Translations under genes and position numbers: made by a program
The notes under the pieces: model-generated
Database searches by the model: none
What the model was told of the DNA's origin: nothing
Seen by the model: the letters and a program-made list of their open reading frames with translations, nothing else
Part shown: positions 1 through 51,874 of the stretch, one piece after another
How the letters are laid out: the number at the start of each line of letters is the position of its first letter
Numbering within the stretch: position 1 is the stretch's first letter
Source: a phage
DNA length: 51,874 bases
Strand: one strand, 5' to 3'
Sequence record: PZ386979.1

Positions 1-1569
1 ATGCTGATGTGGGAAGACTTAACAGCGGCGCAGAAACGCGCCGTTAAGGAAATGAGCGAATATTCATTCGAAAAGATGATCCGCATTTGGTTTCAATTAT
101 TGCAAGGTCAGAAATTCTTAGGAAACTGGCATTTCAGTTACCTATGCAGCGAAGTTGAAAAAATCATCAAAGGCGAGTCACAGAATGTAATTTTCAACAT
201 AACGCCAGGCAGTGGTAAAACAGAGATATTCTCGATCCACATGTCACCTTATGCGTCATTGAAAAGTAAGAAGGTGAGAAATCTTAATTTGTCGTTTAGT
301 GATGGCCTTGTCCAGCAGAATAGCAACCGCATCAAAGAGATTATTGGTTCTCCAGAATGGCAGGAGCTATGGCCTGGAAAGTTGGCAAAGGCGAGCGCAA
401 AGGATTTGATTGTAACTGATGGCGGCAAGGTTAAATTACAAGTCAACTCGCGTTCTATTGGTGGTCAGGTTACTGGTCTGCGTGGCGGATACATGGACGA
501 TGGTTTTACTGGTATGCTGGTTCTTGATGATCCAGACAAGCCGGATGACATGCTTTCTAAGGTGAAGCGCGAAGCCGGACACATGCGCCTAAAGAACACG
601 GTGCGATCGCGTCGAATGAAGGACACCACGCCAATTGTGATGGTTCAGCAACGTCTACACGTCAATGATTCAACATGGTTCATGACAAACGGCGGCATGG
701 GCGGCATCCAGTTTAAGGTTGTTAGCATTCCGGCGCTCGTTACTAAGGAATATCGCGAAACTCTTCCTGATTGGTTAAAGCATGAGTTTGATCGCGATGT
801 TTTGTCCAGTAAGCCAGTGATGATTGATGGCGTTGCTCATTATTCATTCTGGCCTGCTAAGGAAAGCGCGGAGGAATTGCTTGCGCTTCGCAATGCCGAT
901 CCGTACACGTTCGCTAGTCAGTATCAGCAACAGCCTGTTGCGCTTGGCGGTAACGTGTTTAAAACAGAGTGGTTTCAGTATTACGGCAGCAGCGAGAAAT
1001 GCACGCTACCAAAACCGGATCGCTTTGAATATACATTTATCACGGTTGATACCGCACAGAAAACAGGGGAGCTTAACGACTACTCCGTGATCTGTTATTG
1101 GGGGATGTATAAAGATCGCGTTTACTTCATTGATGGTGTTCGCGGAAAATGGGAAGCACCAGACCTTGAGACTAATTTTGTTGCGTTCGTTAATCAGTGC
1201 TGGAAGCGCAATAAAGAATGCGGAACGTTGCGAAGGATTCATGTTGAAGATAAGTCATCTGGTACTGGCTTGATTCAGAGTGCAGCGAAAAAAATCATGA
1301 TCAAGATCAATCCAGTTCAGCGTGATAAAGACAAGGTTACTCGTGCAATGGACGCAGCACCAGTAATGCGCGCCGGACGCGTGGCACTTCCAGAATCGCA
1401 TCCTATGCTGGCTGAAATACTTGCGGAGGTTGCGGCTTTTGCTTATGATGATTCAGCGCCACACGATGATATTGTGGATACTATAATTGATGCTGTAAAC
1501 ATTGAGCTTAACCTTGCTGATGATGCCGTTGGTCGAATGAAGCGTCTCGCTGGATTGAGGAGTAAATAA
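1..1569 (+). CDS. terL: terminase large subunit
   Basis: 522-aa ORF starting at nt 1; P-loop-like segment NITPGSGKTE in N-terminal half, acidic nuclease-like C-terminal half; directly upstream of portal gene; terS-like ORF at window end ends with TAA only if joined to nt 1 (TAATG overlap). Confidence 0.75.
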   Translation: MLMWEDLTAAQKRAVKEMSEYSFEKMIRIWFQLLQGQKFLGNWHFSYLCSEVEKIIKGESQNVIFNITPGSGKTEIFSIHMSPYASLKSKKVRNLNLSFSDGLVQQNSNRIKEIIGSPEWQELWPGKLAKASAKDLIVTDGGKVKLQVNSRSIGGQVTGLRGGYMDDGFTGMLVLDDPDKPDDMLSKVKREAGHMRLKNTVRSRRMKDTTPIVMVQQRLHVNDSTWFMTNGGMGGIQFKVVSIPALVTKEYRETLPDWLKHEFDRDVLSSKPVMIDGVAHYSFWPAKESAEELLALRNADPYTFASQYQQQPVALGGNVFKTEWFQYYGSSEKCTLPKPDRFEYTFITVDTAQKTGELNDYSVICYWGMYKDRVYFIDGVRGKWEAPDLETNFVAFVNQCWKRNKECGTLRRIHVEDKSSGTGLIQSAAKKIMIKINPVQRDKDKVTRAMDAAPVMRAGRVALPESHPMLAEILAEVAAFAYDDSAPHDDIVDTIIDAVNIELNLADDAVGRMKRLAGLRSK

Positions 1570-2076
1570 ATGAGAAACGCGATCTATGATATAGCCAAAG
1601 ATTACCTTTACTACGATGGCGAGTTCGTCAGATGGAAGGTTCACATTAAGAAAAGCCGATTCCATCCTGGAGATATTGCTGGAACAGTGGACGGAGACGG
1701 ATATATCAGGATCGCGTTGTTCAGACAGTCGGTGTTAGCGCATCGGTTTGCTTGGGAATGGGACAATGGCCCAATACCGGAAGGAATGCAAATTGACCAC
1801 ATAGACCACGTAAGAACAAACAACAAGAGAGACAATTTAAGGATTGTAACGCATGAGCAGAACGGGCAAAACACGAAAAAATCAATCAGAAATACCAGCG
1901 GATGTGTTGGGGTTTATTGGTATGCGTCGCGAGAAAAATGGTGGTCGTTTATAGGTAACGTAGCAAAAGGAACTCGCAAATCACTTGGCTATTATTCTGA
2001 CTGGTTTGATGCCGTTTGCGCCAGAAAGCGAGCGGAGTTTGAACTTGGTTATCACGAAAACCACGGCAAGAAATAG
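1570..2076 (+). CDS. HNH homing endonuclease
   Basis: 168 aa; HNH motif DHIDHVRTNNKRDNLRIVTHEQN; GAGGAG RBS; start abuts terL stop; paralog of 35974..36447 (shared LAHRxxWE, IDHI, LGYHENHGK). Confidence 0.85.
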   Translation: MRNAIYDIAKDYLYYDGEFVRWKVHIKKSRFHPGDIAGTVDGDGYIRIALFRQSVLAHRFAWEWDNGPIPEGMQIDHIDHVRTNNKRDNLRIVTHEQNGQNTKKSIRNTSGCVGVYWYASREKWWSFIGNVAKGTRKSLGYYSDWFDAVCARKRAEFELGYHENHGKK

Positions 2077-2092
2077 CACGAATTGCTAAAAG
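2073..2092 (+). promoter_or_regulatory. conserved intergenic element, variant ATAGCACGAATTGCTAAAAG
   Basis: Contains HNH stop TAG; same variant recurs at 47922; followed by TATAAT (2097..2102) and terminator. Confidence 0.5.
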
Positions 2093-2105
2093 AAAGTATA
2101 ATCAA

Positions 2106-2130
2106 AGGCTGGCAAATCCAGCCTTTTTTA
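2106..2130 (+). terminator. rho-independent terminator
   Basis: AGGCTGG-caaat-CCAGCCT followed by TTTTTTATT. Confidence 0.6.
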
Positions 2131-2144
2131 TTGGAGGAAAGATA

Positions 2145-3425
2145 ATGAGTAAATCACGAATCGTTAAGGCTGACGGCTATAACGAGATCTTTAAAGGCGA
2201 GAATTGCAAATCGCGAGTAGAGCAACCATTCTACATGCAATCAATGCCATATAAGACACTTGCTGACTTTTACGAAAAAGACGGACTGGCAAAAAGGATT
2301 ATTGACGTGATACCAGAAGAAATGGTCTCCCCTGGCTTCACTGTTGACGGAGTGGCAGACGAGGCGGCATTCCGTTCTTTGTGGGATGAGAAGCGATTGA
2401 ATGCAAAAATTATTGATGCGCTTTGCTGGTCGCGTTTGTTTGGTGGATCTGCAATCATTGCTCTTGTTCAGGATGGGCGAGCGCTCAAATCACCTGTAAA
2501 GCCTGGTGCCATGTTGGAGGATGTGCGAGTTTACGATCGCTATCAGATTCGCGTTGAAGCGCGCGAAACTAATCCCCGCAAGGTTCGCTATGGTGAGCCA
2601 GTGCTTTACACTGTAACGCCAGGAGAAGACTTGCCGGAATACCAGGTACACTACACGCGCGTTTGCATTATCGACGGTGAGCGGATACCTAACGCAAAGC
2701 GACGCAGCAATGACGGCTGGGGTGAGTCAGTTCTTAACAAGCGGCTTGTTGAGGCTATTGTTGATTATAACTATTGTGAAACATTAGCTACGCAATTATT
2801 GCGAAGAAAACAACAGGCAGTATGGAAGGCCAAAGGTCTTGCTGACTTGTGCGATGATGAGGAGGGTGTTAGCGCGGCACGCTTGAGACTTGCGCAGGTT
2901 GACGACGAGGGCGGCGTTGGCAAGGCCATTGGTATTGATGCTGAGGATGAGGAATATGATGTTCTTAACTCTGACATTAGCGGCGTTGATTCTTTTCTGG
3001 AAAAGAAAATGGATCGCATCGTTTCCCTTTCAGGTATTCATGAAATCATCCTGAAAAATAAAAACGTTGGCGGAGTTAGCGCAAGCCAAAACACGGCGCT
3101 TGAAACATTCTATAAACTTATTGAGCGAAAACGCGTCGAGGATTACAAGCCTATCCTTGAATTTCTATTGCCGTTCATCATTAGTGAGCAGGAATGGAGC
3201 ATTGAGTTTTCACCTTTGAGCGTACCTAGCGATAAAGATCAGGCTGAAATTCTGAATAAGAATATCGACTCAATCAGCAAGGCTATTGATGGTCAGTTCC
3301 TTGATGTTGAAGAAGCGCGCGACACGTTGCGAGCAATCGCACCAAGCGTTAAACTAAAGGACACCAATAAAATCAAGCTGCCGGAGCCAACTGAGCCGGA
3401 GCCAGGCACACAGGGGAATGAGTAA
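2145..3425 (+). CDS. portal protein (putative)
   Basis: 426-aa ORF with GGAGGA RBS immediately after terminase and terminator; size and position typical of siphovirus portal. Confidence 0.6.
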   Translation: MSKSRIVKADGYNEIFKGENCKSRVEQPFYMQSMPYKTLADFYEKDGLAKRIIDVIPEEMVSPGFTVDGVADEAAFRSLWDEKRLNAKIIDALCWSRLFGGSAIIALVQDGRALKSPVKPGAMLEDVRVYDRYQIRVEARETNPRKVRYGEPVLYTVTPGEDLPEYQVHYTRVCIIDGERIPNAKRRSNDGWGESVLNKRLVEAIVDYNYCETLATQLLRRKQQAVWKAKGLADLCDDEEGVSAARLRLAQVDDEGGVGKAIGIDAEDEEYDVLNSDISGVDSFLEKKMDRIVSLSGIHEIILKNKNVGGVSASQNTALETFYKLIERKRVEDYKPILEFLLPFIISEQEWSIEFSPLSVPSDKDQAEILNKNIDSISKAIDGQFLDVEEARDTLRAIAPSVKLKDTNKIKLPEPTEPEPGTQGNE

Positions 3426-4189
3426 TGAAAGTGAAGGGCGTCGTTAAACAATGGCGCTTTCCTGAAGCAAGCGAGCGGCAATTTAGCCGCTCAATTCAGG
3501 AGGCAATTAGAGAACTTGTAGTTCTCATGCGCAAGCGAACAAAAGCGATGAAGTTTGATGCAACAGATAATGAGATCAACAGCGCAGAAGATGAAATTAA
3601 CAGCCTGGCAACTGACCTTATAGCTGGCATTGTTTCAACTCTTCCCGCAATCGCGTTGACAATTTATAAATTCAATGCGAAGCAGTTTATCAATGTTGCC
3701 AAGTCAACTGGCGGAAAGGATAATACGGCGGTAATTGTTTTGATCGCGGTTGGCGCTAACGCTAACGAGGACTGGTATCAGACGCTATACGGTCAATGGC
3801 ACGGGCTTACAGAATCATCGCTAAGGAAGTTATTCACAAACATTGTTTCTGATTGGTCAACAAACATTCGAAATGCAAACTTTCGCGGAAGCAATGATAA
3901 ACAGGTTAATGATCTTGCAGAAAAGAGATTTGCTGTTTATAGCTCTTGGGGTAAAACGAGATCAGAAAACATTATCGGCGCGTGGAATAGTCGCCTGATG
4001 CGCCAGCGCCTTTATGATGCTAAGGTGACTCATTATTTCTGGCATGGAATGTTAGATGATAGAGAGCGATTGCAGCATGTGTTATGGGAAGGTAAAAGAA
4101 TAGCGCTTGATGCAATTCATGATTTCCCTGGTGAGCCGTGGGGTTGCCGTTGCTGGGCGATTCCAGATTGGAATAATAAAGGAGAGTAA
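3425..4189 (+). CDS. minor head / head morphogenesis protein (putative)
   Basis: 254 aa, start overlaps portal stop (TAATG); position after portal as in SPP1 gp7 / Mu F-like genes; not confirmed by motif. Confidence 0.45.
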   Translation: MKVKGVVKQWRFPEASERQFSRSIQEAIRELVVLMRKRTKAMKFDATDNEINSAEDEINSLATDLIAGIVSTLPAIALTIYKFNAKQFINVAKSTGGKDNTAVIVLIAVGANANEDWYQTLYGQWHGLTESSLRKLFTNIVSDWSTNIRNANFRGSNDKQVNDLAEKRFAVYSSWGKTRSENIIGAWNSRLMRQRLYDAKVTHYFWHGMLDDRERLQHVLWEGKRIALDAIHDFPGEPWGCRCWAIPDWNNKGE

Positions 4190-4192
4190 TTA

Positions 4193-5305
4193 ATGAAGGC
4201 AAAACAAAGATTTGATAGCGTCCAGGTTAAGGCGCATTTTGATGATAATGGCTTTTTAGTGGATCGCCCAATTGTGGCGCGAATTGGTTTGCAGGAGTAC
4301 CGCACACCGTATGGAATCAGACGAGAGTTCCGACCAGCGTCAGAAGTGTTTAAGGCGGATTCGCTTGCTACGTTCGCAGGCAAGCCGATCACTATCGGTC
4401 ACGTCACAGTGACGCCAGATAATGCGGATCAGGTTGTTGTTGGTTCATGCGCTGGTGCTGGTGTTCCAAATGGTGTTGGCGTTGAAGTTCCGTTAAGTAT
4501 TTACTCAAAGCGAGCAATTGAGAGCGCAAAAAAGAAAGACACGGCGGAAATTTCAGTTGGTTACACATCAATTGATATTGATAAACCAGGTTGGGGTAAT
4601 AATAAAACTGGCGATTACTTGTTTGAGGAAGACATTAAGGAAGACTGGAAGCCTGATTCCCCTGATTGGGTTAAATTTGACGCCATTCAGACGAATATCC
4701 GTGTTAATCACATTGCACTTGTCTTTCGTGGTCGTGCTGGCATTGCCAAATTAAATCTTGATAGTGAACAAGATTTTCCGTATAGTGACGAGGTTCTAAA
4801 TGACAAAGGAGATGAGGAAATGACAGTAAAAATTAAACTTGATGGCGCGGTAGAATTTGATGTTCCAAAGGCCGTTGCTGATCATATTGAGGCGTTAAAG
4901 GCAGATGCAAAAGCTGCAACCGAAAAAGCTGATGGCCTTGAGGCCGAGCGCGACGCCCTGAAAACTAAAGTCGATGGCATTCCGGCGCAGATTGCAGAAG
5001 CTGTTAAGAAGGCAAAGACTGACGCAGAAGAACACGCCAAGCTGGTTGCAGATGCAACTGAAATTGGCATCAAGTGTGACGGCTTGGACGATAAAGAGAT
5101 TAAGGTTGCTTACGTCAAAGAAGTCACTGGCGCTGATATTTCAGAAAAAGCCGATGCATATATTGAAACAGCTTTTGACCTTGCGAAGCAGTCTGATAAA
5201 ATGGCGTCGCAGCGTAAATCTGTTAAGGGTGACTCTTTCGAATCTGGCAAGAGTGAAAAAACCGACTCCCTTGATCCGACTGCGCGTTTGAAAAAACTTA
5301 AATAA
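4193..5305 (+). CDS. capsid scaffolding-like protein (putative)
   Basis: 370 aa; charged alanine-rich C-terminal half (EAERDALKTKVDGIPAQIAEAVKKAKTDAEEHAKLVADA) consistent with coiled-coil scaffold; between portal and capsid genes. Confidence 0.45.
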   Translation: MKAKQRFDSVQVKAHFDDNGFLVDRPIVARIGLQEYRTPYGIRREFRPASEVFKADSLATFAGKPITIGHVTVTPDNADQVVVGSCAGAGVPNGVGVEVPLSIYSKRAIESAKKKDTAEISVGYTSIDIDKPGWGNNKTGDYLFEEDIKEDWKPDSPDWVKFDAIQTNIRVNHIALVFRGRAGIAKLNLDSEQDFPYSDEVLNDKGDEEMTVKIKLDGAVEFDVPKAVADHIEALKADAKAATEKADGLEAERDALKTKVDGIPAQIAEAVKKAKTDAEEHAKLVADATEIGIKCDGLDDKEIKVAYVKEVTGADISEKADAYIETAFDLAKQSDKMASQRKSVKGDSFESGKSEKTDSLDPTARLKKLK

Positions 5306-5317
5306 GGAGAAATAAAC

Positions 5318-5830
5318 ATGGCTACAATTGGAGCAAGTTATTTTGCTGTAATGTCTCGTGCGTTACCTGGTCAGGTTTCTGACACTTCAGCTTATAATAT
5401 TGATGGCGCTTGTGTTCTTGAGAATGCGGCAGGCAATCAGAATCAGTCTGTTTTTGTTGGTGTGGCGGTCCAGCATGGCGGCGTTGATGCGATGGGTAAT
5501 AAACTGATCAAGCCTATGGCGGCAAGCGGCAAGGCTTACGGTGTTGCAATTCGATCCCACTTCCAGACGACTTCGGCTGACGGTCGAATGATTTATGAGT
5601 CTGGCGGCGGAATCAACGTAATGACTGAGGGGCGTGTTTGGATGTTGGCTAAAGACGCTTCCGCGCCAGCGTTCGGCACTACAATCAAGCTGTCTAATGA
5701 TGGTCAGGTTGATACAGGGTCTGGCACTATCGAAACAAACTGGATCGCAACTGGTGACTTTACCGAGTTTCAAGACTTGAAGCTGGTAGAGGTTCAGGTG
5801 CAAAAAGTTCCGGCAGTTTCTGCTGGTTAA
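5318..5830 (+). CDS. head-associated protein, paralog A (putative decoration/cement)
   Basis: 170 aa; AAGGAG RBS; shares GRVW.L...AP..G....DG...G...GWI.TG block with 5876..6310. Confidence 0.4.
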   Translation: MATIGASYFAVMSRALPGQVSDTSAYNIDGACVLENAAGNQNQSVFVGVAVQHGGVDAMGNKLIKPMAASGKAYGVAIRSHFQTTSADGRMIYESGGGINVMTEGRVWMLAKDASAPAFGTTIKLSNDGQVDTGSGTIETNWIATGDFTEFQDLKLVEVQVQKVPAVSAG

Positions 5831-5875
5831 TAAATATGGCGCTCACTGAGCGCCTTTTTTATATTTGGAGTTATC

Positions 5876-6310
5876 ATGAGTGATTATTCAGTCATTGTTG
5901 GCGCTGAGTCGCCAGGGTGCATGGTCGATTCTTCAATAATGGTGATTAACGGATCTTTCGTGTGCGGAGATGAATTTATTGAGCCAGGTAAGATTGTGCG
6001 ACTATCACATATAACAAGTGGATACAAAATAGCAAGTGTTAATGGGGATCTTGTTATTGGCGTGGCGGTAAGGCCACCGGACTCGTGTATATATGAGGAA
6101 GGAGATCCAGTTAATGTAGCAAGTCTAGGCAGGGTGTGGTGCTTAACGCCTGAGAGAGATGCTCCAGAATACGGAGATAAGGTGTTTGTAACGCAAGATG
6201 GTGATGCGTCATACAGTGAAGGCGACTTACTGAGCGGTTGGATCTTTACTGGCGAACATGTAAAGGTTGATCATGATTCATATATTGTCGGGGTAAGCAT
6301 TAGCGCATAA
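5876..6310 (+). CDS. head-associated protein, paralog B
   Basis: 144 aa; paralog of 5318..5830 (GRVWCLTPERDAPEYG...GWIFTG). Confidence 0.4.
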   Translation: MSDYSVIVGAESPGCMVDSSIMVINGSFVCGDEFIEPGKIVRLSHITSGYKIASVNGDLVIGVAVRPPDSCIYEEGDPVNVASLGRVWCLTPERDAPEYGDKVFVTQDGDASYSEGDLLSGWIFTGEHVKVDHDSYIVGVSISA

Positions 6311-6315
6311 CACAA

Positions 6316-6347
6316 AATTATGTTGCACGTTTAACAAAAAATGCTAT
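6316..6347 (-). promoter_or_regulatory. conserved element in inverse orientation in capsid gene leader
   Basis: Plus strand reads GTTTAACAAAAAATGCTAT (6329..6347), 7 nt after -10-like AATTAT; upstream of 6394 gene. Confidence 0.4.
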
Positions 6348-6393
6348 CATTGGGGCGTTACATACTAACAGCCTTTATATATGGAGGAAGAAA

Positions 6394-7368
6394 ATGGAAA
6401 AAGAAAAATTTGATCAGCTAGATGCGGATATTGTTTCTAGCCATCTGGCTACTCGCGGCGTTAAGGGTGATGCTTCTGATATGGGTATCTGGACGGCGCA
6501 AGAGCTTCACAAGATCCGCTCAACTGCTTACGAGAAAGAGTATCCGGCAGGTTCAGCGCTTCGTGTGTTCCCTGTAACTAATGAGCTTTCTGATACTGAT
6601 AAGACTTTTGAATATCAGATGTTTGACAAGGTTGGTTACGCAAAAATTATCGCTGATTACACCGACGATCTGCCAACTGTTGACGCTTTAATGTCAAGCG
6701 AGTTTGGCAAGGTGTTCCGCCTGGGTAACGCGTTCTTGATCTCCATTGACGAAATCAAGGCTGGTCAGCGCACTGGTAAGAGCCTTTCCACTCGCAAGGC
6801 AAACGCAGCGCAAAACGCTCATGATCAGGAAGTTAACCGCCTGGTGTTTAAGGGTTCAAAGCCGCATAAGATTATTTCGGTGTTTGAACACCCTAACCTG
6901 ACAAAGATCGTGTCAACTGGATGGTTGAGCAACGATGAGAACACCAAGTTCCCCGAGACGGCTTCGGACGATCTTGAAAAGGCGATCGAAACCATCGAGA
7001 AGATCACGAATGGTCAGCACCGCGCAACCAATATCCTGATCCCGCCGTCAATGCGCAAGGTTCTTTCCGTTCGAATGGAAAACACCACTGAAAGTTATCT
7101 GGAATACTTCCAGAAACAAAACAGCGGAATCACCATCGACTCAATCGCAGAGCTTGAGGATATTGATGGCACTGGAACGAAAGGTTGCCTGGTATATGAG
7201 AAAGACCCGATGAACATGTCGATCGAAATTCCAGAAGCATTTAACATGCTTCCTGCGCAACCAAAAGATCTGCATTTCAAAGTTCCGTGTACTTCAAAAT
7301 GTACTGGCCTGACGATTTACCGTCCGTTTACGCTAGTTCTTATTACTGGCTTGAAAAAATCAGGTTAA
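6394..7368 (+). CDS. major capsid protein (putative)
   Basis: 324 aa; strong RBS GGAGGAAGAAA; followed by strong rho-independent terminator at 7381..7411; position in head module. Confidence 0.55.
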   Translation: MEKEKFDQLDADIVSSHLATRGVKGDASDMGIWTAQELHKIRSTAYEKEYPAGSALRVFPVTNELSDTDKTFEYQMFDKVGYAKIIADYTDDLPTVDALMSSEFGKVFRLGNAFLISIDEIKAGQRTGKSLSTRKANAAQNAHDQEVNRLVFKGSKPHKIISVFEHPNLTKIVSTGWLSNDENTKFPETASDDLEKAIETIEKITNGQHRATNILIPPSMRKVLSVRMENTTESYLEYFQKQNSGITIDSIAELEDIDGTGTKGCLVYEKDPMNMSIEIPEAFNMLPAQPKDLHFKVPCTSKCTGLTIYRPFTLVLITGLKKSG

Positions 7369-7380
7369 TCGTATAACATT

Positions 7381-7411
7381 GGGGAATCCTTAACTGGATT
7401 CCCTTTTTTTA
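7381..7411 (+). terminator. rho-independent terminator after capsid gene
   Basis: GGGGAATCC-ttaact-GGATTCCC followed by TTTTTTT. Confidence 0.7.
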
Positions 7412-7425
7412 TTGGAGGTTATGAA

Positions 7426-7698
7426 ATGGCTAAAGAAAAAACTGTAACGCTAAAGGTTTCCGGCGTGTGCCTTATCATTGTTGATGGTGAGCATTATCAT
7501 CCAGGCAAAGAGTTTGACGTAGAAGAATCAAAATTGAAAACAAGCGCGTTTGAATATCTAATTGCAAAAGGCGATCTGGAGGTTAAAGACAACTCCGCAT
7601 TGAACGAAGAAATCAAACAGAGCGCAGCAAGCAAACGTAAAAAAGATCCGCGAGAGGGCAAGAGCAAAGCCGAACTTGAAGACGGCGGCATCTATTAA
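7426..7698 (+). CDS. hypothetical protein (head module)
   Basis: 90 aa; RBS GGAGG; flanked by hairpins. Confidence 0.45.
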
Positions 7699-7745
7699 TA
7701 AAGAGGGCGCTTATAGCGCCCTTTGTCATATCTGGAGGAAACACA

Positions 7746-8162
7746 ATGGTTGATGAATTTTTCACTGACGCAGAAATCACGCAGCAAATCGTGAAATTAG
7801 CGCCACCGATGAAACAGATTGATCCAGATTTAATGGTGGCATGGATTGATCTGGCAAAGGAATTTGTTTGCAAGAAGCGGTTTAAAGAATCATATCCTAA
7901 AGCGGTTGCTCTTTATACGTTGCACCTTATGACGCTTGACGGAGCTATGAAGCAAGAGGGGGAAAGCGTAGAGAGTTACTCACGGCGCGTGGCGTCATTT
8001 TCCCTGACTGGTGAATTTAGCCAGACATTTGATCGCGTGTCCGGCGATTCAAGCGGAAAAGAGATCAGGCAAACCCCGTGGGGTAAAATGTATGAGACGT
8101 TAAATAGAAAAAAAGGCGGTGGATTTGGCCTTGTGACTGGATTTCGGAGGCGCTGCAAATGA
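7746..8162 (+). CDS. head-tail connector protein (putative)
   Basis: 138 aa; RBS GGAGGAAACACA; position between capsid and tail genes. Confidence 0.4.
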
Positions 8163-8530
8163 ACTATAACGAGATCGCAAGAATGGCAACCGAAGGAATT
8201 AACTTCTTTAGTGATAGCGACGGTGAGTTTAAGTGCATAACGCAGCGTGGAAGCGTTGAAATCATCGGAGGCGAAGAAGTAGAAAAGCCAGAGATTAGTG
8301 TAATGATTAAGGGTTTAATTAGATCACCCAAAGTCCGAGAGGTTGACGGCGAGACAATACGAGTAACCGATAAGTTGGGAGTTTTTAACAATAAAGTTGA
8401 AATTAAGAACGGGTATCATATTGATGTTGATGGTGAATTATATGTTGTAGTTGAAGCAAGACCAATCAGACAAACCAATGTCACAGTTGCTTATCGGCCT
8501 ATTTTGAGAAGGATTTCCGTGCATGGCTAA
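8159..8530 (+). CDS. head-tail joining protein (putative)
   Basis: 123 aa; start overlaps upstream stop (ATGA). Confidence 0.4.
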
Positions 8531-8966
8531 AAACTACACGATAAGGGAATTTCACGGCAACATTGATGCGTGGATAAACGCCGTTGATAGTGGACTAAAA
8601 GATTGCGTGGAATTGTTCGCCGAAAAAGTACACACAGATTTGGTTAAGCGTTCTCCGGTAGATACTGGTCGTTACCGTGGAAACTGGCAGGTAACAGCAA
8701 ATAAGCCGCCATTGTATGCGCTTAACCAGTACGATAAGCACGGAGACAAAACGATCGCGGAAGGCAAGCGCGCCATATACGCGATTTTACGAGGTGGCGG
8801 CGCAGTAAGAGCCATTTATTTTTCTAACATGCTTATTTATGCTAACGCGCTTGAGTACGGTCATTCAAAACAAGCGCCAGCGGGTGTTCTTGGGATTGTA
8901 GCGGTTAAGTTGAGATCTTATATGGCTGAAGCAATAAAAGAGTCGAGGGCTAAAAATGCACTATGA
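8523..8966 (+). CDS. HK97 gp10-like neck/tail-component protein (putative)
   Basis: 147 aa; segment RSPVDTGRYRGNWQV resembles the DTGRLR signature of the HK97 gp10 family. Confidence 0.5.
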   Translation: MAKNYTIREFHGNIDAWINAVDSGLKDCVELFAEKVHTDLVKRSPVDTGRYRGNWQVTANKPPLYALNQYDKHGDKTIAEGKRAIYAILRGGGAVRAIYFSNMLIYANALEYGHSKQAPAGVLGIVAVKLRSYMAEAIKESRAKNAL

Positions 8967-9354
8967 ATTAATGCTATCGGCGCGTAAGGCGCTGGCGACT
9001 GAATACGAAAGCAGATTCATGATCGCTTATGAAAACGTAGAGTTTACGCCACCTGGTGACGGTTCGCCGTGGTTGAAGTTTGACTATGCCGAAGTTGATA
9101 CAGAATACTTGTCATTGGATCGAAAATGCGTTTCTTATATCGGAATGATTCAGGTTGGCATTGTGTTTCCACCAGGTTACGGAACTGACAGGCCGCGCGT
9201 TCTCGCTAAAGAGATTGCGCAATTCTTTTACGATGGTAAAATGCTGGAGCATGGTTATATATATGAGGGTGCAAGAGTTCACAAGCCGCTCAAGAGTGAA
9301 AGCGGATGGCTTCTCCCTATAAGGTTTTATGTTCGAATTGAAACAAAGGAGTAA
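8956..9354 (+). CDS. tail completion/terminator protein (putative)
   Basis: 132 aa; overlaps upstream gene; directly upstream of major tail gene. Confidence 0.4.
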   Translation: MHYELMLSARKALATEYESRFMIAYENVEFTPPGDGSPWLKFDYAEVDTEYLSLDRKCVSYIGMIQVGIVFPPGYGTDRPRVLAKEIAQFFYDGKMLEHGYIYEGARVHKPLKSESGWLLPIRFYVRIETKE

Positions 9355-9359
9355 AAATT

Positions 9360-10022
9360 ATGCATTTACCAAATGGATCGCAAATTTTCGTTGAGAGCAA
9401 TCGCGGAAGCGAAATCCAAGCAACAGCAGTGTCAAACGCCAAAGATCCTGTTTTCACTGTTGCATCTGGCGGCACTGCGTACAAGAAAGGTGATTATGTG
9501 ATCATCACTGCGTCTTCTTGGGGTAAGCTGATTGATCGTGTTATGCGTGTAAAGGCTAACGGTGAAGAAACAAGCGTGACTCTTGAAGGTGTAGATACTA
9601 CTGATCAGAACGTTTTCCCGACTGGCGGTACTGCATCTTTTGCCAAAATTGATGCATGGACTGAGATCCCTTGCGTTCAGGATTTGTCGCAGGACGGCGG
9701 CGAACAGCAATACTACACTTATCAGTGTTTGGCAGACGATCAGGAACAGCAGTTACCTACCTATAAGAGCGCCGTTTCTCTTACCTACACTTTTGCGCAC
9801 GAATACGATAACGCGATCTATCCGCTATTGCGTTCAGCAGATGAATCAGGCGCTGTAACGGCGCTTCGCATGTATGTACCAAAAGCAAAAGAGATGCGTT
9901 GCTGGGCTGGTGTCCTTTCGTTTAACGAAATCCCGCAGACCACAGTTAACGAAATGGAAACCGTTTCCCTGTCTGTATCCCTGAAAGGTCGATTCACCTT
10001 CCTACCTTCTCAAGTAGCATAA
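9360..10022 (+). CDS. major tail protein (putative)
   Basis: 220 aa; followed by strong terminator GGGGCGTTGCGCCCC plus T-run; precedes tail chaperone genes. Confidence 0.55.
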   Translation: MHLPNGSQIFVESNRGSEIQATAVSNAKDPVFTVASGGTAYKKGDYVIITASSWGKLIDRVMRVKANGEETSVTLEGVDTTDQNVFPTGGTASFAKIDAWTEIPCVQDLSQDGGEQQYYTYQCLADDQEQQLPTYKSAVSLTYTFAHEYDNAIYPLLRSADESGAVTALRMYVPKAKEMRCWAGVLSFNEIPQTTVNEMETVSLSVSLKGRFTFLPSQVA

Positions 10023-10028
10023 TCACAA

Positions 10029-10051
10029 GGGGCGTTGCGCCCCTTTTTTTG
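10029..10051 (+). terminator. rho-independent terminator after major tail gene
   Basis: GGGGCG-ttg-CGCCCC followed by TTTTTTT. Confidence 0.7.
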
Positions 10052-10063
10052 TTACTGTACAAT
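10035..10063 (+). promoter_or_regulatory. sigma70-like promoter overlapping terminator (TTGCGC-17-TACAAT)
   Basis: -35-like TTGCGC 10035..10040 within terminator stem, -10 TACAAT 10058..10063; would drive tail chaperone genes. Confidence 0.35.
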
Positions 10064-10089
10064 CATGCTACACGATTCATAATCAATTC

Positions 10090-10108
10090 TTTTAACAAAA
10101 AGTGCTAT
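10090..10108 (-). promoter_or_regulatory. conserved element in inverse orientation in tail chaperone leader
   Basis: Plus strand TTTTAACAAAAAGTGCTAT directly upstream of RBS of 10122 gene; 6 nt after CATAAT (10078..10083). Confidence 0.4.
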
Positions 10109-10121
10109 CAAGGAGAAAGAA

Positions 10122-10439
10122 ATGTCAAAAATGAAATTGACGATTGGGCCGCTTCCTGACTTTAAATTACCAGTGAAATTTGCAATGCCTAACGGAGAAG
10201 ATCAAACAATTATCTTCACAGTTCGCCACCGCAAAACAAGTGAGATTCACGAGCGCTACACGTCAGATACTCCAATGAGCGATGTTGAAATGATCACCTT
10301 CCTTGCTTCAGGTTGGAATCTTGATGATGAATTTAACGAAGAAAATATTAAACAGCTTCTTGATTACTACCCAGCAACAGCAATCGGATTAACTAGCGCA
10401 TACATGAAAGCGCTTGCGGGGCAGCGAGTAAAAAACTAA
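10122..10439 (+). CDS. tail assembly chaperone (lambda G-like)
   Basis: 105 aa; AGGAG RBS; ends ...QRVKN with slippery heptamer A_AAA_AAC immediately before TAA; directly upstream of tape measure gene. Confidence 0.7.
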   Translation: MSKMKLTIGPLPDFKLPVKFAMPNGEDQTIIFTVRHRKTSEIHERYTSDTPMSDVEMITFLASGWNLDDEFNEENIKQLLDYYPATAIGLTSAYMKALAGQRVKN

Positions 10440-10750
10440 AAAGGGCGGTTTACCTGTTTTATCAGAAACCGCCGACAGATGCAGAGCTTGAGGCCGTTGG
10501 CCTTACAAGGGCAGACTATGAAGGAGAAGATCCGCCAGAGGTTATATTTGATGAAAGCATGATGCAATCATGGGATATATTTTGCGCAATGAAAACGCAA
10601 TGGAGATGTTCTGGCGGTGGCGCTTACGGATTTGATTATAATGTCTTGCCTATGCTTTTTGAGATTTACAAGGTTGAGGATCGCGAGATGGCGCTAAACG
10701 ACTTGCGAATCATGGAGCAAAAAGCACTTGAAATGATGCATTCAAAATAA
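10122..10750 (+). CDS. tail assembly chaperone frameshift fusion (lambda GT-like, -1 PRF at 10430..10436)
   Basis: -1 frame is open from 10397 to stop at 10748..10750 and overlaps the 0-frame end; slippery AAAAAAC at 10430..10436. Confidence 0.55.
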
Positions 10751-10773
10751 GCGCCTACGGGCGCTTTTTTATT
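10749..10773 (+). terminator. hairpin plus T-run between GT and tape measure
   Basis: GCGCC-tacg-GGCGC then TTTTTT; possibly attenuating. Confidence 0.45.
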
Positions 10774-10789
10774 ACCTGGAGGATTAATA

Positions 10790-13462
10790 ATGTCAGAACA
10801 ATACGCAGGTTTGACGCTTGGGGTTGACGTTTCTCAACTCAACAATGCTGTAAAGTCTTTGCAGCAATTCAAGAAGGCAAACGACGACGCAAAGGGGAGC
10901 GTTGAGAGTTTTGTTGATTCAGAGGTTGTTGCAAGACAAAGAGCCAAACAACTGGCTGAGGAATTGGCAAAGCAGAAGCAAGAATTTAAAGCAATTCAGT
11001 CGGCAATAGATCCGACAGCAAGCAAAATGGATAAGTTGCGCCAGGCTGCGACACAGCTTGATGCGCTTTGGAAAAAAGGAATTGTGCCGGATGATACATT
11101 CTTTGAGTTAGGATCAATTCTTGAGACGCAGCAAAACAAACTGATCGCAACTAAAAAGGCGCTAACTGAAGAAGGTCGCGCGGCGCTTGAGGAAGCAAAG
11201 AATAAAGCCAGGGCAGAGGCTGAGGCCAGAAAGTTCATTGCGGCATTGCAGGCGCAAGCTGAAGCAGCCGGAAAAAGCAAGTCTGAATTGCTGGAAATGA
11301 AAGCGGCACAGCTTGGAGTTAGCCAAGAGGCGGCGCCTTACATCGCAAGACTGAAAGAGCAGGAAAAGCAGATTCAAAAACTTGGGATTTCTATGGGGCA
11401 GTACAAGCAAGCAATGGCGCAATTGCCAATGCAGATCACTGACGTTGTTACTTCTCTTGCTTCAGGTATGCCAGTATGGTTGATCGCAATCCAGCAGGGC
11501 GGGCAAATCAAGGACTCATTTGGCGGTGTTGCTAACACGTTTAAAGCGCTAATGACATTTGTCACGCCTTTAAGTGTAGGAATGACGGCGCTGACTGGTG
11601 CGCTTGGTTATGCTGCATATAATGCATACAAAGCAAATGCGCAACTGAAGGAGATCACAAAAACCGTTCAGGAGGCAACTGGTCTTTCTGGTGATTTTGC
11701 GGAGCGGATTGCAACTGGAATCCAGGCGCTATCTGACAAGACAGGTGAGAGCGCCGACAATCTGGCAAAGGCATACATAAGCACTAAGGATGGAGCAACC
11801 GAGGCCATACAAAAACTAGTCGATGTTGGATTTACCTATGACGAAGCAAAGGCAAAAGTAAACGAATACAAAAACGCATCAAGTTTTGTAAGTCTTAACA
11901 ATGAAATTGCTGATCACAAAAACAAAGTTCTTGAGCTTGGCGATTCATGGTATGCGGTCTTAAAAGCAAAACGTGATTATGCTTCACCGTCCGGCGGGCT
12001 GTTGGGGAAAGAGCTTGGTTATGTGAATCCAATGCTGCAATTTGCGAAGAACACCTATGAGGATATAGGAAAGATTGTAAAAGATGCGAATAAGGATATG
12101 GCGGAACGAGCAGCACGCATCGACAGAGAAAACCTTTCCTTAAACAGAGTTCGAGCGGCGCAAGAGGCTTTAAACAAAGCCATAGAGGATCAGAAGAACG
12201 TAGCAAGGACAGCAGACGAAGAGTTGAAGAAGCGCGCGGCTGAGAACGTGGAGTTCAGGCGAAAAGAGCTTGAAGAGGCGAAGAAGGCGCAGCAGCAAAA
12301 GGAAAAAGTTGGTGGAGTTGTAAAAGCACCAACAGAGCAGCTTGATAAGGAGCTATATGTTCTCAAGGCGCAACTTGAAACGCTGAAAGAGCACAGAACT
12401 GTAAATGATGTTATTTCACGCCAGAGGAAATCTTTGTGGAGCATTGAAAAGCAGATCCAGATCCTTGAGGAAGCGCAAAGTAAACGAAAGCTGACAAAAG
12501 CGGAACAGGCGTTACTAAACGAGCAAAAAGCAGTTATTGCTATGGCAAAAGAAAAGGCAGAGATAGGCGATCAGATTGTTTTGCAACAGAGAAAGAACAA
12601 GCAATACCAGGAAGGGATTAAATTCATTCAGCAAACATCAGATGCTATTGACGCTATGAACTTGCGACAGTCTGGAGCTACAGATCTGCAAATCCAGCGA
12701 GAGCTTGAGTTGAAGAAGTTGCGAACTGATTATGTTGCTGGCGGCGGTAGTATCGACGATGAAATTTATCAGCAGATGGAAGCAAAGCTGAAGGAGTATT
12801 ACGCCACTGAGGATCAACTTAGAAATAACTGGATTGCAGGAGCAAAGAACGCATGGGAGGTTTACGGACAAGATGCAATGGATATGTACGGCAACGTGCA
12901 AGATATTGCAAGCGAGGCGCTCAACGGTCTAACCAACCAAATGGCTACATTCCTTGCAACAGGTAAGGCAAATTTTAAGAGCTTCGCAACGTCAATCATC
13001 CAAATGATTATTCAGATGATCACAAAGATGGTTATCTTTAATGCCATATCTGGTGCGATTGGCGGTGACACTTGGACGATTGGAAGCCTTCTTAAAAATG
13101 TTGGATTTGCAACTGGTGGATACACTGGAGACGGCGGCAAGTATGAGCCAGCAGGTGTTGTTCATAAAGGCGAGTTTGTCATGACTAAGGAGGCCACGAA
13201 GCGGATCGGAGTTGGAAATCTTTACAAAATGATGCGCGGTTATGCAAATGGCGGCGTTGTTGGTGGATCTTCATACACTGGCGGCGGCGTTTCATCTGGA
13301 GCCACAAATCTTAATATTGGCGGGATCAGCGTTGATATTAACAACGGAAGCGATCCGAAAGGGTTGGAGACTGGCGTAAAAATGATTTTCACTGATATGA
13401 TTAAGCGTTCCTGTACGCAGGGTGGGGAAGTTTACGAATTTGTTATGTCTAAGCGGGGGTGA
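10790..13462 (+). CDS. tail tape measure protein
   Basis: 890 aa; long charged alanine-rich helical N-terminal two-thirds, hydrophobic segment ([24 protein letters not shown]), glycine-rich C-terminus; follows G/GT. Confidence 0.85.
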
Positions 13463-13518
13463 TAGTGAAACTTGAGCAATTCAAATGGTGTACGCAAACG
13501 CAAGGAGGTGGCGGCACT

Positions 13519-13815
13519 ATGACCACATCAAATAACGACAGGGAAATCTCATTTGGTAATGGTTACACGCAGGTTGCGTCAGGAGGGTTTAACACTGTAC
13601 GCAGGGAGTTTTCCATTGTATATGTGGGTAATGATTACCGAGATGTTGTTGACTTCCTGAATGGTCACAGGTTGAAGCCGTTTTTATGGTTTATGCCTGA
13701 CGGTCAACCGGGTCTATTCAGGGTGAAATCTGGTAGTGTTGGATTAACTCCAATATCAGCAACCGTTCAGGAAGTGAAAGCAACATTTACTGAGCAATTT
13801 ACATCAATGCAATAA
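13519..13815 (+). CDS. minor tail protein M (lambda gpM-like)
   Basis: Start chosen at ATG 13519 behind AAGGAGG RBS; FGNGYTQ and KPFLWFMP match lambda gpM FGDGYSQ / KSFLWTPP. Confidence 0.8.
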   Translation: MTTSNNDREISFGNGYTQVASGGFNTVRREFSIVYVGNDYRDVVDFLNGHRLKPFLWFMPDGQPGLFRVKSGSVGLTPISATVQEVKATFTEQFTSMQ

Positions 13816-13818
13816 TTC

Positions 13819-13843
13819 AAGCCGCCTTTGTGCGGCTTTTTTA
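13819..13843 (+). terminator. rho-independent terminator after gpM
   Basis: GCCGC-ctttgt-GCGGC followed by TTTTTT. Confidence 0.55.
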
Positions 13844-13876
13844 TTGATGATACAATGTACGAAAGGAGGTGCAATT

Positions 13877-14638
13877 ATGGCTAATGAAACAACAGGTCGC
13901 GCGGATCTTGAAAATTGTCTGCAAAGCCTTTACCCTGGCGAGATTATCACGCTAATTGAAATTGACGGAACAAAGTTTGGCGCAAACATTTACCGCATAC
14001 ACAATGAGAACATCTCATACACTGCGGAAGAATTATTGCAGGCGCGAGAAACTGGAGTTCTTCCGCCGAAAGAGATTACATTCCGTGGCGAGGTTTACGG
14101 CGCGCGCCCATTCGGAATATCTGGAATCAACTTCACAAGCAACGGAAAGGCTGATAAGCCACAATTGATACTATCAAACCTTGATAGCCAGGTGAGCGCG
14201 ATGATTCGCAACTTTAACGGCATGATGCAAGCAAAGGTTACAATCTGGATCACGCCAGCGGAATTAATGGGGAAAGATGGCAGCATTAAAGATGGAGCCT
14301 CAAGAAAGCTGGTTTACTACATTGAGCGCCCAAGCCATTACAATAGAATGATGGCGAAATTTGACCTGACATCGCCTTATGATATGGATGGGATAATGAT
14401 TCCTCCGCGAATAACTCAAAGCGTTTGTTATTGGGCGCAGCGTGGATGGTATCGAAGCGGAAAAGGTTGCGGATACAATGGATCGCGAATGTTTGACAAA
14501 GACAACAATCCTGTAACCGATCCATCTCAAGACTTTTGCGCCGGAACTGTAACAGCGTGCAAACTTCGTTTTGGTGCAGATAAGCAGCTTGATTTTGGCG
14601 GCGCACCAGTAGCAAGCCTGTTAAGGAGAAATCAGTGA
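13877..14638 (+). CDS. minor tail protein L (lambda gpL-like)
   Basis: Start at ATG 13877 behind AGGAGG RBS; C-terminal Cys cluster CYWAQRGWYRSGKGCGYNG...DFCAGTVTAC like the gpL Fe-S region. Confidence 0.8.
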   Translation: MANETTGRADLENCLQSLYPGEIITLIEIDGTKFGANIYRIHNENISYTAEELLQARETGVLPPKEITFRGEVYGARPFGISGINFTSNGKADKPQLILSNLDSQVSAMIRNFNGMMQAKVTIWITPAELMGKDGSIKDGASRKLVYYIERPSHYNRMMAKFDLTSPYDMDGIMIPPRITQSVCYWAQRGWYRSGKGCGYNGSRMFDKDNNPVTDPSQDFCAGTVTACKLRFGADKQLDFGGAPVASLLRRNQ

Positions 14639-15369
14639 TGATTAGTGCAAAGATAAAACTTGAAATAATGCAGCACGTAAAAGATGAATACCCGCGCGAG
14701 GCGTGCGGGGTTATCACTCAAAAATCACGCGTGCAAAAATACCACCGCATAACCAACGTGCATGATGATCCTGAAAATAATTTTGAGATGAACGCAATTG
14801 AATACGTTGAGGCTTGTGAAAGTGGCGAGCTTATTGCTGTTGTGCATAGCCACACTGGAGACGGGGCAAGTACAATTCCAAGCGCCCATGATACATGCAT
14901 GTGTGATGAGATGGGTGTTTCATGGGTTATTGTGTCATGGCCCGAAGGTGATATGAGAATCATTGAGCCTGAATCTCGTCCTCTGATTGGTCGCCCGTGG
15001 TCGCTTGGGGCGTATGATTGCTGGGGGCTTATTATGGCATGGCATAAGCAACATGGCGTTATCCTGAATGATTTCAGGAAACCATATGAATGGTGGAAGC
15101 CTGAGCACGGCGAAAATCTTTACCAGGAGAATTATCTGAAAGAGGGTTTTGTTGAAACAGGAGAGCCGCCAAAACCTGGTGATATGGTTATCTTTCAGCT
15201 TTCCGCGCCAGTGTGGAATCATGCAGGCATTTATCTTGGAAACAATCAGTTGCTTCATCATGCCTTTGGCAAGTTGTCAAGGGTTGATTTGTATTCTGGA
15301 TGGTATCAGGAACATGCAAAAATGGTTTGTAGACATAAGGATCTGAAATATGACTTTGAAGGTAATTAA
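14638..15369 (+). CDS. tail assembly protein K (lambda gpK-like; JAMM/MPN plus NlpC/P60 domains)
   Basis: JAMM motif E...HSHTGDGASTIPSAHD; C-terminal Cys/His papain-like segment (YDCWGL ... H); ATGA overlap with L. Confidence 0.85.
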   Translation: MISAKIKLEIMQHVKDEYPREACGVITQKSRVQKYHRITNVHDDPENNFEMNAIEYVEACESGELIAVVHSHTGDGASTIPSAHDTCMCDEMGVSWVIVSWPEGDMRIIEPESRPLIGRPWSLGAYDCWGLIMAWHKQHGVILNDFRKPYEWWKPEHGENLYQENYLKEGFVETGEPPKPGDMVIFQLSAPVWNHAGIYLGNNQLLHHAFGKLSRVDLYSGWYQEHAKMVCRHKDLKYDFEGN

Positions 15370-15946
15370 ATTATCTGGATCTTTAGGCCGAAGATTTGGA
15401 GTATTTCATAAGCTGGCTGTTGATTCATACCCCGAAGCAATACGCGCATTATCTTCGCAGGTGGAAGGATTCAAGGACTACATGCAAAGCGAAGTAGGAT
15501 CGCGAATGCGTTACGCTGTATTTGTTGACGGTAATAATGTAGGGCAGCACGATGAAAAAGCGTGGCAATGTGCAAAGGAAGTGAGGATTATTCCAATCCC
15601 AACAGGTTCAAAGTCTGGCGGGTTGTTTCAGGTTGTTCTTGGCGCGGTTATTATGGCGACTGCATTTTTCACTGGCGGCGCTTCACTTGCGTTGATGGGT
15701 GCTTTTGCATCGTCTGCTTTCATGATGGGTGGAGCAATGGTACTTGGCGGAGTAATGCAAATGATTTCACCGCAGCAAGGCGGATCAAGATTGTCCTCGC
15801 AGTCAGCAGAAAACAAACCGTCTTATGCTTTCGGTGGCGCTGTTAACACAACGGCAGCAGGATACCCAATACCATTGCCATATGGTCAAAGGACAGTTGG
15901 GGGAGCTATCTGGTCGGCTGGCAGCTATGCAGAAGATAAGGCTTAA
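15350..15946 (+). CDS. tail assembly protein I (lambda gpI-like)
   Basis: 198 aa; overlaps K end; hydrophobic Gly/Ala-rich C-terminal half; position between K and J. Confidence 0.6.
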   Translation: MTLKVIKLSGSLGRRFGVFHKLAVDSYPEAIRALSSQVEGFKDYMQSEVGSRMRYAVFVDGNNVGQHDEKAWQCAKEVRIIPIPTGSKSGGLFQVVLGAVIMATAFFTGGASLALMGAFASSAFMMGGAMVLGGVMQMISPQQGGSRLSSQSAENKPSYAFGGAVNTTAAGYPIPLPYGQRTVGGAIWSAGSYAEDKA

Positions 15947-15954
15947 TATAAAAG

Positions 15955-15981
15955 AGTCGCGCGTTGCGCGGCTTTTTTTTT
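15955..15981 (+). terminator. rho-independent terminator after gpI
   Basis: CGCGC-gtt-GCGCG then TTTTTTTTT. Confidence 0.55.
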
Positions 15982-16026
15982 GCCCGTATAATTCAACAAA
16001 TCAAATAGCACAAAAGGTGAAAAAGC

Positions 16027-19000
16027 ATGGCTGAAAATATGATAACTGGCAGTAAGGGTGGATCATCAAAACCTTATGTGCCGAAAGAGATGGAAGATAA
16101 CCTGATCTCAATCAACAAAATCAAAATCCTTCTTGCCGTTTCCGATGGTGAGTGCGATCCAGATTTCACGCTTCGCGATCTGTATCTCGATGATGTTCCG
16201 GTAATTGCAGATGATGGAACTGTTAACTATCAGGGTGTGAAAGCTGAATTTCGACCTGGAACGCAGACGCAAGATTACATCCAGGGGTTTACTGACACAT
16301 CAAGCGAAGTGACGCTGGCGCGTGACATTACGACAACAAATCCTTATGTAATTTCCGTAACCAACAAAACATTATCGGCTATCAGAATCAAAATGCTAAT
16401 GCCAACAGGCATTAAGCAAGAGGATAACGGCGATCTTGTCGGCGTTAAGGTTACTTATGCTGTTGATATGGCTGTTGACGGAGACTCTTACAAAGAAGTA
16501 TTGCGAGACACTATCGAAGGTAAAACGCGATCAGGTTACGACAGAAGCAGAAGGATTGACCTTCCGGAATTTAATGATCGCGTATTACTTAGGGTTAGAA
16601 GGGTTACGGCAGACAGCACATCCTCTCGTGTTACTGATCTGATTAAACTACAAAGTTACGCTGAGGTTATTGATGCAAAATTCCGTTATCCTCTGACTGG
16701 TCTTGTATACGTTGAATTTGACAGTGAGTTGTTCCCTAACCAGATCCCTAACATTTCAATCAAGAAGAAATGGAAGTTGATTAATGTTCCTAGCAATTAC
16801 GATCCGGTAATGCGAGAGTATCACGGTTCATGGGATGGTACGTTCAAGAAAGCGTGGTCGAACAATCCGGCGTGGGTACTTTATGACATTATCACAAACC
16901 AGCGATACGGATTAGATCAGCGAGAGCTTGGTGTACAGGTTGATAAATGGAGTCTTTACGAAGCGGCGCAATACTGCGATCAGAAAGTTCCTGACGGGAA
17001 AGGCGGTACAGAGCCGCGTTATCTATGCGACGTTGTGATTCAAAGCCAGATTGAGGCTTATCAGCTTATTCGTGATATTTGCTCAATCTTCAGAGGCATG
17101 AGCTTTTGGAATGGAGAGAGCTTGTCAATCGTCATTGATAAGCCGCGCGATCCGTCGTACATCTTCACAAATGACAATGTTGTTGATGGTGATTTTCAGT
17201 ACACAACAGCAAGTGAAAAGAGCATGTACACGCAGTGCAACGTGACGTTCGATGACGAACAAAACATGTATCAACAGGACGTAGAGGGTGTATTCGACAC
17301 AGAGGCCGCATTGCGATTTGGATACAATCCTACAAGCATAACCGCGATCGGATGTACACGCAGGAGTGAGGCTAATCGGCGCGGTCGATGGATACTAAAA
17401 ACCAACTTGCGCAGCACTACGGTAAACTTTGCTACTGGACTGGAAGGCATGATCCCATCAATAGGTGATGTGATTGCTATTGCTGACAACTTTCACAGCA
17501 GCAACCTTAAGTTAAACCTATCAGGGCGAGTGATGGAAGTTTCCGGCTTGCAGGTATTCGTTCCGTTTAAGATTGATGCTAGACCAGGTGATTTCATTAT
17601 CATCAACAAGCCGGACGGAAAGCCAGTTAAGCGCACAATCTCAAAAGTAAGCGGTGACGGAAAAACCATTGAGCTAAACATAGGGTTTGGATTTAAAGTT
17701 AAACCGGACACGGTTTTTGCAATCGACCGCACCGATATTGCTTTGCAGCAATACGTTGTAACGAGTATCGGCAAAGGTGATGATGATGATGAATTTACAT
17801 ACTCCATCACGGCTGTTGAATATGACCCGAACAAATACGACGAGATTGATTATGGAGTAAACATTGACGACAGGCCAACCTCAATTGTCCAGCCTGACAC
17901 AATGGCAGCGCCTGAAAATGTGCAAATATCCTCATACTCGCGAATTGTCCAGGGTGCAAGCGTTGAAACAATGGTTGTGTCGTGGGATAAAGTACCTTAC
18001 GCATCGCTGTATGAAATGCAATGGCGAAAAGGTGATGGCAACTGGCTGAATACACCACAGACCGCAAACAAAGAAATTGAGGTTGAAGGTATTTATTCAG
18101 GAAACTACCAGGTAAGGGTTAGATCTGTTTCTGCTTCAGGTTCTACTTCTCCGTGGTCCAGAATTGTGACAGCATCACTGACTGGTAAGGTAGGAGAGCC
18201 AGGAGCGCCAGTTAACTTAACCGCATCCGACAATGAAGTGTTTGGCATTCGTGTTAAGTGGGGGATGCCAGAAGGGAGCGGAGACACGGCATACATTGAG
18301 CTTCATCAGTCGCCGGATGGAACGGCTGAAAACTCAAGCCTGCTAACGCTGATCCCGTATCCACAATATGAATACTGGCACGGTACGCTTCCGGCTGGTC
18401 ATGTTGTATGGTATCGGATCAGGAGCGTAGACAAGATCGGCAACGTTTCCGGTTGGACTGATTTTGTTAGAGGTATGGCTTCAGATGATGTTGAGGATGT
18501 TTTAGGAGATATTCTTGATAAGATTTTTGATACTGAAGCAGGTCAGGATCTGAAAGAGAACGCCATTGACAGTGCAAACAAGATAAAGGACCAGGCGCAA
18601 GCAATCATCCAGAATGCTCTTGCTAATGATGCTGATATTAAGTGGACGCGAGTACAAAACGGAAAGAGAAAGGCTGAATATGGTCACGCTCTTGAGCTTA
18701 TCGCCACAGAGACTGAGGCGCGAGTTACGCAGATTGAAGAATTGAGGGCGTCAATCGACGAGGATATTGTTTCAAGCATAAAGACAGTGCAGGAGGCTAT
18801 CGCCACAGAATCTGAAACGCGAGCAACTCAAATAAATGCTTTGGATTCAAAATTCACAACTGAAATTGACGGTGTAAAACGCGATACAGCCGCAAGCATT
18901 AATCAAGTGAATCAAACCATTGCCAATGAGTCAGAAGCGCGCGCGCAGGCCGTTAACGCGCTTGATGCGAAGTTCACAAAGGAGATCGAAGATTTAAACG

Positions 19001-19605
19001 GAGTCATTAAGACTGAGGTTGAGGCTAACATCTCTGAAGTGAAACAGGCTATCGCTAACGAGACAGAGGCAAGGGTACAGGCTGACCAGGCGTTAACAGC
19101 TAAGTTTGGAGACGTTGAATCTGCATTAGCTCAAAAACTTGATTCATGGGCTGGCGTATCGTCTGTTGGTGCTAAATACTCAATGAAACTTGGGTTAACT
19201 TACAACGGGCAGAAGTACAGCGCAGGAATGGTAATGCAGCTTTCGCAGAGTTCATCCGGCCTTATCTCGCAAATCTTGTTTGACGCGAACAGGTTCGCGA
19301 TTATGACTAGCTCGACTGGCGGAACGTTTACTTTGCCTTTTGTTGTTGAAAACAACCAGGTTTTCATTAATAGCCTGTTAGTTAAAAACGGTTCAATCAC
19401 AAATGCTATGATCGGTAATTATATTCAGTCGAATAACTTTGTTGTCAATCAGCAGGGTTGGAGGCTGGATAAAAGCGGAAGATTTGAGAACTACGGTTCT
19501 ACATCTGGAGAAGGGGCCATGAAGTTGACAAATGAAACGATAAGTGTACGAGACGCAAACGGGCGCTTGCGTGTTCAGATTGGTAGGCTTACTGGTACGT
19601 GGTAA
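16027..19605 (+). CDS. central tail fiber / host specificity protein J
   Basis: 1192 aa; position after I; C-terminal region with repeated ~25-aa units (ATESETRATQINALDSKFT / ANESEARAQAVNALDAKFT / ANETEARVQADQALTAKFG). Confidence 0.85.
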   Translation: MAENMITGSKGGSSKPYVPKEMEDNLISINKIKILLAVSDGECDPDFTLRDLYLDDVPVIADDGTVNYQGVKAEFRPGTQTQDYIQGFTDTSSEVTLARDITTTNPYVISVTNKTLSAIRIKMLMPTGIKQEDNGDLVGVKVTYAVDMAVDGDSYKEVLRDTIEGKTRSGYDRSRRIDLPEFNDRVLLRVRRVTADSTSSRVTDLIKLQSYAEVIDAKFRYPLTGLVYVEFDSELFPNQIPNISIKKKWKLINVPSNYDPVMREYHGSWDGTFKKAWSNNPAWVLYDIITNQRYGLDQRELGVQVDKWSLYEAAQYCDQKVPDGKGGTEPRYLCDVVIQSQIEAYQLIRDICSIFRGMSFWNGESLSIVIDKPRDPSYIFTNDNVVDGDFQYTTASEKSMYTQCNVTFDDEQNMYQQDVEGVFDTEAALRFGYNPTSITAIGCTRRSEANRRGRWILKTNLRSTTVNFATGLEGMIPSIGDVIAIADNFHSSNLKLNLSGRVMEVSGLQVFVPFKIDARPGDFIIINKPDGKPVKRTISKVSGDGKTIELNIGFGFKVKPDTVFAIDRTDIALQQYVVTSIGKGDDDDEFTYSITAVEYDPNKYDEIDYGVNIDDRPTSIVQPDTMAAPENVQISSYSRIVQGASVETMVVSWDKVPYASLYEMQWRKGDGNWLNTPQTANKEIEVEGIYSGNYQVRVRSVSASGSTSPWSRIVTASLTGKVGEPGAPVNLTASDNEVFGIRVKWGMPEGSGDTAYIELHQSPDGTAENSSLLTLIPYPQYEYWHGTLPAGHVVWYRIRSVDKIGNVSGWTDFVRGMASDDVEDVLGDILDKIFDTEAGQDLKENAIDSANKIKDQAQAIIQNALANDADIKWTRVQNGKRKAEYGHALELIATETEARVTQIEELRASIDEDIVSSIKTVQEAIATESETRATQINALDSKFTTEIDGVKRDTAASINQVNQTIANESEARAQAVNALDAKFTKEIEDLNGVIKTEVEANISEVKQAIANETEARVQADQALTAKFGDVESALAQKLDSWAGVSSVGAKYSMKLGLTYNGQKYSAGMVMQLSQSSSGLISQILFDANRFAIMTSSTGGTFTLPFVVENNQVFINSLLVKNGSITNAMIGNYIQSNNFVVNQQGWRLDKSGRFENYGSTSGEGAMKLTNETISVRDANGRLRVQIGRLTGTW

Positions 19606-19612
19606 AATCAAA

Positions 19613-19636
19613 GCGGGGCATTTGCCCCGCATTTAT
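19613..19636 (+). terminator. hairpin after J (weak T tract)
   Basis: GCGGGGCA/TGCCCCGC 8-bp stem followed by ATTTAT. Confidence 0.4.
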
Positions 19637-19648
19637 GGAGGTTTAATA

Positions 19649-19954
19649 ATGGCTGAATATGGTGTTTCAACGTGGGATGCTAACGGGAAGTATAACAACT
19701 ACGGAATCAAGCCAGTTTCCGTTGTTGGTGTCATTAGCCTTGCGGCTGGTCAGACAAGCGGATCGTGGAGCTTTAGCATTCCAAGTGGTTTTAAGGTTGG
19801 GTATGTTGTTTCGCTTGATGAGGGTGCTAGAGGGGTTGGAAGGGAAATAGTAGCATCTGGAAACACAATAAGAATCAGTCCTACATCTTCAGTTGGTGCA
19901 AATAGATATTCTTCTTCAAAGTGTGAGTTAGTTGTTTTTCTTGAGAGGGCTTAA
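19649..19954 (+). CDS. hypothetical protein (MAEYG family, tail-distal accessory?)
   Basis: 101 aa; GGAGG RBS; starts MAEYGVSTWDANGK; homologous to internal segment of 19956..20594. Confidence 0.5.
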   Translation: MAEYGVSTWDANGKYNNYGIKPVSVVGVISLAAGQTSGSWSFSIPSGFKVGYVVSLDEGARGVGREIVASGNTIRISPTSSVGANRYSSSKCELVVFLERA

Positions 19955-19955
19955 A

Positions 19956-20594
19956 ATGGCTGAATATGGAGCAATGTTATCTTTATCAAATGGGAATCCA
20001 TTTATCACACCAAAATCAACGCCATTTTGCTTATATGGCAAGTACACTTATTCATCTTCTGGAACTTCTGCCTATCATAGCGCAAGCGCAAATATACCAT
20101 TGAATCAATCTTATCCATGTATGGCATTTATAAAAACAACAAACACACAGCAGCCAACTGCATTAATAGCTTACAGGAATGGTGGCAACATTTATGTAAA
20201 CGGAGGAAATCCATATGGTCAATCATTTACAATGACTGTTTATATATTTGCCATATTCCCTCAAACTCTACCCAAATATGGTATGGCTATATGGGATGCA
20301 AGCGGCAAGTTGGTTTTAACTAATGAAAGCAGGGTGCTAACAGATCTTGTTACAATTGGTACTCCTGGTTCTTCAGGTGGAACGAATATAGATCAAACGT
20401 TATCTGGTTCTTATGCCGTTTGCCCTTCAAGGCTTGGTGCGGTTATAGGTATGGGCGCTTCTGATATATATACATCATGCAGGTATAATGGTTCAAGCAC
20501 AAGGATAGGTGCAGCAAGGACAACGCCAGGAACAGGTTCTATAACAAATAACGGAAATTCAATAATTGCAATAAAGACTGATATTTACGACTAA
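19956..20594 (+). CDS. hypothetical protein (MAEYG family, two-domain paralog)
   Basis: 212 aa; N-terminus MAEYGAMLSLSNG and internal KYGMAIWDASGK repeat the motif of 19649..19954; followed by bidirectional terminator. Confidence 0.5.
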   Translation: MAEYGAMLSLSNGNPFITPKSTPFCLYGKYTYSSSGTSAYHSASANIPLNQSYPCMAFIKTTNTQQPTALIAYRNGGNIYVNGGNPYGQSFTMTVYIFAIFPQTLPKYGMAIWDASGKLVLTNESRVLTDLVTIGTPGSSGGTNIDQTLSGSYAVCPSRLGAVIGMGASDIYTSCRYNGSSTRIGAARTTPGTGSITNNGNSIIAIKTDIYD

Positions 20595-20596
20595 TG

Positions 20597-20625
20597 AAAA
20601 GGGGCTTTCGCCCCTTTATTTTTAT
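20597..20625. terminator. bidirectional terminator between tail operon and cor
   Basis: AAAGGGGC-tttc-GCCCCTTT with T-run on plus strand and A-run upstream. Confidence 0.65.
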
Positions 20626-28785: not shown

Positions 28786-29259
28786 TTAGCAATTAGTGCT
28801 TTCAGGTTTATACAGGAATCCGCCAGGTTCATAATCTGACATTCTTACCACTCGCAACATTTCACGCTTATCACATCTCTTTGTGAGCGGTTTGCCATTG
28901 GAATCAAATCGCAGGTCTGGACGACAAAATGATGCGCGATAGCCTTGACATCCATATTTTTTGTAATCGTTATGCACCTTTTGAGCGCCAGATGCTGAAA
29001 TCATACCGCGAACACGCCACTGGTTTACAGTTTGCTGGCTAACGTTTAGACGTTTTGCCATTGCTGATACACTTCCGTAATACTCAATAAGGATGTCAAG
29101 TCGCGCTTTTAGTCCGGCGCGCACTTCATCTTTTAAAACATAGTATCCTGTAGGGCGTTTGCGTTTCTTCTTATCCTTGCCTCGTCTGGTTCCGTTATTG
29201 CCATTAATTGTGCGCTTGTCAATCTTGCCAGTTGATACTGCGATTCGCTGTTCTTTCAT
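28786..29259 (-). CDS. HTH DNA-binding regulator (Cro/YdaS-like)
   Basis: 157 aa; MAKRLNVSQQTVNQWRVRG helix-turn-helix; basic N-terminus; divergent from helicase gene. Confidence 0.55.
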   Translation of the reverse strand: MKEQRIAVSTGKIDKRTINGNNGTRRGKDKKKRKRPTGYYVLKDEVRAGLKARLDILIEYYGSVSAMAKRLNVSQQTVNQWRVRGMISASGAQKVHNDYKKYGCQGYRASFCRPDLRFDSNGKPLTKRCDKREMLRVVRMSDYEPGGFLYKPESTNC

Positions 29260-29272
29260 TATTCATTCTCCA

Positions 29273-29316
29273 ATAGCATTTTTTGTTAAACGATGATTTA
29301 ATGATTGTGTATTATA
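29273..29316 (+). promoter_or_regulatory. conserved element plus -10 (helicase promoter)
   Basis: ATAGCATTTTTTGTTAAAC, 19-nt spacer, ATTATA/TATTAT; sits between divergent HTH-regulator and helicase genes. Confidence 0.5.
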
Positions 29317-29348
29317 CACGCCAAATGGCATTACTCAAAGGTTTTAGA

Positions 29349-31394
29349 ATGATCCAAAACATTGAAAAGCAAATATCAGCACTTGGTGAAGCGGTAATTA
29401 AATCCATTCAGGAGCGATTCACTGTTGGAGAGATTGTGCCTTACCCTTACCAGTGCGTTGCATACGCTGAGATCGCAAAGCGTATGAAAAATTATGAGCA
29501 TCCATTCTTTGTTAAAGCGTCGGTATCGGCTGGCAAAACATTGATGTTTGCAATGGTTGCTCACCAGTGCCGTAAAATGGGCTTGAAAATGATGGTCCTT
29601 GCTCGCCAGGCTGAGATTGTGGATCAGGATTCTGAAGAGATAACAAATCTTGGCGTGCCGAACTCTATCTATTGTGCAGGACTAAAGACAAAAAGCGCAT
29701 ACTTTCCGATCGTTGTTGGTTCTGAGGGAACTGTAGTTAATGGACTGTTTAAAGCGCTTGGCGACTATGTTCCGCACGTTATCGGGATTGACGAGTGTCA
29801 CCAGGTGGATTGGGAAGACCTTGCCGACGCAATAGAGAAAGACGAATCATTTTTACAAATGACGACGAAGAAAGGCGAAAAAGTACCAAATCCAGATTAT
29901 GACATAACAAAGGGAAGCAGGAACAGAAATATAGAGTTCCTGATTGGTGAGGATGGCTTGCCAATGGAGGGAACAGGCCGCACACAATACACTGTCATTA
30001 TCATGGAAATGATGCGACGTTGCAGGAAAGCATATGGCCATGAACTGCGCATATTTGGCATGACTGGATCGGAGTTTCGCGGTGTAGTCCCAATACTGGT
30101 AGAAGATAAAAAGCAGAAAGGATTTTGGCGTGAACAGGTTACTAATATTGACACCAACTACCTGATCAAGTTCGGTTCTGTTGTTCCGACTAATTTTGGC
30201 GACGTTGGCGATCTCGGGTATGACCTTTCAGAGTTTGAGGCATCAAGCGAGGATGGCGTTGCAGACTTTGACGCTAAAACGCTTCGTAGGATGGAACAAA
30301 AAATTCATGAAGAAGCGACCATGACAAAGCGCATCATGGCGAAAGTGCACGAGATCTGTAAAAACCGTAACGGTGTACTTGTGACATGTGCAGGCGAAAG
30401 GCACTGTAAAGAGGCAGCGGCAGCATTGCCACCTGGAACGACTTACAGGATCATTACTGGTAAGACTGGAGATAACCAGCGAAAGGAGTGGTTGAAAGAA
30501 GCATACGAGGGGAAGGTTAAATACATCTTCCAGGTGCAGGCGCTAACTACTGGCGTTAACGTGCCGTTTTGGGATACGTCTGTTATTCTGCGTAAGATTG
30601 GATCTCTTACGTTGCTGATTCAGCTTTTAGGGCGCGGAATGCGACTACTTAAGAAGTGGCATAAGGAGCAAGGATTCCAGAAAGATGATCATCTCGTCAT
30701 GGATTTTTCAGGAACGATGGACGAGCTAGGGGAGCTTTATTTTGATCCGATACTGGAACAGGCGCAGCATCAGAAGCGATTCAGAAATGGTAAAGATCCG
30801 AAGCCTTGTCCTGTTTGCGGAACTCTTAACAGCTATTATGCTCGTCGTTGTATGCACGTAGACGAAAACGGCAACAGATGCGAGTGGTTCTTTAAATTCA
30901 GGACATGTGATGATCAGATTGACCCGCGCACTAAAAAGATTATTCATCGCGGTTGCGGAACGAAGAATGATATTGCGGCCAGGGTATGCAGACATTGCGA
31001 CATGTCATTGATTGACCCCAACGAGAAGTTAAGCGGAAAGCACTACACAAAAAACGACTGGTTCCAAGTGCAATCTTTCGCGGTTAACATGACGAAAAAC
31101 CAGAAAGGGATAATATTTAATTATGAGCTTTCCGATGGCATAGATACTTTCAAGGCGAGAGAGATATTTTTCCCTGAATCTGAAAGCCAAATTTGTCGCG
31201 CAAAATGGCGAAGCGTTGCTCTTAAGCACATACCAGATCGCCGTGTCGCTGGCATGGTCGCGAGCTATCGTAATGCACGAAAAATAATGCAGTATGTGAA
31301 TCACATTATGCCACCATCGCGCGTTACTCACCGCAAGACTAGCAAGGGCGAAGATAATTTGTACAAGAAGGAATTTAATTATGGCAATGACTGA
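29349..31394 (+). CDS. SF2 DEAD/DEAH-box DNA helicase with C-terminal zinc ribbons
   Basis: Walker A SVSAGKTL, motif II GIDECHQV; C-terminal CPVCG...CRHCD; start moved to ATG 29349 because predicted -10 (29311..29316) lies inside the longer ORF. Confidence 0.8.
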   Translation: MIQNIEKQISALGEAVIKSIQERFTVGEIVPYPYQCVAYAEIAKRMKNYEHPFFVKASVSAGKTLMFAMVAHQCRKMGLKMMVLARQAEIVDQDSEEITNLGVPNSIYCAGLKTKSAYFPIVVGSEGTVVNGLFKALGDYVPHVIGIDECHQVDWEDLADAIEKDESFLQMTTKKGEKVPNPDYDITKGSRNRNIEFLIGEDGLPMEGTGRTQYTVIIMEMMRRCRKAYGHELRIFGMTGSEFRGVVPILVEDKKQKGFWREQVTNIDTNYLIKFGSVVPTNFGDVGDLGYDLSEFEASSEDGVADFDAKTLRRMEQKIHEEATMTKRIMAKVHEICKNRNGVLVTCAGERHCKEAAAALPPGTTYRIITGKTGDNQRKEWLKEAYEGKVKYIFQVQALTTGVNVPFWDTSVILRKIGSLTLLIQLLGRGMRLLKKWHKEQGFQKDDHLVMDFSGTMDELGELYFDPILEQAQHQKRFRNGKDPKPCPVCGTLNSYYARRCMHVDENGNRCEWFFKFRTCDDQIDPRTKKIIHRGCGTKNDIAARVCRHCDMSLIDPNEKLSGKHYTKNDWFQVQSFAVNMTKNQKGIIFNYELSDGIDTFKAREIFFPESESQICRAKWRSVALKHIPDRRVAGMVASYRNARKIMQYVNHIMPPSRVTHRKTSKGEDNLYKKEFNYGND

Positions 31395-31800
31395 TAAAGG
31401 CGATTATCTGGAGTTTTACGAAAGAGATCCGACAGATACACTAAAAGAAGAATCGCACCAGATAGGCGCGTTTCAATGGGTAACTTATGCTCATCCTGAA
31501 TTACTGGCATGGCATACGAAAAACGAGGGCGACAAGGGGATCGCCACCGCAATGATGGATCAGCAAGCTGGGCTTGTTAAGGGCGTAAGTGATTTTATCA
31601 TCCTGATTGGATTAAAAGGTCGTTACCCGTTCGCGGCAATTGAGATGAAGCGCGTCAATAAGTCCGGCAAGGGTAAGGCTTCACCAGTCAGCAAGGACCA
31701 AAAAGCCTTCTTGCGTCGTGTGCGTGAGCTTGGCGGATTCGCTGCCGTAACATACGGATATAAGCAATTCATGATCGCGGTAGAATACATGATGAAATAG
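31381..31800 (+). CDS. VRR-NUC family nuclease
   Basis: 139 aa; PD-(D/E)XK-like D...E.K pattern (VSDFIILIG ... AIEMKRV); overlaps helicase 3' end. Confidence 0.65.
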   Translation: MAMTDKGDYLEFYERDPTDTLKEESHQIGAFQWVTYAHPELLAWHTKNEGDKGIATAMMDQQAGLVKGVSDFIILIGLKGRYPFAAIEMKRVNKSGKGKASPVSKDQKAFLRRVRELGGFAAVTYGYKQFMIAVEYMMK

Positions 31801-31840
31801 CACTTTTTGTTAAAACAGGCGCGAAGGATTGCGCCATAAT
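31797..31840 (+). promoter_or_regulatory. conserved element plus -10 (dam promoter)
   Basis: ATAGCACTTTTTGTTAAAAC containing VRR-NUC stop TAG; spacer holds inverted repeat GGCGC...GCGCC; -10 CATAAT. Confidence 0.55.
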
Positions 31841-31874
31841 AACACCAGTTCAACAAGCAACAGGTAATTAAGAA

Positions 31875-32576
31875 ATGAGCAAAGAAACTGAAGTGACATT
31901 TGAACAAATAGAACGCGAAACATTCATTGGCAATGCTCTTGCTACTGGTGGTCATTACCAGGCTGTTAAACCAAATCAATATTTCAAAGTGACTGGCAAC
32001 CGCTATAACGGCAGCAATACGCCGGACATTGTGCGCGATTTGTGGTCTACTCCGTATGAGCTTGTCGCATGGATGGAAAGCGAATACGGTGATTATGACA
32101 TCGACGCGGCGGCGAGCAAAGAAAATGCCGTATGTGAAAAATTCTACAGCAAGGAAACAAATTGCTTAAAGCGTTGGTGGGGTAGTAATAAGCATATCTG
32201 GCTTAATCCACCGTACAGCAATATTACGCCTTTTGTTAAGAAGGCGATTGAGCAAATGGAACACAACAACCAGATCGACATACTGTTACCTTGCGACACA
32301 TCAACAGGATGGTTTTATGAAGCGCAACAGCGCGCAGCGGAAATCATCTGGATCACTGGAGAAGTTTACCAGGAGGACGGAACAGAATATTCCCGCACAG
32401 GACGCCTTGCGTTTACCTCGGCTCTTACAGGTAAACCAGTGCAGGGCAACAACAAAGGAAGCGTTATTTTCATCATGCGCGAACTTAAAGAAGGTGAGCA
32501 GCAGAAAACGCGATACGTTAAAATCAGCGACATTTGCCCTTCGGTGGCAGACCGTCGCGCACGGAAACGGAGCTAA
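31875..32576 (+). CDS. dam: DNA N6-adenine methyltransferase (phage Dam-like)
   Basis: 233 aa; catalytic NPPY motif (HIWLNPPYS). Confidence 0.8.
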   Translation: MSKETEVTFEQIERETFIGNALATGGHYQAVKPNQYFKVTGNRYNGSNTPDIVRDLWSTPYELVAWMESEYGDYDIDAAASKENAVCEKFYSKETNCLKRWWGSNKHIWLNPPYSNITPFVKKAIEQMEHNNQIDILLPCDTSTGWFYEAQQRAAEIIWITGEVYQEDGTEYSRTGRLAFTSALTGKPVQGNNKGSVIFIMRELKEGEQQKTRYVKISDICPSVADRRARKRS

Positions 32577-32580
32577 AACC

Positions 32581-32838
32581 ATGCAGAAAGAAAGAAGAGT
32601 TTTACTTAATGAAGATGGCGAATTTCTTTTGTATCGCGCTATGGTATGCGATGCACTTGATAAAAACCCTAACGTGAAAAAGATGATTGATTGCGATCCG
32701 TGGGAATTTTCAAGCGCATTAGATATGAGCTTTGAGGAGACAAAAAAACTCCCGCTTGAAAAATGGAACGAGCAAATCAGAAATGACATGCAAGAATTTG
32801 TCGATTCGTGGAATTTTCAGCACGGAATGATCCACTAA
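32581..32838 (+). CDS. hypothetical protein
   Basis: 85 aa; start ATG 32581 with GGAGC RBS after dam stop; stop abuts conserved element. Confidence 0.45.
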   Translation: MQKERRVLLNEDGEFLLYRAMVCDALDKNPNVKKMIDCDPWEFSSALDMSFEETKKLPLEKWNEQIRNDMQEFVDSWNFQHGMIH

Positions 32839-32881
32839 TAGCACTTTTTGTTAAAACGCCCGACCTTGTGTCGGGCATAAT
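32838..32881 (+). promoter_or_regulatory. conserved element plus -10
   Basis: Element abuts TAA stop; spacer inverted repeat GCCCGAC...GTCGGGC; -10 CATAAT. Confidence 0.55.
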
Positions 32882-32913
32882 TATTTCATCAAAACGAACA
32901 AGAGGAAAATAAA

Positions 32914-33093
32914 ATGGTTGTTTACGATCCACGCGCTTTTAAAATTGCTCAAGAAGTTTCACGCGAATCTGTTGCTGGCGGTTCGGTTAACGGCTATCAG
33001 TTTGATTGGTCGGCAGCAATGACCCTGCTTAAGGTTGCATATGGTCACGCGCCAATTGAAACAGCGGAGGAATATTATAAGCATGAAGGTTGA
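32914..33093 (+). CDS. hypothetical small protein
   Basis: 59 aa, not in ORF track (below 60 aa); RBS AGAGGAAAAT; downstream of conserved element and -10. Confidence 0.4.
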   Translation: MVVYDPRAFKIAQEVSRESVAGGSVNGYQFDWSAAMTLLKVAYGHAPIETAEEYYKHEG

Positions 33094-33325
33094 ACAAGGT
33101 AGGCAGGCCGTATGGGATCACGCAAAGGAATGCGGTATCGCAGAAGACATAGCCAGGATAGCGAAATATTTTGATATTGCTGACATAAGCATTATCAGCG
33201 GCGACAAAATGACATTTCTCAATGAACGACCGCGCAAGATGCATCGCGTACCAGCAATACCAACAAAGATTGATTTCAAAGAGGCTATGGCGAAAATTCG
33301 CGAGCCGCGCAAATACTACAAATGA
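33083..33325 (+). CDS. hypothetical protein
   Basis: 80 aa; start ATG 33083 behind GGAGGAA RBS, overlaps upstream ORF end. Confidence 0.45.
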   Translation: MKVEQGRQAVWDHAKECGIAEDIARIAKYFDIADISIISGDKMTFLNERPRKMHRVPAIPTKIDFKEAMAKIREPRKYYK

Positions 33326-33336
33326 GGATTATTATC

Positions 33337-33411
33337 ATGTGGCGTTTGTTACTTTTGCCCTTACCTGTTATGATGGCGATCTCTATTGTATATGTTGTCA
33401 TAATGAGATAA
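33337..33411 (+). CDS. hydrophobic micro-ORF (possible leader peptide)
   Basis: 24 codons MWRLLLLPLPVMMAISIVYVVIMR; GAGGA RBS; its stop overlaps the AAGGAG RBS of the next gene. Confidence 0.25.
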   Translation: MWRLLLLPLPVMMAISIVYVVIMR

Positions 33412-33423
33412 GGAGAATTTTTG

Positions 33424-34554
33424 ATGAAGCAAATCAAAATCACAGATGAACAATTTATCAATGAGCGCAAGCAGGGAAAGACATATAAGCAGATCGCTAG
33501 TGAGTATGGCATGAACGTTCGCAGCATTGAGCGACGCGCGGCACGATTAGCAAAGCAAGGTAAAGTTACAACCATCGGATCACCTGGTTTTGGTGTTACT
33601 GGAGAATCAAAGCTAATTGATAAAGATGGCAATGTGGTTATGACATGGATTAAGACAAGCAAAGACCGCGAACAGTTAGAAGCATTAATGCAGGCCGCTA
33701 TGGATGCATTTAGCGAAGAAGTTCCTCGACTTGATCCACAGCCAGAATCACAAAAGGATTATAGCGAGACGCTATCACTGTATCCGATCTTTGACATGCA
33801 CTTGGGCGCAATGGCGCATAAGCATGAATGCGGCGAGAATTGGGATACAGCAACAGCAGAGCGCGTAATGAATAATTTCATTGATTATTCCATCCAGTGC
33901 GCACCTGATAGTGAGAATGCTGTTTTGCTGATTGGCGGTGATATGCTTCACAGTGACGGACTGGAAGCGGTAACACCTGCAAGCGGTCACGTATTGGATC
34001 AAGATAGTCGATACGCAAAACTTGTTTATGTTGCCATCCGGTCAGTGCGTCGAGCAATTACAAAGCTGTTATCAAAACACAAAAACGTCGAGATTCAGAT
34101 CATTGAAGGCAACCACGACCAAAGCGGCATGATCTGGTTGCGCGCAGCAATGGCGGCAGCATATGAGAATGAGCCACGAGTGCATGTTGATGTGTCTCCG
34201 CGAGTAGTTCATCACACACAATATGGCAAAACGTTCCTGGCATACCATCACGGGCATACTATCCGCAAACCTGAAACATTGCTAATGATGTGCGCGGCAG
34301 ACTGGCGCGAAGACTTCGGAAATTCAAAAATGATGTATGCTCACGTAGGGCACTGGCATCATCAAACAGTAACTGAAACAAGCCTGGGCATTGTTGAAGT
34401 GCATAGCACTATGGCGGCAAAAGATGCATATGCTGCGCGCGGTGGATGGCGTTCTCGTCGCCGTGCGGCTGTTATTGTTTATGATAAAGAATACGGAGAA
34501 GTAGGGCGATTTATGCATTATCCAGAAATGGCCGATCGAACTTTTAATTATTAA
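33424..34554 (+). CDS. metallophosphoesterase (calcineurin-like) with N-terminal HTH domain
   Basis: Phosphoesterase motifs DMH, GGDMLH, GNHD, HHGH, GHWH; N-terminal GKTYKQIASEYGMNVRSIERR helix-turn-helix; AAGGAG RBS; terminator follows. Confidence 0.65.
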   Translation: MKQIKITDEQFINERKQGKTYKQIASEYGMNVRSIERRAARLAKQGKVTTIGSPGFGVTGESKLIDKDGNVVMTWIKTSKDREQLEALMQAAMDAFSEEVPRLDPQPESQKDYSETLSLYPIFDMHLGAMAHKHECGENWDTATAERVMNNFIDYSIQCAPDSENAVLLIGGDMLHSDGLEAVTPASGHVLDQDSRYAKLVYVAIRSVRRAITKLLSKHKNVEIQIIEGNHDQSGMIWLRAAMAAAYENEPRVHVDVSPRVVHHTQYGKTFLAYHHGHTIRKPETLLMMCAADWREDFGNSKMMYAHVGHWHHQTVTETSLGIVEVHSTMAAKDAYAARGGWRSRRRAAVIVYDKEYGEVGRFMHYPEMADRTFNY

Positions 34555-34582
34555 AATATCAATATAAATCATCAATTTAATT

Positions 34583-34613
34583 GGGCGTGGCATTTTGCTT
34601 CGCCCTTTTTTTA
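34583..34613 (+). terminator. terminator upstream of lysis cassette
   Basis: GGGCG-(13-nt loop)-CGCCC followed by TTTTTTTT. Confidence 0.55.
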
Positions 34614-34685
34614 TTCCTTTTTGTGCGTTCAATGGTTAGGATACAATCAATTAATTGTTGACTTTTATCTACAGGAGATCTAATC

Positions 34686-34901
34686 ATGAAAGATTTTTTA
34701 AACGCTGCAACTTCCGGCACTTGCGGCGCGTCAATCACTGGCGCGGTAACTGGTCAAACAACTATTGCAATAGCCAGCTTCGTTTTGATGGCTGCATTTG
34801 GTATGTGGGGAGCTTATCTTCGCTGGCGTGATAGTAAGGCGCTACGTGACGCGCTTGAATGCGGTGATATTAAGAAAGCTATTGAGACCAGAGGTAAATA
34901 A
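34686..34901 (+). CDS. holin (small, single TMD; pinholin-like)
   Basis: 71 aa; one hydrophobic helix ([21 protein letters not shown]) then charged C-terminus; AGGAG RBS; directly upstream of endolysin (TAATG overlap). Confidence 0.6.
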
Positions 34902-35389
34902 TGAGTATAAAACAAAGAGTGACCGCTGCGGCTTTTGGCGTTGCTCTTGCCCTTACTTCTCCGCTACTGGAGGAAATAGAAGGAGTAAAACATAAGCCGT
35001 ACAAAGATATTGCTGGGATATGGACGGTTTGCGCCGGAATAACTGGACCTGACGTAATACCAGGTAAAACGTACACACAGAGAGAGTGCGATGCGCTACT
35101 GGCAAAGCATATCAAGATCGCAAAGGATGAAGTTGATAAACGTGTGAAGGTTGAGATTCCTGATACAATGCGCGCGGCAATGTATTCATTCACATACAAT
35201 GCTGGCACTGGTGCTTTCAGAAATTCAACCATGCTTAAGCTGATTAATAAAGGACGTTACATGGAAGCGTGCGATCAGTTATGGCGATGGACAAAATACA
35301 CCAATCCAAAAACAGGAAAGAAAGAAACGTCTAAAGGACTGCGCAACCGCCGCGCTGTGGAATTTAAATATTGCATTAAGGATCTGTAA
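34901..35389 (+). CDS. endolysin (GH24 lysozyme-like, possible SAR type)
   Basis: 162 aa; weakly hydrophobic Gly/Ala-rich N-terminus ([17 protein letters not shown]) then [13 protein letters not shown]...[10 protein letters not shown] lysozyme-like catalytic region. Confidence 0.75.
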
Positions 35390-35391
35390 TT

Positions 35392-35790
35392 ATGAGAAAG
35401 CTATCAGCAATCGCGATCGCTGTTATTTTGTCTGGATGTTCAAGCGTTATGCCACTGACCGGATTAATCGGCAGTAAGCCGGAAATCACAGCACAGGCAG
35501 GAGCAGAGAACGTAAAACAGACCGTCGGCCTTACAGCAAAGCAGGACGCCAGCAGTAAGCAGGATACAACCATTAAAGAGTCGAAAGTTGACACGGTTGA
35601 TACTTCCAACAAAAAAGAGATCAAAACGTCAACCATTCAGGCTAACACCATCAAGGCCGATAAAATCCAGGTCGTGCAGGGGGAGCAAAGGAAGTGGTAC
35701 GATCCTATAATCTATTGCGCTGCAATTTTCAGTGGTCTTTTGACTATGCTTTACTTTTCCTACCGCAAAGATAACAAAAAGGAGGCTTAA
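35392..35790 (+). CDS. unimolecular spanin (T1 gp11-like)
   Basis: 132 aa; N-terminal lipobox LSGC and C-terminal TMD (IIYCAAIFSGLLTMLYF); last gene of lysis cassette. Confidence 0.7.
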   Translation: MRKLSAIAIAVILSGCSSVMPLTGLIGSKPEITAQAGAENVKQTVGLTAKQDASSKQDTTIKESKVDTVDTSNKKEIKTSTIQANTIKADKIQVVQGEQRKWYDPIIYCAAIFSGLLTMLYFSYRKDNKKEA

Positions 35791-35801
35791 CGCCTCCTTT
35801 G

Positions 35802-35993
35802 TTATTCGATACGCTTTACAGTAACCAACAAAACGCCGTCCTCATCACACAAATTATGCTCTGATATGTTAAACGCTCGCATGTCAGAATGAATGAGCGT
35901 TAACATTGCGTGCATGAAGTCGCCATGTGAGATTTGAGAAGTAGCGCAAAACTTAAGAATTTCATCTATCAGTTTACTTTCCATGATTTTCAT
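35802..35993 (-). CDS. hypothetical protein
   Basis: Track ORF 35802..36044 overlaps HNH 3' end; shortened to internal Met; start uncertain. Confidence 0.3.
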   Translation of the reverse strand: MKIMESKLIDEILKFCATSQISHGDFMHAMLTLIHSDMRAFNISEHNLCDEDGVLLVTVKRIE

Positions 35994-36447
35994 GATAACC
36001 AAGTTTAGCCTCTGCTTGTTCTCTTGCCATAATTGCATCATCAATGCTTGAAAATAATCCTAAATGAATACTCTTACCTTTATCATATATGGTTGCATGC
36101 CATTTTTTTTCTTTCTTCCTCCAGCACACTCCAACCCTACCAGATTTATTTCTTTTTAGTAGAGATACGTTTTTGCTGTTCTCTAATCTTGATGCAAGCC
36201 TTAAATTTTCAATCCTGTTATCCAACCTATTGTGCCATATATGATCTATCTCCATTCCTTCTGGTATTTTTCCATTGTGCATTTCCCATATTATCCTATG
36301 CGCCAAAAGCAATACACCATTATACCTTATTCTTACATAGCCATTTTTATCTACACATCCAGCAACGCTTCCTGGCTTTGCTTTTCCCCTTCTGTTTCTC
36401 CATCTCAATATTCCATTGTCATATATAAATATTTTATTCCAATCCAT
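35974..36447 (-). CDS. HNH homing endonuclease (second copy)
   Basis: 157 aa; paralog of 1570..2076 (LAHRIIWEMHNGKIPEGMEIDHI ... LGYHENHGK); gene body visibly more AT-rich than flanks; overlaps both neighbours. Confidence 0.8.
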   Translation of the reverse strand: MDWNKIFIYDNGILRWRNRRGKAKPGSVAGCVDKNGYVRIRYNGVLLLAHRIIWEMHNGKIPEGMEIDHIWHNRLDNRIENLRLASRLENSKNVSLLKRNKSGRVGVCWRKKEKKWHATIYDKGKSIHLGLFSSIDDAIMAREQAEAKLGYHENHGK

Positions 36448-36826
36448 ATCTTTTCCTTAGAGCTTCTATTTGTTGTCTATTAGCATTTGACGTAAACAAT
36501 TCTTCATCGCTCATTTCTCCGATCCTTAAAACATCCCTTACCCATTCGTTTTGCATACCTTCCAGGCTGTAAAGTTCAAACGAGAAGGGGCGATTTGCTG
36601 ATCCTTTCTTACACCAGAACTTTCCACCAACTCCATCAAGATAACCAGCGGTCATCATTCTTGAGCAAAATTCTTTTGAAACGGCAGTTGCAAACATCCT
36701 CGGCGTAAATCCTGCGGCCCTTGCGAGCCGCTCACATTCTCTATGCTGAAATATAAATTTCGCTATATGTTGACGTGTAAACCATTCGAATGACTCACAC
36801 CAGCGATACAGATCCAGAAGAAACAT
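36434..36826 (-). CDS. hypothetical protein
   Basis: 130 aa; start 4 nt after upstream stop (coupled); no recognised motif. Confidence 0.45.
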   Translation of the reverse strand: MFLLDLYRWCESFEWFTRQHIAKFIFQHRECERLARAAGFTPRMFATAVSKEFCSRMMTAGYLDGVGGKFWCKKGSANRPFSFELYSLEGMQNEWVRDVLRIGEMSDEELFTSNANRQQIEALRKRYGLE

Positions 36827-36828
36827 AA

Positions 36829-38412
36829 TTACCCCAGCAATGTTGGATTTACAAAAACAACGCCATTAATCACACAAATATAATTTCTTTCTTCAAGCAT
36901 CGGCAGCAGTTGCGTTTCCATGCGCTTCATTACGCCAGCCTGACCAACAAAAGGCTTAACTTTTCGCGCAGCCTCATATATGGCTCGCACATTCAAAATT
37001 CCCTTGTTAGCCTTACCGTGTCGAGTGATAATCTCGATTAGTTTACCCATTTCAGCATCATCACCAGCATAGCCAGAAGCGTTGGCGGCGCTAATGTATG
37101 TTTTGCTCAACTCGCTAAACATCAGTAGTGCTTCCTGAACGGTTTCAACCTCAATCTCTTTCGACTTTTGAGGGTATCCGCCAGGATTAAACCAATTGCG
37201 GATAGTGTGCAAAACCGAAGCAATTCTGATCACCTGCTTATCCATTTTGCCAAGCGCGCCGCGCAGCATTGTATGAGAATACTTTCCGCCATCGGCAAGG
37301 TGCGGTTCCATCTCCTGACGAGCCATGTTAAGCACTCGCATTGCTGATTTGCTGATCTTAAGCTGGATGTTTGATTCGCTCATTATGTTATGGATCAGCT
37401 TAAAATATTGGCTTTTCAGTTCTCCATCAACAGGCTCATAAGTCGAATCACCGTTATCATCAACAAACTTTCGACGACCTAAAAATGATTCCTCACGCAC
37501 AAGCAAATAACGCTCACTTACACCGATACCGCGTGATCCTGCGTCCATGATGGCATTGATTGTTTCATCCTGGGCAATTACCGCCATGCAGCCAAGAGCT
37601 TTAAAACTCATATTGTTGTCAGCGTTTGCACGAGCTATAGAAACATGACCATGATCCCATGCTTTTAGCACAAGTTCGCTGTTTGTTTTGCGTTCGCTAT
37701 TGGCATATGTCAGGCCTAAAAGGCTGTTAATACTCGTTGCCTCGTCTGAAATTACAGCAAAGTTACCCTGGCGATTGTTGATTCTTGCAAGTCCTTCAGG
37801 CGTGGTGTCTGAAACAGGGAAAACAATGTCACACATCTTTTCCAGCTTTTCTTCAAGATCTTCTTTCTCCTGGTATAGCGATTCCATATCAGCGCCAGAT
37901 CGCTCGCTTTTCATCTCTTTTGCAAGACCTGCCAACTTTGCCTGAATCTTTTTCCGTTCCTTCTTTCGCTGATCATTAATTCTTTCCACTTCAGCAACCA
38001 TAGGAGCAAGAGCCAGGCTGTTAACGGCAGATTTACCAGTTGAAGGAGGCTGACTTGTGACAACATAAAGGGCGGTTGGCTGATCCGTTCCGTGATACTC
38101 AACCGTGAAGCGTCCAAGCATTGCAGCAGACACGCAGCCGATAAAATGCATATAGGCCGATGATTCAGGGAATTGAACAGAGCGAGCAATGTTTCGCGCC
38201 AACTTACCAACAACATCAACATCATTGCCAAGAGAAATTACAGGGTAGCGATCGTTTCCGTTATTAACATCATTAACCTCACCCCAAAAGCTGGACGATT
38301 GACGGTATCCGTTAGCCTGAATGGACACGCGCACCGGAGACAATCCTTGTGCATCAGCTAATTCGATAATTTGTTTTGGTGTTAGTTTATTTGTTTCAAA
38401 CGAAAAATTCAT
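36829..38412 (-). CDS. P-loop ATPase, putative replication protein (DUF3987-like)
   Basis: Start at ATG 38412 behind AAGGAG RBS; Walker A-like QPPSTGKSA and Walker B-like VISDEATS; adjacent to replication genes. Confidence 0.5.
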   Translation of the reverse strand: MNFSFETNKLTPKQIIELADAQGLSPVRVSIQANGYRQSSSFWGEVNDVNNGNDRYPVISLGNDVDVVGKLARNIARSVQFPESSAYMHFIGCVSAAMLGRFTVEYHGTDQPTALYVVTSQPPSTGKSAVNSLALAPMVAEVERINDQRKKERKKIQAKLAGLAKEMKSERSGADMESLYQEKEDLEEKLEKMCDIVFPVSDTTPEGLARINNRQGNFAVISDEATSINSLLGLTYANSERKTNSELVLKAWDHGHVSIARANADNNMSFKALGCMAVIAQDETINAIMDAGSRGIGVSERYLLVREESFLGRRKFVDDNGDSTYEPVDGELKSQYFKLIHNIMSESNIQLKISKSAMRVLNMARQEMEPHLADGGKYSHTMLRGALGKMDKQVIRIASVLHTIRNWFNPGGYPQKSKEIEVETVQEALLMFSELSKTYISAANASGYAGDDAEMGKLIEIITRHGKANKGILNVRAIYEAARKVKPFVGQAGVMKRMETQLLPMLEERNYICVINGVVFVNPTLLG

Positions 38413-38439
38413 TGATGATAACTCCTTTTTGATGCGGCA

Positions 38440-38483
38440 ATAATACCGCACCAATGCTACCCGCATTTAACAAAAAATGCTAT
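38440..38483 (-). promoter_or_regulatory. conserved element plus -10 (upstream of DUF3987-like gene)
   Basis: Minus-sense ATAGCATTTTTTGTTAAA containing upstream stop TAG; 20-nt spacer; TATTAT; then AAGGAG RBS. Confidence 0.5.
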
Positions 38484-38701
38484 TTGATCCGCTCTATGCT
38501 AACTAAGATTTTTTCTGGTTCCTTTGCGCTATGGCAATGCGCGGTTACGGAATCAACAAAATCAAAATAAAGTGATTTGTGGTAAGAAAGACCAATCATC
38601 CATCCAACCATCGTTTTCTTTATTGGCCTGACTATATCGCCAGGCTTGAAGGTTTTTGTTGCTGAATAAGTCACCTTATAGCGATATTCAGTCTTGATCA
38701 C
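38480..38701 (-). CDS. hypothetical protein
   Basis: 73 aa; GTG start per ORF track; stop TAG lies inside a conserved element copy. Confidence 0.4.
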   Translation of the reverse strand: MIKTEYRYKVTYSATKTFKPGDIVRPIKKTMVGWMIGLSYHKSLYFDFVDSVTAHCHSAKEPEKILVSIERIK

Positions 38702-39084
38702 TTATACATAGCCTCAAACAAATGACAGCCACCAGCGGAAAATCCTACTTCTTCGCGGTATAGCGTCCAGCGGTCGCCAGCTTCATCAAAAACATAACCA
38801 GCAACAGCGCCAAGCGCGCGGCCTTGCTCAATCTGGTAACGCTTTCCTTCTTTGAAATGCTTTTTACACGGGATTTTGTGATCTACAAAGGTGCATTTAA
38901 TTGTTTTTGTCTTGATATGACGATAGTCAGACTCAACAGCGTTTTGCCACTTGCTACCCTTTGTAATGCTCTTTACCTGGAATTGTTCCAACTCGATCAC
39001 ATCATCGCTACCAGAAATTTTTTCGTATACGGTTTTATAGCGCCCGTCCATCAAAACGTTGGTTTTATTGCAGATAACTTTCAT
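38698..39084 (-). CDS. hypothetical protein
   Basis: 128 aa; AAAGGAG RBS; downstream of conserved element and -10 (39116..39160). Confidence 0.5.
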   Translation of the reverse strand: MKVICNKTNVLMDGRYKTVYEKISGSDDVIELEQFQVKSITKGSKWQNAVESDYRHIKTKTIKCTFVDHKIPCKKHFKEGKRYQIEQGRALGAVAGYVFDEAGDRWTLYREEVGFSAGGCHLFEAMYK

Positions 39085-39115
39085 CTTTTATTTCTCCTTT
39101 CGTTTCGGTGAAGTG

Positions 39116-39159
39116 ATTATGCCAGGCTTTTACACCTGGCTTTTAACAAAAAGTGCTAT
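39116..39159 (-). promoter_or_regulatory. conserved element plus -10
   Basis: Minus-sense ATAGCACTTTTTGTTAAAA with stop TAG inside; spacer inverted repeat GCCAGG...CCTGGC; CATAAT. Confidence 0.55.
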
Positions 39160-39866
39160 TTTGCGTTAGCTTCAAAGACGGCGCGAGCAAATCCGCGCGG
39201 AGTGAGGGAGCGTAGTTGCTTTGTTCTGGCAGACTTACCGCCTAAAAACTTCCAACCCCAAAAGAACATTACGCCCTCATCATTGGATAACGGCTTGCGT
39301 TCCGGTTCGGTAAATCCGTTGCCGCACCAGATAGCCGTCCTTTTAGTGTAGCCATCCTTTAGCGGCATTTTGGGGTGAAATGACCCATCGGATTCGTCCA
39401 AGTAGTTACCAAAATCGCGCGGATTGAAATAAAAATCCGGCTTGCGCCATAGCGTTGATAGTCGGCCTACCGGATTCTCAGCCATCCAGGGAACACCGAA
39501 ATGATTTCCGACTTTTTCAACCATGATTGCATTTTGGAGCGCGATATGAATATCGTCTTCGCTGCGCACATGCTTACTTCCTGATTGGGCGAACATGGTG
39601 CAGTCTGGAAAGCCAAATACAATATCAGGTTTTGGAATATCCATCTTAATGATGTTTTCAATGAAATTTTCATCAATCCACATATTCACATAATGCAGAT
39701 TTTCATGCTTCATTTTGATGAAATATTCTCCGTGATTGCCTTCGTCAGCGTTAAAGCAATAGCATTGATAACCAGCCTTCGCATATTCAAGCAACATGAT
39801 TCCAGATCCATCAAACATTGAGTAAGCAACTTTATTTCCCATGATTTTTATGATACCCCAATTCAT
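39156..39866 (-). CDS. methyltransferase-like protein (divergent C5-cytosine MTase-like motifs)
   Basis: 236 aa; FDGSG (motif I-like), GFPDCTMFAQSG (PC-like), AENPVG (ENV-like); GAGGTGA RBS; assignment tentative. Confidence 0.35.
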   Translation of the reverse strand: MNWGIIKIMGNKVAYSMFDGSGIMLLEYAKAGYQCYCFNADEGNHGEYFIKMKHENLHYVNMWIDENFIENIIKMDIPKPDIVFGFPDCTMFAQSGSKHVRSEDDIHIALQNAIMVEKVGNHFGVPWMAENPVGRLSTLWRKPDFYFNPRDFGNYLDESDGSFHPKMPLKDGYTKRTAIWCGNGFTEPERKPLSNDEGVMFFWGWKFLGGKSARTKQLRSLTPRGFARAVFEANAK

Positions 39867-39874
39867 TCATCACC

Positions 39875-40099
39875 TCAAAACGGAAAGCATCGAGGGCAGT
39901 TAGGATCAAAATTGCAGCAGCAATCATTGACAATCATCGTTGGATCTGCAAATGCAGCGCCGCATTCTTGGTCCATATCCATTTCACCCAACGCATCATC
40001 AAGCGTCCTGATTTTATATGCGACCTCAAGCGCGGCCTCTTTATTCAGTCCGGCATCTTCTGCTTTTTGCAGTCGCTCAAAAAAACCGTCTTGACTCAT
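39875..40099 (-). CDS. hypothetical protein (Cys-rich C-terminus)
   Basis: 74 aa; acidic; ends DCCCNFDPNCPRCFPF. Confidence 0.45.
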   Translation of the reverse strand: MSQDGFFERLQKAEDAGLNKEAALEVAYKIRTLDDALGEMDMDQECGAAFADPTMIVNDCCCNFDPNCPRCFPF

Positions 40100-40209
40100 T
40101 TAATAAACTCCTTAACAACAGCAAGAATAATCACAAGCCCAGCAGTAAAAACAAGCAAACCGACAAGGCCAATCATAACACAAAATAAAATATCAAGCGC
40201 CTTAATCAT
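40096..40209 (-). CDS. small hydrophobic membrane peptide (putative)
   Basis: 37 aa MIKALDILFCVMIGLVGLLVFTAGLVIILAVVKEFIK; 4-nt overlap with downstream gene start; weak RBS. Confidence 0.3.
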   Translation of the reverse strand: MIKALDILFCVMIGLVGLLVFTAGLVIILAVVKEFIK

Positions 40210-40223
40210 TTATTCACCATTGA

Positions 40224-40248
40224 TAAAATGGGAGGCGAAAACCTCCCA
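40224..40248 (-). terminator. terminator-like hairpin in leftward early operon
   Basis: Minus sense TGGGAGG-ttttcg-CCTCCCA then ATTTTAT. Confidence 0.45.
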
Positions 40249-40256
40249 TTGGTTAA

Positions 40257-40484
40257 TCATACAGCTTTCCAGCTTTCAATAAACATGCTGTTTTCTTCCA
40301 GAAGTTTAATCAATTCTTCGCGCGTATATTTGCGGATTTTACTACCAGGATGCGAGCCAACAACAAACACACCTTTGCCGCTTGTGATTGTTAACTGGCT
40401 GATTCCACAAGATTTATCCATTTTTACGGCGACGCGGTGATGCGCATCAATAGTGTGCATGATGTTAGTGACTTTAGCTTTCAT
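40257..40484 (-). CDS. hypothetical protein
   Basis: Start at ATG 40484 (MKAKVTNIM) behind GAGGA RBS, downstream of conserved element and -10 (40515..40557); terminator 40224..40248 follows. Confidence 0.45.
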   Translation of the reverse strand: MKAKVTNIMHTIDAHHRVAVKMDKSCGISQLTITSGKGVFVVGSHPGSKIRKYTREELIKLLEENSMFIESWKAV

Positions 40485-40514
40485 TATGCAATCCTCATTA
40501 TATTTGGTGTGGTA

Positions 40515-40557
40515 ACTATACCAAGTTTGCGAAATATTGTTTAACAATTCGTGCTAT
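40515..40557 (-). promoter_or_regulatory. conserved element (variant ATAGCACGAATTGTTAAAC) plus -10 TATAGT
   Basis: Follows TGA of tiny ORF; 18-nt spacer; TATAGT; GAGGA RBS. Confidence 0.5.
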
Positions 40558-40658
40558 CAGTTGAAATAGCTATGGCGCTTTGCTCGCTTTCCATCTCCGC
40601 CATAATGATCATTTGCAACAGCTACCATCCAGGCATTATGGAATATTATTAGCTTCAT
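40557..40658 (-). CDS. tiny ORF (33 aa)
   Basis: MKLIIFHNAWMVAVANDHYGGDGKRAKRHSYFN; its TGA stop abuts a conserved element copy, as seen for larger genes. Confidence 0.25.
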   Translation of the reverse strand: MKLIIFHNAWMVAVANDHYGGDGKRAKRHSYFN

Positions 40659-40940
40659 CTAATTAATACCCACCACGTTAAAATTTACAGCTTTTGTTGC
40701 GCTAAACACATACGCTTCAACAGCGCCGCCAAATACACGAATTTTACCCTGGCCGTACTGCGCATTCATATTTCGCCAAACCGTTCTATTAGAGCAGAAT
40801 GCGCTACCAGTCTTAATAAGCGTATCCATCTCTTTTCTTAGATCGCGATAGTCCAGCCAGAATCTAAAGGCACGCTGTTTAATTCTCGCCGCCTTGATTT
40901 TTTCTCTTGCGCTATTGAAATCATTCTTTTCGTATGCCAT
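40659..40940 (-). CDS. hypothetical protein
   Basis: 93 aa; basic; in leftward early operon. Confidence 0.45.
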   Translation of the reverse strand: MAYEKNDFNSAREKIKAARIKQRAFRFWLDYRDLRKEMDTLIKTGSAFCSNRTVWRNMNAQYGQGKIRVFGGAVEAYVFSATKAVNFNVVGIN

Positions 40941-41137
40941 TAAATGATCTCCATGTATGTTTCAAAGCCATTTAACTTGAACAGGCCGTTTTCACATTTG
41001 CGCACGTTCCAAGTTAGCCCTGAGTGGTACGCCTCCATATCATCAAGGTCAATGGTGATTTCAGCACCTTTCTTAAACAAACCTTTTTCGTGAGACTTGT
41101 CGCGCTTAACAACTTTAACATCAACCTGATTTTCCAT
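40940..41137 (-). CDS. hypothetical protein
   Basis: 65 aa; GAGGA RBS; downstream of conserved element and -10 (41169..41212). Confidence 0.45.
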   Translation of the reverse strand: MENQVDVKVVKRDKSHEKGLFKKGAEITIDLDDMEAYHSGLTWNVRKCENGLFKLNGFETYMEII

Positions 41138-41168
41138 CTTTAAATCCTCGCTTGTTGTCGATGCGTGT

Positions 41169-41212
41169 AATATACCAATCAGAGGCGCATCGGTTTTAAC
41201 AAAAAGTGCTAT
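41169..41212 (-). promoter_or_regulatory. conserved element plus -10
   Basis: Minus-sense ATAGCACTTTTTGTTAAAAC abutting TAA stop; 18-nt spacer; TATATT. Confidence 0.5.
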
Positions 41213-41479
41213 TTAGTCCATGAATTCGATTTCGCGCTCGCCAGTTAACGGATCTACAAGCCAGAATCCGAGCGGCTCACCGTAAACACCGCCATAGAAT
41301 CCAAGCGCCGACAGATCTTCACCTTTAACAAATACCAGATCACCGCTACGGCTTACGTGAGACACGTTAACGATAACCGGAAATGTGCGGTTTTTAAATG
41401 CAGGCCGCAGGGCGTAACACCCGTTATTTAGCAAACGTGCTTTGCGCTTAACTGGAATAGGTGCATTGATTCGCGCCAT
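41213..41479 (-). CDS. hypothetical protein
   Basis: 88 aa; stop TAA abuts conserved element. Confidence 0.45.
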   Translation of the reverse strand: MARINAPIPVKRKARLLNNGCYALRPAFKNRTFPVIVNVSHVSRSGDLVFVKGEDLSALGFYGGVYGEPLGFWLVDPLTGEREIEFMD

Positions 41480-41492
41480 ATTTATTTCTCCT

Positions 41493-41738
41493 TCATTGTT
41501 TATCGCGTTTAACGGCCCTCAGAACATCACAGGACTCGTTAATAAATTTTGCCATGCGCTTATCATCACCAACAGGGATTAGCGCATTACACTCGCGTTT
41601 TCTACTGAAAACCGTTACTTTATGAAACGATGCGAACGGCATCGACGGAAACTCGACTGTTTGCGTCAAGATCCGCAATCCCATCTTTTTGGCCCTTACC
41701 TGGGCCTCAGCGAGTTCAAAATCCACTTCATTAATCAT
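41493..41738 (-). CDS. hypothetical protein
   Basis: 81 aa; leftward early operon. Confidence 0.45.
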   Translation of the reverse strand: MINEVDFELAEAQVRAKKMGLRILTQTVEFPSMPFASFHKVTVFSRKRECNALIPVGDDKRMAKFINESCDVLRAVKRDKQ

Positions 41739-42007
41739 TTCTTGATCTCCTCAGCAATAAACTTCAGGACTTTGCGCAAAAACACTTCATTATTGATGGT
41801 CGCTGGCAATTCCTCTTTCACTTCTTGCGGCAGGTAAACGTTGCCATGCCAGGTTAAGCAATCGTAGTTGATACGATAAGAGCAAAGCCACTCGCAATCG
41901 TTATCCGCTTCCCAAATGCAGAGTTGCAGAACATCACCTAAATCCTCAACAGTCAGATCCAGACCGTGACGCTTTGCAAAGTTGAAAGTGGTTTTGCTGA
42001 TGTTCAT
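41735..42007 (-). CDS. hypothetical protein (first leftward early gene)
   Basis: 90 aa; CAGGAG RBS; downstream of conserved element and -10 (42042..42085). Confidence 0.5.
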   Translation of the reverse strand: MNISKTTFNFAKRHGLDLTVEDLGDVLQLCIWEADNDCEWLCSYRINYDCLTWHGNVYLPQEVKEELPATINNEVFLRKVLKFIAEEIKK

Positions 42008-42041
42008 TGCTATCTCCTGAGCGGTTCGTTTCGATGTGTGT

Positions 42042-42085
42042 AATGTACCCGATCAGGCGGATTCAGTTTTAACAAAAAGTGCTAT
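42042..42085 (-). promoter_or_regulatory. conserved element plus -10 (leftward early promoter)
   Basis: Minus-sense ATAGCACTTTTTGTTAAAAC; 18-nt spacer; TACATT; CAGGAG RBS; first gene of leftward early block. Confidence 0.5.
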
Positions 42086-42381
42086 TTGCTGACTGGTCAT
42101 TATTCCTTCTATTCCATTAATCAGGAATAACAGGAATAATTCATTCGCGATCACCTGGATTGTGAGACTTTGAGTTTGATCAATTTTAATCAGTTGATTA
42201 ACTTTTTGTGTGGAGGGGATGGAGAAACGCGGCCCTCTTGCATCCTTTCCGGCAATCCTGGCGCGCGCATCTGTTATTTCTGTTCCCCATGTTATCTCAA
42301 ATAAGCCTCCGCACTTTTAGATAACAGAATCGGCGTTCATCAACAAAAAGAACAAAATAAAATTTATATATATACCAATAA

Positions 42382-42396
42382 AATCAATAAGTTAGT
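42382..42396 (+). repeat. AATCAATAAGTTAGT 15-mer (copy 2)
   Basis: Identical to 21041..21055. Confidence 0.6.
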
Positions 42397-42626
42397 TATA
42401 TATGTATTTATATTTGTTATTTACTGTTGAGCTTGTTCCATGGGTATATGGTGGGTGTTGATGATTCCTTCATTTAACATTTGTACTTTTTATGCGGTTA
42501 TATATATAGATTTTGCGGCATTATCGAGACAACCAGTGAACGAGATTGAACGAGCTTTAAAATCAATCACTTGCGCGCAATTTTGTTATCGCGTCAAAAA
42601 AAGATGTTATTAGAACGAAAAATCAG

Positions 42627-42655
42627 TTGACTACCTGGCTGTGAGTATTGATAAT
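42627..42655 (+). promoter_or_regulatory. sigma70-like early promoter (TTGACT-17-GATAAT) for rightward early operon
   Basis: -35 TTGACT 42627..42632, -10 GATAAT 42650..42655; upstream TTAGAACGAAAAA block shared with promoter at 21298. Confidence 0.6.
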
Positions 42656-42687
42656 GCACGCAGACAAAACGAAAAGGGAGACAGCAC

Positions 42688-42987
42688 ATGACAAAAATGC
42701 TTGCAATAAACCGAAAACTTGAAGTGAAAGAGATGTCACAAGATGATATTGATGATTTGGCGCGCGGCATGACAACAGGTTACATGCGGAGAATTGTCAA
42801 TCACTTGATTAACTCTGAACGAAATAAGGCCGTATACATCAGCATAAATCACGCTGGAGGGAATGCTGCATCAATGCGACAGATGATTAACAACGTGGCA
42901 AAAGAGTTAAATGTTGATGTTAAGACGTTTGTTGTTGATGGATTCCTGGGCCTGGTAATACTTGAAGTTAACGAAGCGTTTGCATAA
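42688..42987 (+). CDS. hypothetical protein (first rightward early gene)
   Basis: 99 aa; AAGGGAG RBS; 30 nt after sigma70-like promoter TTGACT-17-GATAAT. Confidence 0.5.
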   Translation: MTKMLAINRKLEVKEMSQDDIDDLARGMTTGYMRRIVNHLINSERNKAVYISINHAGGNAASMRQMINNVAKELNVDVKTFVVDGFLGLVILEVNEAFA

Positions 42988-42998
42988 GGAGTAAGAGA

Positions 42999-43460
42999 AT
43001 GGAGCAAGAATTTATTAACCGCGCGGCATTTTGCGACACGTTGCGAGATATTGGAAGGGCTATCGGTAGCGGTGAGCGAGAAACCGTATTTATGCCTGAA
43101 ATCTACCTGAGAAGTCGAGTTGAGGGGGGCGAAGCAATTACGGCATCGTACATGCGCCAGGTTGTCAACCGCGTACCTGAAGTAAAGCAAAAAGGCGTGA
43201 TCAGCATTAAGCGAAAGGTGACTGATGAGGGTGATGGCTTTGTGTTTACGCTCACTGAAGCCAAAAGCAAGCCTCGCGTGCTGACTGGAGACGATATAGC
43301 GAAACTTGAAATCAAGTGGCGAGCAAAGTTTATTGCTCAACTTCTGAAAACTCAGCCGAGAATCAGCGACCTGGAAGGCGAGCGCCTGGAGGGTGCGGCA
43401 ATCGCACTTGAGCGAATGAATGAAATGCTTAGCGAGATGGTAAAGATGGGGGATGAATAA
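42999..43460 (+). CDS. hypothetical protein
   Basis: 153 aa; AAGGAG RBS. Confidence 0.5.
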   Translation: MEQEFINRAAFCDTLRDIGRAIGSGERETVFMPEIYLRSRVEGGEAITASYMRQVVNRVPEVKQKGVISIKRKVTDEGDGFVFTLTEAKSKPRVLTGDDIAKLEIKWRAKFIAQLLKTQPRISDLEGERLEGAAIALERMNEMLSEMVKMGDE

Positions 43461-43726
43461 TGAATAAGGCATTAATTGGAGTTTTGATTGCAATCGCTAC
43501 CCTGACCGGATGCGAAAAGGCATCTGAATCAACAGTTGTCGTAGGAGTGGAGTCAGATTTTAAAGTCGGTCGCCTGTTTACTGTTGATGGATGCACTGCG
43601 TACCGATTCTATGATAACGGTCACGCGATCTATTACACCAACTGCAAGGGCACGACTAGCTGGGAAGTGTCGAAAAGCAACGGCAAGGTAACGACAACAG
43701 AACATATGACAGTGGAGACAAAATAG
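43460..43726 (+). CDS. early lipoprotein (putative)
   Basis: 88 aa; signal peptide with lipobox LTGC; stop TAG inside conserved element. Confidence 0.5.
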   Translation: MNKALIGVLIAIATLTGCEKASESTVVVGVESDFKVGRLFTVDGCTAYRFYDNGHAIYYTNCKGTTSWEVSKSNGKVTTTEHMTVETK

Positions 43727-43766
43727 CACTTTTTGTTAAAACTCAAAAACGATAACCAGGCATAAT
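43723..43766 (+). promoter_or_regulatory. conserved element plus -10
   Basis: ATAGCACTTTTTGTTAAAAC containing lipoprotein stop TAG; 18-19 nt spacer; CATAAT. Confidence 0.55.
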
Positions 43767-43821
43767 AAATCACATAGGGCGGCACGGCGTCGCCCAGTTA
43801 AACCAATCAGGAGAAAGCACC

Positions 43822-44715
43822 ATGTTAAAACTTGCTGACATTAAATTCCCGATCACCTTCGAATCTCGTGGTGTTGGTCATTACGTTTTTACAGATGAGA
43901 AAACATGCCATAACGTTTGGTTGCACAGCGATAAGTTAAGCCCATCAACAATGGAGATTCAGCACTTTATTGATGCGCATAATCAGCACTACAACTCAAT
44001 CCGGGACTACGGCTACGCAATGCCAGGCTACACATGCTTGCACTACAAGCCATATAAGGGCCAGGTGTTACCAGTGCGCTCACCGGAACGCGCAGAGATT
44101 CCAATGGTCCATATGAAAACATGCGACTACAAAAAGCTGTGGTGCTTAAGTGTGGACAATATCAAGTATCCGATCACGTTCCACACGACTGGCAAGTTAA
44201 CGATTCGCTACACATCGCGCGACAATGGCGTTTATAGCGATGGTACGAAATCAGAGTTGAAAGTTGATTTCTTTGTCAATGGTCACAACAAATTCAATCC
44301 GCACAACGAAGAGGATAAAGTGTATTACGTGGAAGACATTACAAAACACTTGTTTGGAGAAACTCCATTCGGCGGCGGGAAGACGGCAATTCAGAAAATC
44401 ATTGGCGAGGAGATCCATAAAGCGGCTGTCGAAATGAAAGCGCCTGGAGGCTGGCGTATTGACAAGAGCGCCTTTGCCTATCAAGAAATCGTAACGCAGG
44501 GCGCGATTGAAGATATGCCAGTTACAGCCACGCTAAAAGGAGTCCGGCTTGATGACGGCAGTTGGTATGAATTAACAGCTACACCAAAGACGATCGAAAT
44601 TCATGATGATGTTGTTATCCTTCTGCTTCACTACGGCGGCACTAAAAACCGGACTGTTGCAGGTGAGATCCGCATCAAGCGCGGAGCGATGGTTAAGTGG
44701 AAGGTGAAGATTTGA
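43822..44715 (+). CDS. hypothetical protein with internal duplication
   Basis: 297 aa; two related segments (LADIKFPITFESRG ... / VDNIKYPITFHTTG ...); CAGGAG RBS. Confidence 0.5.
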   Translation: MLKLADIKFPITFESRGVGHYVFTDEKTCHNVWLHSDKLSPSTMEIQHFIDAHNQHYNSIRDYGYAMPGYTCLHYKPYKGQVLPVRSPERAEIPMVHMKTCDYKKLWCLSVDNIKYPITFHTTGKLTIRYTSRDNGVYSDGTKSELKVDFFVNGHNKFNPHNEEDKVYYVEDITKHLFGETPFGGGKTAIQKIIGEEIHKAAVEMKAPGGWRIDKSAFAYQEIVTQGAIEDMPVTATLKGVRLDDGSWYELTATPKTIEIHDDVVILLLHYGGTKNRTVAGEIRIKRGAMVKWKVKI

Positions 44716-44791
44716 GTTTGCTCACTGCGGCGCACGTCGCCGCATGGATAGGATTGTTTGCCTACATGTTTAGCTTTTATTGAGGTGAGAG

Positions 44792-44944
44792 ATGGCTACA
44801 TGGATTTTGCTGATTCTTATGATTGATGGCGGCGTTGACCATATCGAAATGAATAGCCAGCAATCTTGCATTGAGGCACGAGAGCAGATCAAGAACAACA
44901 ACAGGTTTTATGCGTACACTCACACGCTATGTATTAAGAAATAG
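44792..44944 (+). CDS. small membrane peptide (putative)
   Basis: 50 aa MATWILLILMIDGG...; GAGGTGAGAG RBS; stop TAG is part of a conserved element copy. Confidence 0.35.
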   Translation: MATWILLILMIDGGVDHIEMNSQQSCIEAREQIKNNNRFYAYTHTLCIKK

Positions 44945-44983
44945 CACTTTTTGTTAAAACTCAAATGTGGGGCCAGGTATAAT
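44941..44983 (+). promoter_or_regulatory. conserved element plus -10
   Basis: Element contains TAG of 44792..44944; 17-nt spacer; TATAAT inside GGCC...GGCC inverted repeat. Confidence 0.55.
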
Positions 44984-45013
44984 GGCCTCACTTTCAACGA
45001 AGGAGATAAAACG

Positions 45014-45232
45014 ATGTACATTAAAAAGAAGATGAAATGCGTTTCCGTTAACTATGCTTGCTCTGGCATGTTCAAGCCTGGCGAAATCTATACGGCGCAA
45101 AAACTGAAATCATCAACCGGATCCTTTTACGTGAGCAATAGTAAGGGGCATCGCATGTTCCTGAACGGCGGCGAAGGCACTAAGGTTATGGCACACGCTA
45201 TGGTAATGGCTGAATTTGAGGAGGTGAAATAA
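45014..45232 (+). CDS. hypothetical protein (tandem paralog 1)
   Basis: 72 aa; start ATG 45014 behind AAGGAG RBS; paralog of 45232..45477 (F.LNG..GT...A...V.AEFE). Confidence 0.45.
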   Translation: MYIKKKMKCVSVNYACSGMFKPGEIYTAQKLKSSTGSFYVSNSKGHRMFLNGGEGTKVMAHAMVMAEFEEVK

Positions 45233-45477
45233 TGATCATTGAAAACAACTTTCTTTGCGTTAAGAGCAATCGACCATTCTTCACGCCTGGCAAGGTGTAC
45301 CAGGGCAAGAAGGACACAAGAGATGGTCACTCTTATCATGTTCACTGCAACAACGGATACAAGTTTTACCTTAACGGTAATAATGGAACTGAGATTGTTG
45401 CGTTTGAAAACGTAATTGCCGAGTTCGAGCAGATTACAGACGCGGAATTTGAGGAAGTGAAAGATGAAAACAAATAA
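45232..45477 (+). CDS. hypothetical protein (tandem paralog 2)
   Basis: 81 aa; shares PG..Y...K...G.S.Y/H... FYLNGNNGTEIVAFENVIAEFE with upstream gene. Confidence 0.45.
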   Translation: MIIENNFLCVKSNRPFFTPGKVYQGKKDTRDGHSYHVHCNNGYKFYLNGNNGTEIVAFENVIAEFEQITDAEFEEVKDENK

Positions 45478-45685
45478 GCGCGTCAAGCACAGGTTTACTG
45501 ATAACCACGGCGACGCGATTGATGTATACAAGTTCGGCGATCGCGTGTTTATTGATGGCACGTTTGAAGGTGGTCGTAGGCCGGATTTTAGGTCGATACT
45601 TACCGTTGACCAAGTGCGCAAGCTGGCAGATAAGTTAAATGATCTGGCAGATGAAATAGAATACAAGCAAATCCATTTTAATTGA
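45464..45685 (+). CDS. hypothetical protein
   Basis: 73 aa; overlaps upstream gene end. Confidence 0.4.
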   Translation: MKTNKRVKHRFTDNHGDAIDVYKFGDRVFIDGTFEGGRRPDFRSILTVDQVRKLADKLNDLADEIEYKQIHFN

Positions 45686-45696
45686 TAGGTTTGATA

Positions 45697-46410
45697 ATGA
45701 AAAAATACACTTTCGAACTGTGGGGCAAGAAGTACGAATTAATCACCAGCAAGCCGATTGTTATCGTTGACCTGGACGGCACGCTATCGGACGGATCGCA
45801 TCGTTTGCATTTGCTGCCAACTGAAAACTTGCACCTTACGGAATCGTGGCGCGAGTTTAACAGGGCCGCCTCCGGAGATTCACCGATTAAAAGCACTATC
45901 GCGGTTATTAACGGTTTATGGGTGTCGGGATTTGCCATCGTCATCCTGACCGGACGCAGCGACGAGGTTCGCTATGAAACCTGCAAATGGTTGAATGAGA
46001 ACGGCGTGAAGTTTGACGAAATCATCATGCGCCGCCAGGAGGACAACCGAAAGGATACTGTTATTAAAGAAGAAGCCTTGCGCGCTATTGGCCTGGACAA
46101 CATTGTTTGCGCCTTTGACGATTCGCCGAGCGTGGTTAAGCACTTCCGCAGCTTGGGGATCACAACCTATCAGGTCACGGAATACGACAAGCCACACGCT
46201 CACATACAATCTCACGGCGTGGAATCAATAAAGATCACGAAGCGCGCCCGATTCGTCGGCAGCAAAGACAGCCTGGTCAATGCCAGCTTTATCAAAGGCA
46301 AGGTTTATGATGTTCATAGCCATGATAAAAACCGATTCTTTTTGTGGGATGAAAAAGGTTTTGGCTGGTGCTTTGAACACGACGACGGCGATTTTGTTAA
46401 CGCGGAGTAA
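45697..46410 (+). CDS. HAD-superfamily phosphatase (polynucleotide 3'-phosphatase/nucleotidase-like)
   Basis: 237 aa; HAD motif I DLDGTLSDG near N-terminus. Confidence 0.55.
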   Translation: MKKYTFELWGKKYELITSKPIVIVDLDGTLSDGSHRLHLLPTENLHLTESWREFNRAASGDSPIKSTIAVINGLWVSGFAIVILTGRSDEVRYETCKWLNENGVKFDEIIMRRQEDNRKDTVIKEEALRAIGLDNIVCAFDDSPSVVKHFRSLGITTYQVTEYDKPHAHIQSHGVESIKITKRARFVGSKDSLVNASFIKGKVYDVHSHDKNRFFLWDEKGFGWCFEHDDGDFVNAE

Positions 46411-46416
46411 TTATAA

Positions 46417-46608
46417 ATGGCTGACTTTATGCATCAAATGATTGTTGTATTTAAGGGCAGTGAAGATGAAGAGGTTCGCGAATGCTTCACCATTGAGAAA
46501 TCATACAGCGCATCTTTAACCAGTTTTGGCAACATATCTATGATTGATGATAATGGCGATCCGTGGATTTTTGAAGATGATACGGATTGCTTTGAGATTA
46601 AAGAATAG
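46417..46608 (+). CDS. hypothetical small acidic protein
   Basis: 63 aa; highly acidic; stop TAG inside conserved element. Confidence 0.45.
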   Translation: MADFMHQMIVVFKGSEDEEVRECFTIEKSYSASLTSFGNISMIDDNGDPWIFEDDTDCFEIKE

Positions 46609-46648
46609 CACTTTTTGCAAAAACAGATTATCGGGCTTGCGGTATAGT
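46605..46648 (+). promoter_or_regulatory. conserved element (ATAGCACTTTTTGCAAAAAC) plus -10 TATAGT
   Basis: Contains stop TAG; spacer/-10 within inverted repeat GGGCTT...AAGCCC. Confidence 0.5.
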
Positions 46649-46679
46649 AAGCCCATCAACAACAAACGAGGATTAAATC

Positions 46680-46943
46680 ATGGCTAACAAGATCGAGTTT
46701 TTTAAAGCGGTAGACATTATCGACGGCGCGCCTAGCTTCTTTGCTATCCATTCTATTGACGGCAAGGATATTGGGTACAACGTTATCCGTCGAGATGGAA
46801 TATCAAAACTTAGTGACCTGGTAGGCCATATTGTGTCAATCGGGAAATGCGCATGGCCCGATTCGCCACGAGAGCCGCGCCGCCGCGACATGGTAGAGCC
46901 TGTTCTGCTTTACACTCTGGTAGTAGAAGGAGAAAATAAATGA
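46680..46943 (+). CDS. hypothetical protein
   Basis: 87 aa; GAGGA RBS; downstream of conserved element and -10. Confidence 0.45.
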   Translation: MANKIEFFKAVDIIDGAPSFFAIHSIDGKDIGYNVIRRDGISKLSDLVGHIVSIGKCAWPDSPREPRRRDMVEPVLLYTLVVEGENK

Positions 46944-47140
46944 TTTGGTTACTTGCTTTTTTGGTTGTTTTTCTTTACATTTCAGGATTATTCACGTTCC
47001 GCGCGTTGGTGAAAACATGCGATTGCACGGATAAAGATCAGCCTCTTGTTCTGATGTTCTGGTTTGTGTGGTTTTGGGTTGTGTGGTTTTGGGTTGCGCT
47101 TTATCAGATTGTACGGGATAAAAGCGGATTCAAGTGGTGA
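46940..47140 (+). CDS. small membrane protein (Trp/Phe-rich TMD)
   Basis: 66 aa; two hydrophobic helices; contains perfect 15-bp tandem duplication encoding VWFWVVWFWV. Confidence 0.45.
   Translation: MIWLLAFLVVFLYISGLFTFRALVKTCDCTDKDQPLVLMFWFVWFWVVWFWVALYQIVRDKSGFKW
47066..47095 (+). repeat. perfect 15-bp tandem duplication (GTGTGGTTTTGGGTT x2) inside membrane protein gene
   Basis: Two adjacent identical 15-mers, in frame, encoding VWFWV VWFWV. Confidence 0.8.
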
Positions 47141-47334
47141 TTCTTACTATAGCGCATTCACGCAGTGCGCTATGTTGAGATAACAACATGAGATCATGAA
47201 GATGCGAAACTTCGAAAAAATCGTATCCAAAAAGAAGCGATACAGCTACCACGAGCACCAAGAGATGAATCAACGCTATCGCAATAAGCGCCAGCGCAAA
47301 GGTAAACATTCCGGTAAACATGGAGAAAATCAAT

Positions 47335-47925
47335 ATGAAACGAGACATTATCATCCTTAACGGACCGCCAGGAGTTGGCAAAGATACGCTTGCCGCATAC
47401 TTAACGGGCCATCGTTACGCAGCGGTTAAAGCGTCGTTTAAACAGCCGATGTTTGATATTGCATTCTCCATGCTTGGCGTTTACAGATATGACGAGTTCA
47501 TTGATCTGTATAACGACCGCGAGCAGAAAGAAAAGCCTCAAGCAATCTTGCAAGGCAAGTCTCCGCGACAATTCATGATTTGGATTAGTGAAGAAGTCAT
47601 GAAGCCAGCTTTTGGCGAGCAATATTTTGGGAATCGCATGGTTGAGCAGGTACACGAGATGTACAGAGATTTAGCTGTTGTAATTAGTGATGGAGGATTC
47701 CCTGAAGAAATCAAGCCGCTCGTTAAGGCAGGCCATGAAGTTCACATTTGCCGACTGCATCGCGAAGGATTCACGTTTGATGGCGATTCGCGAAACTATA
47801 TTGACCTGAGCGGATACCATCACCGAGTCAAGCATTACGACTTCACAATGATTGATGGCGAGCCAGAAAAGACTGTTGACGAGATCATCAAAACGGTGCA
47901 GTGGAAACACATTAAGATCAAATAG
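47335..47925 (+). CDS. P-loop nucleotide kinase (dNMP kinase / polynucleotide kinase-like)
   Basis: Start ATG 47335 behind GGAGAAAA RBS; Walker A GPPGVGKDT resembles the GxxxSGKDT loop of phage dNMP kinases. Confidence 0.6.
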   Translation: MKRDIIILNGPPGVGKDTLAAYLTGHRYAAVKASFKQPMFDIAFSMLGVYRYDEFIDLYNDREQKEKPQAILQGKSPRQFMIWISEEVMKPAFGEQYFGNRMVEQVHEMYRDLAVVISDGGFPEEIKPLVKAGHEVHICRLHREGFTFDGDSRNYIDLSGYHHRVKHYDFTMIDGEPEKTVDEIIKTVQWKHIKIK

Positions 47926-47965
47926 CACGAATTGCTAAAAGCGTGGCGCAATGCCTCGCTATAAT
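47922..47965 (+). promoter_or_regulatory. conserved element variant (ATAGCACGAATTGCTAAAAG) plus -10 TATAAT
   Basis: Contains kinase stop TAG; 18-nt spacer; TATAAT. Confidence 0.55.
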
Positions 47966-47995
47966 GCAAACACCAATCAACGAGAGGAAATCATC

Positions 47996-48394
47996 ATGGT
48001 AGAGTTAAACGACATTCGCGTTGGAACAAAATTTCGCGTAACCTGGGCAGATAAATATTGCGGAGTTAGCAAGGGCCAGGTTGTTACTGTGGATAGCATT
48101 TATCGCGGATGCAGCAAAGACTTTCGCCGACCACGCATCAAGAATGGCTATATCATTACTCGACGACTTGGCTTTGATCATTATTGCGTAGTGGCAAAAG
48201 GCGTTTTGATTGAGCTTAAGCGAATCAGCGATCATCGCGGCTGCCATGTTAAGACAATGAAAACACCATTTCAGCGAGCGCGATACGATGCGCGCAGGAT
48301 GCGCCGTCTTGCACGAAACGCGATCAAGTTCAAAAAGCATGGTGGTAACTTTTACCTAATGTACAAAGGGATTGCGCGAAATGCTGGAAAATAA
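47996..48394 (+). CDS. hypothetical basic protein
   Basis: Start ATG 47996 behind GAGAGGAAA RBS (longer track ORF begins upstream of predicted -10 at 47960..47965); Arg/Lys-rich. Confidence 0.45.
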   Translation: MVELNDIRVGTKFRVTWADKYCGVSKGQVVTVDSIYRGCSKDFRRPRIKNGYIITRRLGFDHYCVVAKGVLIELKRISDHRGCHVKTMKTPFQRARYDARRMRRLARNAIKFKKHGGNFYLMYKGIARNAGK

Positions 48395-48512
48395 CAACAA
48401 CGCAACCAATCCAAAGCCGCCATTTGATTTTCATGAAATCATGATTGTGTTATTCTTGATTCTCTTAGTTGTTTATTCAGTGAGGGCCGCAATATGGTTT
48501 TTAATGCACTAA
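48381..48512 (+). CDS. small membrane peptide (putative)
   Basis: 43 aa with TMD IMIVLFLILLVVYSV; overlaps neighbouring genes; not in ORF track. Confidence 0.25.
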   Translation: MLENNNNATNPKPPFDFHEIMIVLFLILLVVYSVRAAIWFLMH

Positions 48513-48757
48513 AACGAATCTTTAAACCTGAATACCGGATCGTTGCTTGCACAGAATGCAAGATTTATTATCTGCAACGCCGCCGCGTTATTAGTGGGGA
48601 TTGGGAATATCTGACTGATGATGCTTTCGGCTTTTGGGCTATGGAGTTCAATAGCTACAGCGAAGCGCGTGAGTACGCTAAAAAGTTGCACAAGTTCAGA
48701 CCTTACAAGCTGCGTTTGCTGGTTGTCAAAAAATGCGATGTGTTGGATCACGAATGA
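48494..48757 (+). CDS. hypothetical protein
   Basis: 87 aa; CxxC pair (CTEC). Confidence 0.4.
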   Translation: MVFNALKRIFKPEYRIVACTECKIYYLQRRRVISGDWEYLTDDAFGFWAMEFNSYSEAREYAKKLHKFRPYKLRLLVVKKCDVLDHE

Positions 48758-49263
48758 AAAGAGTAATTATCATTTTTATTGCCATTATCGCTGGTTGCTA
48801 CCTGGCTTATAATTATAGCGGCATTGTTGAGTCAATCGGCAGGTTGATTATCTTCATGGCTGGCGGGTATGCTGGCTATTATGATGGATTCGAAAACGGA
48901 AAGCGTTACATGCTTACCGGAAAAAGAAGTAATGTTAACCGCGCCGCTTCGGTGGCGCTAAAAGGAGGAAACAAAATGGCTAAAAGCAATCGTAAAATGT
49001 TGATTAACGCATTCGAAAAGGCGGCGCTTGAGCGTGGTTGGAATGACTCATTTCACACAGCAAACTGTATCCGCCGTTACGGATTCAAGAATTGCCGATC
49101 CTGGGCGCGTCAAATGGCTTCATGGTATGATCTTGATGCGCATTACCTTGATATGGATTGCGCCCTGGTTGAAATGATTGAGCAGGCAGCATTAGAGGAT
49201 CGACCATTAACGCAATCTGATTTTGACGATTTTGTGCGCGATGAAATCTATTACATGAGCTAA
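48754..49263 (+). CDS. membrane/lipoprotein-like protein (putative)
   Basis: Start ATG 48754 (ATGA overlap); N-terminal hydrophobic segment with lipobox-like IIAGC; stop abuts conserved element. Confidence 0.45.
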   Translation: MKRVIIIFIAIIAGCYLAYNYSGIVESIGRLIIFMAGGYAGYYDGFENGKRYMLTGKRSNVNRAASVALKGGNKMAKSNRKMLINAFEKAALERGWNDSFHTANCIRRYGFKNCRSWARQMASWYDLDAHYLDMDCALVEMIEQAALEDRPLTQSDFDDFVRDEIYYMS

Positions 49264-49306
49264 TAGCACTTTTTGTTAAAACTTCCGCGAGGGCATTTGT
49301 TAAAGT
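49263..49306 (+). promoter_or_regulatory. conserved element with weak -10-like TAAAGT
   Basis: Element abuts TAA stop; 18 nt later TAAAGT; partial second core TTTGTTAAAG in spacer. Confidence 0.4.
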
Positions 49307-49338
49307 GTCCTCATTGAAGCGAAACAGAGGAAATAAAA

Positions 49339-49551
49339 ATGAAAATTCGAATCACCAGGGTTGACATTGACCGTAACGACGGAAGCATTACCCTTGAGCA
49401 ATGCGGATTCAAAGTTGGTGACATTGTAGAGGTTGACGGATTCTTTCGCGATGGTTCTTACTGCGTGTTAGCAATCCGAAACACAGAAGAAATTCGAATC
49501 GGTGATAACATCGGCGTAAACCATGACGAATGCGAGGTAGTAGAAGAATGA
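49339..49551 (+). CDS. hypothetical small acidic protein
   Basis: 70 aa; GAGGAAA RBS; acidic. Confidence 0.45.
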   Translation: MKIRITRVDIDRNDGSITLEQCGFKVGDIVEVDGFFRDGSYCVLAIRNTEEIRIGDNIGVNHDECEVVEE

Positions 49552-49781
49552 TCACGATTAACCTGTCAGAGCAGCAAGCAGCACAGATTATGCGTCATAT
49601 TTCCGTAATGGGTATTGATGGTGATTTCTCTGAAGTGGTGAAGCAGATTTATCGCCAACTTGCGCCAGCATCAACAATGGCGTCTGAGGTTGCAGTATGG
49701 CGTCACGAGGCAGGATACACGCAAAGGATGATTGAAGACTGGAAGCGCAAAAACGAGACTGCGGAGGATGCAGGATTATGA
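49548..49781 (+). CDS. hypothetical protein
   Basis: Start ATG 49548 overlapping upstream stop (ATGA). Confidence 0.4.
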   Translation: MITINLSEQQAAQIMRHISVMGIDGDFSEVVKQIYRQLAPASTMASEVAVWRHEAGYTQRMIEDWKRKNETAEDAGL

Positions 49782-50092
49782 TTTACATTCACTACTACCA
49801 GATCGGGACAAACGAAAACAAGCATGATCGCAGAGCAATTTGTGACACGCTCGAAGATGCGAAAGCACAGCAACGCGTTTTGGGTGGTGTAATTCAGGCT
49901 TTTGAGCCAGTGGAAGACATAGAGCACAGAGAGCATTTGAAAGAGATTGTTGTTGATGAAATTTCATCACTAATCGACGACATGACAAATCACGGTCCTG
50001 GTTCTCCGTGGGAAGAAGCTGGATCGACGGAGTGGGATTGCGCTAAAGTTGCAACTCTTAACAACTTTCGTGAGTTGCTCGACGATTTTTAA
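49778..50092 (+). CDS. hypothetical acidic protein
   Basis: 104 aa; ATGA overlap with upstream gene; acidic. Confidence 0.45.
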   Translation: MIYIHYYQIGTNENKHDRRAICDTLEDAKAQQRVLGGVIQAFEPVEDIEHREHLKEIVVDEISSLIDDMTNHGPGSPWEEAGSTEWDCAKVATLNNFRELLDDF

Positions 50093-50162
50093 TTAAAATT
50101 GAATGCCTTATACAGCGAACAGGACGCATTTTGACGAGGCATTTTTTAGGTAAGGTGATTCA

Positions 50163-50291
50163 ATGGATAACTACATAAAACCGTCGCAGTGGTGCGCACA
50201 GATGCAAGAGGAAGCATTAGAACGAGGCGACACTGAAACGGCAATGCACTATTTCGAAATGTACAACTTGTGGAAGGGTAGAGGTCTGTAA
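50163..50291 (+). CDS. small ORF (42 aa)
   Basis: MDNYIKPSQWCAQMQEEALERGDTETAMHYFEMYNLWKGRGL; AAGGTGA RBS; TAATG overlap with next gene. Confidence 0.3.
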   Translation: MDNYIKPSQWCAQMQEEALERGDTETAMHYFEMYNLWKGRGL

Positions 50292-50521
50292 TGTTTGGAA
50301 TGAACGAGGCACAATTCAACGCTGCAAAACGCCAGGCTAAGAAGTGCGGAGAGGCAATGAAGGCGGATGTTGAAAAGCGCGGAAAGTATGTTGATGAAGT
50401 TATGAAGGGCATTATTGCCGAACATTATCAGCCAGTTTCGCCAATGCTGACAATTACCCAATTCATCTGGTTGTGTGGTTATCTTCGTGGGCGATGGGGA
50501 AACGCATTTGACCGCGAATGA
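50291..50521 (+). CDS. hypothetical protein
   Basis: 76 aa. Confidence 0.4.
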   Translation: MFGMNEAQFNAAKRQAKKCGEAMKADVEKRGKYVDEVMKGIIAEHYQPVSPMLTITQFIWLCGYLRGRWGNAFDRE

Positions 50522-50667
50522 TTGACAACGATTTACTGATTGGTTAACATCTTCGGTGTTTACATAAGAGCGGCGTTAGTGCCGAACGGGTGGCGCGGTT
50601 GCCACGCAACAACGGCGATATGCAGGTTTTTACCGTAATACGTATCGCCTTTTTTATAGGTGAATAT

Positions 50668-50901
50668 ATGGAAAAGTACAAATTAACTTTCATGTTTAAT
50701 AGTATGGTGATGAATCCCTTAAATGGTTACGCTTGCAATAGCTTTTCTGTTACCGTGAATGAGGATGAAATTGATGATGATGGCAAATTCATTCGAATTG
50801 GTGAATACTTGTACCCAGTTCACAATATCAATTGCATCAAACGCGAGATCGTAAAAGATGAAGTACAAAGTAAAGCTGACGATCAGGCGAATGGGGCGTA
50901 A
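50668..50901 (+). CDS. hypothetical protein
   Basis: Start ATG 50668 behind AGGTGA RBS, after hairpin plus T-run at 50614..50655. Confidence 0.4.
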   Translation: MEKYKLTFMFNSMVMNPLNGYACNSFSVTVNEDEIDDDGKFIRIGEYLYPVHNINCIKREIVKDEVQSKADDQANGA

Positions 50902-51046
50902 TTGCCAGTCATGTAGGCAGGATTTTGAATGCGAGATTTCAGCGCAAAATCCTGTTGACGCGATTCAATGTGCTAAAGTTATATCAGGTGCAGATCCAGA
51001 GACGCATCAATTTTCAATAAATTTTGTAAGGGAAGTATCATGTTAA
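50858..51046 (+). CDS. hypothetical protein
   Basis: 62 aa; overlaps upstream ORF by 44 nt, weak RBS; several Cys. Confidence 0.3.
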   Translation: MKYKVKLTIRRMGRNCQSCRQDFECEISAQNPVDAIQCAKVISGADPETHQFSINFVREVSC

Positions 51047-51273
51047 ACTTAATTTCTGCTTTTGTTATTGGTTTTGTTTTTGCTGTGATTATTCTGCTTA
51101 TCGCGTCGGAAAAGATTTGCAAATTTCTTGCTAAGAACGGGAAGTTTGCAAGCGCGACATGGAATAACAAGATGCAGCGATGGGATGTGCGCGGTCACTA
51201 TCTGACGATTGGCAGCAAAATCCATCAGCATCTGAAGAATCAAGAAGATGAAAAAGTAAAATACAAGTATTGA
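51040..51273 (+). CDS. small membrane protein
   Basis: 77 aa; N-terminal TMD (LISAFVIGFVFAVIILLIA); AAGGGAAG RBS; terminator follows. Confidence 0.45.
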   Translation: MLNLISAFVIGFVFAVIILLIASEKICKFLAKNGKFASATWNNKMQRWDVRGHYLTIGSKIHQHLKNQEDEKVKYKY

Positions 51274-51280
51274 CCAACTA

Positions 51281-51304
51281 CCCGCCAAATGGCGGGTTTT
51301 TTAT
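51281..51304 (+). terminator. rho-independent terminator before terS
   Basis: CCCGCC-aaat-GGCGGG followed by TTTTTT. Confidence 0.7.
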
Positions 51305-51353
51305 TGCCTACAATTTGTCTATAATGATGCTTTGTTATAAAGGAGGGCGCATT

Positions 51354-51874
51354 ATGGCTAAAAACGTTGAGCCAGCAGTAAAGGCTTGCAATTTTAAAAA
51401 ACTATATAATAAGCAATATGGCGATATAGCAAAAATGACAAAGGCGCACAAGTACACGCCGGAACAGGTATTTGATCTGGCTGTGCGTTACTTTACGTGG
51501 GCAGAGGAAAATCATATACAGGCTGCGGAAACGGCATCCTTTCAGGGTGACGTATACGAAAGCAAGATTCACAAGCCGCGCGTTTTCACCTTAAATGGAT
51601 TCCGCTTATTCGCTGGCCTTTCTGCTTCCGTGCTTGAGAAATGGCGACGCGAGCCAGGATTCAGCGATGTTATGGACTTTATCGACGGAGTTGTTTACGA
51701 GCAAAAATTCCAGCTTGCTGCAAACAATATTGTTAACGCCGGATTCATTGGTAAAGAGATCGGCATTGAAAAGCCAGCTACCGTTACCATTGAGAATAAC
51801 ACAAGCGCAAGCGTTGACGCTGTAACGGCGGAGGAAGTCAAAGAGGCGGTAATTGACATTCTGGAGAAGATATA
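51354..51874 (+). CDS. terS: terminase small subunit (putative; 3' end runs off window, completed by nt 1)
   Basis: Open frame from ATG 51354 (AAGGAGGG RBS) to window end with no stop; last two nt TA plus nt 1 (A) give TAA overlapping terL ATG; position upstream of terL. Confidence 0.45.
   Translation, partial: MAKNVEPAVKACNFKKLYNKQYGDIAKMTKAHKYTPEQVFDLAVRYFTWAEENHIQAAETASFQGDVYESKIHKPRVFTLNGFRLFAGLSASVLEKWRREPGFSDVMDFIDGVVYEQKFQLAANNIVNAGFIGKEIGIEKPATVTIENNTSASVDAVTAEEVKEAVIDILEKI

What the first reader, a model, noticed from the sequence alone, without database searches (positions are those of the whole stretch)
42008..42687. Second AT-rich 680-bp divergent control region, paralogous to the one at 21 kb
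Separates the leftward and rightward early gene blocks. Shares the 15-mer AATCAATAAGTTAGT and ATATA-rich context with the 21-kb region, and its rightward promoter (TTGACT-17-GATAAT) shares upstream TTAGAAC-GAAAAA and downstream ATGCA(C)GCAGAC with the promoter at 21298. Also holds GGAATAA/TTATTCC inverted and direct repeats (42100..42139) and inverted repeat GTTATCT...AGATAAC (42291..42325). The two regions look like duplicated regulatory modules.
Basis: seen in the sequence. Interest (0 to 1): 0.6.

Follow-up and report, generated by a model that had tools for sequence, protein, structure and literature searches.

The report
Duplicated early-promoter/unwinding module in T1-like phage
The 680-bp gap really does contain a second, diverged copy of the ~410-bp non-coding module at 21 kb; the pair occurs in every T1-like phage tested, sits upstream of two of the three host-type promoters, holds the two most easily melted DNA stretches of the genome, and is a candidate early-transcription switch and/or the family's unknown replication origin.

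Summary
The window is a complete Hanrivervirus genome (Drexlerviridae, T1-like).

**Observation: confirmed and understated.** 20931-21348 and 42272-42678 are collinear homologues, about 62% identical (local score 82; shuffles reach at most 31.5; z = 17-40). A paralogous pair was found in all 11 Drexlerviridae genomes tested, including T1, TLS, Rtp and KP36 (z = 7.8-29).

**The 680-bp region has three parts.**
- 42008-42090: a leftward promoter of the published 21-nt "ATAGCAC" repeat class.
- 42090-42270: a segment absent from the 21-kb copy. It carries the GGAATAA hairpin repeat and aligns with the position where the T1 and TLS genome records start (the pac region).
- 42272-42687: the duplicated module.

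**The module contains** a near-consensus sigma-70 promoter, an A-rich upstream tract, an IHF-consensus site about 100 bp upstream, short lineage-specific boxes, and a (TA)n core. In each of five reference genomes, the two cores are the two least stable 100-bp windows.

**Best reading (0.5):** a duplicated control module for the immediate-early promoters.

**Main rival (0.3):** transcription-coupled replication origins.

I found no description of the pair in the papers I could read.

The parts
42008..42066 (-). 5' leader and ribosome-binding site of the leftward 90-aa gene, with a -10-like TACATT at 42047-42042
   Evidence: The -10-like hexamer lies 23 nt downstream of the 21-nt repeat, the same 22-23 nt spacing as in 14 of the 15 copies in the genome (the antisense copy at 6333 is the exception). 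The whole leader is 79% identical to the one at 41149-41214.
42067..42087 (-). One copy of the dispersed Drexlerviridae 21-nt repeat (aaATAGCACTTTTTGTTAAAA, read on the minus strand); candidate non-sigma-70-type promoter element for the leftward genes
   Evidence: 16 matches in the window against 3.3 expected, 15 of them used as repeat copies; orientation follows the gene direction in 13 of the 15 copies. Published as a repeat of unknown function in TLS, T1 and Rtp (PMC11447400). The paralogous copy at 21 kb is 20909-20929.
42095..42145 (.). GGAATAA/TTATTCC inverted plus tandem repeat (arms 42099-42115 and 42124-42140); probable protein-binding palindrome. Not present at 21 kb
   Evidence: repeats I3 and D6. 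DNA hairpin -9.3 kcal/mol, z = -5.9. Conserved in T1 (CATTATTCC..GGAATAT.GGAATAAT). Replaced by AGACCGATTGGTCT twice in TLS.
42146..42271 (.). Segment specific to the 42-kb region, orthologous to the genome-end (pac) region of T1 and TLS. Position 1 of both records aligns to about 42165-42175 (TGTGAGACTTTGAG...)
   Evidence: a gap of about 190 bp relative to the 21-kb copy; both records start here, and T1 annotates repeat_region 1..2800; alignment of the record starts. The TLS pac site was mapped by restriction digests (PMC11447400). SU57 read-depth step (PMC7718038). An inference by homology only.
42272..42335 (.). Left boxes of the duplicated module: GAACAGAAATA (42275-42285, minus strand) and the TGTTATC inverted repeat (42290-42301 / 42315-42326)
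   Evidence: TGTTATC occurs 6 times in the two modules out of 16 in the genome (expected 0.25).
42336..42436 (.). AT-rich (TA)n core: second least stable 100-bp window of the genome. Contains the box AACAAAAAGAACAA (42342-42355), an IHF consensus AATCAATAAGTTA (42382-42394) and flanking TATATA runs
   Evidence: dG -105.4, z = 4.7; the 21-kb core is first with z = 4.9, the third window has z = 3.4..
42437..42560 (.). T/G-rich spacer, third (TA)n run (42497-42511) and tandem TGAACGAG(A/C)T boxes (42537-42556, 10-bp period)
   Evidence: D3, D5. Aligned with GGAACAAGGGAACAAAAA at 21187-21207, which is at least 90% conserved across 26 Tempevirinae sequences.
42561..42573 (+). Second IHF-consensus site (AATCAATCACTTG), 66 bp upstream of the -35 hexamer
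   Evidence: An IHF-like box with at most one mismatch lies 66 or 76-80 bp upstream of the -35 in most Tempevirinae and upstream of T1 recE. The ATCA..ACTTA columns are at least 90% conserved.
42581..42626 (+). TTTTGTTATC box (42581-42590) and A-rich UP-like tract TTAGAACGAAAAATCAG (42610-42626)
   Evidence: The homologous TAGAACAGAAAAAACAAAA at 21 kb is at least 90% conserved.
42627..42655 (+). Sigma-70-type promoter TTGACT-17-GATAAT; orthologue of TLS promoter P01
   Evidence: TLS Supplementary Table S1 lists only three intergenic sigma-70 promoters: P01, P51 and P57.
42656..42687 (+). 5' leader (GCACGCAGAC...) and ribosome-binding site of the first rightward gene
20931..21348 (+). The paralogous module upstream of recE. 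Box AACAAAAAGAACAA (20930-20943, minus strand); core 21008-21108; IHF sites 21041-21053 and 21222-21234; GGAACAA boxes 21187-21207; promoter 21298-21325 (orthologue of TLS P51)

Best explanation
The region is a composite of three units.

1. **42008-42090.** The promoter and leader of the leftward operon, of the phage-specific 21-nt "ATAGCAC" repeat class.

2. **42090-42270.** A segment absent from the 21-kb copy. By homology it lies where headful packaging starts in T1 and TLS. It carries a palindromic GGAATAA element.

3. **42272-42687.** One of two copies of an ancient ~410-bp cis-acting module that serves the two major host-RNA-polymerase promoters of the phage. One promoter drives the DUF7174 / small-gene operon here; the other drives recE-erf-ssb at 21 kb.

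Proposed mechanism for unit 3:
- Straight after injection, unmodified E. coli sigma-70 RNA polymerase fires from the near-consensus -35/-10. It is helped by the A-rich tract at -40 to -60.
- IHF bound about 100 bp upstream bends the DNA. This brings the far-upstream boxes and the easily melted (TA)n core back towards the promoter.
- Those short, lineage-specific boxes are the same in both copies of a genome. They give one phage-encoded DNA-binding protein a handle to regulate both immediate-early operons together. The only DNA-binding regulator identified here is the Cro/YdaS-like HTH protein made from the third sigma-70 promoter, so it is a candidate and nothing more.

**Shown here:** the homology, the anatomy, its conservation, motif enrichment and duplex instability.

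**Inferred:** IHF binding, the identity of the box-binding protein, and the direction of regulation.
For: - **Real paralogy.** z = 17-40 in the window. Significant in all 11 genomes tested, spanning Hanrivervirus, Tlsvirus, Tunavirus, Rtpvirus, Webervirus and unclassified IMG/VR genomes.
- **Tied to the host-type promoters.** The modules end in two of the only three intergenic sigma-70 promoters listed for TLS. In the window they are two of the three intergenic sites scoring at least 10 of 12 (the third, at 50522, was not followed up).
- **The promoter position is conserved.** 41 of 45 IMG/VR recE loci have TTGAC(T/A/G)-16-TAnnnT at -56 to -63 from the ATG.
- **The module travels with recE.** In KP36 the recE operon is inverted, and the module has moved with it in the same relative orientation.
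- **IHF sites are enriched.** There are 11 exact consensus sites in 52 kb against 4.4 expected. Five of them lie in the two intergenic regions (1.2 kb), four of those within the duplicated modules. A box with at most one mismatch is held 66 or 76-80 bp upstream of the -35 across diverged relatives and is conserved in the alignment columns.
- **The upstream A-tract and the GGAACAA boxes are conserved.** Both are at least 90% conserved across 26 Tempevirinae sequences.
- **The boxes share a core with the dispersed repeat.** The 9-mer AACAAAAAG occurs 12 times: 9 in repeat copies, 2 in the modules and 1 elsewhere. This hints at one regulator for both promoter classes.
- **Lineage-specific words are concentrated in both modules.** TGTTATC 6 of 16 (window); TGTAACA 6 of 6 (T1); GTGAACA 4 of 8 (TLS).
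Against: - A near-consensus promoter hardly needs 300 bp of upstream help. The third sigma-70 promoter (TLS P57 and its orthologue at 29338-29311) has no such module.
- The feature conserved best across genera is physical, not sequence. In each of the five reference genomes the two cores are the two least stable 100-bp windows. In 44 of 45 recE loci the least stable window sits 322-395 bp upstream of recE. That is more typical of a DNA-unwinding element at an origin than of a promoter enhancer.
- The exact IHF consensus is not universal. It is absent from the TLS core, Rtp and the T1 end copy.
- No binding protein is identified and there are no transcript data.
Confidence: 0.5

Rival explanations
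1. The two modules are the phage's replication origins, or an origin plus a cis enhancer like P4 ori/crr. In this reading the (TA)n core is a DNA-unwinding element. The lineage-specific boxes on either side of the core (inverted in Rtp, KP36 and the 21-kb copy here) bind a phage initiator. That initiator could be the winged-helix C-terminus of the MCM-like DUF3987 helicase, or the HTH protein encoded next to the primase gene. Negative supercoiling behind the outward-firing promoters, together with IHF bending, opens the core so that the helicase and primase can load.
For: - The cores are the two least stable 100-bp windows in each of the five reference genomes, by a clear margin: z = 4.3-5.9, against at most 3.8 for the third window.
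- ATATATA heptamers are largely confined to the cores: 10 of 11 in T1 and 7 of 11 in the window.
- In most genera the core lies between divergent promoters.
- Lineage-specific boxes lie on either side of the core: inverted in KP36 (ATCTTAC / GTAAGAT) and in the 21-kb copy here (GAACAA-type), palindromic in Rtp (TCCGCGGAAA), and TGTAACA/TGTTACA in T1 with the inverted pairs to one side of the core or at the promoter.
- The core sequence differs completely between genera but is near-identical within a genome. About 52 bp are 100% identical in KP36, and about 80 bp are roughly 90% identical in Rtp.
- The phage encodes a primase and an MCM-like AAA+ helicase with a C-terminal winged helix.
- The TLS authors looked for an origin and reported none, so the origin of this family is still unplaced.
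Against: - There are no DnaA boxes in the modules, even allowing one mismatch.
- There is no GATC cluster.
- There is no long iteron array, only two or three short boxes per side.
- No initiator gene lies next to either module.
- The helicase is conserved along its whole length between genera, with no obvious specificity domain. Its best structural matches are MCM proteins in general, not origin-binding domains.
- GC skew simply follows gene orientation and gives no information on replication.
- T1-like phages may instead rely on recombination-dependent replication through RecE, Erf and SSB.
Confidence: 0.3
2. The whole 680-bp region is the packaging (pac) recognition site, and the 21-kb copy is a secondary or relic pac site.
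For: The T1, TLS and Rtp records start inside the orthologous region. T1 annotates its terminal repeat from position 1. The TLS pac site was mapped here by restriction digests, and SU57 shows a read-depth step here. IHF sites are known components of the lambda cos and P1 pac sites (from memory).
Against: The positions aligned to the T1 and TLS record starts (about 42165-42175) fall in the segment that is not duplicated. The duplicated part begins about 100 bp further right. A second pac site 21 kb away would produce a second packaging series, which has not been reported. The GATC density near the predicted end is unremarkable.
Confidence: 0.07
3. The similarity reflects a gene product: a small non-coding RNA or a short protein encoded inside the modules.
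For: ORFs of 51 and 57 aa lie at equivalent places (21139-21294 and 42440-42613).
Against: The two ORFs are in different frames relative to the DNA alignment and share no peptide similarity. No ORF is annotated inside the duplicated part in Fulano1, KarlJaspers or BEK7. There is no Rfam hit. No RNA fold is better than shuffles on either strand (z from -0.7 to +1.9). No terminator lies inside the modules.
Confidence: 0.03
4. The resemblance is a chance or compositional match between two AT-rich spacers.
For: Both regions are AT-rich and low in complexity. Identity values between any two cores saturate near 0.8.
Against: z = 17 even against shuffles that keep local composition. The alignment is collinear over about 420 bp, and the reverse-complement control scores 28 against 82. 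The result was reproduced in ten further genomes.
Confidence: 0.01

Closest known systems
IHF-assisted phage early promoters (lambda pL with its IHF sites and distant UP element; Mu Pe) - recalled from memory
   Same: A strong sigma-70 promoter, an A-rich upstream tract, an IHF consensus about 90-110 bp upstream of the start site, and AT-rich DNA further upstream that the bend could bring back to the polymerase.
   Different: Here the conserved upstream part extends to about -380, contains the least stable DNA of the genome and lineage-specific boxes, and exists in two paralogous copies 21 kb apart. IHF binding has not been tested.
Supercoiling-induced duplex destabilisation activators (ilvPG and leuV upstream activating sequences with IHF or Fis) - recalled from memory
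   Same: An easily melted AT-rich upstream element with an IHF site inside it, upstream of a sigma-70 promoter.
   Different: In ilvPG the destabilised region lies within about 150 bp of the start site. Here the main unstable core is 230-330 bp upstream, and a second IHF site lies in between.
Origins built from initiator sites flanking an AT-rich unwinding element (SaPI ori, SV40/papillomavirus ori, P4 ori plus crr) - recalled from memory
   Same: An AT-rich core between short repeated boxes on both sides, inverted in Rtp, KP36 and the 21-kb copy here. The phage encodes a primase and a hexameric-type AAA+ helicase with a C-terminal winged helix. Two cis elements per genome, as with P4 ori and crr.
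   Different: No demonstrated initiator, and few boxes. The modules are attached to outward-firing promoters rather than lying next to or inside a rep gene. The helicase is MCM-like (DUF3987), not the P4 alpha type, and a sequence search of solved structures found no significant match.
Drexlerviridae 21-nt direct repeat aaATAGCACnnnTTGnTAAAA (PMC11447400)
   Same: The left edge of both regions carries one copy (42067-42087 and 20909-20929) in the orientation of the leftward gene. The module boxes share its AACAAAAAG core.
   Different: That repeat is dispersed (about 15 copies) and accounts only for the left-edge similarity, not for the 410-bp module.
Lactococcal phage c2 origin in the early/late divergent promoter region - recalled from memory
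   Same: A non-coding divergent control region where promoter and origin functions coincide.
   Different: There is no sequence relationship. c2 has one copy, and transcription through its origin is what primes replication.

Membership tests
Sigma-70 (host RNA polymerase) promoter | -35 TTGACA-like and -10 TATAAT-like hexamers 16-18 bp apart, upstream of a gene | tested here: met
   TTGACT-17-GATAAT at 42627-42655 and TTGACT-16-TACAAT at 21298-21325, both 10 of 12. Conserved at -56 to -63 in 41 of 45 recE loci. Orthologous to the TLS promoters P01 and P51.
Sigma-70 (host RNA polymerase) promoter | A mapped transcription start, or activity in vivo or in vitro | not testable with these tools
   No transcript data for any Drexlerviridae were found in the searchable literature.
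IHF-dependent promoter architecture | A match to WATCAANNNNTTR at a fixed position upstream of the promoter | tested here: met
   Exact matches at 42561 and 21222, 66 and 76 bp upstream of the -35, plus 42382 and 21041 in the cores. Genome-wide 11 matches against 4.4 expected. Positional conservation with at most one mismatch in most Tempevirinae and upstream of T1 recE, but not in Rtp or the T1 end copy.
IHF-dependent promoter architecture | IHF binding, and IHF dependence of transcription | not testable with these tools
   Needs footprinting and ihf mutant hosts.
Replication origin (unwinding element plus initiator sites) | An AT-rich region of minimal duplex stability | tested here: met
   The two least stable 100-bp windows of the genome in the window, T1, TLS, Rtp and KP36. 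The position is conserved in 44 of 45 recE loci.
Replication origin (unwinding element plus initiator sites) | Multiple repeated initiator-binding sites (iterons) next to the unwinding element | tested here: inconclusive
   Only two or three short boxes per side: TGAACGAG(A/C)T twice, GGAACAA twice, AACAAAAAGAACAA. Lineage-specific words are enriched in both modules. There is no long array and no known binder.
Replication origin (unwinding element plus initiator sites) | DnaA boxes (for a host-initiator-dependent origin) | tested here: not met
   No TTATNCACA, even with one mismatch, inside 20931-21348 or 42272-42678. The motif is not enriched genome-wide.
Replication origin (unwinding element plus initiator sites) | Initiation of replication mapped at the site, or autonomous replication | not testable with these tools
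   GC skew follows gene orientation only. No read-depth data are available.
pac (headful packaging initiation) site | Virion DNA ends, or a submolar pac fragment, mapping to the site | not testable with these tools
   By homology only. Position 1 of the T1 and TLS records aligns to about 42165-42175. The TLS pac site was mapped by restriction digests, and SU57 shows a read-depth step.
Drexlerviridae 21-nt direct repeat | A match to aaATAGCACnnnTTGnTAAAA, oriented with transcription, about 76 nt upstream of a start codon | tested here: met
   42067-42087 on the minus strand, 60-80 nt upstream of the ATG at 42007. 20909-20929 on the minus strand, upstream of cor.
Known non-coding RNA family | A covariance-model match at the gathering threshold | tested here: not met
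   No Rfam matches in the whole window. No excess RNA folding.

The most novel reading that the evidence does not exclude
The two modules are the long-sought replication origins of T1-like phages. In this reading they are transcription-activated unwinding elements flanked by short lineage-specific boxes (inverted in several lineages). On these boxes the phage's MCM-like, winged-helix-bearing helicase, or the HTH protein encoded next to the primase gene, would assemble. Gene conversion, or co-selection by the same initiator, would keep the two copies alike within each genome.
Probability: 0.3. Interest if true: 0.7.

Novelty: new member of a known kind. Interest (0 to 1): 0.5.

Why it matters
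T1 is one of the seven classic T phages, yet its transcription programme and its replication origin are still undefined. The 2024 TLS re-annotation found only three host-type promoters and no origin (PMC11447400).

This work shows that two of those three promoters carry the same ~410-bp upstream module in every Drexlerviridae genome tested. It also shows that the module cores are the two most easily melted sites of each of the five reference genomes profiled. That gives two precise targets of about 100 bp each.

Deleting, swapping or cloning these targets should show how early genes are switched on and off, and whether replication starts there. It also gives annotators a rule for these genomes:
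- the large "empty" gaps at cor/recE and at the genome ends are one duplicated element;
- the pac-proximal segment is a separate unit from that element.

Tried and rejected
- **Cruciform at the core.** The 26-nt inverted arms around the IHF site fold only weakly (z = -2.5 at 42 kb, -1.5 at 21 kb). The T1 and Rtp cores show no excess folding. Palindromy is therefore not a conserved property.
- **Non-coding RNA.** No Rfam hit and no RNA-fold signal on either strand.
- **Small ORFs inside the modules.** They lie in different frames and share no similarity.
- **GATC / Dam clustering at the core or at pac.** GATC is frequent everywhere (5.2 per kb). The local counts are unremarkable and the duplicated modules contain none.
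- **GC skew as an origin indicator.** It mirrors gene orientation only.
- **DnaA boxes.** None in the modules.
- **P4 alpha homology of the helicase.** This lead came from TLS GTGAACA resembling the P4 iteron TGTTCACC as I recall it. No sequence match to any solved structure was found. The predicted fold is MCM-like with a C-terminal winged helix. That is suggestive, but it is not evidence of origin binding.
- **A hypervariable specificity region in the helicase or the HTH protein.** Both are conserved along their whole length across the three genera compared.
- **Concerted evolution measured by core identity matrices.** Uninformative, because low complexity puts all pairs at 0.75-0.85. Only the long exact identities in KP36 and Rtp argue for it.
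- **Literature.** I found no transcript-start or origin data for any T1-like phage. The Rtp genome paper was not available and the T1 genome paper was not among the papers I read, so an earlier mention of the duplication there cannot be excluded.
Full report
**Context.** Megablast places the window in Hanrivervirus (Drexlerviridae, Tempevirinae). It is 96-97% identical to Escherichia phage vB_EcoD_Fulano1 across both regions. The window starts at the terminase large-subunit ATG and looks like a complete 51.9-kb genome.
- The 21-kb gap lies between cor (20626-20853, minus strand) and the recE-type exonuclease gene (21355, plus strand).
- The 42-kb gap lies between a leftward 90-aa gene (41735-42007) and a rightward 99-aa gene (42688-42987).
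- The 99-aa gene is followed by a DUF7174 gene. In T1, TLS, Rtp, KarlJaspers and BEK7 the DUF7174 homologue is the first annotated rightward gene.

**Observation.** The similarity is much more than those motifs.
- A local alignment runs collinearly from 20931-21348 to 42272-42678 at about 62% identity, with score 82.
- Dinucleotide shuffles give 13.3 +/- 1.7. Shuffles that keep composition in 30-bp blocks give 19.4 +/- 3.7 (maximum 31.5). The reverse complement gives 28.
- BLASTN self-comparison gives E = 8e-23.
- Relative to the 21-kb copy, the 42-kb region has an extra ~190 bp (42090-42270).

**The left edge is a known dispersed repeat.**
- The shared AAAAAGTGCTAT belongs to a motif with 16 matches in the window against 3.3 expected. 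In 13 of the 15 copies listed it is oriented with the downstream gene.
- In 14 of the 15 copies a -10-like hexamer follows 22-23 nt later.
- This is the 21-nt repeat aaATAGCACnnnTTGnTAAAA published for TLS and said there to occur in T1 and Rtp. Its function is listed there as an open question (PMC11447400).
- So 42008-42090 and 20854-20930 are repeat-type promoter/leader units for the leftward genes. They are not part of the specific duplication.

**The segment specific to the 42-kb region.**
- The GenBank records of T1, TLS and Rtp all start inside the orthologous divergent gap, and T1 annotates repeat_region 1..2800.
- The TLS paper describes restriction mapping of a submolar pac fragment to this place. 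The SU57 paper reports a read-depth step in the same untranslated region.
- In a three-way alignment, position 1 of T1 and of TLS falls at window ~42175 and ~42165. That is inside the non-duplicated segment and about 30 bp right of the GGAATAA palindrome.
- The palindrome is conserved in T1 and replaced by a different tandem palindrome in TLS. It is strongly hairpin-capable (z = -5.9).
- I read 42090-42270 as the pac-proximal unit. This is by homology only.

**The duplicated module is family-wide.** Paralogy between the recE-upstream gap and the genome-end gap is significant in every genome tested:

| Genome | z |
|---|---|
| T1 | 9 |
| TLS | 10.9 |
| Rtp | 29 |
| Six IMG/VR genomes | 7.8-21 |
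| KP36 | 24 |

- In KP36 the recE operon is inverted and the module has moved with it.
- Within Tempevirinae, orthologous copies are somewhat closer than paralogous ones (z about 13 against 9-11). The duplication is therefore old.
- KP36 keeps about 52 bp of its two cores 100% identical. Rtp keeps about 80 bp at roughly 90% identity. Between genera the cores are unrelated in sequence.
- This argues for gene conversion or for recognition of both copies by one lineage-specific factor. Identity matrices could not test the point further, because low complexity saturates them.

**Anatomy, read rightward.**
- Boxes GAACAGAAATA and the TGTTATC inverted repeat.
- AACAAAAAGAACAA.
- A (TA)n run, an exact IHF consensus, and a second (TA)n run.
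- A T/G-rich spacer.
- A third (TA)n run.
- Tandem GAAC-type boxes.
- A second exact IHF consensus.
- TTTTGTTATC.
- The A-rich tract TTAGAAC(A)GAAAAA.
- TTGACT-16/17-(T/G)A(C/T)AAT.
- The conserved leader.

**Conservation of that anatomy.** In an alignment of 26 distinct Tempevirinae recE-upstream sequences, several columns are at least 90% conserved while the stretches between them vary. These are the promoter, the A-tract, TTTTGTT, ATCA..ACTTA, GGAACAAGGGAACAAAAA and GTTCTTTTTGTT.
- Across 45 IMG/VR loci the promoter sits at -56 to -63 from the recE ATG in 41.
- In the window's closest relatives (L008-L012) and the TLS group, TATATA runs sit near -330, -296 and -193. The T1 group has them at -322 to -366.

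**Physical property.**
- Nearest-neighbour stacking energies make the two cores the two least stable 100-bp windows in the window (21008 and 42336), T1, TLS, Rtp and KP36. Their z values are 4.3-5.9, against at most 3.8 for the third window.
- In 44 of 45 recE loci the least stable window starts 322-395 bp upstream of recE.
- ATATATA heptamers are largely confined to the modules: 10 of 11 in T1 and 7 of 11 in the window.

**Motif statistics.**
- IHF consensus: 11 in the window against 4.4 expected. Five lie in the two intergenic regions, four of those within the duplicated modules.
- An IHF-like box with at most one mismatch lies 66 or 76-80 bp upstream of the -35 in most Tempevirinae and upstream of T1 recE. 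It is missing in Rtp and in the T1 end copy.
- Lineage-specific words are concentrated in both modules: TGTTATC 6 of 16 (window), TGTAACA 6 of 6 (T1), GTGAACA 4 of 8 (TLS).
- AACAAAAAG occurs 12 times: nine in 21-nt repeats, two in the module boxes and one elsewhere.

**Link to the promoter inventory.**
- TLS Supplementary Table S1 lists only three intergenic sigma-70 promoters: P01, P51 and P57.
- P01 and P51 are the orthologues of the promoters at 42627 and 21298.
- P57 drives the HTH "transcriptional regulator". Its orthologue here is on the minus strand, with -35 at 29338-29333 and -10 at 29316-29311 (read from the sequence).
- That 157-aa protein has a Cro/YdaS-type helix-turn-helix, just below the Pfam cut-offs.

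**Interpretation.** The promoter-proximal 130 bp fits a classical IHF-assisted early promoter. It combines a near-consensus promoter, an UP-like A-tract and an IHF-type site about 100 bp upstream.

The distal 250 bp is the puzzle. It holds the lineage-specific boxes and the most meltable DNA of the genome. Two readings fit.

1. **A shared operator/enhancer region.** A phage protein would co-regulate both immediate-early operons through it. In favour:
   - the 9-mer shared with the 21-nt repeat;
   - the module travelling with the recE promoter in KP36;
   - the tight promoter geometry.
2. **A transcription-coupled replication origin.** In favour:
   - the conserved instability;
   - the lineage-specific boxes on either side of the core, inverted in Rtp, KP36 and the 21-kb copy here;
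   - within-genome homogenisation of the cores;
   - the fact that the family has a primase and an MCM-like helicase with a C-terminal winged helix (model pLDDT 88.7, best matches MCM2-7) but no assigned origin.

The two readings are not exclusive. I give 0.5 to the early-promoter control module as the primary function and 0.3 to the origin. The remainder is spread over pac, a gene product and chance.

**Negative results.**
- No Rfam match and no RNA-fold signal.
- The ORFs inside the modules are not conserved.
- Cruciform potential is not conserved.
- No DnaA boxes in the modules and no GATC clustering.
- GC skew is uninformative.
- The helicase has no sequence match to any solved structure.
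- No specificity-domain signal in the helicase or the HTH protein.

**Novelty.** The 21-nt repeat, the three promoters and the pac location are published. I found no description of the paralogous 410-bp module pair, its family-wide conservation or its duplex instability in the papers I could read. The Rtp genome paper was not available and the T1 genome paper was not among the papers I read. All the components are of known kinds, so I rate this as a new member of a known kind. Interest is moderate because it makes the T1 origin and early-switch questions directly testable.

Noticed in passing
window 6333, 10094, 20913, 29273, 31797, 32838, 38469, 39145, 40543, 41198, 42071, 43723, 44941, 46605, 49263: In 14 of the 15 copies of the published 21-nt ATAGCAC repeat (all but the antisense copy at 6333), a -10-like hexamer (TATAAT, CATAAT, TATAGT, TATTAT...) follows exactly 22-23 nt after TTGTT. 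This puts the repeat at about -51 to -30 with no -35 hexamer, the geometry of a class-II activator site on a -10-only promoter. Several spacers hold a GC-rich hairpin. The TLS paper proposed stoperators, enhancers or UP elements and did not mention this fixed -10.
   Followed up: partly
window 6333-6347 and 10094-10108: Two copies of the 21-nt repeat in the late (structural) region point antisense to the surrounding genes. They lie in the gaps upstream of the 324-aa ORF at 6394 and the 105-aa ORF at 10122. This is contrary to the published statement that intergenic copies follow the direction of transcription.
   Followed up: no
window 29273-29338: The third host-type promoter (orthologue of TLS P57) reads on the minus strand as TTGAGT-16-TATAAT, with -35 at 29338-29333 and -10 at 29316-29311. 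It drives the HTH regulator gene. It overlaps face-to-face the repeat-type promoter of the 703-aa helicase gene. The near-palindrome GTGTATTATACAC supplies the -10 for both directions.
   Followed up: partly
window 36829-38412 (minus strand): The DUF3987 "DNA helicase" is 527 aa from the internal Met. It gives a confident AlphaFold model (pLDDT 88.7). The best PDB matches are MCM2-7 and archaeal MCM subunits, and the model ends in a winged-helix domain (residues ~451-521).
   Followed up: partly
window ~42455-42460: Most Hanrivervirus genomes match the window at 92-99% up to about 42455, just right of the (TA)n core. Beyond that they switch to a diverged allele of the right half of the module and to different first genes (KarlJaspers, BEK7). 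The core is therefore a mosaic or recombination junction.
   Followed up: partly
window 42053-42292 (minus strand); L001 1657-1893; L002 982-1197: Fulano1 and KarlJaspers annotate a 72-79-aa ORF with a TTG or GTG start across the pac-proximal segment, the palindrome and the 21-nt repeat. The frame is also open in the window but lacks the start codon (TGG). About half of the few substitutions among four phages fall at third codon positions. It is unclear whether this is a gene or an annotation artefact.
   Followed up: partly
window 34540-34700: This is a third AT-rich gap (AT 0.69). It holds a terminator-like hairpin, an exact IHF consensus (34645-34657) and TTGACT immediately upstream of the ORF starting at 34686 (transmembrane-like by eye; probably the holin, not checked).
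   Followed up: no
L063 (Klebsiella phage KP36) 34514-35008 and 49709-575: In KP36 the recE-erf-ssb operon is inverted relative to T1, TLS and the window, and the module has moved with it. The two KP36 cores share about 52 bp of perfect identity flanked by inverted ATCTTAC / GTAAGAT. KP36 gp01 (110-415) is annotated straight across the core and is probably spurious.
   Followed up: partly
window 42688-42987: A 99-aa gene with no Pfam match sits between the early promoter and the DUF7174 gene in this phage and in Fulano1. In T1, TLS, Rtp, KarlJaspers and BEK7 the DUF7174 homologue is the first annotated rightward gene. This looks like a small gene inserted at the head of the early operon.
   Followed up: no
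window 50522-50550: An intergenic TTGACA-17-TAACAT (10 of 12) lies between the ORFs ending at 50521 and starting at 50590, near the end of the small-gene block and upstream of the terminase region.
   Followed up: no
search hits MG065636, MG065669 and others: About 20 GenBank records named "Campylobacter phage" (host given as C. jejuni) are 92-95% identical to this coliphage across both regions. They are probably T1-like contaminants or mislabelled records.
   Followed up: no

What the first reader, a model, noticed from the sequence alone, without database searches (positions are those of the whole stretch)
42688..51273. Rightward early block of about 25 mostly small, often acidic ORFs: candidate anti-defense pool
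The genes are short, tightly packed with many ATGA/TAATG overlaps, punctuated by element copies, and several are strongly acidic (46417..46608, 49339..49551, 49778..50092), as expected for DNA-mimic or host-takeover proteins. None could be assigned by eye.
Basis: inference. Interest (0 to 1): 0.45.

Follow-up and report, generated by a model that had tools for sequence, protein, structure and literature searches.

The report
Small-gene arm of a T1-like phage
This is the well-known block of about 26 small, mostly uncharacterised genes that every T1-like coliphage carries just upstream of its DNA-packaging genes. It is a reasonable place to look for anti-defence genes, but nothing found here shows that any of them is one.

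Summary
Window 42688-51273 (+) carries 26 tightly packed genes under purifying selection, 13 of 25 junctions overlap, and the block holds five copies of a repeated element. The window is a complete Hanrivervirus genome (Drexlerviridae, closest to phage Fulano1). The block matches T1 ORFs 55-77 and ends at a strong terminator just before terS.

The element is the published 21-nt ATAGCAC repeat of TLS/T1.

Only two genes get an enzymatic assignment:
- g09 is a PNKP-type HAD 3'-phosphatase with no kinase domain.
- g14 is a dNMP kinase.

Five genes encode lipoproteins or small membrane proteins. The rest have relatives only in T1-like phages.

"Often acidic" is overstated. Three of 26 are strongly acidic, and the block's median pI is 6.7.
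- g10, the most acidic, is a detached copy of the C-terminal domain of the long phosphatase form.
- g21 gives a confident model with no relative among solved structures. A relative carrying it at 97% identity is still restricted by type II and III systems.
- g19 was not examined structurally.

The block is more mosaic than the structural genes, so it is a plausible accessory region. "Early" timing and anti-defence function remain untested.

Three homology breakpoints fall exactly on the repeat.

The parts
42627..42655 (+). Near-consensus sigma-70 promoter (TTGACT-17-GATAAT) ahead of the first gene. It lies at the right edge of a roughly 600-nt AT-rich divergent intergenic region.
42688..42987 (+). 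g01, 99 aa, unknown function. Variable: present in 2 of 9 Hanrivervirus relatives.
42999..43460 (+). g02, 153 aa, DUF7174. Occurs as allelic variants of 63-98% identity.
   Evidence: (E 1.2e-42)
43460..43726 (+). g03, 88 aa, predicted lipoprotein (lipobox LTGC). Weak DUF4884 match below Pfam's threshold.
43722..43766 (+). ATAGCAC repeat with a -10-like CATAAT. The TAG inside the repeat is the stop codon of g03. Homology to 7 of 9 relatives resumes here.
43822..44715 (+). g04, 297 aa, core gene. It has two copies of an N-module (MLKLxDIKFPITF...HNxxNPxN) plus a C-terminal SH3/KOW-like barrel. The family has only 41 representative clusters. The C-terminal part matches T1 in the region of ORF70 (CPTT1_008).
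44792..44944 (+). g05, 50 aa. Absent from all 9 Hanrivervirus relatives examined. 48% identical to T1 CPTT1_009.
44940..44983 (+). ATAGCAC repeat with TATAAT. Homology to all 9 relatives resumes at this position, and the stop codon of g05 lies inside the repeat.
45014..45232 (+). g06, 72 aa, core gene, paralogue of g07.
   Evidence: E 2e-13
45232..45477 (+). g07, 81 aa, paralogue of g06. Variable among relatives.
45464..45685 (+). g08, 73 aa, unknown function. Variable among relatives.
45697..46410 (+). g09, 237 aa. HAD 3'-phosphatase of the PNKP type (DLDGT motif) with no kinase P-loop, plus a C-terminal domain of about 55 aa that is homologous to g10.
46417..46608 (+). g10, 63 aa, pI 4.05. 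Free-standing copy of the g09 C-terminal domain. 100% identical to SECphi27 gp34. Absent from the 9 Hanrivervirus relatives examined but found in 64 phage records.
46604..46648 (+). ATAGCAC repeat with TATAGT. Homology to 8 of 9 relatives resumes here, and the stop codon of g10 lies inside the repeat.
46680..46943 (+). g11, 87 aa, unknown function.
46940..47140 (+). g12, 66 aa, predicted membrane protein with two transmembrane segments.
47148..47174 (+). Strong hairpin with no U tract, between g12 and g13.
   Evidence: -18.4 kcal/mol, z -4.6
47196..47360 (+). g13, 54 aa, very basic (pI 10.4).
47320..47925 (+). g14, 201 aa, dNMP kinase with P-loop GPPGVGKDT. Core gene, 96-99% identical in relatives and 46% identical to the T1 kinase.
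   Evidence: (phrog_139, E 5.8e-51)
47921..47966 (+). ATAGCAC repeat of the GAA subtype, with TATAAT.
47996..48394 (+). g15, 132 aa, basic (the 147-aa ORF that contains it has pI 10.6). Core gene with no family match.
48372..48512 (+). g16, 46 aa, one transmembrane segment, TTG start.
48494..48757 (+). g17, 87 aa, has a CxxC motif. Core gene, 95-100% identical in relatives.
48733..49263 (+). g18, 176 aa. N-terminal lipobox/transmembrane part (IAGC) joined to a 95-aa soluble part. In most relatives examined these are two separate genes.
49262..49310 (+). ATAGCAC repeat.
49339..49551 (+). g19, 70 aa, pI 4.44. Allelic slot: 100%, about 42% identical, or absent in relatives.
49548..49781 (+). g20, 77 aa, DUF7180. 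Allelic slot, 36-100% identical in relatives. 44% identical to T1.
49778..50092 (+). g21, 104 aa, pI 4.52, core gene. Confident model: beta-beta-alpha-beta followed by two long helices. No known structural relative.
50101..50150 (+). Terminator-like hairpin followed by U6, after g21.
50163..50291 (+). g22, 42 aa, core gene.
50291..50521 (+). g23, 76 aa, phrog_303. Core gene, 97-100% identical in relatives and 34% identical to T1.
50522..50550 (+). Sigma-70-like promoter (TTGACA-17-TAACAT).
50668..50901 (+). g24, 77 aa, unknown function.
50858..51046 (+). g25, 62 aa, five cysteines including a CxxC. Two allele groups. Highest pN/pS among the ORFs with many substitutions (0.52).
51040..51273 (+). 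g26, 77 aa, DUF7299, N-terminal transmembrane segment. Two allele groups (about 99% and about 40% identical).
51280..51297 (+). Strong intrinsic terminator that closes the block. terS starts at 51354.

Best explanation
The block is the conserved small-gene arm of a T1-like (Drexlerviridae, Hanrivervirus) phage and is the counterpart of T1 ORFs 55-77.

Transcription. It appears to be read rightward by host RNA polymerase. Transcription would start from a strong sigma-70 promoter at 42627, from five cassettes each headed by the family's 21-nt ATAGCAC repeat with a -10 box, and from a sigma-70-like promoter at 50522. It would stop at an intrinsic terminator just before terS.

Products. They fall into four classes:
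1. Two nucleotide-salvage enzymes. These are a kinase-less PNKP-type HAD 3'-phosphatase (with a small acidic accessory domain that also exists as the separate gene g10) and a dNMP kinase. They probably channel breakdown products of host DNA into phage DNA synthesis.
2. Five envelope proteins (two lipoproteins, three small membrane proteins), probably acting in exclusion or envelope remodelling.
3. About ten conserved small soluble proteins, including g04 and g21, of unknown and apparently new folds. They are probably host-takeover factors.
4. About nine swappable slots (g01, g05, g07, g08, g10, g19, g20, g25, g26). These are the only reasonable candidates for counter-defence or trigger-evasion genes.

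Shown versus inferred. Shown: gene content, homologies, mosaicism, promoter-like and terminator-like signals. Inferred: expression timing, the salvage role, the envelope role, and any anti-defence role.
For: - Identity and synteny with Fulano1, eight other Hanriverviruses, SECphi27 and T1. T1 has the same layout: 23 small genes including the phosphatase and the dNMP kinase, then a terminator, then terS.
- terS and terL lie immediately downstream.
- The repeat is the one published for TLS/T1 (PMC11447400) and occurs about 22 times in gene orientation.
- Promoter and terminator signals.
- Enzyme assignments.
- g10 and the g09 C-terminal domain are homologous: hhalign probability 87%, P 4e-6. They are also in-frame positional equivalents in SECphi27.
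- Lipoboxes and transmembrane segments.
- Purifying selection on the ORFs.
- Pattern of core versus variable genes.
- The TLS paper states that T1 and TLS degrade host DNA and reuse the nucleotides, and that the responsible early genes are unidentified.
Against: - No expression data exist for this or any T1-like phage that I could find, so 'early' is unproven.
- The ATAGCAC cassettes have a poor -35 (TTAAAA) and an 18-19-nt spacer. They may need an activator, so they may not be early.
- The salvage role of a 3'-phosphatase is conjecture.
- Nineteen of the 26 products have no functional evidence at all.
- The envelope assignments rest on simple hydropathy and lipobox rules.
Confidence: 0.6

Rival explanations
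1. One reading: the block is mainly a pool of anti-defence genes, with the acidic ORFs (g10, g19, g21) acting as DNA mimics or inhibitors of restriction, CRISPR or abortive-infection systems.
For: - The genes are small, phage-restricted and partly hypervariable, in a hotspot between conserved modules. Regions like this are enriched for counter-defence genes (10.1101/2023.04.06.535777).
- Three of the four most acidic ORFs of the genome lie here.
- No housekeeping assignment was possible for 24 of 26 ORFs.
- Small ORFs of the neighbouring leftward block are known to interact with defence systems. One example is the Gp54 homologue, whose Bas11 version triggers CapRel.
Against: - No sequence or fold similarity to any solved or catalogued anti-defence protein.
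- g10 is a detached phosphatase domain.
- g21 is core rather than variable. JakobBernoulli, which carries it at 97% identity, is still strongly restricted by EcoRI and type III systems.
- These phages have 0-2 type I and type II sites, so site avoidance already accounts for escape.
- Seven of the 26 products are enzymes or envelope proteins.
Confidence: 0.2
2. The non-enzymatic genes mainly serve competition between phages and control of the infected cell envelope, for example superinfection exclusion, receptor masking or control of lysis timing. They do not counter intracellular immunity.
For: - Five of the 26 products are lipoproteins or small membrane proteins (g03, g12, g16, g18 N-terminal part, g26).
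- T1-like phages are known to use small lipoproteins (Cor/Llp) for exclusion (PMC13164509).
- g26 and g03 occur as divergent alleles, as expected for receptor-matched functions.
Against: - About 19 products are predicted to be soluble.
- The known Cor/Llp genes of this family sit next to the receptor-binding gene, not in this block.
- No similarity to Cor, Llp, Imm or Sp was detected.
Confidence: 0.12
3. Many of the variable ORFs are near-neutral passengers. They would be gene cassettes moved by recombination at the ATAGCAC repeats, with little effect on phage fitness.
For: - Homology breakpoints fall exactly on the repeats at 43721, 44939 and 46604.
- The upstream genes use the TAG inside the repeat as their stop codon.
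- g05 and g10 are present or absent without disturbing their neighbours.
Against: - All ORFs with data show purifying selection, with pN/pS of 0.05-0.67.
- Phage genomes of this size are under packaging constraint.
- g10 is 100% conserved between phages of different genera.
Confidence: 0.08

Closest known systems
Phage T1 ORFs 55-77 (CPTT1_001 to CPTT1_023) and the equivalent region of TLS
   Same: - Same position and orientation, immediately upstream of terS and terL.
- About 23-26 small genes that include a kinase-less PNKP-type phosphatase and a dNMP kinase.
- Closed by an intrinsic terminator and punctuated by the same 21-nt ATAGCAC repeat.
- g04, g05, g09, g14, g20, g23 and g25 have T1 homologues at 34-57% identity.
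   Different: - Most individual genes differ.
- In T1 the g04 family is represented by shorter ORFs; the match I tested covers the C-terminal part of g04 and lies in the region of CPTT1_008.
- T1 has an HNH endonuclease between the phosphatase and the kinase.
- This window has the long phosphatase form plus a separate g10.
Hyperplastic early regions of T4-type phages with PeSL (promoter-early stem-loop) cassettes. This comparison is from my own knowledge (Arbiol et al. 2010) and was not checked in the paper library.
   Same: Arrays of small ORFan genes, each preceded by a repeated promoter-containing motif. Gene content is shuffled between relatives, with junctions at the repeats.
   Different: - The repeat sequence is different and the phage family is unrelated.
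- Here only 3 of the 5 in-block repeats coincide with breakpoints.
- Promoter activity of the repeat has not been demonstrated.
DNA-mimic anti-restriction proteins (T7 Ocr, ArdA, T7 gp5.9)
   Same: Small size and strong negative charge in g10, g19 and g21.
   Different: - No sequence or structural similarity.
- g10 is a domain of a phosphatase.
- Charge density is well below that of Ocr (from my own knowledge).
- A relative carrying g21 remains restriction-sensitive, although only type II and III systems were informative.
T4 polynucleotide kinase-phosphatase (Pnkp, PseT), the tRNA-repair counter-defence against PrrC
   Same: g09 matches the HAD phosphatase domain of T4 Pnkp and of Pnkp1.
   Different: - No 5'-kinase domain or P-loop.
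- No RNA ligase partner is annotated in the T1 record.
- An extra C-terminal acidic domain is present.
- The 'polynucleotide kinase' label in the GenBank records is therefore misleading.

Membership tests
Drexlerviridae small-gene arm (T1 ORFs 55-77 type) | Lies directly upstream of terS and terL, in the same orientation, and is closed by an intrinsic terminator. | tested here: met
   Terminator at 51280-51297. terS from 51354 is 172/173 identical to the terS of phage herni. terL starts at window position 1.
Drexlerviridae small-gene arm (T1 ORFs 55-77 type) | Contains the PNKP-type phosphatase and the dNMP kinase among many small ORFs. | tested here: met
   g09 and g14. The same pair occurs in T1.
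Drexlerviridae small-gene arm (T1 ORFs 55-77 type) | Intergenic 21-nt repeat aaATAGCACnnnTTGnTAAAA in the direction of transcription. | tested here: met
   Five copies in the block and about 22 in the genome. The consensus is as published for TLS.
DNA-mimic anti-restriction proteins (Ocr/ArdA type) | Small and strongly acidic. | tested here: met
   g10 has net charge -12 over 63 aa, g21 has -13 over 104 aa and g19 has -8 over 70 aa.
DNA-mimic anti-restriction proteins (Ocr/ArdA type) | Sequence or fold similarity to a known mimic. | tested here: not met
DNA-mimic anti-restriction proteins (Ocr/ArdA type) | Protects the phage from type I restriction or BREX. | not testable with these tools
   The BASEL relatives have 0 EcoKI sites, so their EOP of about 1 says nothing. 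They are restricted by EcoRI and by type III systems.
T4-type Pnkp end-healing enzyme | N-terminal P-loop 5'-kinase domain. | tested here: not met
   g09 aligns only to residues about 200-300 of T4 Pnkp and to the isolated phosphatase domain 5uj0. No Walker A motif is present in the sequence.
T4-type Pnkp end-healing enzyme | HAD (DxDxT) 3'-phosphatase domain. | tested here: met
   PF25109 HAD_PNKP, E 6.8e-21. DLDGT motif present.
T4-type Pnkp end-healing enzyme | RNA ligase partner encoded in the same genome. | not tested
   None is annotated in T1. The window outside the block was not scanned for one.
dNMP kinase (T4 gp1 / T5 Dnk type) | P-loop kinase matching the phage dNMP kinase family. 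| tested here: met
   phrog_139, E 5.8e-51. GPPGVGKDT motif present. The T1 record cites HHpred 99% to the T4 enzyme.
Phage accessory region (anti-defence hotspot in the sense of Silas et al.) | High gene turnover between closely related genomes, flanked by conserved genes. | tested here: met
   Nine variable slots among ten core genes. Coverage and identity are lower than in the structural module.
Phage accessory region (anti-defence hotspot in the sense of Silas et al.) | Contains at least one recognised counter-defence gene. | tested here: not met
   No match in PHROGs, Pfam, PDB sequences (all 26 ORFs), NCBIfam or PADLOC (subsets of the ORFs). No dedicated anti-defence HMM library was available.
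PeSL-like mobile regulatory cassettes | Mosaic junctions coincide with the repeated promoter motif. | tested here: inconclusive
   Junctions sit exactly on 3 of the 5 in-block repeats (9/9, 8/9 and 7/9 relatives) and on none at the other two. The relatives are not independent of one another.

The most novel reading that the evidence does not exclude
The 21-nt ATAGCAC repeat may be more than a promoter or UP-type signal. It may be the junction at which T1-like phages exchange gene cassettes, as an analogue of the T4 PeSL system. Accessory genes (g05, g10 and the g03 alleles) are inserted immediately upstream of a repeat and borrow its TAG as their stop codon. On this reading the swappable slots would hold the family's counter-defence or trigger-evasion genes. 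The acidic g10 domain would be a detachable regulator or targeting subunit of the kinase-less phosphatase.
Probability: 0.3. Interest if true: 0.5.

Novelty: already known. Interest (0 to 1): 0.25.

Why it matters
T1-like phages are among the commonest coliphages and are used in therapy cocktails and in defence-system research (BASEL collection, SECphi27). About half of their genes have no known function. This block holds most of that unknown fraction.

A clear map helps focus experiments. The map here gives 10 core genes, 9 swappable slots, 2 enzymes and 5 envelope proteins. It indicates which ORFs are worth screening against defence systems: g01, g05, g07, g08, g19, g20, g25 and g26. It also indicates which are more likely general host-takeover or metabolic factors: g04, g09/g10, g14, g17, g21 and g23.

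The analysis also corrects the widespread 'polynucleotide kinase' annotation. The protein has only the phosphatase half.

As a discovery the finding is ordinary. The region is already described for T1 and TLS, and no anti-defence function was demonstrated here.

Tried and rejected
1. g10 or other block ORFs as homologues of Gp54 of Bas11, the CapRel trigger. Rejected: the PDB search of the block found nothing. The real homologue is at 40940-41137 (-), outside the block.
4. Weak Pfam hints, all far below threshold and treated as chance: g08 to the phiKZ Dip protein (E 0.04), g13 to T7 gp1.1 (E 0.028) and g19 to DUF5666/CsrA.
5. GenBank labels on homologues, namely 'tail fiber protein', 'HNH endonuclease', 'methyltransferase type 11' and 'fusion protein'. 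None is supported by any profile search here.
6. Using BASEL restriction data to test for an Ocr-like function. This was uninformative for type I systems because the relatives have no EcoKI sites.
7. Literature search for transcript timing in T1-like phages. Nothing relevant was found.
8. PADLOC and NCBIfam searches gave nothing beyond the HAD phosphatase and kinase matches.

Full report
**What the window is.** The 51,874-base window is a complete genome of a T1-like siphovirus (Drexlerviridae, Tempevirinae, Hanrivervirus).
- Megablast of the block and of the first 20 kb finds Escherichia phage vB_EcoD_Fulano1 as the closest record. The structural genes are 99.4% identical. The block is 96.7% identical over 90% of its length.
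- Position 1 is the ATG of the large terminase gene.
- The last 520 bases encode the small terminase, 172/173 identical to that of phage herni.

**Checking the observation.** Between 42688 and 51273 I define 26 + strand genes, g01 to g26, with Shine-Dalgarno-like sequences.
- Intergenic DNA sums to about 755 nt, so about 91% of the block is coding.
- 13 of 25 junctions overlap, including TAATG and ATGA types.
- Against nine Hanrivervirus relatives, every ORF with data has pN/pS between 0.05 and 0.67, so these are real genes.
- GC skew is positive through the block and negative in the adjacent leftward block.
- The block as a whole is not acidic. Median pI is 6.7 and about 43% of the ORFs are basic, although three of the four most acidic ORFs of the genome lie here.

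'Often acidic' is overstated.

**The 'element copies'.** The repeat AATAGCACTTTTTGTTAAAA, followed 18-19 nt later by a -10-like hexamer, occurs about 22 times in the genome and always points with the genes. Five copies are in the block. It is the 21-nt repeat aaATAGCACnnnTTGnTAAAA already described for TLS, with 18 intergenic copies there, and noted in T1, Rtp and Rogue1. Its function is still open: promoter, UP element or operator (PMC11447400).

The block's other transcription signals are:
- a near-consensus sigma-70 promoter at 42627;
- a sigma-70-like promoter at 50522;
- a terminator-like hairpin after g21;
- a strong terminator at 51280-51297.

The same repeat type also precedes genes in the structural and replication regions. 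It therefore says nothing about timing. I found no transcript-timing data for any T1-like phage. The TLS authors call these genes only 'presumptive early'.

**The block is a family-wide feature.** The curated T1 record shows the same layout: 23 small genes (CPTT1_001 to 023, ORFs 77-55 of the original paper), including a 'polynucleotide kinase' and a deoxynucleotide kinase, then a terminator, then terS and terL. Seven window genes have T1 homologues at 34-57% identity.

**What the genes are.** All 26 ORFs were searched against PHROGs and Pfam, subsets against NCBIfam and PADLOC, and a concatenate of all 26 against the sequences of all solved structures. Only two functional assignments resulted.
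- g09 is a HAD phosphatase of the PNKP type (PF25109, E 6.8e-21, DLDGT motif). It aligns only with the phosphatase half of T4 Pnkp and has no P-loop, so the usual 'polynucleotide kinase' label is misleading.
- g14 is a dNMP kinase (phrog_139, E 5.8e-51).
- g03 has a lipoprotein signal (LTGC). The N-terminal part of g18 has a lipobox/transmembrane signal (IAGC). g12, g16 and g26 are small membrane proteins.
- g02, g20 and g26 fall in Pfam families of unknown function (DUF7174, DUF7180, DUF7299).
- The other ORFs match only PHROG families of unknown function, or nothing.

**The acidic candidates.**

g21 (104 aa)
- Its family has 62 clusters, essentially all on contigs of about 50 kb from T1-like phages.
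- With that alignment AlphaFold gives a confident model, mean pLDDT 88.8. It shows a beta-beta-alpha-beta unit followed by two long helices.
- g21 is a core gene, 84-100% identical in all nine relatives.
- JakobBernoulli (Bas07) carries it at 97% identity. It is still restricted about 10^5-fold by EcoRI through a single site, and 10^2-10^3-fold by two type III systems.
- Type I data are uninformative because these phages have no EcoKI sites.

g10 (63 aa, the most acidic)
- It is absent from the nine Hanrivervirus relatives. It is 100% identical in SECphi27, atuna and tiwna, and occurs in 64 phage records.
- It is homologous to the C-terminal extension of about 55 aa on g09: blastp E 1e-3, hhalign probability 87%, P 4e-6, 50 ungapped columns.
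- In SECphi27 the short phosphatase gene ends in TAG and is followed, in the same reading frame, by the g10 gene. A translated alignment of the long g09 therefore runs straight through that stop.
- This gene-fusion relationship ties g10 to the phosphatase and argues against a free DNA mimic.

It occupies an allelic slot (100%, about 42% identical, or absent in relatives).

**The largest unknown gene, g04 (297 aa).**
- Its family has only 41 representative clusters among 1.84 billion proteins.
- Members are mostly 170-190 aa, with one N-module plus a C-terminal domain. g04 has the N-module twice.
- The model has three confident domains joined by disordered linkers.
- No function can be read from it.

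**Mosaic structure.** A translated comparison with nine Hanriverviruses separates two groups.
- Core genes: g04, g06, g09, g14, g15, g16, g17, g21, g22 and g23.
- Variable or allelic slots: g01, g05, g07, g08, g10, g19, g20, g25 and g26.

The block is clearly more variable than the structural module. At the DNA level, homology to the relatives resumes exactly at the first base of the repeat at three sites: 44939 (9 of 9 relatives), 46603-46606 (8 of 9) and 43721 (7 of 9). The other two in-block repeats show no junctions. The upstream genes g03, g05, g10 and g14 use the TAG inside 'ATAGCAC' as their stop codon. This resembles the promoter-stem-loop cassettes that shuffle early genes in T4-type phages (from my own knowledge). 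The relatives are not independent, so this is a lead and not a result.

**Most likely explanation.** The block is the T1-family small-gene arm. It is transcribed by host polymerase in about eight units. It encodes:
- nucleotide salvage (phosphatase with its acidic accessory domain, and dNMP kinase), which fits the known reuse of host DNA by T1 and TLS;
- several envelope proteins;
- a conserved set of small soluble proteins of new folds that probably act on host targets;
- a set of swappable slots.

An anti-defence role is plausible only for the swappable subset and is not supported by any positive evidence. I put the broad explanation at 0.6 and the reading 'mainly an anti-defence pool with acidic DNA mimics' at 0.2. 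The chance that at least one of the 26 is a counter-defence gene is perhaps one half. That figure rests on general knowledge of phage accessory regions, not on anything shown here.

**Verdict.** The finding is real, ordinary and already described for T1 and TLS.

Noticed in passing
window 40940-41137 (-): A 65-aa ORF homologous to Gp54 of phage Bas11 (PDB 9axb, phmmer E 4.4e-17). Gp54 is the small SH3-like protein that directly activates the CapRel(SJ46) toxin-antitoxin defence. The window copy keeps D6, G24 and W43. It has V7 and A25 where the activating protein has A7 and I25, so it is probably a non-triggering allele. It has its own ATAGCAC repeat at 41213 (-).
   Followed up: partly
window 38698-39084 (-): A 128-aa ORF next to the DNA methyltransferase gene, 75% identical to SECphi27 gp13 (also 128 aa). 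A 128-aa SECphi27 protein of unknown function was reported as the trigger of the type I Mokosh defence (10.1101/2022.08.27.505566). gp13 is the only 128-aa gene in the 22 kb of SECphi27 that I inspected, so the match is probable but not certain.
   Followed up: partly
window 43721, 44939 and 46604 (and the repeat copies genome-wide): Homology breakpoints with relatives fall on the first base of the ATAGCAC repeat at three sites. The TAG inside the repeat also serves as the stop codon of the upstream gene (g03, g05, g10, g14). This suggests the repeat is a junction for cassette exchange as well as a transcription signal.
   Followed up: partly
window 45697-46608 and L011 10464-11192: The phosphatase exists in a short form (179 aa) and a long form (237 aa). 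In SECphi27 the short form is followed in-frame, after a TAG, by the g10 gene. The window has the long fused form and also a separate g10 copy, which looks like gene fusion or fission caught in both states.
   Followed up: yes
window 48733-49263: g18 is one 176-aa ORF here. In most relatives examined it is two genes: a 59-aa lipobox/transmembrane protein and a 95-aa soluble protein. In Fulano1 it is two overlapping ORFs. This is either a genuine fusion or a frameshift difference.
   Followed up: no
window 42100-42687: An AT-rich, gene-free divergent region of about 600 nt lies between the leftward and rightward small-gene blocks. It contains TATATATA-type inverted repeats (42359-42374 and 42499-42514). 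It could be a control region or a replication origin.
   Followed up: no
window 47148-47174: A very stable hairpin (-18.4 kcal/mol, z -4.6) with no U tract lies between g12 and g13, inside a transcription unit. It may be an RNA processing or stability element.
   Followed up: no
window 35974-36447 (-): A 157-aa ORF with an HNH-type motif (EIDHIWHNRLDNRIENLRL) at the far end of the leftward block. It is probably one of the mobile homing endonucleases common in T1-like genomes.
   Followed up: no
L002, L004 and L011 annotations: Several GenBank product names on homologues of block genes are not supported by any profile search here. Examples are 'tail fiber protein' for g04, 'HNH endonuclease' for g06/g08/g15, 'methyltransferase type 11' for g19 and 'polynucleotide kinase' for the kinase-less g09.
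   Followed up: partly

What the first reader, a model, noticed from the sequence alone, without database searches (positions are those of the whole stretch)
43460..43726. Second lipoprotein, encoded in the early region
88-aa protein with lipobox LTGC and two Cys pairs, in the rightward early operon. An early lipoprotein could mask the receptor before lysis (as T5 Llp) or act on the envelope; it is distinct from the Cor-like gene.
Basis: inference. Interest (0 to 1): 0.45.

Follow-up and report, generated by a model that had tools for sequence, protein, structure and literature searches.

The report
Early phage DUF4884 lipoprotein gene
This is a real, conserved 88-residue lipoprotein gene of a T1-like coliphage that belongs to a large phage-borne family of unknown function (DUF4884); it is unrelated to the receptor-blocking Cor/Llp proteins, and its role in the cell envelope is untested.

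Summary
The ORF 43460..43726 (+) is real and encodes an 88-aa protein with an N-terminal signal peptide and the lipobox LTGC. There are three Cys: the lipid-attachment C18 and one pair, C45/C62, which co-vary across the family like a disulfide.

The window is a nearly complete Hanrivervirus (Drexlerviridae) genome. It also encodes a true Cor next to the tail-tip genes and a u-spanin, so this is the third lipobox protein, not the second.

The protein belongs to Pfam DUF4884 / PHROG 6360. The family has about 1,450-1,600 sequence clusters, nearly all 76-120 aa with a lipobox. Every context examined was a phage or prophage, always in early or small-gene regions and never beside receptor-binding or lysis genes.

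A confident AlphaFold model (pLDDT 87) shows a six-strand beta meander with no significant match in the PDB. Nothing beyond the signal peptide resembles Cor or Llp. The gene is absent from T1 and present in phages with a different receptor locus, so an Llp-like mask of the phage's own receptor is unsupported.

My best reading is an early, outer-membrane, periplasm-facing lipoprotein that acts alone on a conserved envelope component. The function itself is inferred. The finding is ordinary to moderately interesting.

The parts
42627..42655 (+). Sigma-70-like promoter (TTGACT-17-GATAAT) at the head of the three-gene unit
   Evidence: Consensus scan, 10/12 match. The -35 and -10 are positionally conserved in Fulano1, JakobBernoulli and Rtp despite a diverged spacer; in Henu8 only the -35 is seen. 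Function is inferred, not shown.
42688..42987 (+). First gene of the unit, 99 aa, unknown function (PHROG 28623)
   Evidence: Present in Fulano1 but absent from JakobBernoulli and Henu8, where DUF7174 is the first gene.
42999..43460 (+). DUF7174 gene (153 aa), whose stop overlaps the lipoprotein start codon (TAATG)
   Evidence: Pfam PF23796, E 1.2e-42. The same adjacency is seen in Fulano1, Henu8, JakobBernoulli and Rtp. It is not seen in Serratia or Pseudomonas phages that carry DUF4884.
43448..43453 (+). Shine-Dalgarno-like GGGGGA, 6 nt before the ATG
   Evidence: Read directly from the sequence.
43460..43513 (+). Signal peptide with lipobox (residues 1-18, MNKALIGVLIAIATLTGC); C18 is the predicted lipid-attachment residue
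   Evidence: Lipobox rule met. The Cys is invariant across the family. It is a helix in both AlphaFold models.
43514..43723 (+). Mature domain (residues 19-88): short linker, six-strand antiparallel beta meander, C45/C62 pair, conserved core RLFTVDGCTAYRFYD..IYYTNCKG and a G75-K76 turn; the C-terminal hairpin varies between lineages
   Evidence: Pfam DUF4884, E 3.5e-5. PHROG 6360, E 6.5e-12. Model with pLDDT 87. Conservation profile. Cys co-variation: both Cys 165, neither 20, one only 1. Recombination breakpoint near codon 66.
43724..43726 (+). TAG stop codon
43725..43742 (+). Copy of the repeated element AGCACTTTTTGTTAAAAC, marking the start of the next transcription unit (ATG at 43822); it overlaps the stop codon
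   Evidence: 14 copies in the window against 0.05 expected by chance. All lie upstream of a -10-like hexamer; in most of them an RBS and ATG follow 55-97 nt downstream. T1 has 11 copies.
43777..43795 (+). GC-rich hairpin GGGCGGC-ACGGC-GTCGCCC in the 95-nt gap after the gene, with no clear T tract
   Evidence: Single occurrence, and the region does not fold better than shuffles (z -0.47). Role unknown.

Best explanation
The gene encodes a small secreted lipoprotein of the DUF4884 / PHROG 6360 family.

Steps read from or supported by the data:
- It is a genuine coding gene under purifying selection.
- It has a classical lipoprotein signal peptide with an invariant lipobox Cys.
- The mature 70 residues form a six-strand beta meander. 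A co-varying Cys pair (C45-C62) sits at the open end of the beta3/beta4 hairpin, as expected for a periplasmic disulfide.
- The family is carried by phages and prophages of Gram-negative hosts. It sits in early or small-gene regions with no conserved neighbour, so the protein probably acts on its own.

Inferred steps:
- It is transcribed by host RNA polymerase from the conserved sigma-70-like promoter at 42627-42655, soon after DNA entry. This unit lies at what is the physical left end of T1 and Rtp genomes.
- It is exported by Sec, lipidated by Lgt, cleaved by LspA and acylated by Lnt.
- Because residue +2 is Glu and not Asp, Lol should send it to the inner leaflet of the outer membrane, facing the periplasm.
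- The invariant core (L39, F40, Y48, R49, F50, D52, Y58, G75-K76) is shared by phages of several gamma-proteobacterial genera and by many uncultured relatives. The gene's presence is independent of receptor class. The most likely target is therefore a conserved envelope component, not the phage's own receptor.
- The most likely benefit is protection of the infected cell during the lytic cycle, by exclusion of secondary phage attack at a periplasmic step or by envelope stabilisation.
- The variable, recombining C-terminal hairpin may tune specificity.

My confidence by tier:
- Real lipoprotein of this family: about 0.9.
- Outer membrane, periplasm-facing, disulfide-bonded: about 0.7.
- The functional statement: about 0.35.
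For: - ORF, SD and start/stop overlap.
- Lipobox rule.
- Family membership: Pfam E 3.5e-5; PHROG 6360 E 6.5e-12; 36 close homologs with an invariant lipobox and Cys pair; 1452 representatives at E<=1e-3; 1604 hits all pre-annotated PF16225; 85/87 aligned relatives hit DUF4884.
- Cys statistics: lipobox Cys 184/186; C45/C62 both present 165, both absent 20, one only 1.
- Purifying selection: 10 synonymous to 1 non-synonymous codon change.
- Model: pLDDT 87.2, strands 24-28, 34-42, 45-52, 55-60, 64-73, 78-87.
- Promoter and its conservation.
- Position near the physical genome end in T1 and Rtp records.
- Phage or prophage early-region contexts: lambdoid nin region after O/P; end of an early operon next to int; small-gene arrays of large and medium phages; Serratia and Pseudomonas phages.
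- No plasmid copies.
- Independence from receptor class.
- +2 residue: Glu here, variable in the family, Asp in only 11/186.
- The rule that only Asp at +2 retains E. coli lipoproteins in the inner membrane is established knowledge (Yamaguchi 1988; Seydel 1999), cited from memory.
Against: - No experiment or structure ties the family to any target. The library search for 'DUF4884' found only two papers, neither functional.
- Fold searches gave nothing significant, so the mechanism has no structural analogue to lean on.
- The window protein alone scores below Pfam's gathering cut-off (23.9 against 30 bits).
- Timing of expression is inferred from promoter type and genome position only. I found no transcriptome for a Drexlerviridae phage.
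- A conserved core does not exclude a variable, receptor-specific surface in the swapped C-terminal hairpin.
- The gene is accessory: about 105 of 843 Drexlerviridae-type records carry it. Whatever it does is dispensable for the family.
Confidence: 0.4

Rival explanations
1. Llp/Cor-like mask of the phage's own terminal receptor (probably FhuA): the lipoprotein binds the periplasmic face of the receptor early, so that no further phage can adsorb or inject.
For: - General layout resembles Llp and Cor: a small lipoprotein with no Asp at +2 and one Cys pair in the mature part.
- Early-type promoter.
Against: - The phage already has a true Cor (56% identical to T1 Cor; PHROG 1119 E 5e-29) in the canonical cassette after gpJ.
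- No similarity to Cor or Llp beyond the signal peptide. Llp (8A60) is not among the fold hits.
- T1, which uses FhuA and has Cor, lacks the gene.
- JeanPiccard, whose terminal receptor is LptD (PMC8594841) and which has a different RBP locus, carries it.
- It is never adjacent to RBP genes.
Confidence: 0.08
2. Mask of a second, different outer-membrane protein used by competing phages (heterotypic exclusion). The conserved core would serve as scaffold and the exchangeable C-terminal hairpin as the specificity determinant.
For: - Sharp recombination breakpoint near codon 66. Nucleotide identity to JakobBernoulli and Henu8 falls from 79-100% to 48-58%.
- Signal-peptide types and C-terminal types reassort among Drexlerviridae.
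- The C-terminal 65-88 is the most variable part apart from G75-K76.
- Known small phage outer-membrane lipoproteins that are not spanins are mostly receptor blockers (knowledge of Llp and Cor; PMC13164509).
Against: - Mosaicism is common in phage early genes and need not reflect selection for specificity.
- No linkage to any RBP type.
- No candidate receptor.
- The invariant polar and aromatic residues lie in the core, not in the hairpin.
Confidence: 0.2
3. Counter-defence: the lipoprotein neutralises a host envelope-located sensor or defence system early in infection.
For: - Sits among early accessory genes that in other phages include anti-restriction and anti-defence functions, such as Lar_restr_allev next to it in one contig and an Acb2/Tad1-like gene in the same prophage.
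- Accessory distribution.
Against: - No match to any PADLOC model, although those describe defence rather than anti-defence proteins.
- No conserved partner.
- Most known anti-defence proteins are cytoplasmic.
- Purely inferential.
Confidence: 0.15
4. Lysis or envelope-remodelling accessory, such as a spanin-like partner or a regulator of lysis timing.
For: Outer-membrane lipoproteins are components of phage lysis systems (Rz1, the T1 gp11 u-spanin); this is established knowledge.
Against: - The complete lysis cassette (holin, endolysin, u-spanin) lies 8 kb away at 34686..35790.
- The protein has no C-terminal transmembrane segment and no proline-rich segment.
- None of the other contexts places it in a lysis cassette.
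Confidence: 0.07
5. Obligate two-gene module with the translationally coupled upstream DUF7174 protein.
For: Start/stop overlap, and conserved adjacency in Hanrivervirus, Warwickvirus-like phages and Rtp.
Against: - DUF7174 has no signal peptide.
- Serratia and Pseudomonas phages and prophages carry DUF4884 without DUF7174.
- The linkage is therefore lineage-specific synteny.
Confidence: 0.05
6. Not a functional lipoprotein: a chance ORF, or an uncleaved membrane anchor.
For: No experimental evidence of processing.
Against: - More than 1,400 family clusters with an invariant lipobox Cys.
- Synonymous excess.
- Co-varying Cys pair, which implies an oxidising compartment.
Confidence: 0.03

Closest known systems
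Pfam PF16225 (DUF4884) / PHROG 6360, small lipoproteins of unknown function
   Same: - Same length class, lipobox and core motif (LF.vDGC.vYRF.D...Y[FY]TnC.G...GK).
- 85/87 aligned relatives hit the Pfam model.
- Close relatives are already deposited as 'DUF4884 domain-containing protein'.
   Different: - The window protein itself scores below Pfam's gathering threshold (23.9 against 30 bits).
- It lacks the second Cys pair (CGKNC) that ~40% of members have.
- No member has a known function, so membership explains nothing about mechanism.
T5 Llp (PDB 8A60) and T1/phi80/N15 Cor, receptor-blocking superinfection-exclusion lipoproteins
   Same: - Small phage-encoded lipoprotein predicted to go to the outer membrane.
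- One Cys pair in the mature part.
- Expressed from its own or an early promoter during lytic growth.
   Different: - No sequence or fold similarity outside the signal peptide.
- Not encoded beside the receptor-binding protein.
- Presence does not follow receptor class.
- The window has a separate true Cor.
Rz1 o-spanins and the T1 gp11 u-spanin
   Same: Phage lipoproteins with a lipobox that are sorted to the outer membrane.
   Different: - Not in the lysis cassette.
- No C-terminal transmembrane segment and no proline-rich extended region.
- The window has its own u-spanin at 35392..35790.
Lambda Bor (TraT-like lipoprotein moron)
   Same: Small phage-borne outer-membrane lipoprotein that is not needed for virion production.
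   Different: - Bor is expressed from the prophage and sits in the late region.
- DUF4884 genes sit in repressed early operons of prophages and in virulent phages.
- The families are different by Pfam assignment.
T4 Sp (spackle) and P1 Sim, periplasmic exclusion proteins acting after adsorption
   Same: Exported early proteins that protect an infected cell at a periplasmic step independent of the receptor. This is the kind of action proposed here.
   Different: - They are not lipoproteins, and no homology was detected.
- The comparison is by analogy only and rests on my own knowledge.

Membership tests
Bacterial lipoprotein (Lgt/LspA substrate) | Lipobox [LVI][ASTVI][GAS]C with the Cys at residue 15-35, preceded by a hydrophobic stretch without charges and a basic residue in the first 7 | tested here: met
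   L15-T16-G17-C18, K3, h-region A4-A13; the PROSITE-type rule is satisfied.
Bacterial lipoprotein (Lgt/LspA substrate) | Lipobox Cys conserved in homologs | tested here: met
   184/186 and ~100% of 233 distant members.
Bacterial lipoprotein (Lgt/LspA substrate) | Lipid modification and globomycin-sensitive cleavage shown experimentally | not testable with these tools
   Needs labelling or globomycin experiments.
Pfam DUF4884 (PF16225) | Score at or above the curated gathering cut-off (30 bits) | tested here: inconclusive
   23.9 bits, E 3.5e-5, residues 32-61 on profile positions 3-34 of 49. Below the cut-off but significant.
Pfam DUF4884 (PF16225) | Homology to recognised members by profile search | tested here: met
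   - All 36 close homologs and 1604 profile hits carry a precomputed PF16225 assignment.
- 85/87 aligned relatives hit the model, best E 3e-11.
Pfam DUF4884 (PF16225) | Family-invariant residues present (L39, F40, G44, C45, Y48, R49, F50, D52, Y58, C62, G64, G75, K76) | tested here: met
   All are present in the window protein.
Cor / Llp superinfection-exclusion lipoproteins | Sequence similarity of the mature part to Cor (PHROG 1119) or Llp (8A60_B) | tested here: not met
   - No PHROG 1119 hit.
- hhalign against the window's Cor aligns 23 signal-peptide columns only.
- The profile finds no Llp among PDB sequences.
Cor / Llp superinfection-exclusion lipoproteins | Fold similarity to Llp | tested here: not met
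Cor / Llp superinfection-exclusion lipoproteins | Gene adjacent to the receptor-binding-protein locus downstream of the J-like tail tip gene | tested here: not met
   - The gene is 23 kb from the end of gpJ (19605).
- The Cor cassette occupies that place.
- The same holds in JakobBernoulli.
Cor / Llp superinfection-exclusion lipoproteins | Blocks infection through a specific outer-membrane receptor | not testable with these tools
   Needs adsorption and plating assays.
Spanins (o-spanin / u-spanin) | Encoded in the lysis cassette; a C-terminal transmembrane segment (u-spanin), or embedded in or next to an i-spanin gene (o-spanin) | tested here: not met
   - The lysis cassette is at 34686..35790 with its own u-spanin.
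- The target ends ...TTTEHMTVETK, with no hydrophobic segment.

The most novel reading that the evidence does not exclude
DUF4884 proteins would be a new, receptor-independent class of early phage envelope effectors. In this reading a lipid-anchored beta-meander docks onto a component conserved in Gram-negative bacteria, for example the TonB system or the periplasmic face of TonB-dependent transporters, the Lpt or Bam machines, Tol-Pal or peptidoglycan. This would shut the envelope to further phage DNA entry during the lytic cycle, and the recombining C-terminal hairpin would tune specificity. It would add a third functional class of phage outer-membrane lipoproteins beside receptor masks (Llp, Cor) and spanins.
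Probability: 0.2. Interest if true: 0.65.

Novelty: new member of a known kind. Interest (0 to 1): 0.3.

Why it matters
The gene itself is not new. Near-identical proteins are already deposited as hypothetical or DUF4884 proteins. What the analysis adds is a sharper picture of the family:
- It is large: about 1,450 clusters at 50% identity.
- Every context examined was a phage or prophage.
- Its members are almost always lipoproteins.
- It sits in early regions and is independent of receptor type.
- It has no solved structural relative and no characterised member.

That makes it a reasonable, cheap candidate for expression and exclusion screens in E. coli. If it acts on a conserved envelope component, it would reveal a new way for phages to condition the envelope early in infection. 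For annotation, the practical gain is small: call it a DUF4884 family lipoprotein, not a Cor/Llp homolog.

Tried and rejected
- **DUF7174 as an obligate partner.** BLASTP and Pfam on the upstream genes of Serratia and Pseudomonas phages found no relation. Rejected as a general module.
- **A defence-system component.** PADLOC gave no hit.
- **NCBIfam.** Only a signal-peptide-level hit to a Staphylococcus lipoprotein family at E 0.14, which I ignored.
- **Plasmid carriage.** None found.
- **Structured RNA on either strand.** Rfam found nothing in the whole window. The post-gene hairpin does not fold better than shuffles.
- **The 26-nt inverted repeat bracketing 42062-43746.** It first looked like the ends of a mobile cassette. 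It resolved into two divergently oriented copies of a promoter-associated element that has 14 copies in the window.
- **Genome-collection scan.** The first attempt with the broad alignment failed for lack of a conserved stretch. The narrower one used a single strict peptide pattern, so its 11 loci undercount bacterial and prophage copies.
- **Literature.** No functional paper on DUF4884 and no transcriptome of a Drexlerviridae phage turned up in the library.
- **Receptor assignments for individual BASEL phages.** These could not be read from the text, apart from LptD for Bas01 and Bas02.
Full report
**What the window is.** The 2.2 kb around the finding is 96.4% identical to Escherichia phage vB_EcoD_Fulano1 (Drexlerviridae, Tempevirinae, Hanrivervirus), and 120 phage records match. 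The ORF map follows the T1-like plan:
- terminase, head and tail genes on the + strand;
- a J-like tail tip gene at 16027..19605;
- replication genes;
- a holin/endolysin/u-spanin cassette at 34686..35790;
- a leftward block ending at 42007;
- a ~540-nt non-coding gap;
- a rightward block of small genes from 42688 to the end.

In the T1 and Rtp records, which start at the physical genome end, the same rightward block begins 539-546 nt from the left end. The finding therefore lies about 1.3-1.6 kb from what is probably the physical end of the packaged DNA. That last step is inference.

**Checking the observation.**
- ORF 43460..43726 (+) is present, starts with ATG and encodes 88 aa.
- A GGGGGA Shine-Dalgarno lies 6 nt upstream. 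The ATG shares its A with the TAA stop of the upstream gene.
- The N-terminus MNKALIGVLIAIATLTGC has one basic residue, an uncharged hydrophobic core and the lipobox LTGC, with the Cys at residue 18. It passes a PROSITE PS51257-type rule that I applied to every possible ORF start in the window.
- The protein has three cysteines, not two pairs: C18 in the lipobox, plus C45 and C62.
- The same scan, together with PHROG searches, shows two other clear lipobox proteins.
  - Cor at 20626..20853 (-): PHROG 1119, E 5e-29; 56% identical to T1 Cor over its full length; a weak full-length match to T5 Llp 8A60_B.
  - The u-spanin at 35392..35790: PHROG 1804, E 2e-50.
- A fourth candidate at 48754..49263 has IAGC but stays hydrophobic after the Cys, so it is doubtful.
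- The gene is therefore the third lipobox protein. The coordinates, length and lipobox hold; the cysteine count and the word 'second' do not.

**It is a real gene.**
- 36 close homologs of 86-95 aa keep L[TA]GC, C45 and C62 and an invariant core RLFTVDGCTAYRF.D....YYTNC.G.
- Against JakobBernoulli, codons 1-64 differ by 10 synonymous and 1 non-synonymous codon changes.
- The overlapping minus-strand ORFs showed no sign of being genes, and Rfam finds no RNA family anywhere in the window.

**What family it is.**
- Pfam gives DUF4884 at E 3.5e-5, but at 23.9 bits it is below the 30-bit cut-off. PHROGs gives family 6360, unknown function, at E 6.5e-12.
- A profile of the close homologs, searched against 1.84 billion representatives, finds 1452 proteins at E<=1e-3 and 411 at E<=1e-10. 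Nearly all are 76-120 aa.
- A profile of 87 diverse members, searched against 5.8 billion proteins, finds 1604 at E<=1e-5, all pre-annotated PF16225. 85 of those 87 members hit the Pfam model on their own.
- Across 233 distant members:
  - the lipobox Cys is ~100% conserved;
  - L39, F40, F50 and D52 are ~100%;
  - Y48, R49 and Y58 are 97-99%;
  - C45, C62, G44 and G64 are about 91%;
  - G75 and K76 are about 88-89%;
  - the linker (19-33) and the C-terminal third are variable.
- C45 and C62 are both present in 165 sequences, both absent in 20, and only one is present in 1. This is the pattern expected of a disulfide, and it implies an oxidising (periplasmic) location.
- About 40% of members have a second pair (CGKNC, positions 74 and 78). 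This protein has N and T there.

**Structure.**
- With the shallow alignment the AlphaFold model was mediocre (pLDDT 69). With 87 diverse sequences it is confident (pLDDT 87.2, pTM 0.61).
- Both models give the same topology: a signal helix, then six antiparallel strands in a meander (24-28, 34-42, 45-52, 55-60, 64-73, 78-87).
- If residues 52 and 55 pair across the beta3/beta4 turn, the register puts C45 opposite C62. This is consistent with a stapling disulfide, but I inferred it from the strand boundaries and did not measure it.
- The profile finds no solved relative by sequence.

**Where the family lives.**
- tblastn finds the gene in 121 phage records. Most are Drexlerviridae: Hanrivervirus, the Warwickvirus PeterMerian, Rtp (gene rtp3) and Veterinaerplatzvirus.
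- It also occurs in Serratia myoviruses (MyoSmar, MTx, SMP), Pseudomonas phage Jeremy, and Pantoea and Xanthomonas phages.
- The lipobox and Cys pair are kept in the distant copies that I translated.
- It is accessory within Drexlerviridae. 843 records carry a related portal, roughly 105 carry this gene, and T1 itself has neither it nor DUF7174.
- No plasmid carries it.
- Bacterial chromosomal copies examined are in prophages:
  - 2.5 kb from an integrase in Pseudomonas faucium;
  - directly after the O and P replication genes, in the nin region of a lambdoid prophage in Pantoea;
  - at the end of an early operon about 150 nt from int in another prophage.
- In a ~124-kb phage contig it sits among small genes next to a Lar-like anti-restriction gene and T4-type RNA ligase. 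Three further phage contigs show it in arrays of small unknown genes.
- In none of these contexts is it next to tail-fibre, receptor-binding or lysis genes, and no neighbour is conserved.
- The upstream DUF7174 gene is translationally coupled to it throughout Drexlerviridae. It is absent from the other lineages, so the pairing is lineage synteny, not a general module.

**Expression.**
- A TTGACT-17-GATAAT site at 42627-42655 precedes the three-gene unit 42688..43726.
- The -35 and -10 keep their positions in Fulano1, JakobBernoulli and Rtp while the spacer diverges; in Henu8 only the -35 lies within the aligned stretch.
- The unit ends at a copy of a repeated element, AGCACTTTTTGTTAAAAC, that overlaps the TAG stop.
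- This element occurs 14 times in the window against 0.05 expected by chance and 11 times in T1. Every copy lies 17-19 nt upstream of a -10-like hexamer. In most copies an RBS and ATG follow 55-97 nt downstream of the element; the two copies inside the structural-gene block (6328 and 10089, minus strand) precede no obvious gene.
- It reads as a second, family-specific promoter class. One copy precedes cor. The lipoprotein and Cor therefore appear to belong to different regulatory classes.
- 'Early' rests on promoter type, the position at the genome end and the early-operon location of prophage homologs. I found no transcriptome that tests it.

**Testing the receptor-mask idea.**
- The window already has the T1-type cassette after gpJ: ST32-like, ST31-like and Cor. 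A recent paper describes this cassette as a consistent feature of FhuA-targeting BASEL phages (PMC13164509).
- The DUF4884 profile aligns to the window's Cor only over 23 signal-peptide columns.
- T1 (Cor, FhuA) lacks DUF4884.
- JeanPiccard carries it. Its terminal receptor was assigned to LptD (PMC8594841), and its RBP locus is quite different, with two minus-strand genes including another lipoprotein.
- The invariant residues are shared with phages of Pseudomonas, Serratia and Pantoea.
- Together these points make an Llp-like mask of the phage's own receptor unlikely. They do not exclude masking of some other outer-membrane protein.
- One observation keeps that door open. The gene is mosaic. 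The window and JakobBernoulli are 85-100% identical at the nucleotide level up to about codon 66 and 48-58% after it. The window's C-terminal hairpin recurs in a lineage whose N-terminal part differs (P0014).

**Most likely mechanism.**
- Shown or directly read:
  - a conserved gene for a protein with a lipoprotein signal peptide;
  - a co-varying Cys pair;
  - a beta-meander domain;
  - carried by phages and prophages in early-region contexts;
  - independent of receptor class.
- From established knowledge of E. coli lipoprotein biogenesis:
  - Sec export;
  - Lgt, LspA and Lnt processing at C18;
  - Lol-dependent transfer to the outer membrane, because residue +2 is Glu and not Asp.
- Inferred:
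  - The domain faces the periplasm and binds a conserved envelope component through the invariant R49/D52/K76 and aromatic patch.
  - This protects the infected cell during the lytic cycle.
- I put about 0.9 on the lipoprotein and family statement, 0.7 on outer-membrane localisation with a disulfide, and 0.35 on the functional statement.
- The rivals are a mask of a second receptor, counter-defence, a lysis accessory, an obligate pair with DUF7174, and a non-functional ORF. They are listed with their refuting tests in the Rival explanations section.

**Comparison with known systems and novelty.**
- It works most like the small phage outer-membrane lipoproteins Llp and Cor in biogenesis and probable location. 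It fails every testable membership criterion for that family: sequence, fold and gene position.
- It is not a spanin.
- It is a member of DUF4884 / PHROG 6360, a catalogued family with no characterised member.
- The library holds only two papers that mention DUF4884. One is a gene table for phage Henu8. The other is a Bacteroides glycoproteome that lists BT_3183.
- I therefore rate it a new member of a known kind, with modest interest. The proposed Llp-like role is not supported. The real open question is what this widespread early lipoprotein family does, and that needs experiments.

Noticed in passing
window 6328, 10089, 20908, 38464, 39140, 41193, 42066 (- strand) and 29275, 31799, 32840, 43725, 44943, 46607, 49265 (+ strand); L018 (T1), 11 copies: The 18-nt element AGCACTTTTTGTTAAAAC occurs 14 times against 0.05 expected by chance. 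Each copy is followed after 17-19 nt (often a site-specific GC-rich inverted repeat) by a -10-like hexamer, and in most copies by an RBS and ATG. It looks like a family-specific promoter or operator class, and one copy precedes cor. In the T1 record, hairpins right after some copies are annotated as terminators. It may correspond to the repeats reported upstream of genes in phage Rtp (from memory).
   Followed up: partly
window 42062-42087 and 43721-43746: A 26-nt inverted repeat, 96% complementary, brackets the divergent control region plus the three-gene unit that ends with the lipoprotein. It turned out to be two oppositely oriented copies of the element above, not the ends of a mobile cassette.
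   Followed up: yes
window 19544-20853: T1-type receptor cassette after the J-like gene: an ST32-like gene (about 19650-19954), an ST31-like gene (19932..20594, PHROG 425) and a true Cor lipoprotein (20626..20853, minus strand; 56% identical to T1 Cor, 96% to JakobBernoulli bas07_0026). This suggests FhuA as the terminal receptor.
   Followed up: partly
window 48754-49263 (+): A 169-aa protein (PHROG 8758, unknown function) has an N-terminal MKRVIIIFIAIIAGC that fits the lipobox rule. Hydrophobic sequence continues after the Cys, so it may be a membrane anchor and not a lipoprotein.
   Followed up: partly
window 43655-43726 (codons ~66-88 of the lipoprotein gene): There is a recombination breakpoint inside the gene. 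Nucleotide identity to JakobBernoulli and Henu8 falls from 79-100% to 48-58% after about codon 66. Signal-peptide types and C-terminal hairpin types reassort among Drexlerviridae homologs.
   Followed up: partly
P0036 (59 aa, on five contigs up to 51 kb): A natural in-frame deletion allele in which the lipobox LTGC is fused directly to the GC of the DGC motif (MSKSLIGVLIAIATLT-GCTAYRF...). It removes the linker and beta1-beta2 and leaves a single Cys partner, so it is probably a decaying copy.
   Followed up: no
window 42150-42688: A ~540-nt AT-rich non-coding gap lies between the divergent gene blocks, with TATATATA-type inverted repeats (42359-42374 and 42499-42514). Its length equals the untranslated leader at the physical left end of the T1 and Rtp records, so the pac site or genome end probably maps here.
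   Followed up: no
phage collection hits: About 20 records named 'Campylobacter phage' (host given as C. jejuni; for example A16a, MG065636) are 90-99% identical to this coliphage lineage. They look like T1-like coliphages that were mis-assigned or are contaminants.
   Followed up: no
L025 7237-8857: In one metagenomic phage contig the DUF4884 gene overlaps at both ends with glycosyltransferase genes (Glycos_transf_2 upstream, GT_PLOD downstream). This was the only context with functionally named immediate neighbours.
   Followed up: no
window 42999-43460: The DUF7174 gene is translationally coupled to the lipoprotein gene throughout Drexlerviridae (it is rtp1 in Rtp) and is absent from T1. 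It has no signal peptide and its function is unknown.
   Followed up: partly

What the first reader, a model, noticed from the sequence alone, without database searches (positions are those of the whole stretch)
45697..47925. HAD phosphatase and P-loop kinase encoded separately in the early region
45697..46410 has the HAD motif DLDGTL and 47335..47925 a kinase P-loop GPPGVGKDT. Together they resemble the two halves of T4-type polynucleotide kinase-phosphatase (end healing) or a dNMP kinase plus nucleotidase pair; they are separated by three small ORFs.
Basis: inference. Interest (0 to 1): 0.45.

Follow-up and report, generated by a model that had tools for sequence, protein, structure and literature searches.

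The report
Phage 3'-phosphatase plus dNMP kinase pair
A T1-like coliphage carries a stand-alone phosphatase related to one half of the T4 end-healing enzyme and a separate nucleotide kinase related to T4's dNMP kinase; the pair is a conserved, already annotated phage nucleotide/DNA-metabolism module and not a split RNA-repair enzyme.

Summary
Both genes are real. The window is a complete T1-like phage genome (Drexlerviridae, Hanrivervirus).

- **Phosphatase, 45697-46410.** It is a HAD phosphatase of the Pnkp-phosphatase family. All catalytic residues are kept and its best structural match is the T4 Pnkp 3'-phosphatase domain. It has no kinase domain, so the database name 'polynucleotide kinase' is a misnomer.
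- **Spacing.** Four small ORFs lie between the two genes, not three.
- **No ligase** homologue was found in the window.
- **Linkage.** The genes are functionally linked. In 67 of 80 related viral loci the phosphatase lies upstream of the kinase on the same strand. It is often directly adjacent, behind an HTH-metallophosphoesterase nuclease. Natural phosphatase-kinase fusion proteins also exist.

Most likely the pair is a DNA-breakdown and dNTP-supply module. The split-Pnkp reading is right for only one half.

Relatives already carry these annotations, and a 2026 paper notes the gene pair. The finding is of low novelty. The phosphatase's real substrate is untested.

The parts
45697..46410 (+). 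Stand-alone Pnkp-type HAD (DxDxT) phosphatase, 237 aa. It comprises an N-terminal beta-hairpin, the HAD core (residues 1-175) and an extra C-terminal beta-rich domain (residues about 176-237).
   Evidence: - Family matches: Pfam PF25109 HAD_PNKP E 6.8e-21; phrog_415 E 2.9e-66.
- PDB sequence hits are to the phosphatase domains of Pnkp1 (4xrp) and T4 Pnkp (1ltq, 5uj0) only.
- AF2 model: mean pLDDT 76.5. The core and the C-terminal domain are confident; the cap (residues 28-59) is not.
- Foldseek top hits are 5uj0, 4xrp and 2ia5.
- No P-loop or kinase domain was detected.
45769..45786 (+). HAD motif I, DLDGTL (D25 nucleophile, D27 general acid-base).
   Evidence: - Seen directly in the translation.
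- D25, D27, G28, T29 and L30 are invariant in 28 homologues.
- They correspond to T4 Pnkp D165 and D167.
46224..46603 (+). A 380-bp variable cassette. It encodes the C-terminal 62-aa domain of the HAD protein plus a free-standing 63-aa paralogue of that domain (ORF 46417-46608). It replaces an unrelated 166-bp segment found in Fulano1 and JK16.
   Evidence: - blastn shows a break in homology at 46223/46604.
- Both the long (236-237 aa) and short (about 179 aa) HAD forms are common.
- A profile of the C-terminal domain finds ORF 46417-46608 at E 2.6e-7 among 723 window ORFs.
- Fulano1 gp74, at the same position, is unrelated.
46680..46943 (+). Small ORF, 87 aa, function unknown. It is the second of the four intervening ORFs.
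   Evidence: Weak matches to phrog_25318 and phrog_12951. It corresponds to the annotated gp75 of Fulano1.
46940..47140 (+). Small ORF, 66 aa, hydrophobic and Cys-containing, probably a membrane protein.
   Evidence: phrog_9755 E 4.2e-24. The JLBYU09 record lists a 'putative FeoB-associated Cys-rich membrane protein' among the features under the matched 3.5-kb region; whether that name belongs to this ORF was not checked.
47196..47360 (+). Small basic ORF, 54 aa, overlapping the start of the kinase gene.
   Evidence: phrog_8176 E 1.7e-5. There is a sub-threshold Pfam hit to T7 protein 1.1 (E 0.028).
47335..47925 (+). T4 gp1-type deoxynucleoside monophosphate kinase, 196 aa. The P-loop GPPGVGKDT lies at 47362-47388.
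   Evidence: - phrog_139 E 2e-50. T4 gp1 itself matches the same PHROG family at E 1.8e-65.
- AF2 model: mean pLDDT 92.8.
- Foldseek top hit is 1DEK (E 1.6e-6, TM 0.69).
- hhalign against gp1 aligns 176-179 columns at probability 94-95.5%.
33421..34554 (+). HTH-metallophosphoesterase ('DNA repair exonuclease'), 377 aa. In other phage lineages it is the third member of the module; in this genome it is displaced about 11 kb away, next to the lysis genes.
   Evidence: - phrog_704 E 6.4e-151. Weak Pfam matches to HTH and Metallophos.
- It lies directly upstream of HAD and the kinase in about 27 IMG/VR loci and in phage K1H, and in Erwinia phage Tapenade.
- A 43%-identical homologue follows the HAD-kinase fusion gene in L096.

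Best explanation
The two genes encode separate enzymes of one conserved phage module that supports DNA metabolism and dNTP supply. They are not a split Pnkp.

**Kinase.** The kinase is a T4 gp1-type dNMP kinase. It transfers the gamma-phosphate of ATP to 5'-dNMPs to make dNDPs. This speeds the reuse of deoxynucleotides released from degraded DNA in a phage that has no annotated DNA polymerase, ligase or nucleotide reductase of its own.

**Phosphatase.** The HAD protein is a Mg-dependent aspartyl-phosphate (DxDxT) phosphomonoesterase of the Pnkp-phosphatase family. D25 attacks the phosphate, D27 acts as general acid-base, T85 and K124 hold the phosphate, and D142 holds the metal. By analogy with T4 Pnkp, its substrates are 3'-phosphates on DNA ends or on deoxynucleotides (3'-dNMP, pdNp). 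Removing them clears blocked ends and yields molecules that nucleases, polymerases and the kinase can use.

**Module.** The pair belongs ancestrally to a three-gene unit: HTH-metallophosphoesterase nuclease, then HAD, then kinase. In this phage the nuclease sits elsewhere, and four small accessory ORFs have been inserted between HAD and kinase.

**Shown versus inferred.** Shown here: family membership, conserved catalytic residues, fold, synteny and gene fusion. Inferred: the substrates, the direction of flux and the link to breakdown of host DNA.
For: **HAD identity**
- Pfam HAD_PNKP E 6.8e-21.
- Top fold matches are the T4 Pnkp phosphatase domain (5uj0) and Pnkp1.
- The T4 residues D165, D167, S211, K258 and D278 (roles given in PMC3592404) align with D25, D27, T85, K124 and D142. 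Four are invariant in the 28-sequence alignment and T85 is nearly invariant (at least 90%).
- T4 Pnkp phosphatase hydrolyses 3'-dTMP at 24 per second but does not hydrolyse 3'-rNMPs.

**Kinase identity**
- It falls in the same PHROG family as T4 gp1.
- Homology to gp1 spans the full length.
- The gp1 dNMP-phosphate ligands R68 and R132, the base ligands D175 and E181, and the ATP ligand R197 (table in PMC10653934) align with the invariant residues R62, R78, D119, E125 and R140.
- A gp1-like dNMPK from a P. putida genomic island supplies thymidylate kinase activity in vivo.

**Coupling of the two genes**
- HAD lies upstream of the kinase on the same strand in 67 of 80 viral loci. In 31 of these the gap is 150 nt or less.
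- The two genes overlap in Webervirus and Kagunavirus.
- The order nuclease, HAD, kinase recurs in Guernseyvirinae, in Autographiviridae and in some Drexlerviridae.
- Natural HAD-kinase fusion proteins exist: P0257 and P0263, 37% identical to each other, one of them next to the nuclease homologue.

**Link to nucleotide metabolism**
- In Krischvirus GEC-3S, a 48%-identical stand-alone HAD overlaps the end of nrdB, while a full pseT and rnlA are also present in the same genome.
- A 2026 paper notes PNK plus dNMP kinase downstream of the exonuclease in Drexlerviridae and proposes a role in nucleotide supply.
Against: - No member of the stand-alone HAD family or of this kinase clade has been assayed, as far as the literature searches show.
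- Metallophosphoesterase nucleases normally leave 3'-OH and 5'-phosphate ends (general knowledge). The source of 3'-phosphate substrates is therefore unclear.
- The cap region of the HAD protein, which sets substrate specificity, is invariant in the family but modelled with pLDDT below 50.
- Two of the four gp1 dNMP-phosphate ligands are not conserved: K37 aligns with F40 and R177 with G121.
- The kinase does not reach Pfam's DNMK model.
- 13 of 80 kinase loci have no HAD within the fetched flank of up to 6 kb, so the coupling is not obligatory.
- A phosphatase-kinase fusion, the Zn-ribbon, wHTH and Cys-rich accessory domains, and adjacency to DNA ligase in some phages would fit a DNA-end-healing role equally well.
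Confidence: 0.55

Rival explanations
1. Non-orthologous Pnkp analogue for healing DNA ends. The HAD protein removes 3'-phosphates and the gp1-fold kinase has been recruited to phosphorylate 5'-OH DNA ends. Together with the Mre11-like nuclease they prepare broken phage DNA for sealing, by host LigA here or by a phage DNA ligase in other lineages.
For: - The HAD half is a true Pnkp-type phosphatase.
- Phosphatase-kinase fusion proteins exist, in the same domain order as mammalian PNKP (the PNKP domain order is from general knowledge).
- All three module components occur with nucleic-acid-binding add-ons: an HTH on the nuclease, Zn-ribbons on HAD variants, and wHTH or Cys-rich extensions on kinase variants.
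- In Erwinia phage Tapenade the order is nuclease, HAD, kinase, DNA ligase. In Xanthomonas phage Elanor a HAD protein directly precedes a DNA ligase.
Against: - The kinase aligns with T4 Pnk only over the P-loop.
- No counterpart of the essential acceptor-site residues Asp35 and Arg38 of T4 Pnk (PMC2831316) is aligned.
- The gp1 residues that bind the phosphate of a dNMP acceptor (R68, R132) are invariant in this family.
- In Autographiviridae all DNA-metabolism genes are clustered, so adjacency to ligase carries little weight.
Confidence: 0.12
2. Pool-shaping pair acting only on mononucleotides. The HAD protein is a 5'(3')-deoxynucleotidase that removes particular (d)NMPs, for example unwanted or non-canonical ones. 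The kinase pushes the remaining dNMPs towards dNTPs. Together they form a substrate cycle or filter and do not process DNA ends.
For: - There is a secondary Pfam match to class B acid phosphatases, which are nucleotidases (Acid_phosphat_B, E 4.3e-10).
- The T4 enzyme itself hydrolyses 3'-dNMPs.
- The stand-alone HAD lies in the td-nrdA-nrdB operon of GEC-3S, and a HAD fusion lies beside thyX in Pbunavirus.
- Fusion with a dNMP kinase suits sequential or opposing action on a small molecule.
Against: - The best family and fold matches are to the polynucleotide-end phosphatase, not to nucleotidases.
- Variants with a Zn-ribbon or an extra domain at the C-terminus suggest targeting to a macromolecule.
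- No specificity residues could be read from the low-confidence cap.
Confidence: 0.15
3. RNA (tRNA) end healing against anticodon-nuclease defences, as in T4 PseT plus Rnl1.
For: [quoted passage not shown]
Against: - There is no polynucleotide kinase domain.
- No Rnl1 or ATP-dependent ligase homologue was found in the window, and none is annotated in the near-identical Fulano1 genome.
- Krischvirus GEC-3S keeps a complete pseT and rnlA in addition to the stand-alone HAD, so the stand-alone HAD is not a substitute for them.
- A lone 3'-phosphatase would destroy the 3'-phosphate or cyclic-phosphate ends that the host ligase RtcB needs (general knowledge).
Confidence: 0.04
4. The two genes are unrelated neighbours in a mosaic region of small accessory genes, with independent functions.
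For: - In this window they are separated by four ORFs and by a swapped cassette.
- 13 of 80 kinase loci lack a HAD gene nearby.
Against: - Order and strand are conserved in 67 of 80 loci across several phage families.
- The genes have overlapping stop and start codons in some lineages.
- Gene fusions exist.
Confidence: 0.05

Closest known systems
T4 polynucleotide kinase-phosphatase (PseT/Pnkp), C-terminal 3'-phosphatase domain (PDB 1LTQ, 2IA5, 5UJ0; Pfam PF25109)
   Same: - Same DxDxT acylphosphatase fold.
- All catalytic residues are shared: D165, D167, S211, K258, D277 and D278 correspond to D25, D27, T85, K124, D141 and D142.
- It is the best sequence and fold match.
   Different: - The window protein is stand-alone, with no N-terminal 5'-kinase domain.
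- It has a cap insert about 14 residues longer, with its own invariant motif (HRLHLLPT...LTESW.EFN).
- It has an N-terminal beta-hairpin and, in this phage, an extra 62-aa C-terminal domain.
- It has no RNA ligase partner.
- It co-occurs with a full Pnkp in Krischvirus.
T4 gp1 deoxynucleoside monophosphate kinase (PDB 1DEK; PHROG 139; Pfam PF21448)
   Same: - Same PHROG family.
- Full-length hhalign match.
- Shared features include the GKDT P-loop and an xP(I/M)xD motif; gp1 R68 in the YDRE motif, R132, D175, E181 and R197 align with invariant residues of this family.
   Different: - Only about 15-17% identity, and 45 residues shorter (it lacks a 36-residue insert in the helical domain).
- It does not reach the Pfam DNMK model.
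- K37 and R177 of gp1 are not conserved.
- Substrate range is unknown.
Mammalian PNKP (FHA-phosphatase-kinase) and bacterial Pnkp1 of the Pnkp1-Rnl-Hen1 complex (PDB 4XRP)
   Same: - They have a HAD-type 3'-phosphatase combined with a P-loop kinase.
- The phosphatase-then-kinase order resembles the gene order here and the fusion proteins P0257 and P0263.
- Pnkp1 is the best PDB hit by sequence.
   Different: Their kinase domains are polynucleotide 5'-kinases of the Pnk type, whereas the kinase here is of the gp1 dNMP-kinase type. They work together with ligases, and none is present here.
The 'polynucleotide kinase' and 'dNMP kinase' genes annotated in T1-like phages (T1, JK16, Fulano1, KanT1, Sfin-1 and others)
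   Same: - They are orthologues, up to about 99% identical in protein sequence.
- They have the same order and the same neighbourhood.
- The pair and its nucleotide-supply interpretation are already mentioned in PMC13164509.
   Different: This phage has the long HAD form with the extra C-terminal domain, plus a duplicated free copy of that domain. Fulano1 and JK16 have the short form.
P. putida KT2440 PP_1964 (dNMPK encoded on a genomic island)
   Same: It is a gp1-like dNMP kinase of mobile-element origin, shown genetically to supply thymidylate kinase activity.
   Different: Its direct relationship to this clade was not tested here. It is a bacterial chromosomal gene with no HAD partner reported.

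Membership tests
HAD superfamily, Pnkp-type 3'-phosphatase (Pfam PF25109 HAD_PNKP) | Motif I DxDxT (nucleophile Asp and general acid-base Asp) | tested here: met
   D25-L-D27-G-T29 at nt 45769-45783. It is invariant in 28 homologues and aligns with T4 D165 and D167.
HAD superfamily, Pnkp-type 3'-phosphatase (Pfam PF25109 HAD_PNKP) | Motif II Ser/Thr, motif III Lys and motif IV acidic pair (T4 S211, K258, D277/D278) | tested here: met
   T85, K124 and D141/D142 align with these residues. K124, D141 and D142 are invariant and T85 is at least 90% conserved. R87 (T4 R213) and R36 (probably T4 R176, by my own alignment) are also invariant.
HAD superfamily, Pnkp-type 3'-phosphatase (Pfam PF25109 HAD_PNKP) | Score above the curated family threshold, and fold match to a solved member | tested here: met
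   75.3 bits against a cut-off of 27.6. The Foldseek top hit is 5uj0 (E 3.7e-7, TM 0.69 normalised on the target).
HAD superfamily, Pnkp-type 3'-phosphatase (Pfam PF25109 HAD_PNKP) | 3'-phosphomonoesterase activity on DNA or RNA ends or on 3'-dNMP | not testable with these tools
   This needs an enzyme assay.
Bifunctional Pnkp end-healing enzyme (T4 PseT type) | A P-loop polynucleotide 5'-kinase domain in the same polypeptide | tested here: not met
   The HAD protein has only about 20 residues before motif I. It has no P-loop and no AAA_33 match, whereas T4 Pnkp matches AAA_33 at E 5e-23.
Bifunctional Pnkp end-healing enzyme (T4 PseT type) | The separately encoded kinase is homologous to the Pnk kinase domain (acceptor-site Asp35 and Arg38) | tested here: not met
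Bifunctional Pnkp end-healing enzyme (T4 PseT type) | A partner ligase for sealing (Rnl1/Rnl2) | tested here: not met
   No tblastn or phmmer hit to T4 Rnl1 or to two phage ATP-dependent DNA ligases in the window. None is annotated in Fulano1. Rnl2 was not queried.
Phage dNMP kinase (T4 gp1; PHROG 139) | Membership of the same profile family as gp1, with the P-loop ending in GKDT | tested here: met
   Window kinase matches phrog_139 at E 2e-50 (profile positions 81-264). T4 gp1 matches phrog_139 at E 1.8e-65 (positions 83-261). GVGKDT aligns with SGKDT.
Phage dNMP kinase (T4 gp1; PHROG 139) | Full-length homology and the same fold as 1DEK | tested here: met
Phage dNMP kinase (T4 gp1; PHROG 139) | Pfam DNMK (PF21448) gathering threshold | tested here: not met
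   No PF21448 hit at E up to 0.1 for the window kinase. T4 gp1 scores 357.9 bits.
Phage dNMP kinase (T4 gp1; PHROG 139) | Conservation of the gp1 dNMP-phosphate ligands (K37, R68, R132, R177) | tested here: inconclusive
   R68 aligns with R62 and R132 with R78, both invariant. K37 aligns with F40 and R177 with G121, so these two are not conserved. The invariant K36 and the nearly invariant R143 might compensate.
Phage dNMP kinase (T4 gp1; PHROG 139) | ATP:dNMP phosphotransferase activity | not testable with these tools
   This needs an enzyme assay or tmk complementation.

The most novel reading that the evidence does not exclude
The Pnkp-type HAD phosphatase, the gp1-fold kinase and the HTH-metallophosphoesterase nuclease together form a previously unrecognised, mobile DNA-end-processing machine. 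It would be a non-orthologous analogue of PNKP in which a dNMP-kinase-fold enzyme phosphorylates 5'-OH DNA ends. It is sometimes fused into one phosphatase-kinase polypeptide, and phages would use it to repair or exploit breaks with 'dirty' ends, for example breaks made by host defence nucleases.
Probability: 0.1. Interest if true: 0.6.

Novelty: already known. Interest (0 to 1): 0.22.

Why it matters
For this window the result is mostly a correction of labels.
- The gene that databases call 'polynucleotide kinase' in hundreds of T1-like phages is a phosphatase only.
- The neighbouring 'ATP-binding protein' is a gp1-type dNMP kinase.
- The pair should therefore not be read as an RNA-repair or anti-anticodon-nuclease system.

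The wider point is modest but testable. A three-gene module (nuclease, 3'-phosphatase, dNMP kinase) recurs across at least three phage lineages and is sometimes fused, yet the phosphatase's substrate is unknown. Defining it would show how small phages without polymerase or reductase genes turn DNA breakdown products into precursors. Alternatively, it would show that they carry a new kind of DNA-end-healing enzyme.

Tried and rejected
- **Sequence-only PDB searches with the kinase.** A single sequence and a 33-sequence profile found only generic P-loop matches. Fold comparison and a broader profile were needed.
- **hmmalign of T4 gp1 to the narrow family HMM.** It aligned only the P-loop. This was replaced by hhalign with a 126-sequence profile.
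- **Promoter and terminator scan.** It showed no enrichment over shuffled sequence and does not define transcription units.
- **Literature searches.** Searches for experimental work on the stand-alone HAD or on this kinase clade in T1-like phages found only genome descriptions. The retron Eco2 paper hit was only a reagent mention.
- **Search for the fusion genes in IMG/VR.** Nothing was found. They were located instead by exact-protein look-up.
- **Search for more nrdB-HAD arrangements.** Using the GEC-3S protein as query returned only two near-identical loci.
- **Idea that the short-form phages encode the HAD C-terminal domain as a separate gene.** Rejected, because Fulano1 gp74 is unrelated.
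- **PDB sequence search for the nuclease.** No hit.
- **C-terminal domain of the HAD protein.** No Pfam match and only weak PHROG matches.


Full report
**What the window is.** The 51.9-kb window is essentially a whole T1-like phage genome.
- Its first 25 kb are 99.2% identical to Escherichia phage vB_EcoD_Fulano1 (Drexlerviridae, Tempevirinae, Hanrivervirus).
- The region of the finding matches 132 phage records at 80-99% identity.
- Fulano1's annotation lists primase, helicases, recombination proteins, methylases, a 'phosphoesterase' and lysis genes. It lists no DNA polymerase, no ligase and no nucleotide reductase.

**The observation.**
- The HAD ORF runs from ATG 45697 to the stop at 46410 (237 aa). 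DLDGTL is residues 25-30.
- The kinase ORF runs from ATG 47335, which has GGAG 9 nt upstream, to 47925 (196 aa). GPPGVGKDT is residues 10-18.
- Profile matches put both far beyond chance: Pfam HAD_PNKP E 6.8e-21, phrog_415 E 2.9e-66 and phrog_139 E 2e-50.
- Four ORFs lie between them, not three: 63, 87, 66 and 54 aa. All four have PHROG matches, and four genes are annotated at this position in Fulano1. The first of those, gp74, is unrelated to the window's 63-aa ORF.
- Whether the block is 'early' could not be checked. It is a long run of tightly packed + strand genes, and the consensus scans were not informative.

**The phosphatase.**
- *PDB by sequence.* The protein matches only the phosphatase parts of Pnkp1 (4xrp) and T4 Pnkp (1ltq, 5uj0).
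- *Catalytic residues.* The alignment places T4 S211, R213, D254, K258 and D277/D278 on T85, R87, D120, K124 and D141/D142. Motif I (T4 D165 and D167) falls on D25 and D27. All are invariant or nearly invariant in 28 homologues. The roles of these T4 residues are nucleophile, general acid-base, phosphate contacts and Mg ligand, as given in PMC3592404.
- *Model.* The AlphaFold model has mean pLDDT 76.5. The core is confident, the cap (residues 28-59) is not, and the C-terminal domain is confident.
- *Fold search.* The best matches are the T4 Pnkp phosphatase domain (E 3.7e-7, TM 0.69 on the target), followed by Pnkp1 and further T4 Pnkp entries.
- *No kinase domain.* Only about 20 residues precede motif I and there is no P-loop. 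The common database names 'polynucleotide kinase' and '3'-phosphatase, 5'-polynucleotide kinase' therefore overstate what the gene encodes.

**A variable C-terminus.**
- The homology between this window and Fulano1 or JK16 breaks at 46223/46604. A 380-bp segment here replaces an unrelated 166 bp there.
- The segment adds a 62-aa beta-rich domain to the HAD protein (pLDDT about 90). It also adds a free-standing 63-aa ORF that is a paralogue of that domain (profile E 2.6e-7 among 723 window ORFs).
- Long and short HAD forms are both common. Other homologues carry a small Cys-rich, Zn-ribbon-like tail at the same place.
- The added domain has no Pfam match and only weak PHROG matches.

**The kinase.**
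- *Sequence searches of the PDB* saw only the P-loop.
- *The model* is confident (pLDDT 92.8).
- *PHROG family.* T4 gp1 falls in the same PHROG family (E 1.8e-65). The window kinase does not reach Pfam's DNMK model.
- *Broader profile.* With a profile of 126 representatives taken from a library-wide search, hhalign aligns the family with gp1 over 176-179 columns at probability 94-95.5%. The same profile aligns with the T4 Pnk kinase domain only over 29 P-loop columns.
- *Ligand residues conserved.* The gp1 dNMP-phosphate ligands R68 and R132, the base ligands D175 and E181, and the ATP ligand R197 (listed in PMC10653934) fall on the invariant residues R62, R78, D119, E125 and R140.
- *Ligand residues not conserved.* K37 and R177 are not conserved.
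- *Acceptor site.* The T4 Pnk acceptor-site residues Asp35 and Arg38 (PMC2831316) have no aligned counterpart.
- *Conclusion.* I conclude that the kinase's acceptor is a nucleoside 5'-monophosphate. This is an inference from homology, not a measurement.

**Are the two genes linked?** Yes.
- *Loci survey.* Among 80 IMG/VR loci chosen only for holding a kinase homologue, 67 have a HAD homologue upstream on the same strand. In 31 of these the gap is 150 nt or less.
- *Nuclease partner.* About 27 loci show the order nuclease, HAD, kinase. The nuclease is the homologue of window ORF 33421-34554, an HTH-metallophosphoesterase (phrog_704 'DNA repair exonuclease').
- *Other lineages, tight or overlapping junctions.* The trio occurs in Kagunavirus K1H (Guernseyvirinae) inside the tail gene block, and the pair in Webervirus.
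- *Other lineages, followed by a ligase.* The trio also occurs in Erwinia phage Tapenade (Autographiviridae), where a DNA ligase follows.
- *Fusions found.* The library-wide search turned up natural fusions with HAD_PNKP at the N-terminus and the kinase at the C-terminus: P0257 (403 aa) and P0263 (461 aa).
- *Fusions look genuine.* The two are 37% identical over both domains and share a linker motif. P0257 occurs on three contigs. On the 60.8-kb one it is followed by a 43%-identical homologue of the nuclease.
- *This window.* The module is loosened here. The nuclease sits 11 kb away beside the lysis genes, and four small ORFs separate HAD from the kinase.
- *Prior note.* A 2026 paper on phage KanT1 already notes 'PNK' and dNMP kinase downstream of the exonuclease in Drexlerviridae and suggests a role in nucleotide supply.

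**What the module does.**
- *Against RNA repair.* There is no polynucleotide kinase and no detectable Rnl1 or ATP-dependent ligase. The T4-like phage GEC-3S keeps a complete pseT and rnlA and in addition carries a stand-alone HAD 48% identical to this one. That HAD overlaps the end of nrdB in the td-nrdA-nrdB operon.
- *For nucleotide and DNA metabolism.* A PB1-like phage has a HAD-containing protein beside thyX. T4 Pnkp phosphatase hydrolyses 3'-dTMP at 24 per second but not 3'-rNMPs. A gp1-like kinase supplies thymidylate kinase activity in P. putida.
- *Proposal.* The kinase feeds 5'-dNMPs from DNA breakdown into the dNDP and dNTP pool. The HAD enzyme removes 3'-phosphates from DNA ends or deoxynucleotides so that they can be processed further.
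- *Confidence.* About 0.55. The substrates are untested and the origin of 3'-phosphates is unclear.
- *Main rival.* A DNA-end-healing role is not excluded. It is suggested by the fusion architecture, by the nucleic-acid-binding add-ons on all three components and by adjacency to DNA ligase in some phages. I put it at about 0.1-0.15.

**Novelty and verdict.**
- Orthologues up to about 99% identical are deposited and annotated in many phage genomes, and the pairing has been remarked on in print.
- The finding is real but ordinary.
- Its useful content is threefold. The split-Pnkp and tRNA-repair reading is wrong for the kinase half. The 'polynucleotide kinase' label is a misnomer. And the nuclease-phosphatase-kinase module, with its occasional fusion, is a conserved unit whose phosphatase substrate remains to be determined.

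Noticed in passing
L096 6001-7212 (P0257) and L097 498-1883 (P0263): Natural single-polypeptide fusions of a Pnkp-type HAD phosphatase (N-terminal) with a gp1-like dNMP kinase (C-terminal). The two are 37% identical to each other and share a linker motif. In L096 the next gene (7340-8500) is a 43%-identical homologue of the window's HTH-metallophosphoesterase nuclease.
   Followed up: partly
L088 4998-5474 (Krischvirus GEC-3S, NC_025425): A T4-like phage carries a stand-alone HAD phosphatase 48% identical to the window's. It overlaps the end of nrdB in the td-nrdA-nrdB operon. The phage also has a full-length pseT and rnlA a few kb away.
   Followed up: partly
window 46224-46608, also 45232-45477 and 44951-45232: A small beta-rich domain of about 60 aa recurs in this region. 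It is fused to the HAD C-terminus and occurs again as the next ORF (E 2.6e-7). There is a weak resemblance (E 0.006) to ORF 45232-45477; that ORF and 44951-45232 both match phrog_9122. Its function is unknown and it could not be fold-searched alone.
   Followed up: partly
window 47196-47360: A 54-aa, very basic ORF overlaps the kinase start. It has a sub-threshold Pfam match to T7 protein 1.1 (E 0.028, 15.3 bits against a cut-off of 21) and matches phrog_8176.
   Followed up: no
window 46940-47140: A 66-aa hydrophobic, Cys-containing ORF (phrog_9755), probably a small membrane protein, sits between two nucleotide-metabolism genes. The JLBYU09 record lists a 'FeoB-associated Cys-rich membrane protein' somewhere in the matched region.
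   Followed up: no
window 33421-34554: The 'DNA repair exonuclease/phosphoesterase' has an N-terminal HTH and only a weak Metallophos match (E 0.03). It has no PDB relative by sequence. It is annotated as 'putative oxidoreductase' in Erwinia phage Tapenade, which looks like a mis-annotation.
   Followed up: partly
P0382, P0287 (kinase homologues from the library search): Some kinase homologues carry N-terminal extensions of 100-170 residues, with a winged-HTH match (P0382) or many cysteines (P0287). This hints at nucleic-acid binding or regulation.
   Followed up: no
L092 3679-4632 and L093 2974-3870: In Erwinia phage Tapenade the order is nuclease, HAD, kinase, ATP-dependent DNA ligase. In Xanthomonas phage Elanor a 255-aa HAD protein directly precedes a DNA ligase.
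   Followed up: no
L043-L050, L019, L029, L078, L081, L082, L084: Thirteen of the 80 viral loci with a kinase homologue have no HAD homologue within the fetched flank of up to 6 kb (shorter in a few loci). What replaces it upstream was not examined.
   Followed up: no
window 51280-51297: The strongest intrinsic-terminator-like hairpin on the + strand in the scanned 9 kb (7 pairs, 6 of them G-C, followed by a T-run). It lies at the end of the long run of + strand small genes.
   Followed up: no

What the first reader, a model, noticed from the sequence alone, without database searches (positions are those of the whole stretch)
51354..51874. Window ends join in frame: the terS-like ORF at the 3' end is closed by TAA only when nt 1 is appended
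The ORF from 51354 is open to the last base; the final TA plus A at position 1 gives TAA, overlapping the terL ATG at 1..3 as TAATG. This suggests the window is a complete genome assembled as a circle (or terminally redundant molecule) and cut at terL. Gene content (lambda/N15-like tail genes, Erf plus RecE-like exonuclease, Dam, HNH endonucleases, lipoprotein-plus-TMD spanin candidate, Cor-like lipoprotein) fits a T1-like virulent siphophage.
Basis: partly seen in the sequence, partly recalled or inferred. Interest (0 to 1): 0.5.

Follow-up and report, generated by a model that had tools for sequence, protein, structure and literature searches.

The report
Complete T1-like phage genome opened at terL
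The two ends of the window do join: it is a complete genome of a known kind of T1-like E. coli phage, written as a line that starts at the large terminase gene, which cuts the last base off the neighbouring small terminase gene; this is ordinary bookkeeping, not new biology.

Summary
An ORF starts at ATG 51354 and stays open to base 51874 (173 codons plus TA). Base 1 completes a TAA that overlaps the terL ATG (TAATG). The ORF is a P22-gp3-type small terminase, 173/173 aa identical to the terS of phages Fulano1 and grams. Base 1..1569 is terL.

A joined end+start query aligns as one uninterrupted piece, at 95-98% identity, inside 64 deposited phage genomes. These are mostly genus Hanrivervirus (Drexlerviridae, Tempevirinae). 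The same 1-nt terS/terL overlap is annotated in vojen, grams, Fulano1 and atuna.

The window is collinear with Fulano1 (51,759 bp) as a circular permutation offset by 570 bp. Nothing is missing and there is no terminal duplication.

The join is therefore a linearisation point, not a physical DNA end. In T1 the mapped end and its 2.8-kb terminal repeat lie about 8.4 kb upstream of terS. TLS and one Hanrivervirus are reported as pac/headful packagers. Such genomes assemble as circles, and tools such as Pharokka/Dnaapler reopen them at terL.

The finding is ordinary and low interest.

The parts
51354..51874 (+). Small terminase gene (terS), 173 codons plus the first two bases (TA) of its stop codon. 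The third base is window position 1.
   Evidence: PHROG 606 terS, E=2.7e-53. Pfam GP3_package, 37.3 bits against a cutoff of 29.4. P22 gp3 structure 3P9A, E=4.7e-15. 100% identical over 173 aa to Fulano1 and grams terS.
1..1569 (+). Large terminase gene (terL). Its A at position 1 doubles as the last base of the terS stop codon (TAATG).
   Evidence: PHROG 38 terL, E=3.1e-106; Pfam Terminase_6C, E=1.4e-11. 517/522 residues identical to Fulano1 terL. The same 1-nt overlap is annotated in vojen (10004..10525 / 10525..12093), grams, Fulano1 and atuna.
51341..51346 (+). Shine-Dalgarno sequence AGGAGG, 7 nt upstream of the terS ATG.
   Evidence: Read directly from the sequence.
51280..51297 (+). Terminator-like hairpin followed by a T-run. 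It closes the upstream block of small early ORFs, just before terS.
   Evidence: Scan. The Fulano1 record was opened right after it: Fulano1 position 1 = window 51305.
1570..2076 (+). HNH homing endonuclease inserted between terL and the portal gene. It is absent from the closest relatives.
   Evidence: Pfam HNH_3, E=2.5e-18; PHROG 99, E=1.5e-55. Window 1542..2063 replaces 16 bp of Fulano1. The last 28 nt of terL are recoded.
2145..3425 (+). Portal gene, completing the terS-terL-portal packaging module.
   Evidence: Pfam Phage_portal_3, E=6e-72.
42008..42687 (.). Divergent intergenic region, about 9 kb upstream of terS. It is the inferred counterpart of the T1 pac / left-end region. This is inference only.
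   Evidence: The T1 record starts at its terminal repeat (1..2800), with terS at 8396. T1 3192-3362 matches window 44515-44685. Gene strand switches from - to + here.

Best explanation
The window is the complete, non-redundant genome sequence of a virulent T1-like siphophage of the genus Hanrivervirus (Drexlerviridae, Tempevirinae). It is written as a linear string that someone, or a program, opened at the first base of terL.

In this genus terS and terL overlap by one base (TAATG). Opening at the terL ATG therefore strips the last base of the terS stop codon and leaves terS open at the 3' end.

The most likely biology behind this is headful packaging. The virion DNA would be linear, terminally redundant and partly circularly permuted. 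A P22-gp3-type TerS would recognise a pac site on concatemers, and TerL would cut there and then after each headful of more than one genome length. Reads from such DNA assemble into a circle, and the circle must be opened somewhere. The junction is therefore not a physical end.

Shown here: the join, the completeness, the gene identities and the genus. Inferred from relatives: headful packaging, the location of pac, and why the record starts at terL.
For: - The junction is contiguous in 64 independent records and in an IMG/VR metagenome contig, where L016 4905/4906 matches window 51874/1.
- The alignment shows no indel across the join, and TAATG is conserved in Hanrivervirus and Warwickvirus.
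- The whole genome is a collinear circular permutation of Fulano1.
- terS is full length, 173/173 aa identical to annotated terS proteins.
- terS is homologous to P22 gp3.
- The T1 record has its terminal repeat at 1..2800 and terS-terL interior at 8396..10528. T1 terS and terL match window 51456..51778 and 10..1575.
- TLS is reported as terminally redundant with pac-mediated headful packaging (PMC11447400).
- A Hanrivervirus was scored 'Headful (pac)' by PhageTermVirome (PMC13507304).
- All 22 T1-like genomes in the set that includes Fulano1 'circularized upon assembly' (PMC9119101).
- Pharokka/Dnaapler reorient phage genomes to start at terL (bioRxiv 10.64898/2026.08.09.738482).
Against: - There are no reads or virion DNA data for this genome, so terminal redundancy, permutation and the pac site are not shown directly.
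- No exact copy of this phage was found in the collections searched, so its original contig ends could not be inspected.
- TerL gave no sequence hit to any solved terminase, so its packaging class was not tested independently.
Confidence: 0.93

Rival explanations
1. The window ends are true physical genome ends (cos or short direct terminal repeat termini lying between terS and terL), and the in-frame join is incidental.
For: In some cos phages the cohesive end lies just upstream of the terminase genes. HNH endonuclease genes next to terminase genes accompany cos packaging in HK97-like phages, and an HNH gene lies at 1570..2076.
Against: - The cut would fall inside an overlapping stop/start codon pair and would leave terS without a stop.
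- No terminal repeat is present.
- Relatives deposited with many different start points all carry the junction internally.
- The mapped T1 end is 8.4 kb from terS.
- TerS is P22-gp3-like.
- The HNH gene is absent from the nearest relatives, so it cannot be a required packaging factor.
Confidence: 0.02
2. The window is an incomplete fragment of a larger contig or of a prophage. It happens to begin at terL and end in terS of a neighbouring or tandem copy.
For: A tandem or concatemeric assembly cut at one unit length would look the same.
Against: - The length (51,874 bp) and gene order match the 46-52.5 kb complete genomes of the genus.
- Every Fulano1 segment is represented once, in the same circular order.
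- No Fulano1 CDS is annotated as an integrase or repressor, and none turned up among the window ORFs scanned. The segments that differ from Fulano1 are under 700 bp.
- If the source were a concatemer cut at unit length, the conclusion (complete genome, ends join) would be unchanged.
Confidence: 0.03
3. The genome is a complete circle, and the pac site itself lies in or next to terS, as in P22 where pac is inside gene 3. The junction would then be close to the first packaging cut.
For: TerS is homologous to P22 gp3. For TLS the pac sequence was assigned by similarity to P22 pac.
Against: - The stretch of terS homologous to the P22 pac segment (codons for PGFSDVM against EDLSEVV) shares only about 9 of 21 bases, by my reading.
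- In T1 the terminal repeat starts about 8.4 kb upstream of terS.
- SU57 authors likewise place the end in an untranslated region followed by many small ORFs (PMC7718038).
Confidence: 0.1

Closest known systems
Escherichia phage vB_EcoD_Fulano1 (OL539459.1), genus Hanrivervirus, Drexlerviridae
   Same: Collinear over the whole circle. Identity is 97-99% over most segments (down to about 95% in the small-ORF region). terS is identical, and terL matches at 517/522 residues. The TAATG terS/terL overlap is the same.
   Different: - The record is opened 49 nt upstream of terS rather than at terL.
- It lacks the HNH gene after terL.
- It carries HNH genes gp51 and gp53 that the window lacks or has replaced.
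- Several small early-region ORFs differ.
- Summed identities divided by window length give about 94% (my arithmetic). That is borderline for a separate species.
Escherichia phage T1 (NC_005833), the family prototype with experimentally mapped ends
   Same: The terS (P22 gp3-like) - terL - portal order is the same. DNA identity is 67-70% across terS, terL and portal. The 21-nt ATAGCAC repeat is shared.
   Different: - T1 belongs to a different subfamily (Tunavirinae).
- Its terS and terL are separated by 24 nt rather than overlapping.
- Its record begins at the terminal repeat (1..2800), not at a terminase gene.
Salmonella phage P22 gp3/gp2 pac-type headful packaging
   Same: TerS belongs to the same Pfam family (GP3_package) and aligns to the 3P9A chain over residues 35-144.
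   Different: - TerL gave no detectable sequence match to solved terminases.
- The P22 pac sequence is not conserved at the homologous place in terS.
- The pac site probably lies far upstream, as in T1.

Membership tests
Complete, circularly closed genome representation | The end and start of the record are contiguous in independent relatives, with no gap or duplication. | tested here: met
   Single-piece alignment of the artificial junction in 64 records. No indel in alignment A1. Contiguous in IMG/VR contig L016. No terminal repeat.
Complete, circularly closed genome representation | All of a complete relative's genome is present once, in the same circular order. | tested here: met
   blastn against Fulano1 shows collinear blocks covering both records. 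Fulano1's ends are interior at window 51304/51305.
Genus Hanrivervirus (Drexlerviridae, Tempevirinae) | Nucleotide similarity above the genus level (about 70%) across the genome to members of the genus. | tested here: met
   93-98% coverage at 95-99% identity to Fulano1, JLBYU09, grams, aaroes, vojen, Henu8 and others over 1..25000. 80-90% coverage over 26875..51874. Taxonomy lines.
P22 gp3-type small terminase (Pfam PF16677 GP3_package) | Score above the Pfam gathering threshold, and homology to the solved gp3 chain. | tested here: met
   37.3 bits against a cutoff of 29.4. 3P9A E=4.7e-15 over residues 35-144.
pac-type headful packaging | Virion DNA is terminally redundant and (partly) circularly permuted, with a submolar pac fragment. 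| not testable with these tools
   Only literature on relatives is available: T1 repeat_region 1..2800, TLS, Hanrivervirus vB_EcoS-149_4M 'Headful (pac)'.
pac-type headful packaging | TerL clusters with headful-type terminases in a phylogeny. | not tested
   phmmer against PDB gave no hit at E<=0.1. No tree was built.
Unimolecular spanin (T1 gp11 type) | N-terminal lipoprotein signal with a lipobox Cys, plus a C-terminal transmembrane helix, in the lysis cassette. | tested here: met
   ORF 35392..35790 has LSGC at residues 13-16 and a C-terminal hydrophobic stretch IIYCAAIFSGLLTMLYF. PHROG 1804 spanin, E=2.2e-50. It follows the holin and endolysin genes.

The most novel reading that the evidence does not exclude
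The borders of terL may be preferred joints for genetic exchange in this phage group. Three observations point that way. HNH homing endonucleases of one family (phrog_99) sit exactly at the terS/terL TAATG in EC147 and just after terL in this window. The 3' end of terL is recoded next to the insert. One metagenome contig switches from 71.5% to 92.9% identity exactly at the terS/terL boundary. If homing-endonuclease cutting drives this, it would move pac-recognition modules (terS plus the early region) independently of the packaging motor and head genes.
Probability: 0.2. Interest if true: 0.3.

Novelty: already known. Interest (0 to 1): 0.07.

Why it matters
Mostly as housekeeping. It shows the window is a whole genome, so gene-absence statements about it are valid. 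It also shows that the open terS is an artefact, not a truncated or fused gene. The practical lesson is that automatic reorientation to the terL start codon breaks the upstream gene whenever terS and terL overlap. A linear annotation of such a record can then lose or mislabel terS. Nothing here changes what is known about T1-like phage packaging.

Tried and rejected
- Exact search for the 30-nt junction in IMG/VR: no hit. Relatives differ there by a G/T SNP at terL codon 3.
- Exact-protein look-ups of the window's HNH and TerL to find the source contig: not on record. The original contig ends could therefore not be inspected.
- TerL against solved structures by sequence: no hit, so no packaging-class inference from TerL.
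- Using the start points of relatives' records as a guide to physical ends: rejected. The vojen record start maps to window 41198, inside minus-strand genes, and record start points vary widely between relatives.
- P22-like pac sequence in terS: only the hexamer GAAGAT near the junction, and about 9/21 matches at the homologous codons. I judged both to be chance.
- Records that end just after terS (ExeTerminator, RCIP0026), checked for the same broken-stop artefact: terS is complete in RCIP0026, with a 9-nt spacer after it. These Webervirus records do not show it.
- Loci fetched in parallel calls were not always exported to the Python sandbox. I worked around this with DNA alignment and single calls.

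Full report
**Observation**

The sequence shows an ATG at 51354. It is preceded by AGGAGG (51341-51346) and by a terminator-like hairpin with a T-run (51280-51297). The frame stays open for 173 codons and ends with TA at 51873-51874. Bases 1-3 are the ATG of a 522-codon ORF, 1..1569. Appending base 1 gives TAA, and the junction reads ATATAATGCTG, a 1-nt stop/start overlap.

An immediate in-frame stop would arise by chance about once in twenty. The weight therefore rests on the comparisons below.

**What the two ORFs are**

- The 3' ORF matches PHROG 606 'terminase small subunit' (E=2.7e-53). It matches Pfam GP3_package above the gathering score (37.3 against 29.4 bits). It also matches the solved P22 gp3 chain 3P9A (E=4.7e-15, residues 35-144).
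- ORF 1..1569 matches PHROG 38 'terminase large subunit' (E=3.1e-106) and Pfam Terminase_6C.
- An HNH endonuclease (1570..2076) and the portal gene (2145..3425) follow.

**Do the ends really join?**

- *Full-length terS.* The 173-aa product is 100% identical over its full length to the annotated terS of Fulano1 and grams. The protein therefore ends at codon 173.
- *Contiguity in deposited genomes.* A 602-nt query made from the last 295 and first 307 bases aligns as one piece in the interior of 64 phage records. Coverage is 100% and identity 95-98%.
- *Same overlap in relatives.* In vojen, terS is 10004..10525 and terL is 10525..12093, the same 1-nt overlap. Grams, Fulano1 and the Warwickvirus atuna show it too.
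- *No indel at the join.* An alignment across the join shows no indel against vojen, Fulano1, grams, pSf-1 and A127. The only difference is one G/T SNP in terL codon 3.
- *Metagenome contig.* An IMG/VR contig (L016) is also contiguous there: positions 4905/4906 match window 51874/1.
- *No duplication.* No exact terminal repeat links the two window ends.

**Is the genome complete?**

blastn of the window against the rebuilt Fulano1 genome (51,759 bp) gives collinear blocks around the whole circle. Window 51305..51874 matches Fulano1 1..570. Window 1..1541 matches Fulano1 571..2111. Window 46604..51304 runs to the Fulano1 record end.

Each record's ends therefore lie inside the other record, which is the signature of two permutations of one circular map. 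The differences are small cassettes:

- The HNH gene after terL is present only in the window.
- Fulano1 HNH gp51 is absent from the window.
- The region around Fulano1 gp53 is replaced.
- A few early-region ORFs are diverged.

Summed identities over the window length give about 94%. This is my arithmetic. It is borderline for a separate species within Hanrivervirus.

**What kind of phage it is**

The closest records are Hanrivervirus (Drexlerviridae, Tempevirinae).

- Lambda-type tail module: Phage_tail_3, TMP_2 plus Tape_meas_lam_C, Phage_min_tail, Phage_tail_L, a JAB+NlpC/P60 gpK-type protein, Lambda_tail_I and GpJ domains.
- Cor, exonuclease VIII, Erf, SSB, two DNA methyltransferases, a second HNH, holin, endolysin and spanin.
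- The spanin has an LSGC lipobox and a C-terminal membrane helix, the unimolecular type known from T1. Cor has an LTGC lipobox.
- No Fulano1 CDS is annotated as an integrase or repressor, and none turned up among the window ORFs scanned. The segments that differ from Fulano1 are too short to hold an integrase.

**How it most likely works**

The junction is not a physical DNA end.

- In the T1 record the terminally redundant region is annotated at 1..2800, and terS-terL lie at 8396..10528. T1 terS and terL match window 51456..51778 and 10..1575.
- TLS, in the same subfamily, is described as terminally redundant, partly permuted and packaged from a pac site by the headful mechanism (PMC11447400).
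- A Hanrivervirus was scored 'Headful (pac)' by PhageTermVirome (PMC13507304).
- SU57 behaved as circularly permuted (PMC7718038).
- All 22 T1-like genomes in the set that includes Fulano1 circularised on assembly (PMC9119101).

Reads from such DNA give a circular assembly that must be opened somewhere. Opening at terL is what Pharokka/Dnaapler do (bioRxiv 10.64898/2026.08.09.738482). Because terS and terL share one base here, that choice cuts the terS stop codon.

By synteny with T1, I place the likely pac region in the divergent intergenic stretch at about 42008..42687. This placement is inference. So are headful packaging for this particular genome and the reason for the chosen start point.

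**Rivals**

- *True cos or DTR ends at the junction.* This is contradicted by the codon overlap, the lack of a repeat, the relatives and the T1 map.
- *A fragment of something larger.* This is contradicted by the one-to-one circular collinearity.
- *A P22-like pac inside terS.* This stays possible at low probability. The homologous stretch of terS is not similar to P22 pac, by my reading.

**Verdict**

The finding is real and correctly interpreted, but ordinary. It is a known genus, a known packaging style and a known bookkeeping convention. Its only practical value is as a caution for annotation.

**Side observations**

- HNH homing endonucleases sit at both borders of terL in different genus members.
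- There is a mosaic joint exactly at the terS/terL boundary in one metagenome contig.
- The window holds 13 copies of the 21-nt ATAGCAC...TAAAA repeat already described, without a known function, in TLS.

Noticed in passing
window 1542..2076: An HNH homing endonuclease gene (168 aa, PHROG 99) lies between terL and the portal gene. It is absent from Fulano1 and vojen. The last 28 nt of terL next to it are recoded (mostly synonymous changes, 2 aa changes), as expected around a homing site. A related HNH (84% identity over its 3' two-thirds) fills the same slot in BEK12A, BEK26 and several 'Campylobacter phage' A1xx records.
   Followed up: partly
L010 (Escherichia phage EC147, ON185589.1) 522..1013: In this genus member an HNH endonuclease of the same PHROG 99 family is inserted exactly at the terS/terL TAATG. 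The terS stop codon now overlaps the HNH start codon, and terL follows with its own ATG.
   Followed up: partly
window, 13 sites, e.g. 31796, 32837, 41193(-), 42066(-), 43722, 44940, 49262. A variant (ATAGCACGAATTGCTAAAA) at about 2071..2092 holds the HNH stop codon.: The 21-nt repeat AATAGCACTTTTTGTTAAAAC occurs 13 times with up to 3 mismatches; 0 are expected by chance. All 13 are on the coding strand of the nearest long ORFs. It matches the TLS repeat consensus aaATAGCACnnnTTGnTAAAA, whose function the TLS authors list as an open question. A 25-mer containing it is 100% identical in T1.
   Followed up: partly
L016 (IMGVR_UViG_3300045988_032316) 2754..7829 against window 49734..51874 and 1..2925: Identity to the window jumps from 71.5% (terS and upstream early genes) to 92.9% (terL onward) exactly at the terS/terL boundary. 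This suggests a recombination joint that swaps the terS/early module independently of the head genes.
   Followed up: no
phage collection hits MG065636-MG065687: About 21 records named 'Campylobacter phage', with host Campylobacter jejuni and some flagged UNVERIFIED, are 94-96% identical to this E. coli Hanrivervirus. That host label looks doubtful for T1-like coliphages, which are notorious laboratory contaminants.
   Followed up: no
window 36824..39865 against Fulano1 37029..40788: HNH cassettes also vary in the replication region. Fulano1 HNH gp51 is absent from the window. The stretch around Fulano1 HNH gp53 is replaced by two small ORFs of unknown function (38480..38701 and 38698..39084, minus strand). 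The methyltransferase gene 39156..39866 is a diverged allele.
   Followed up: partly
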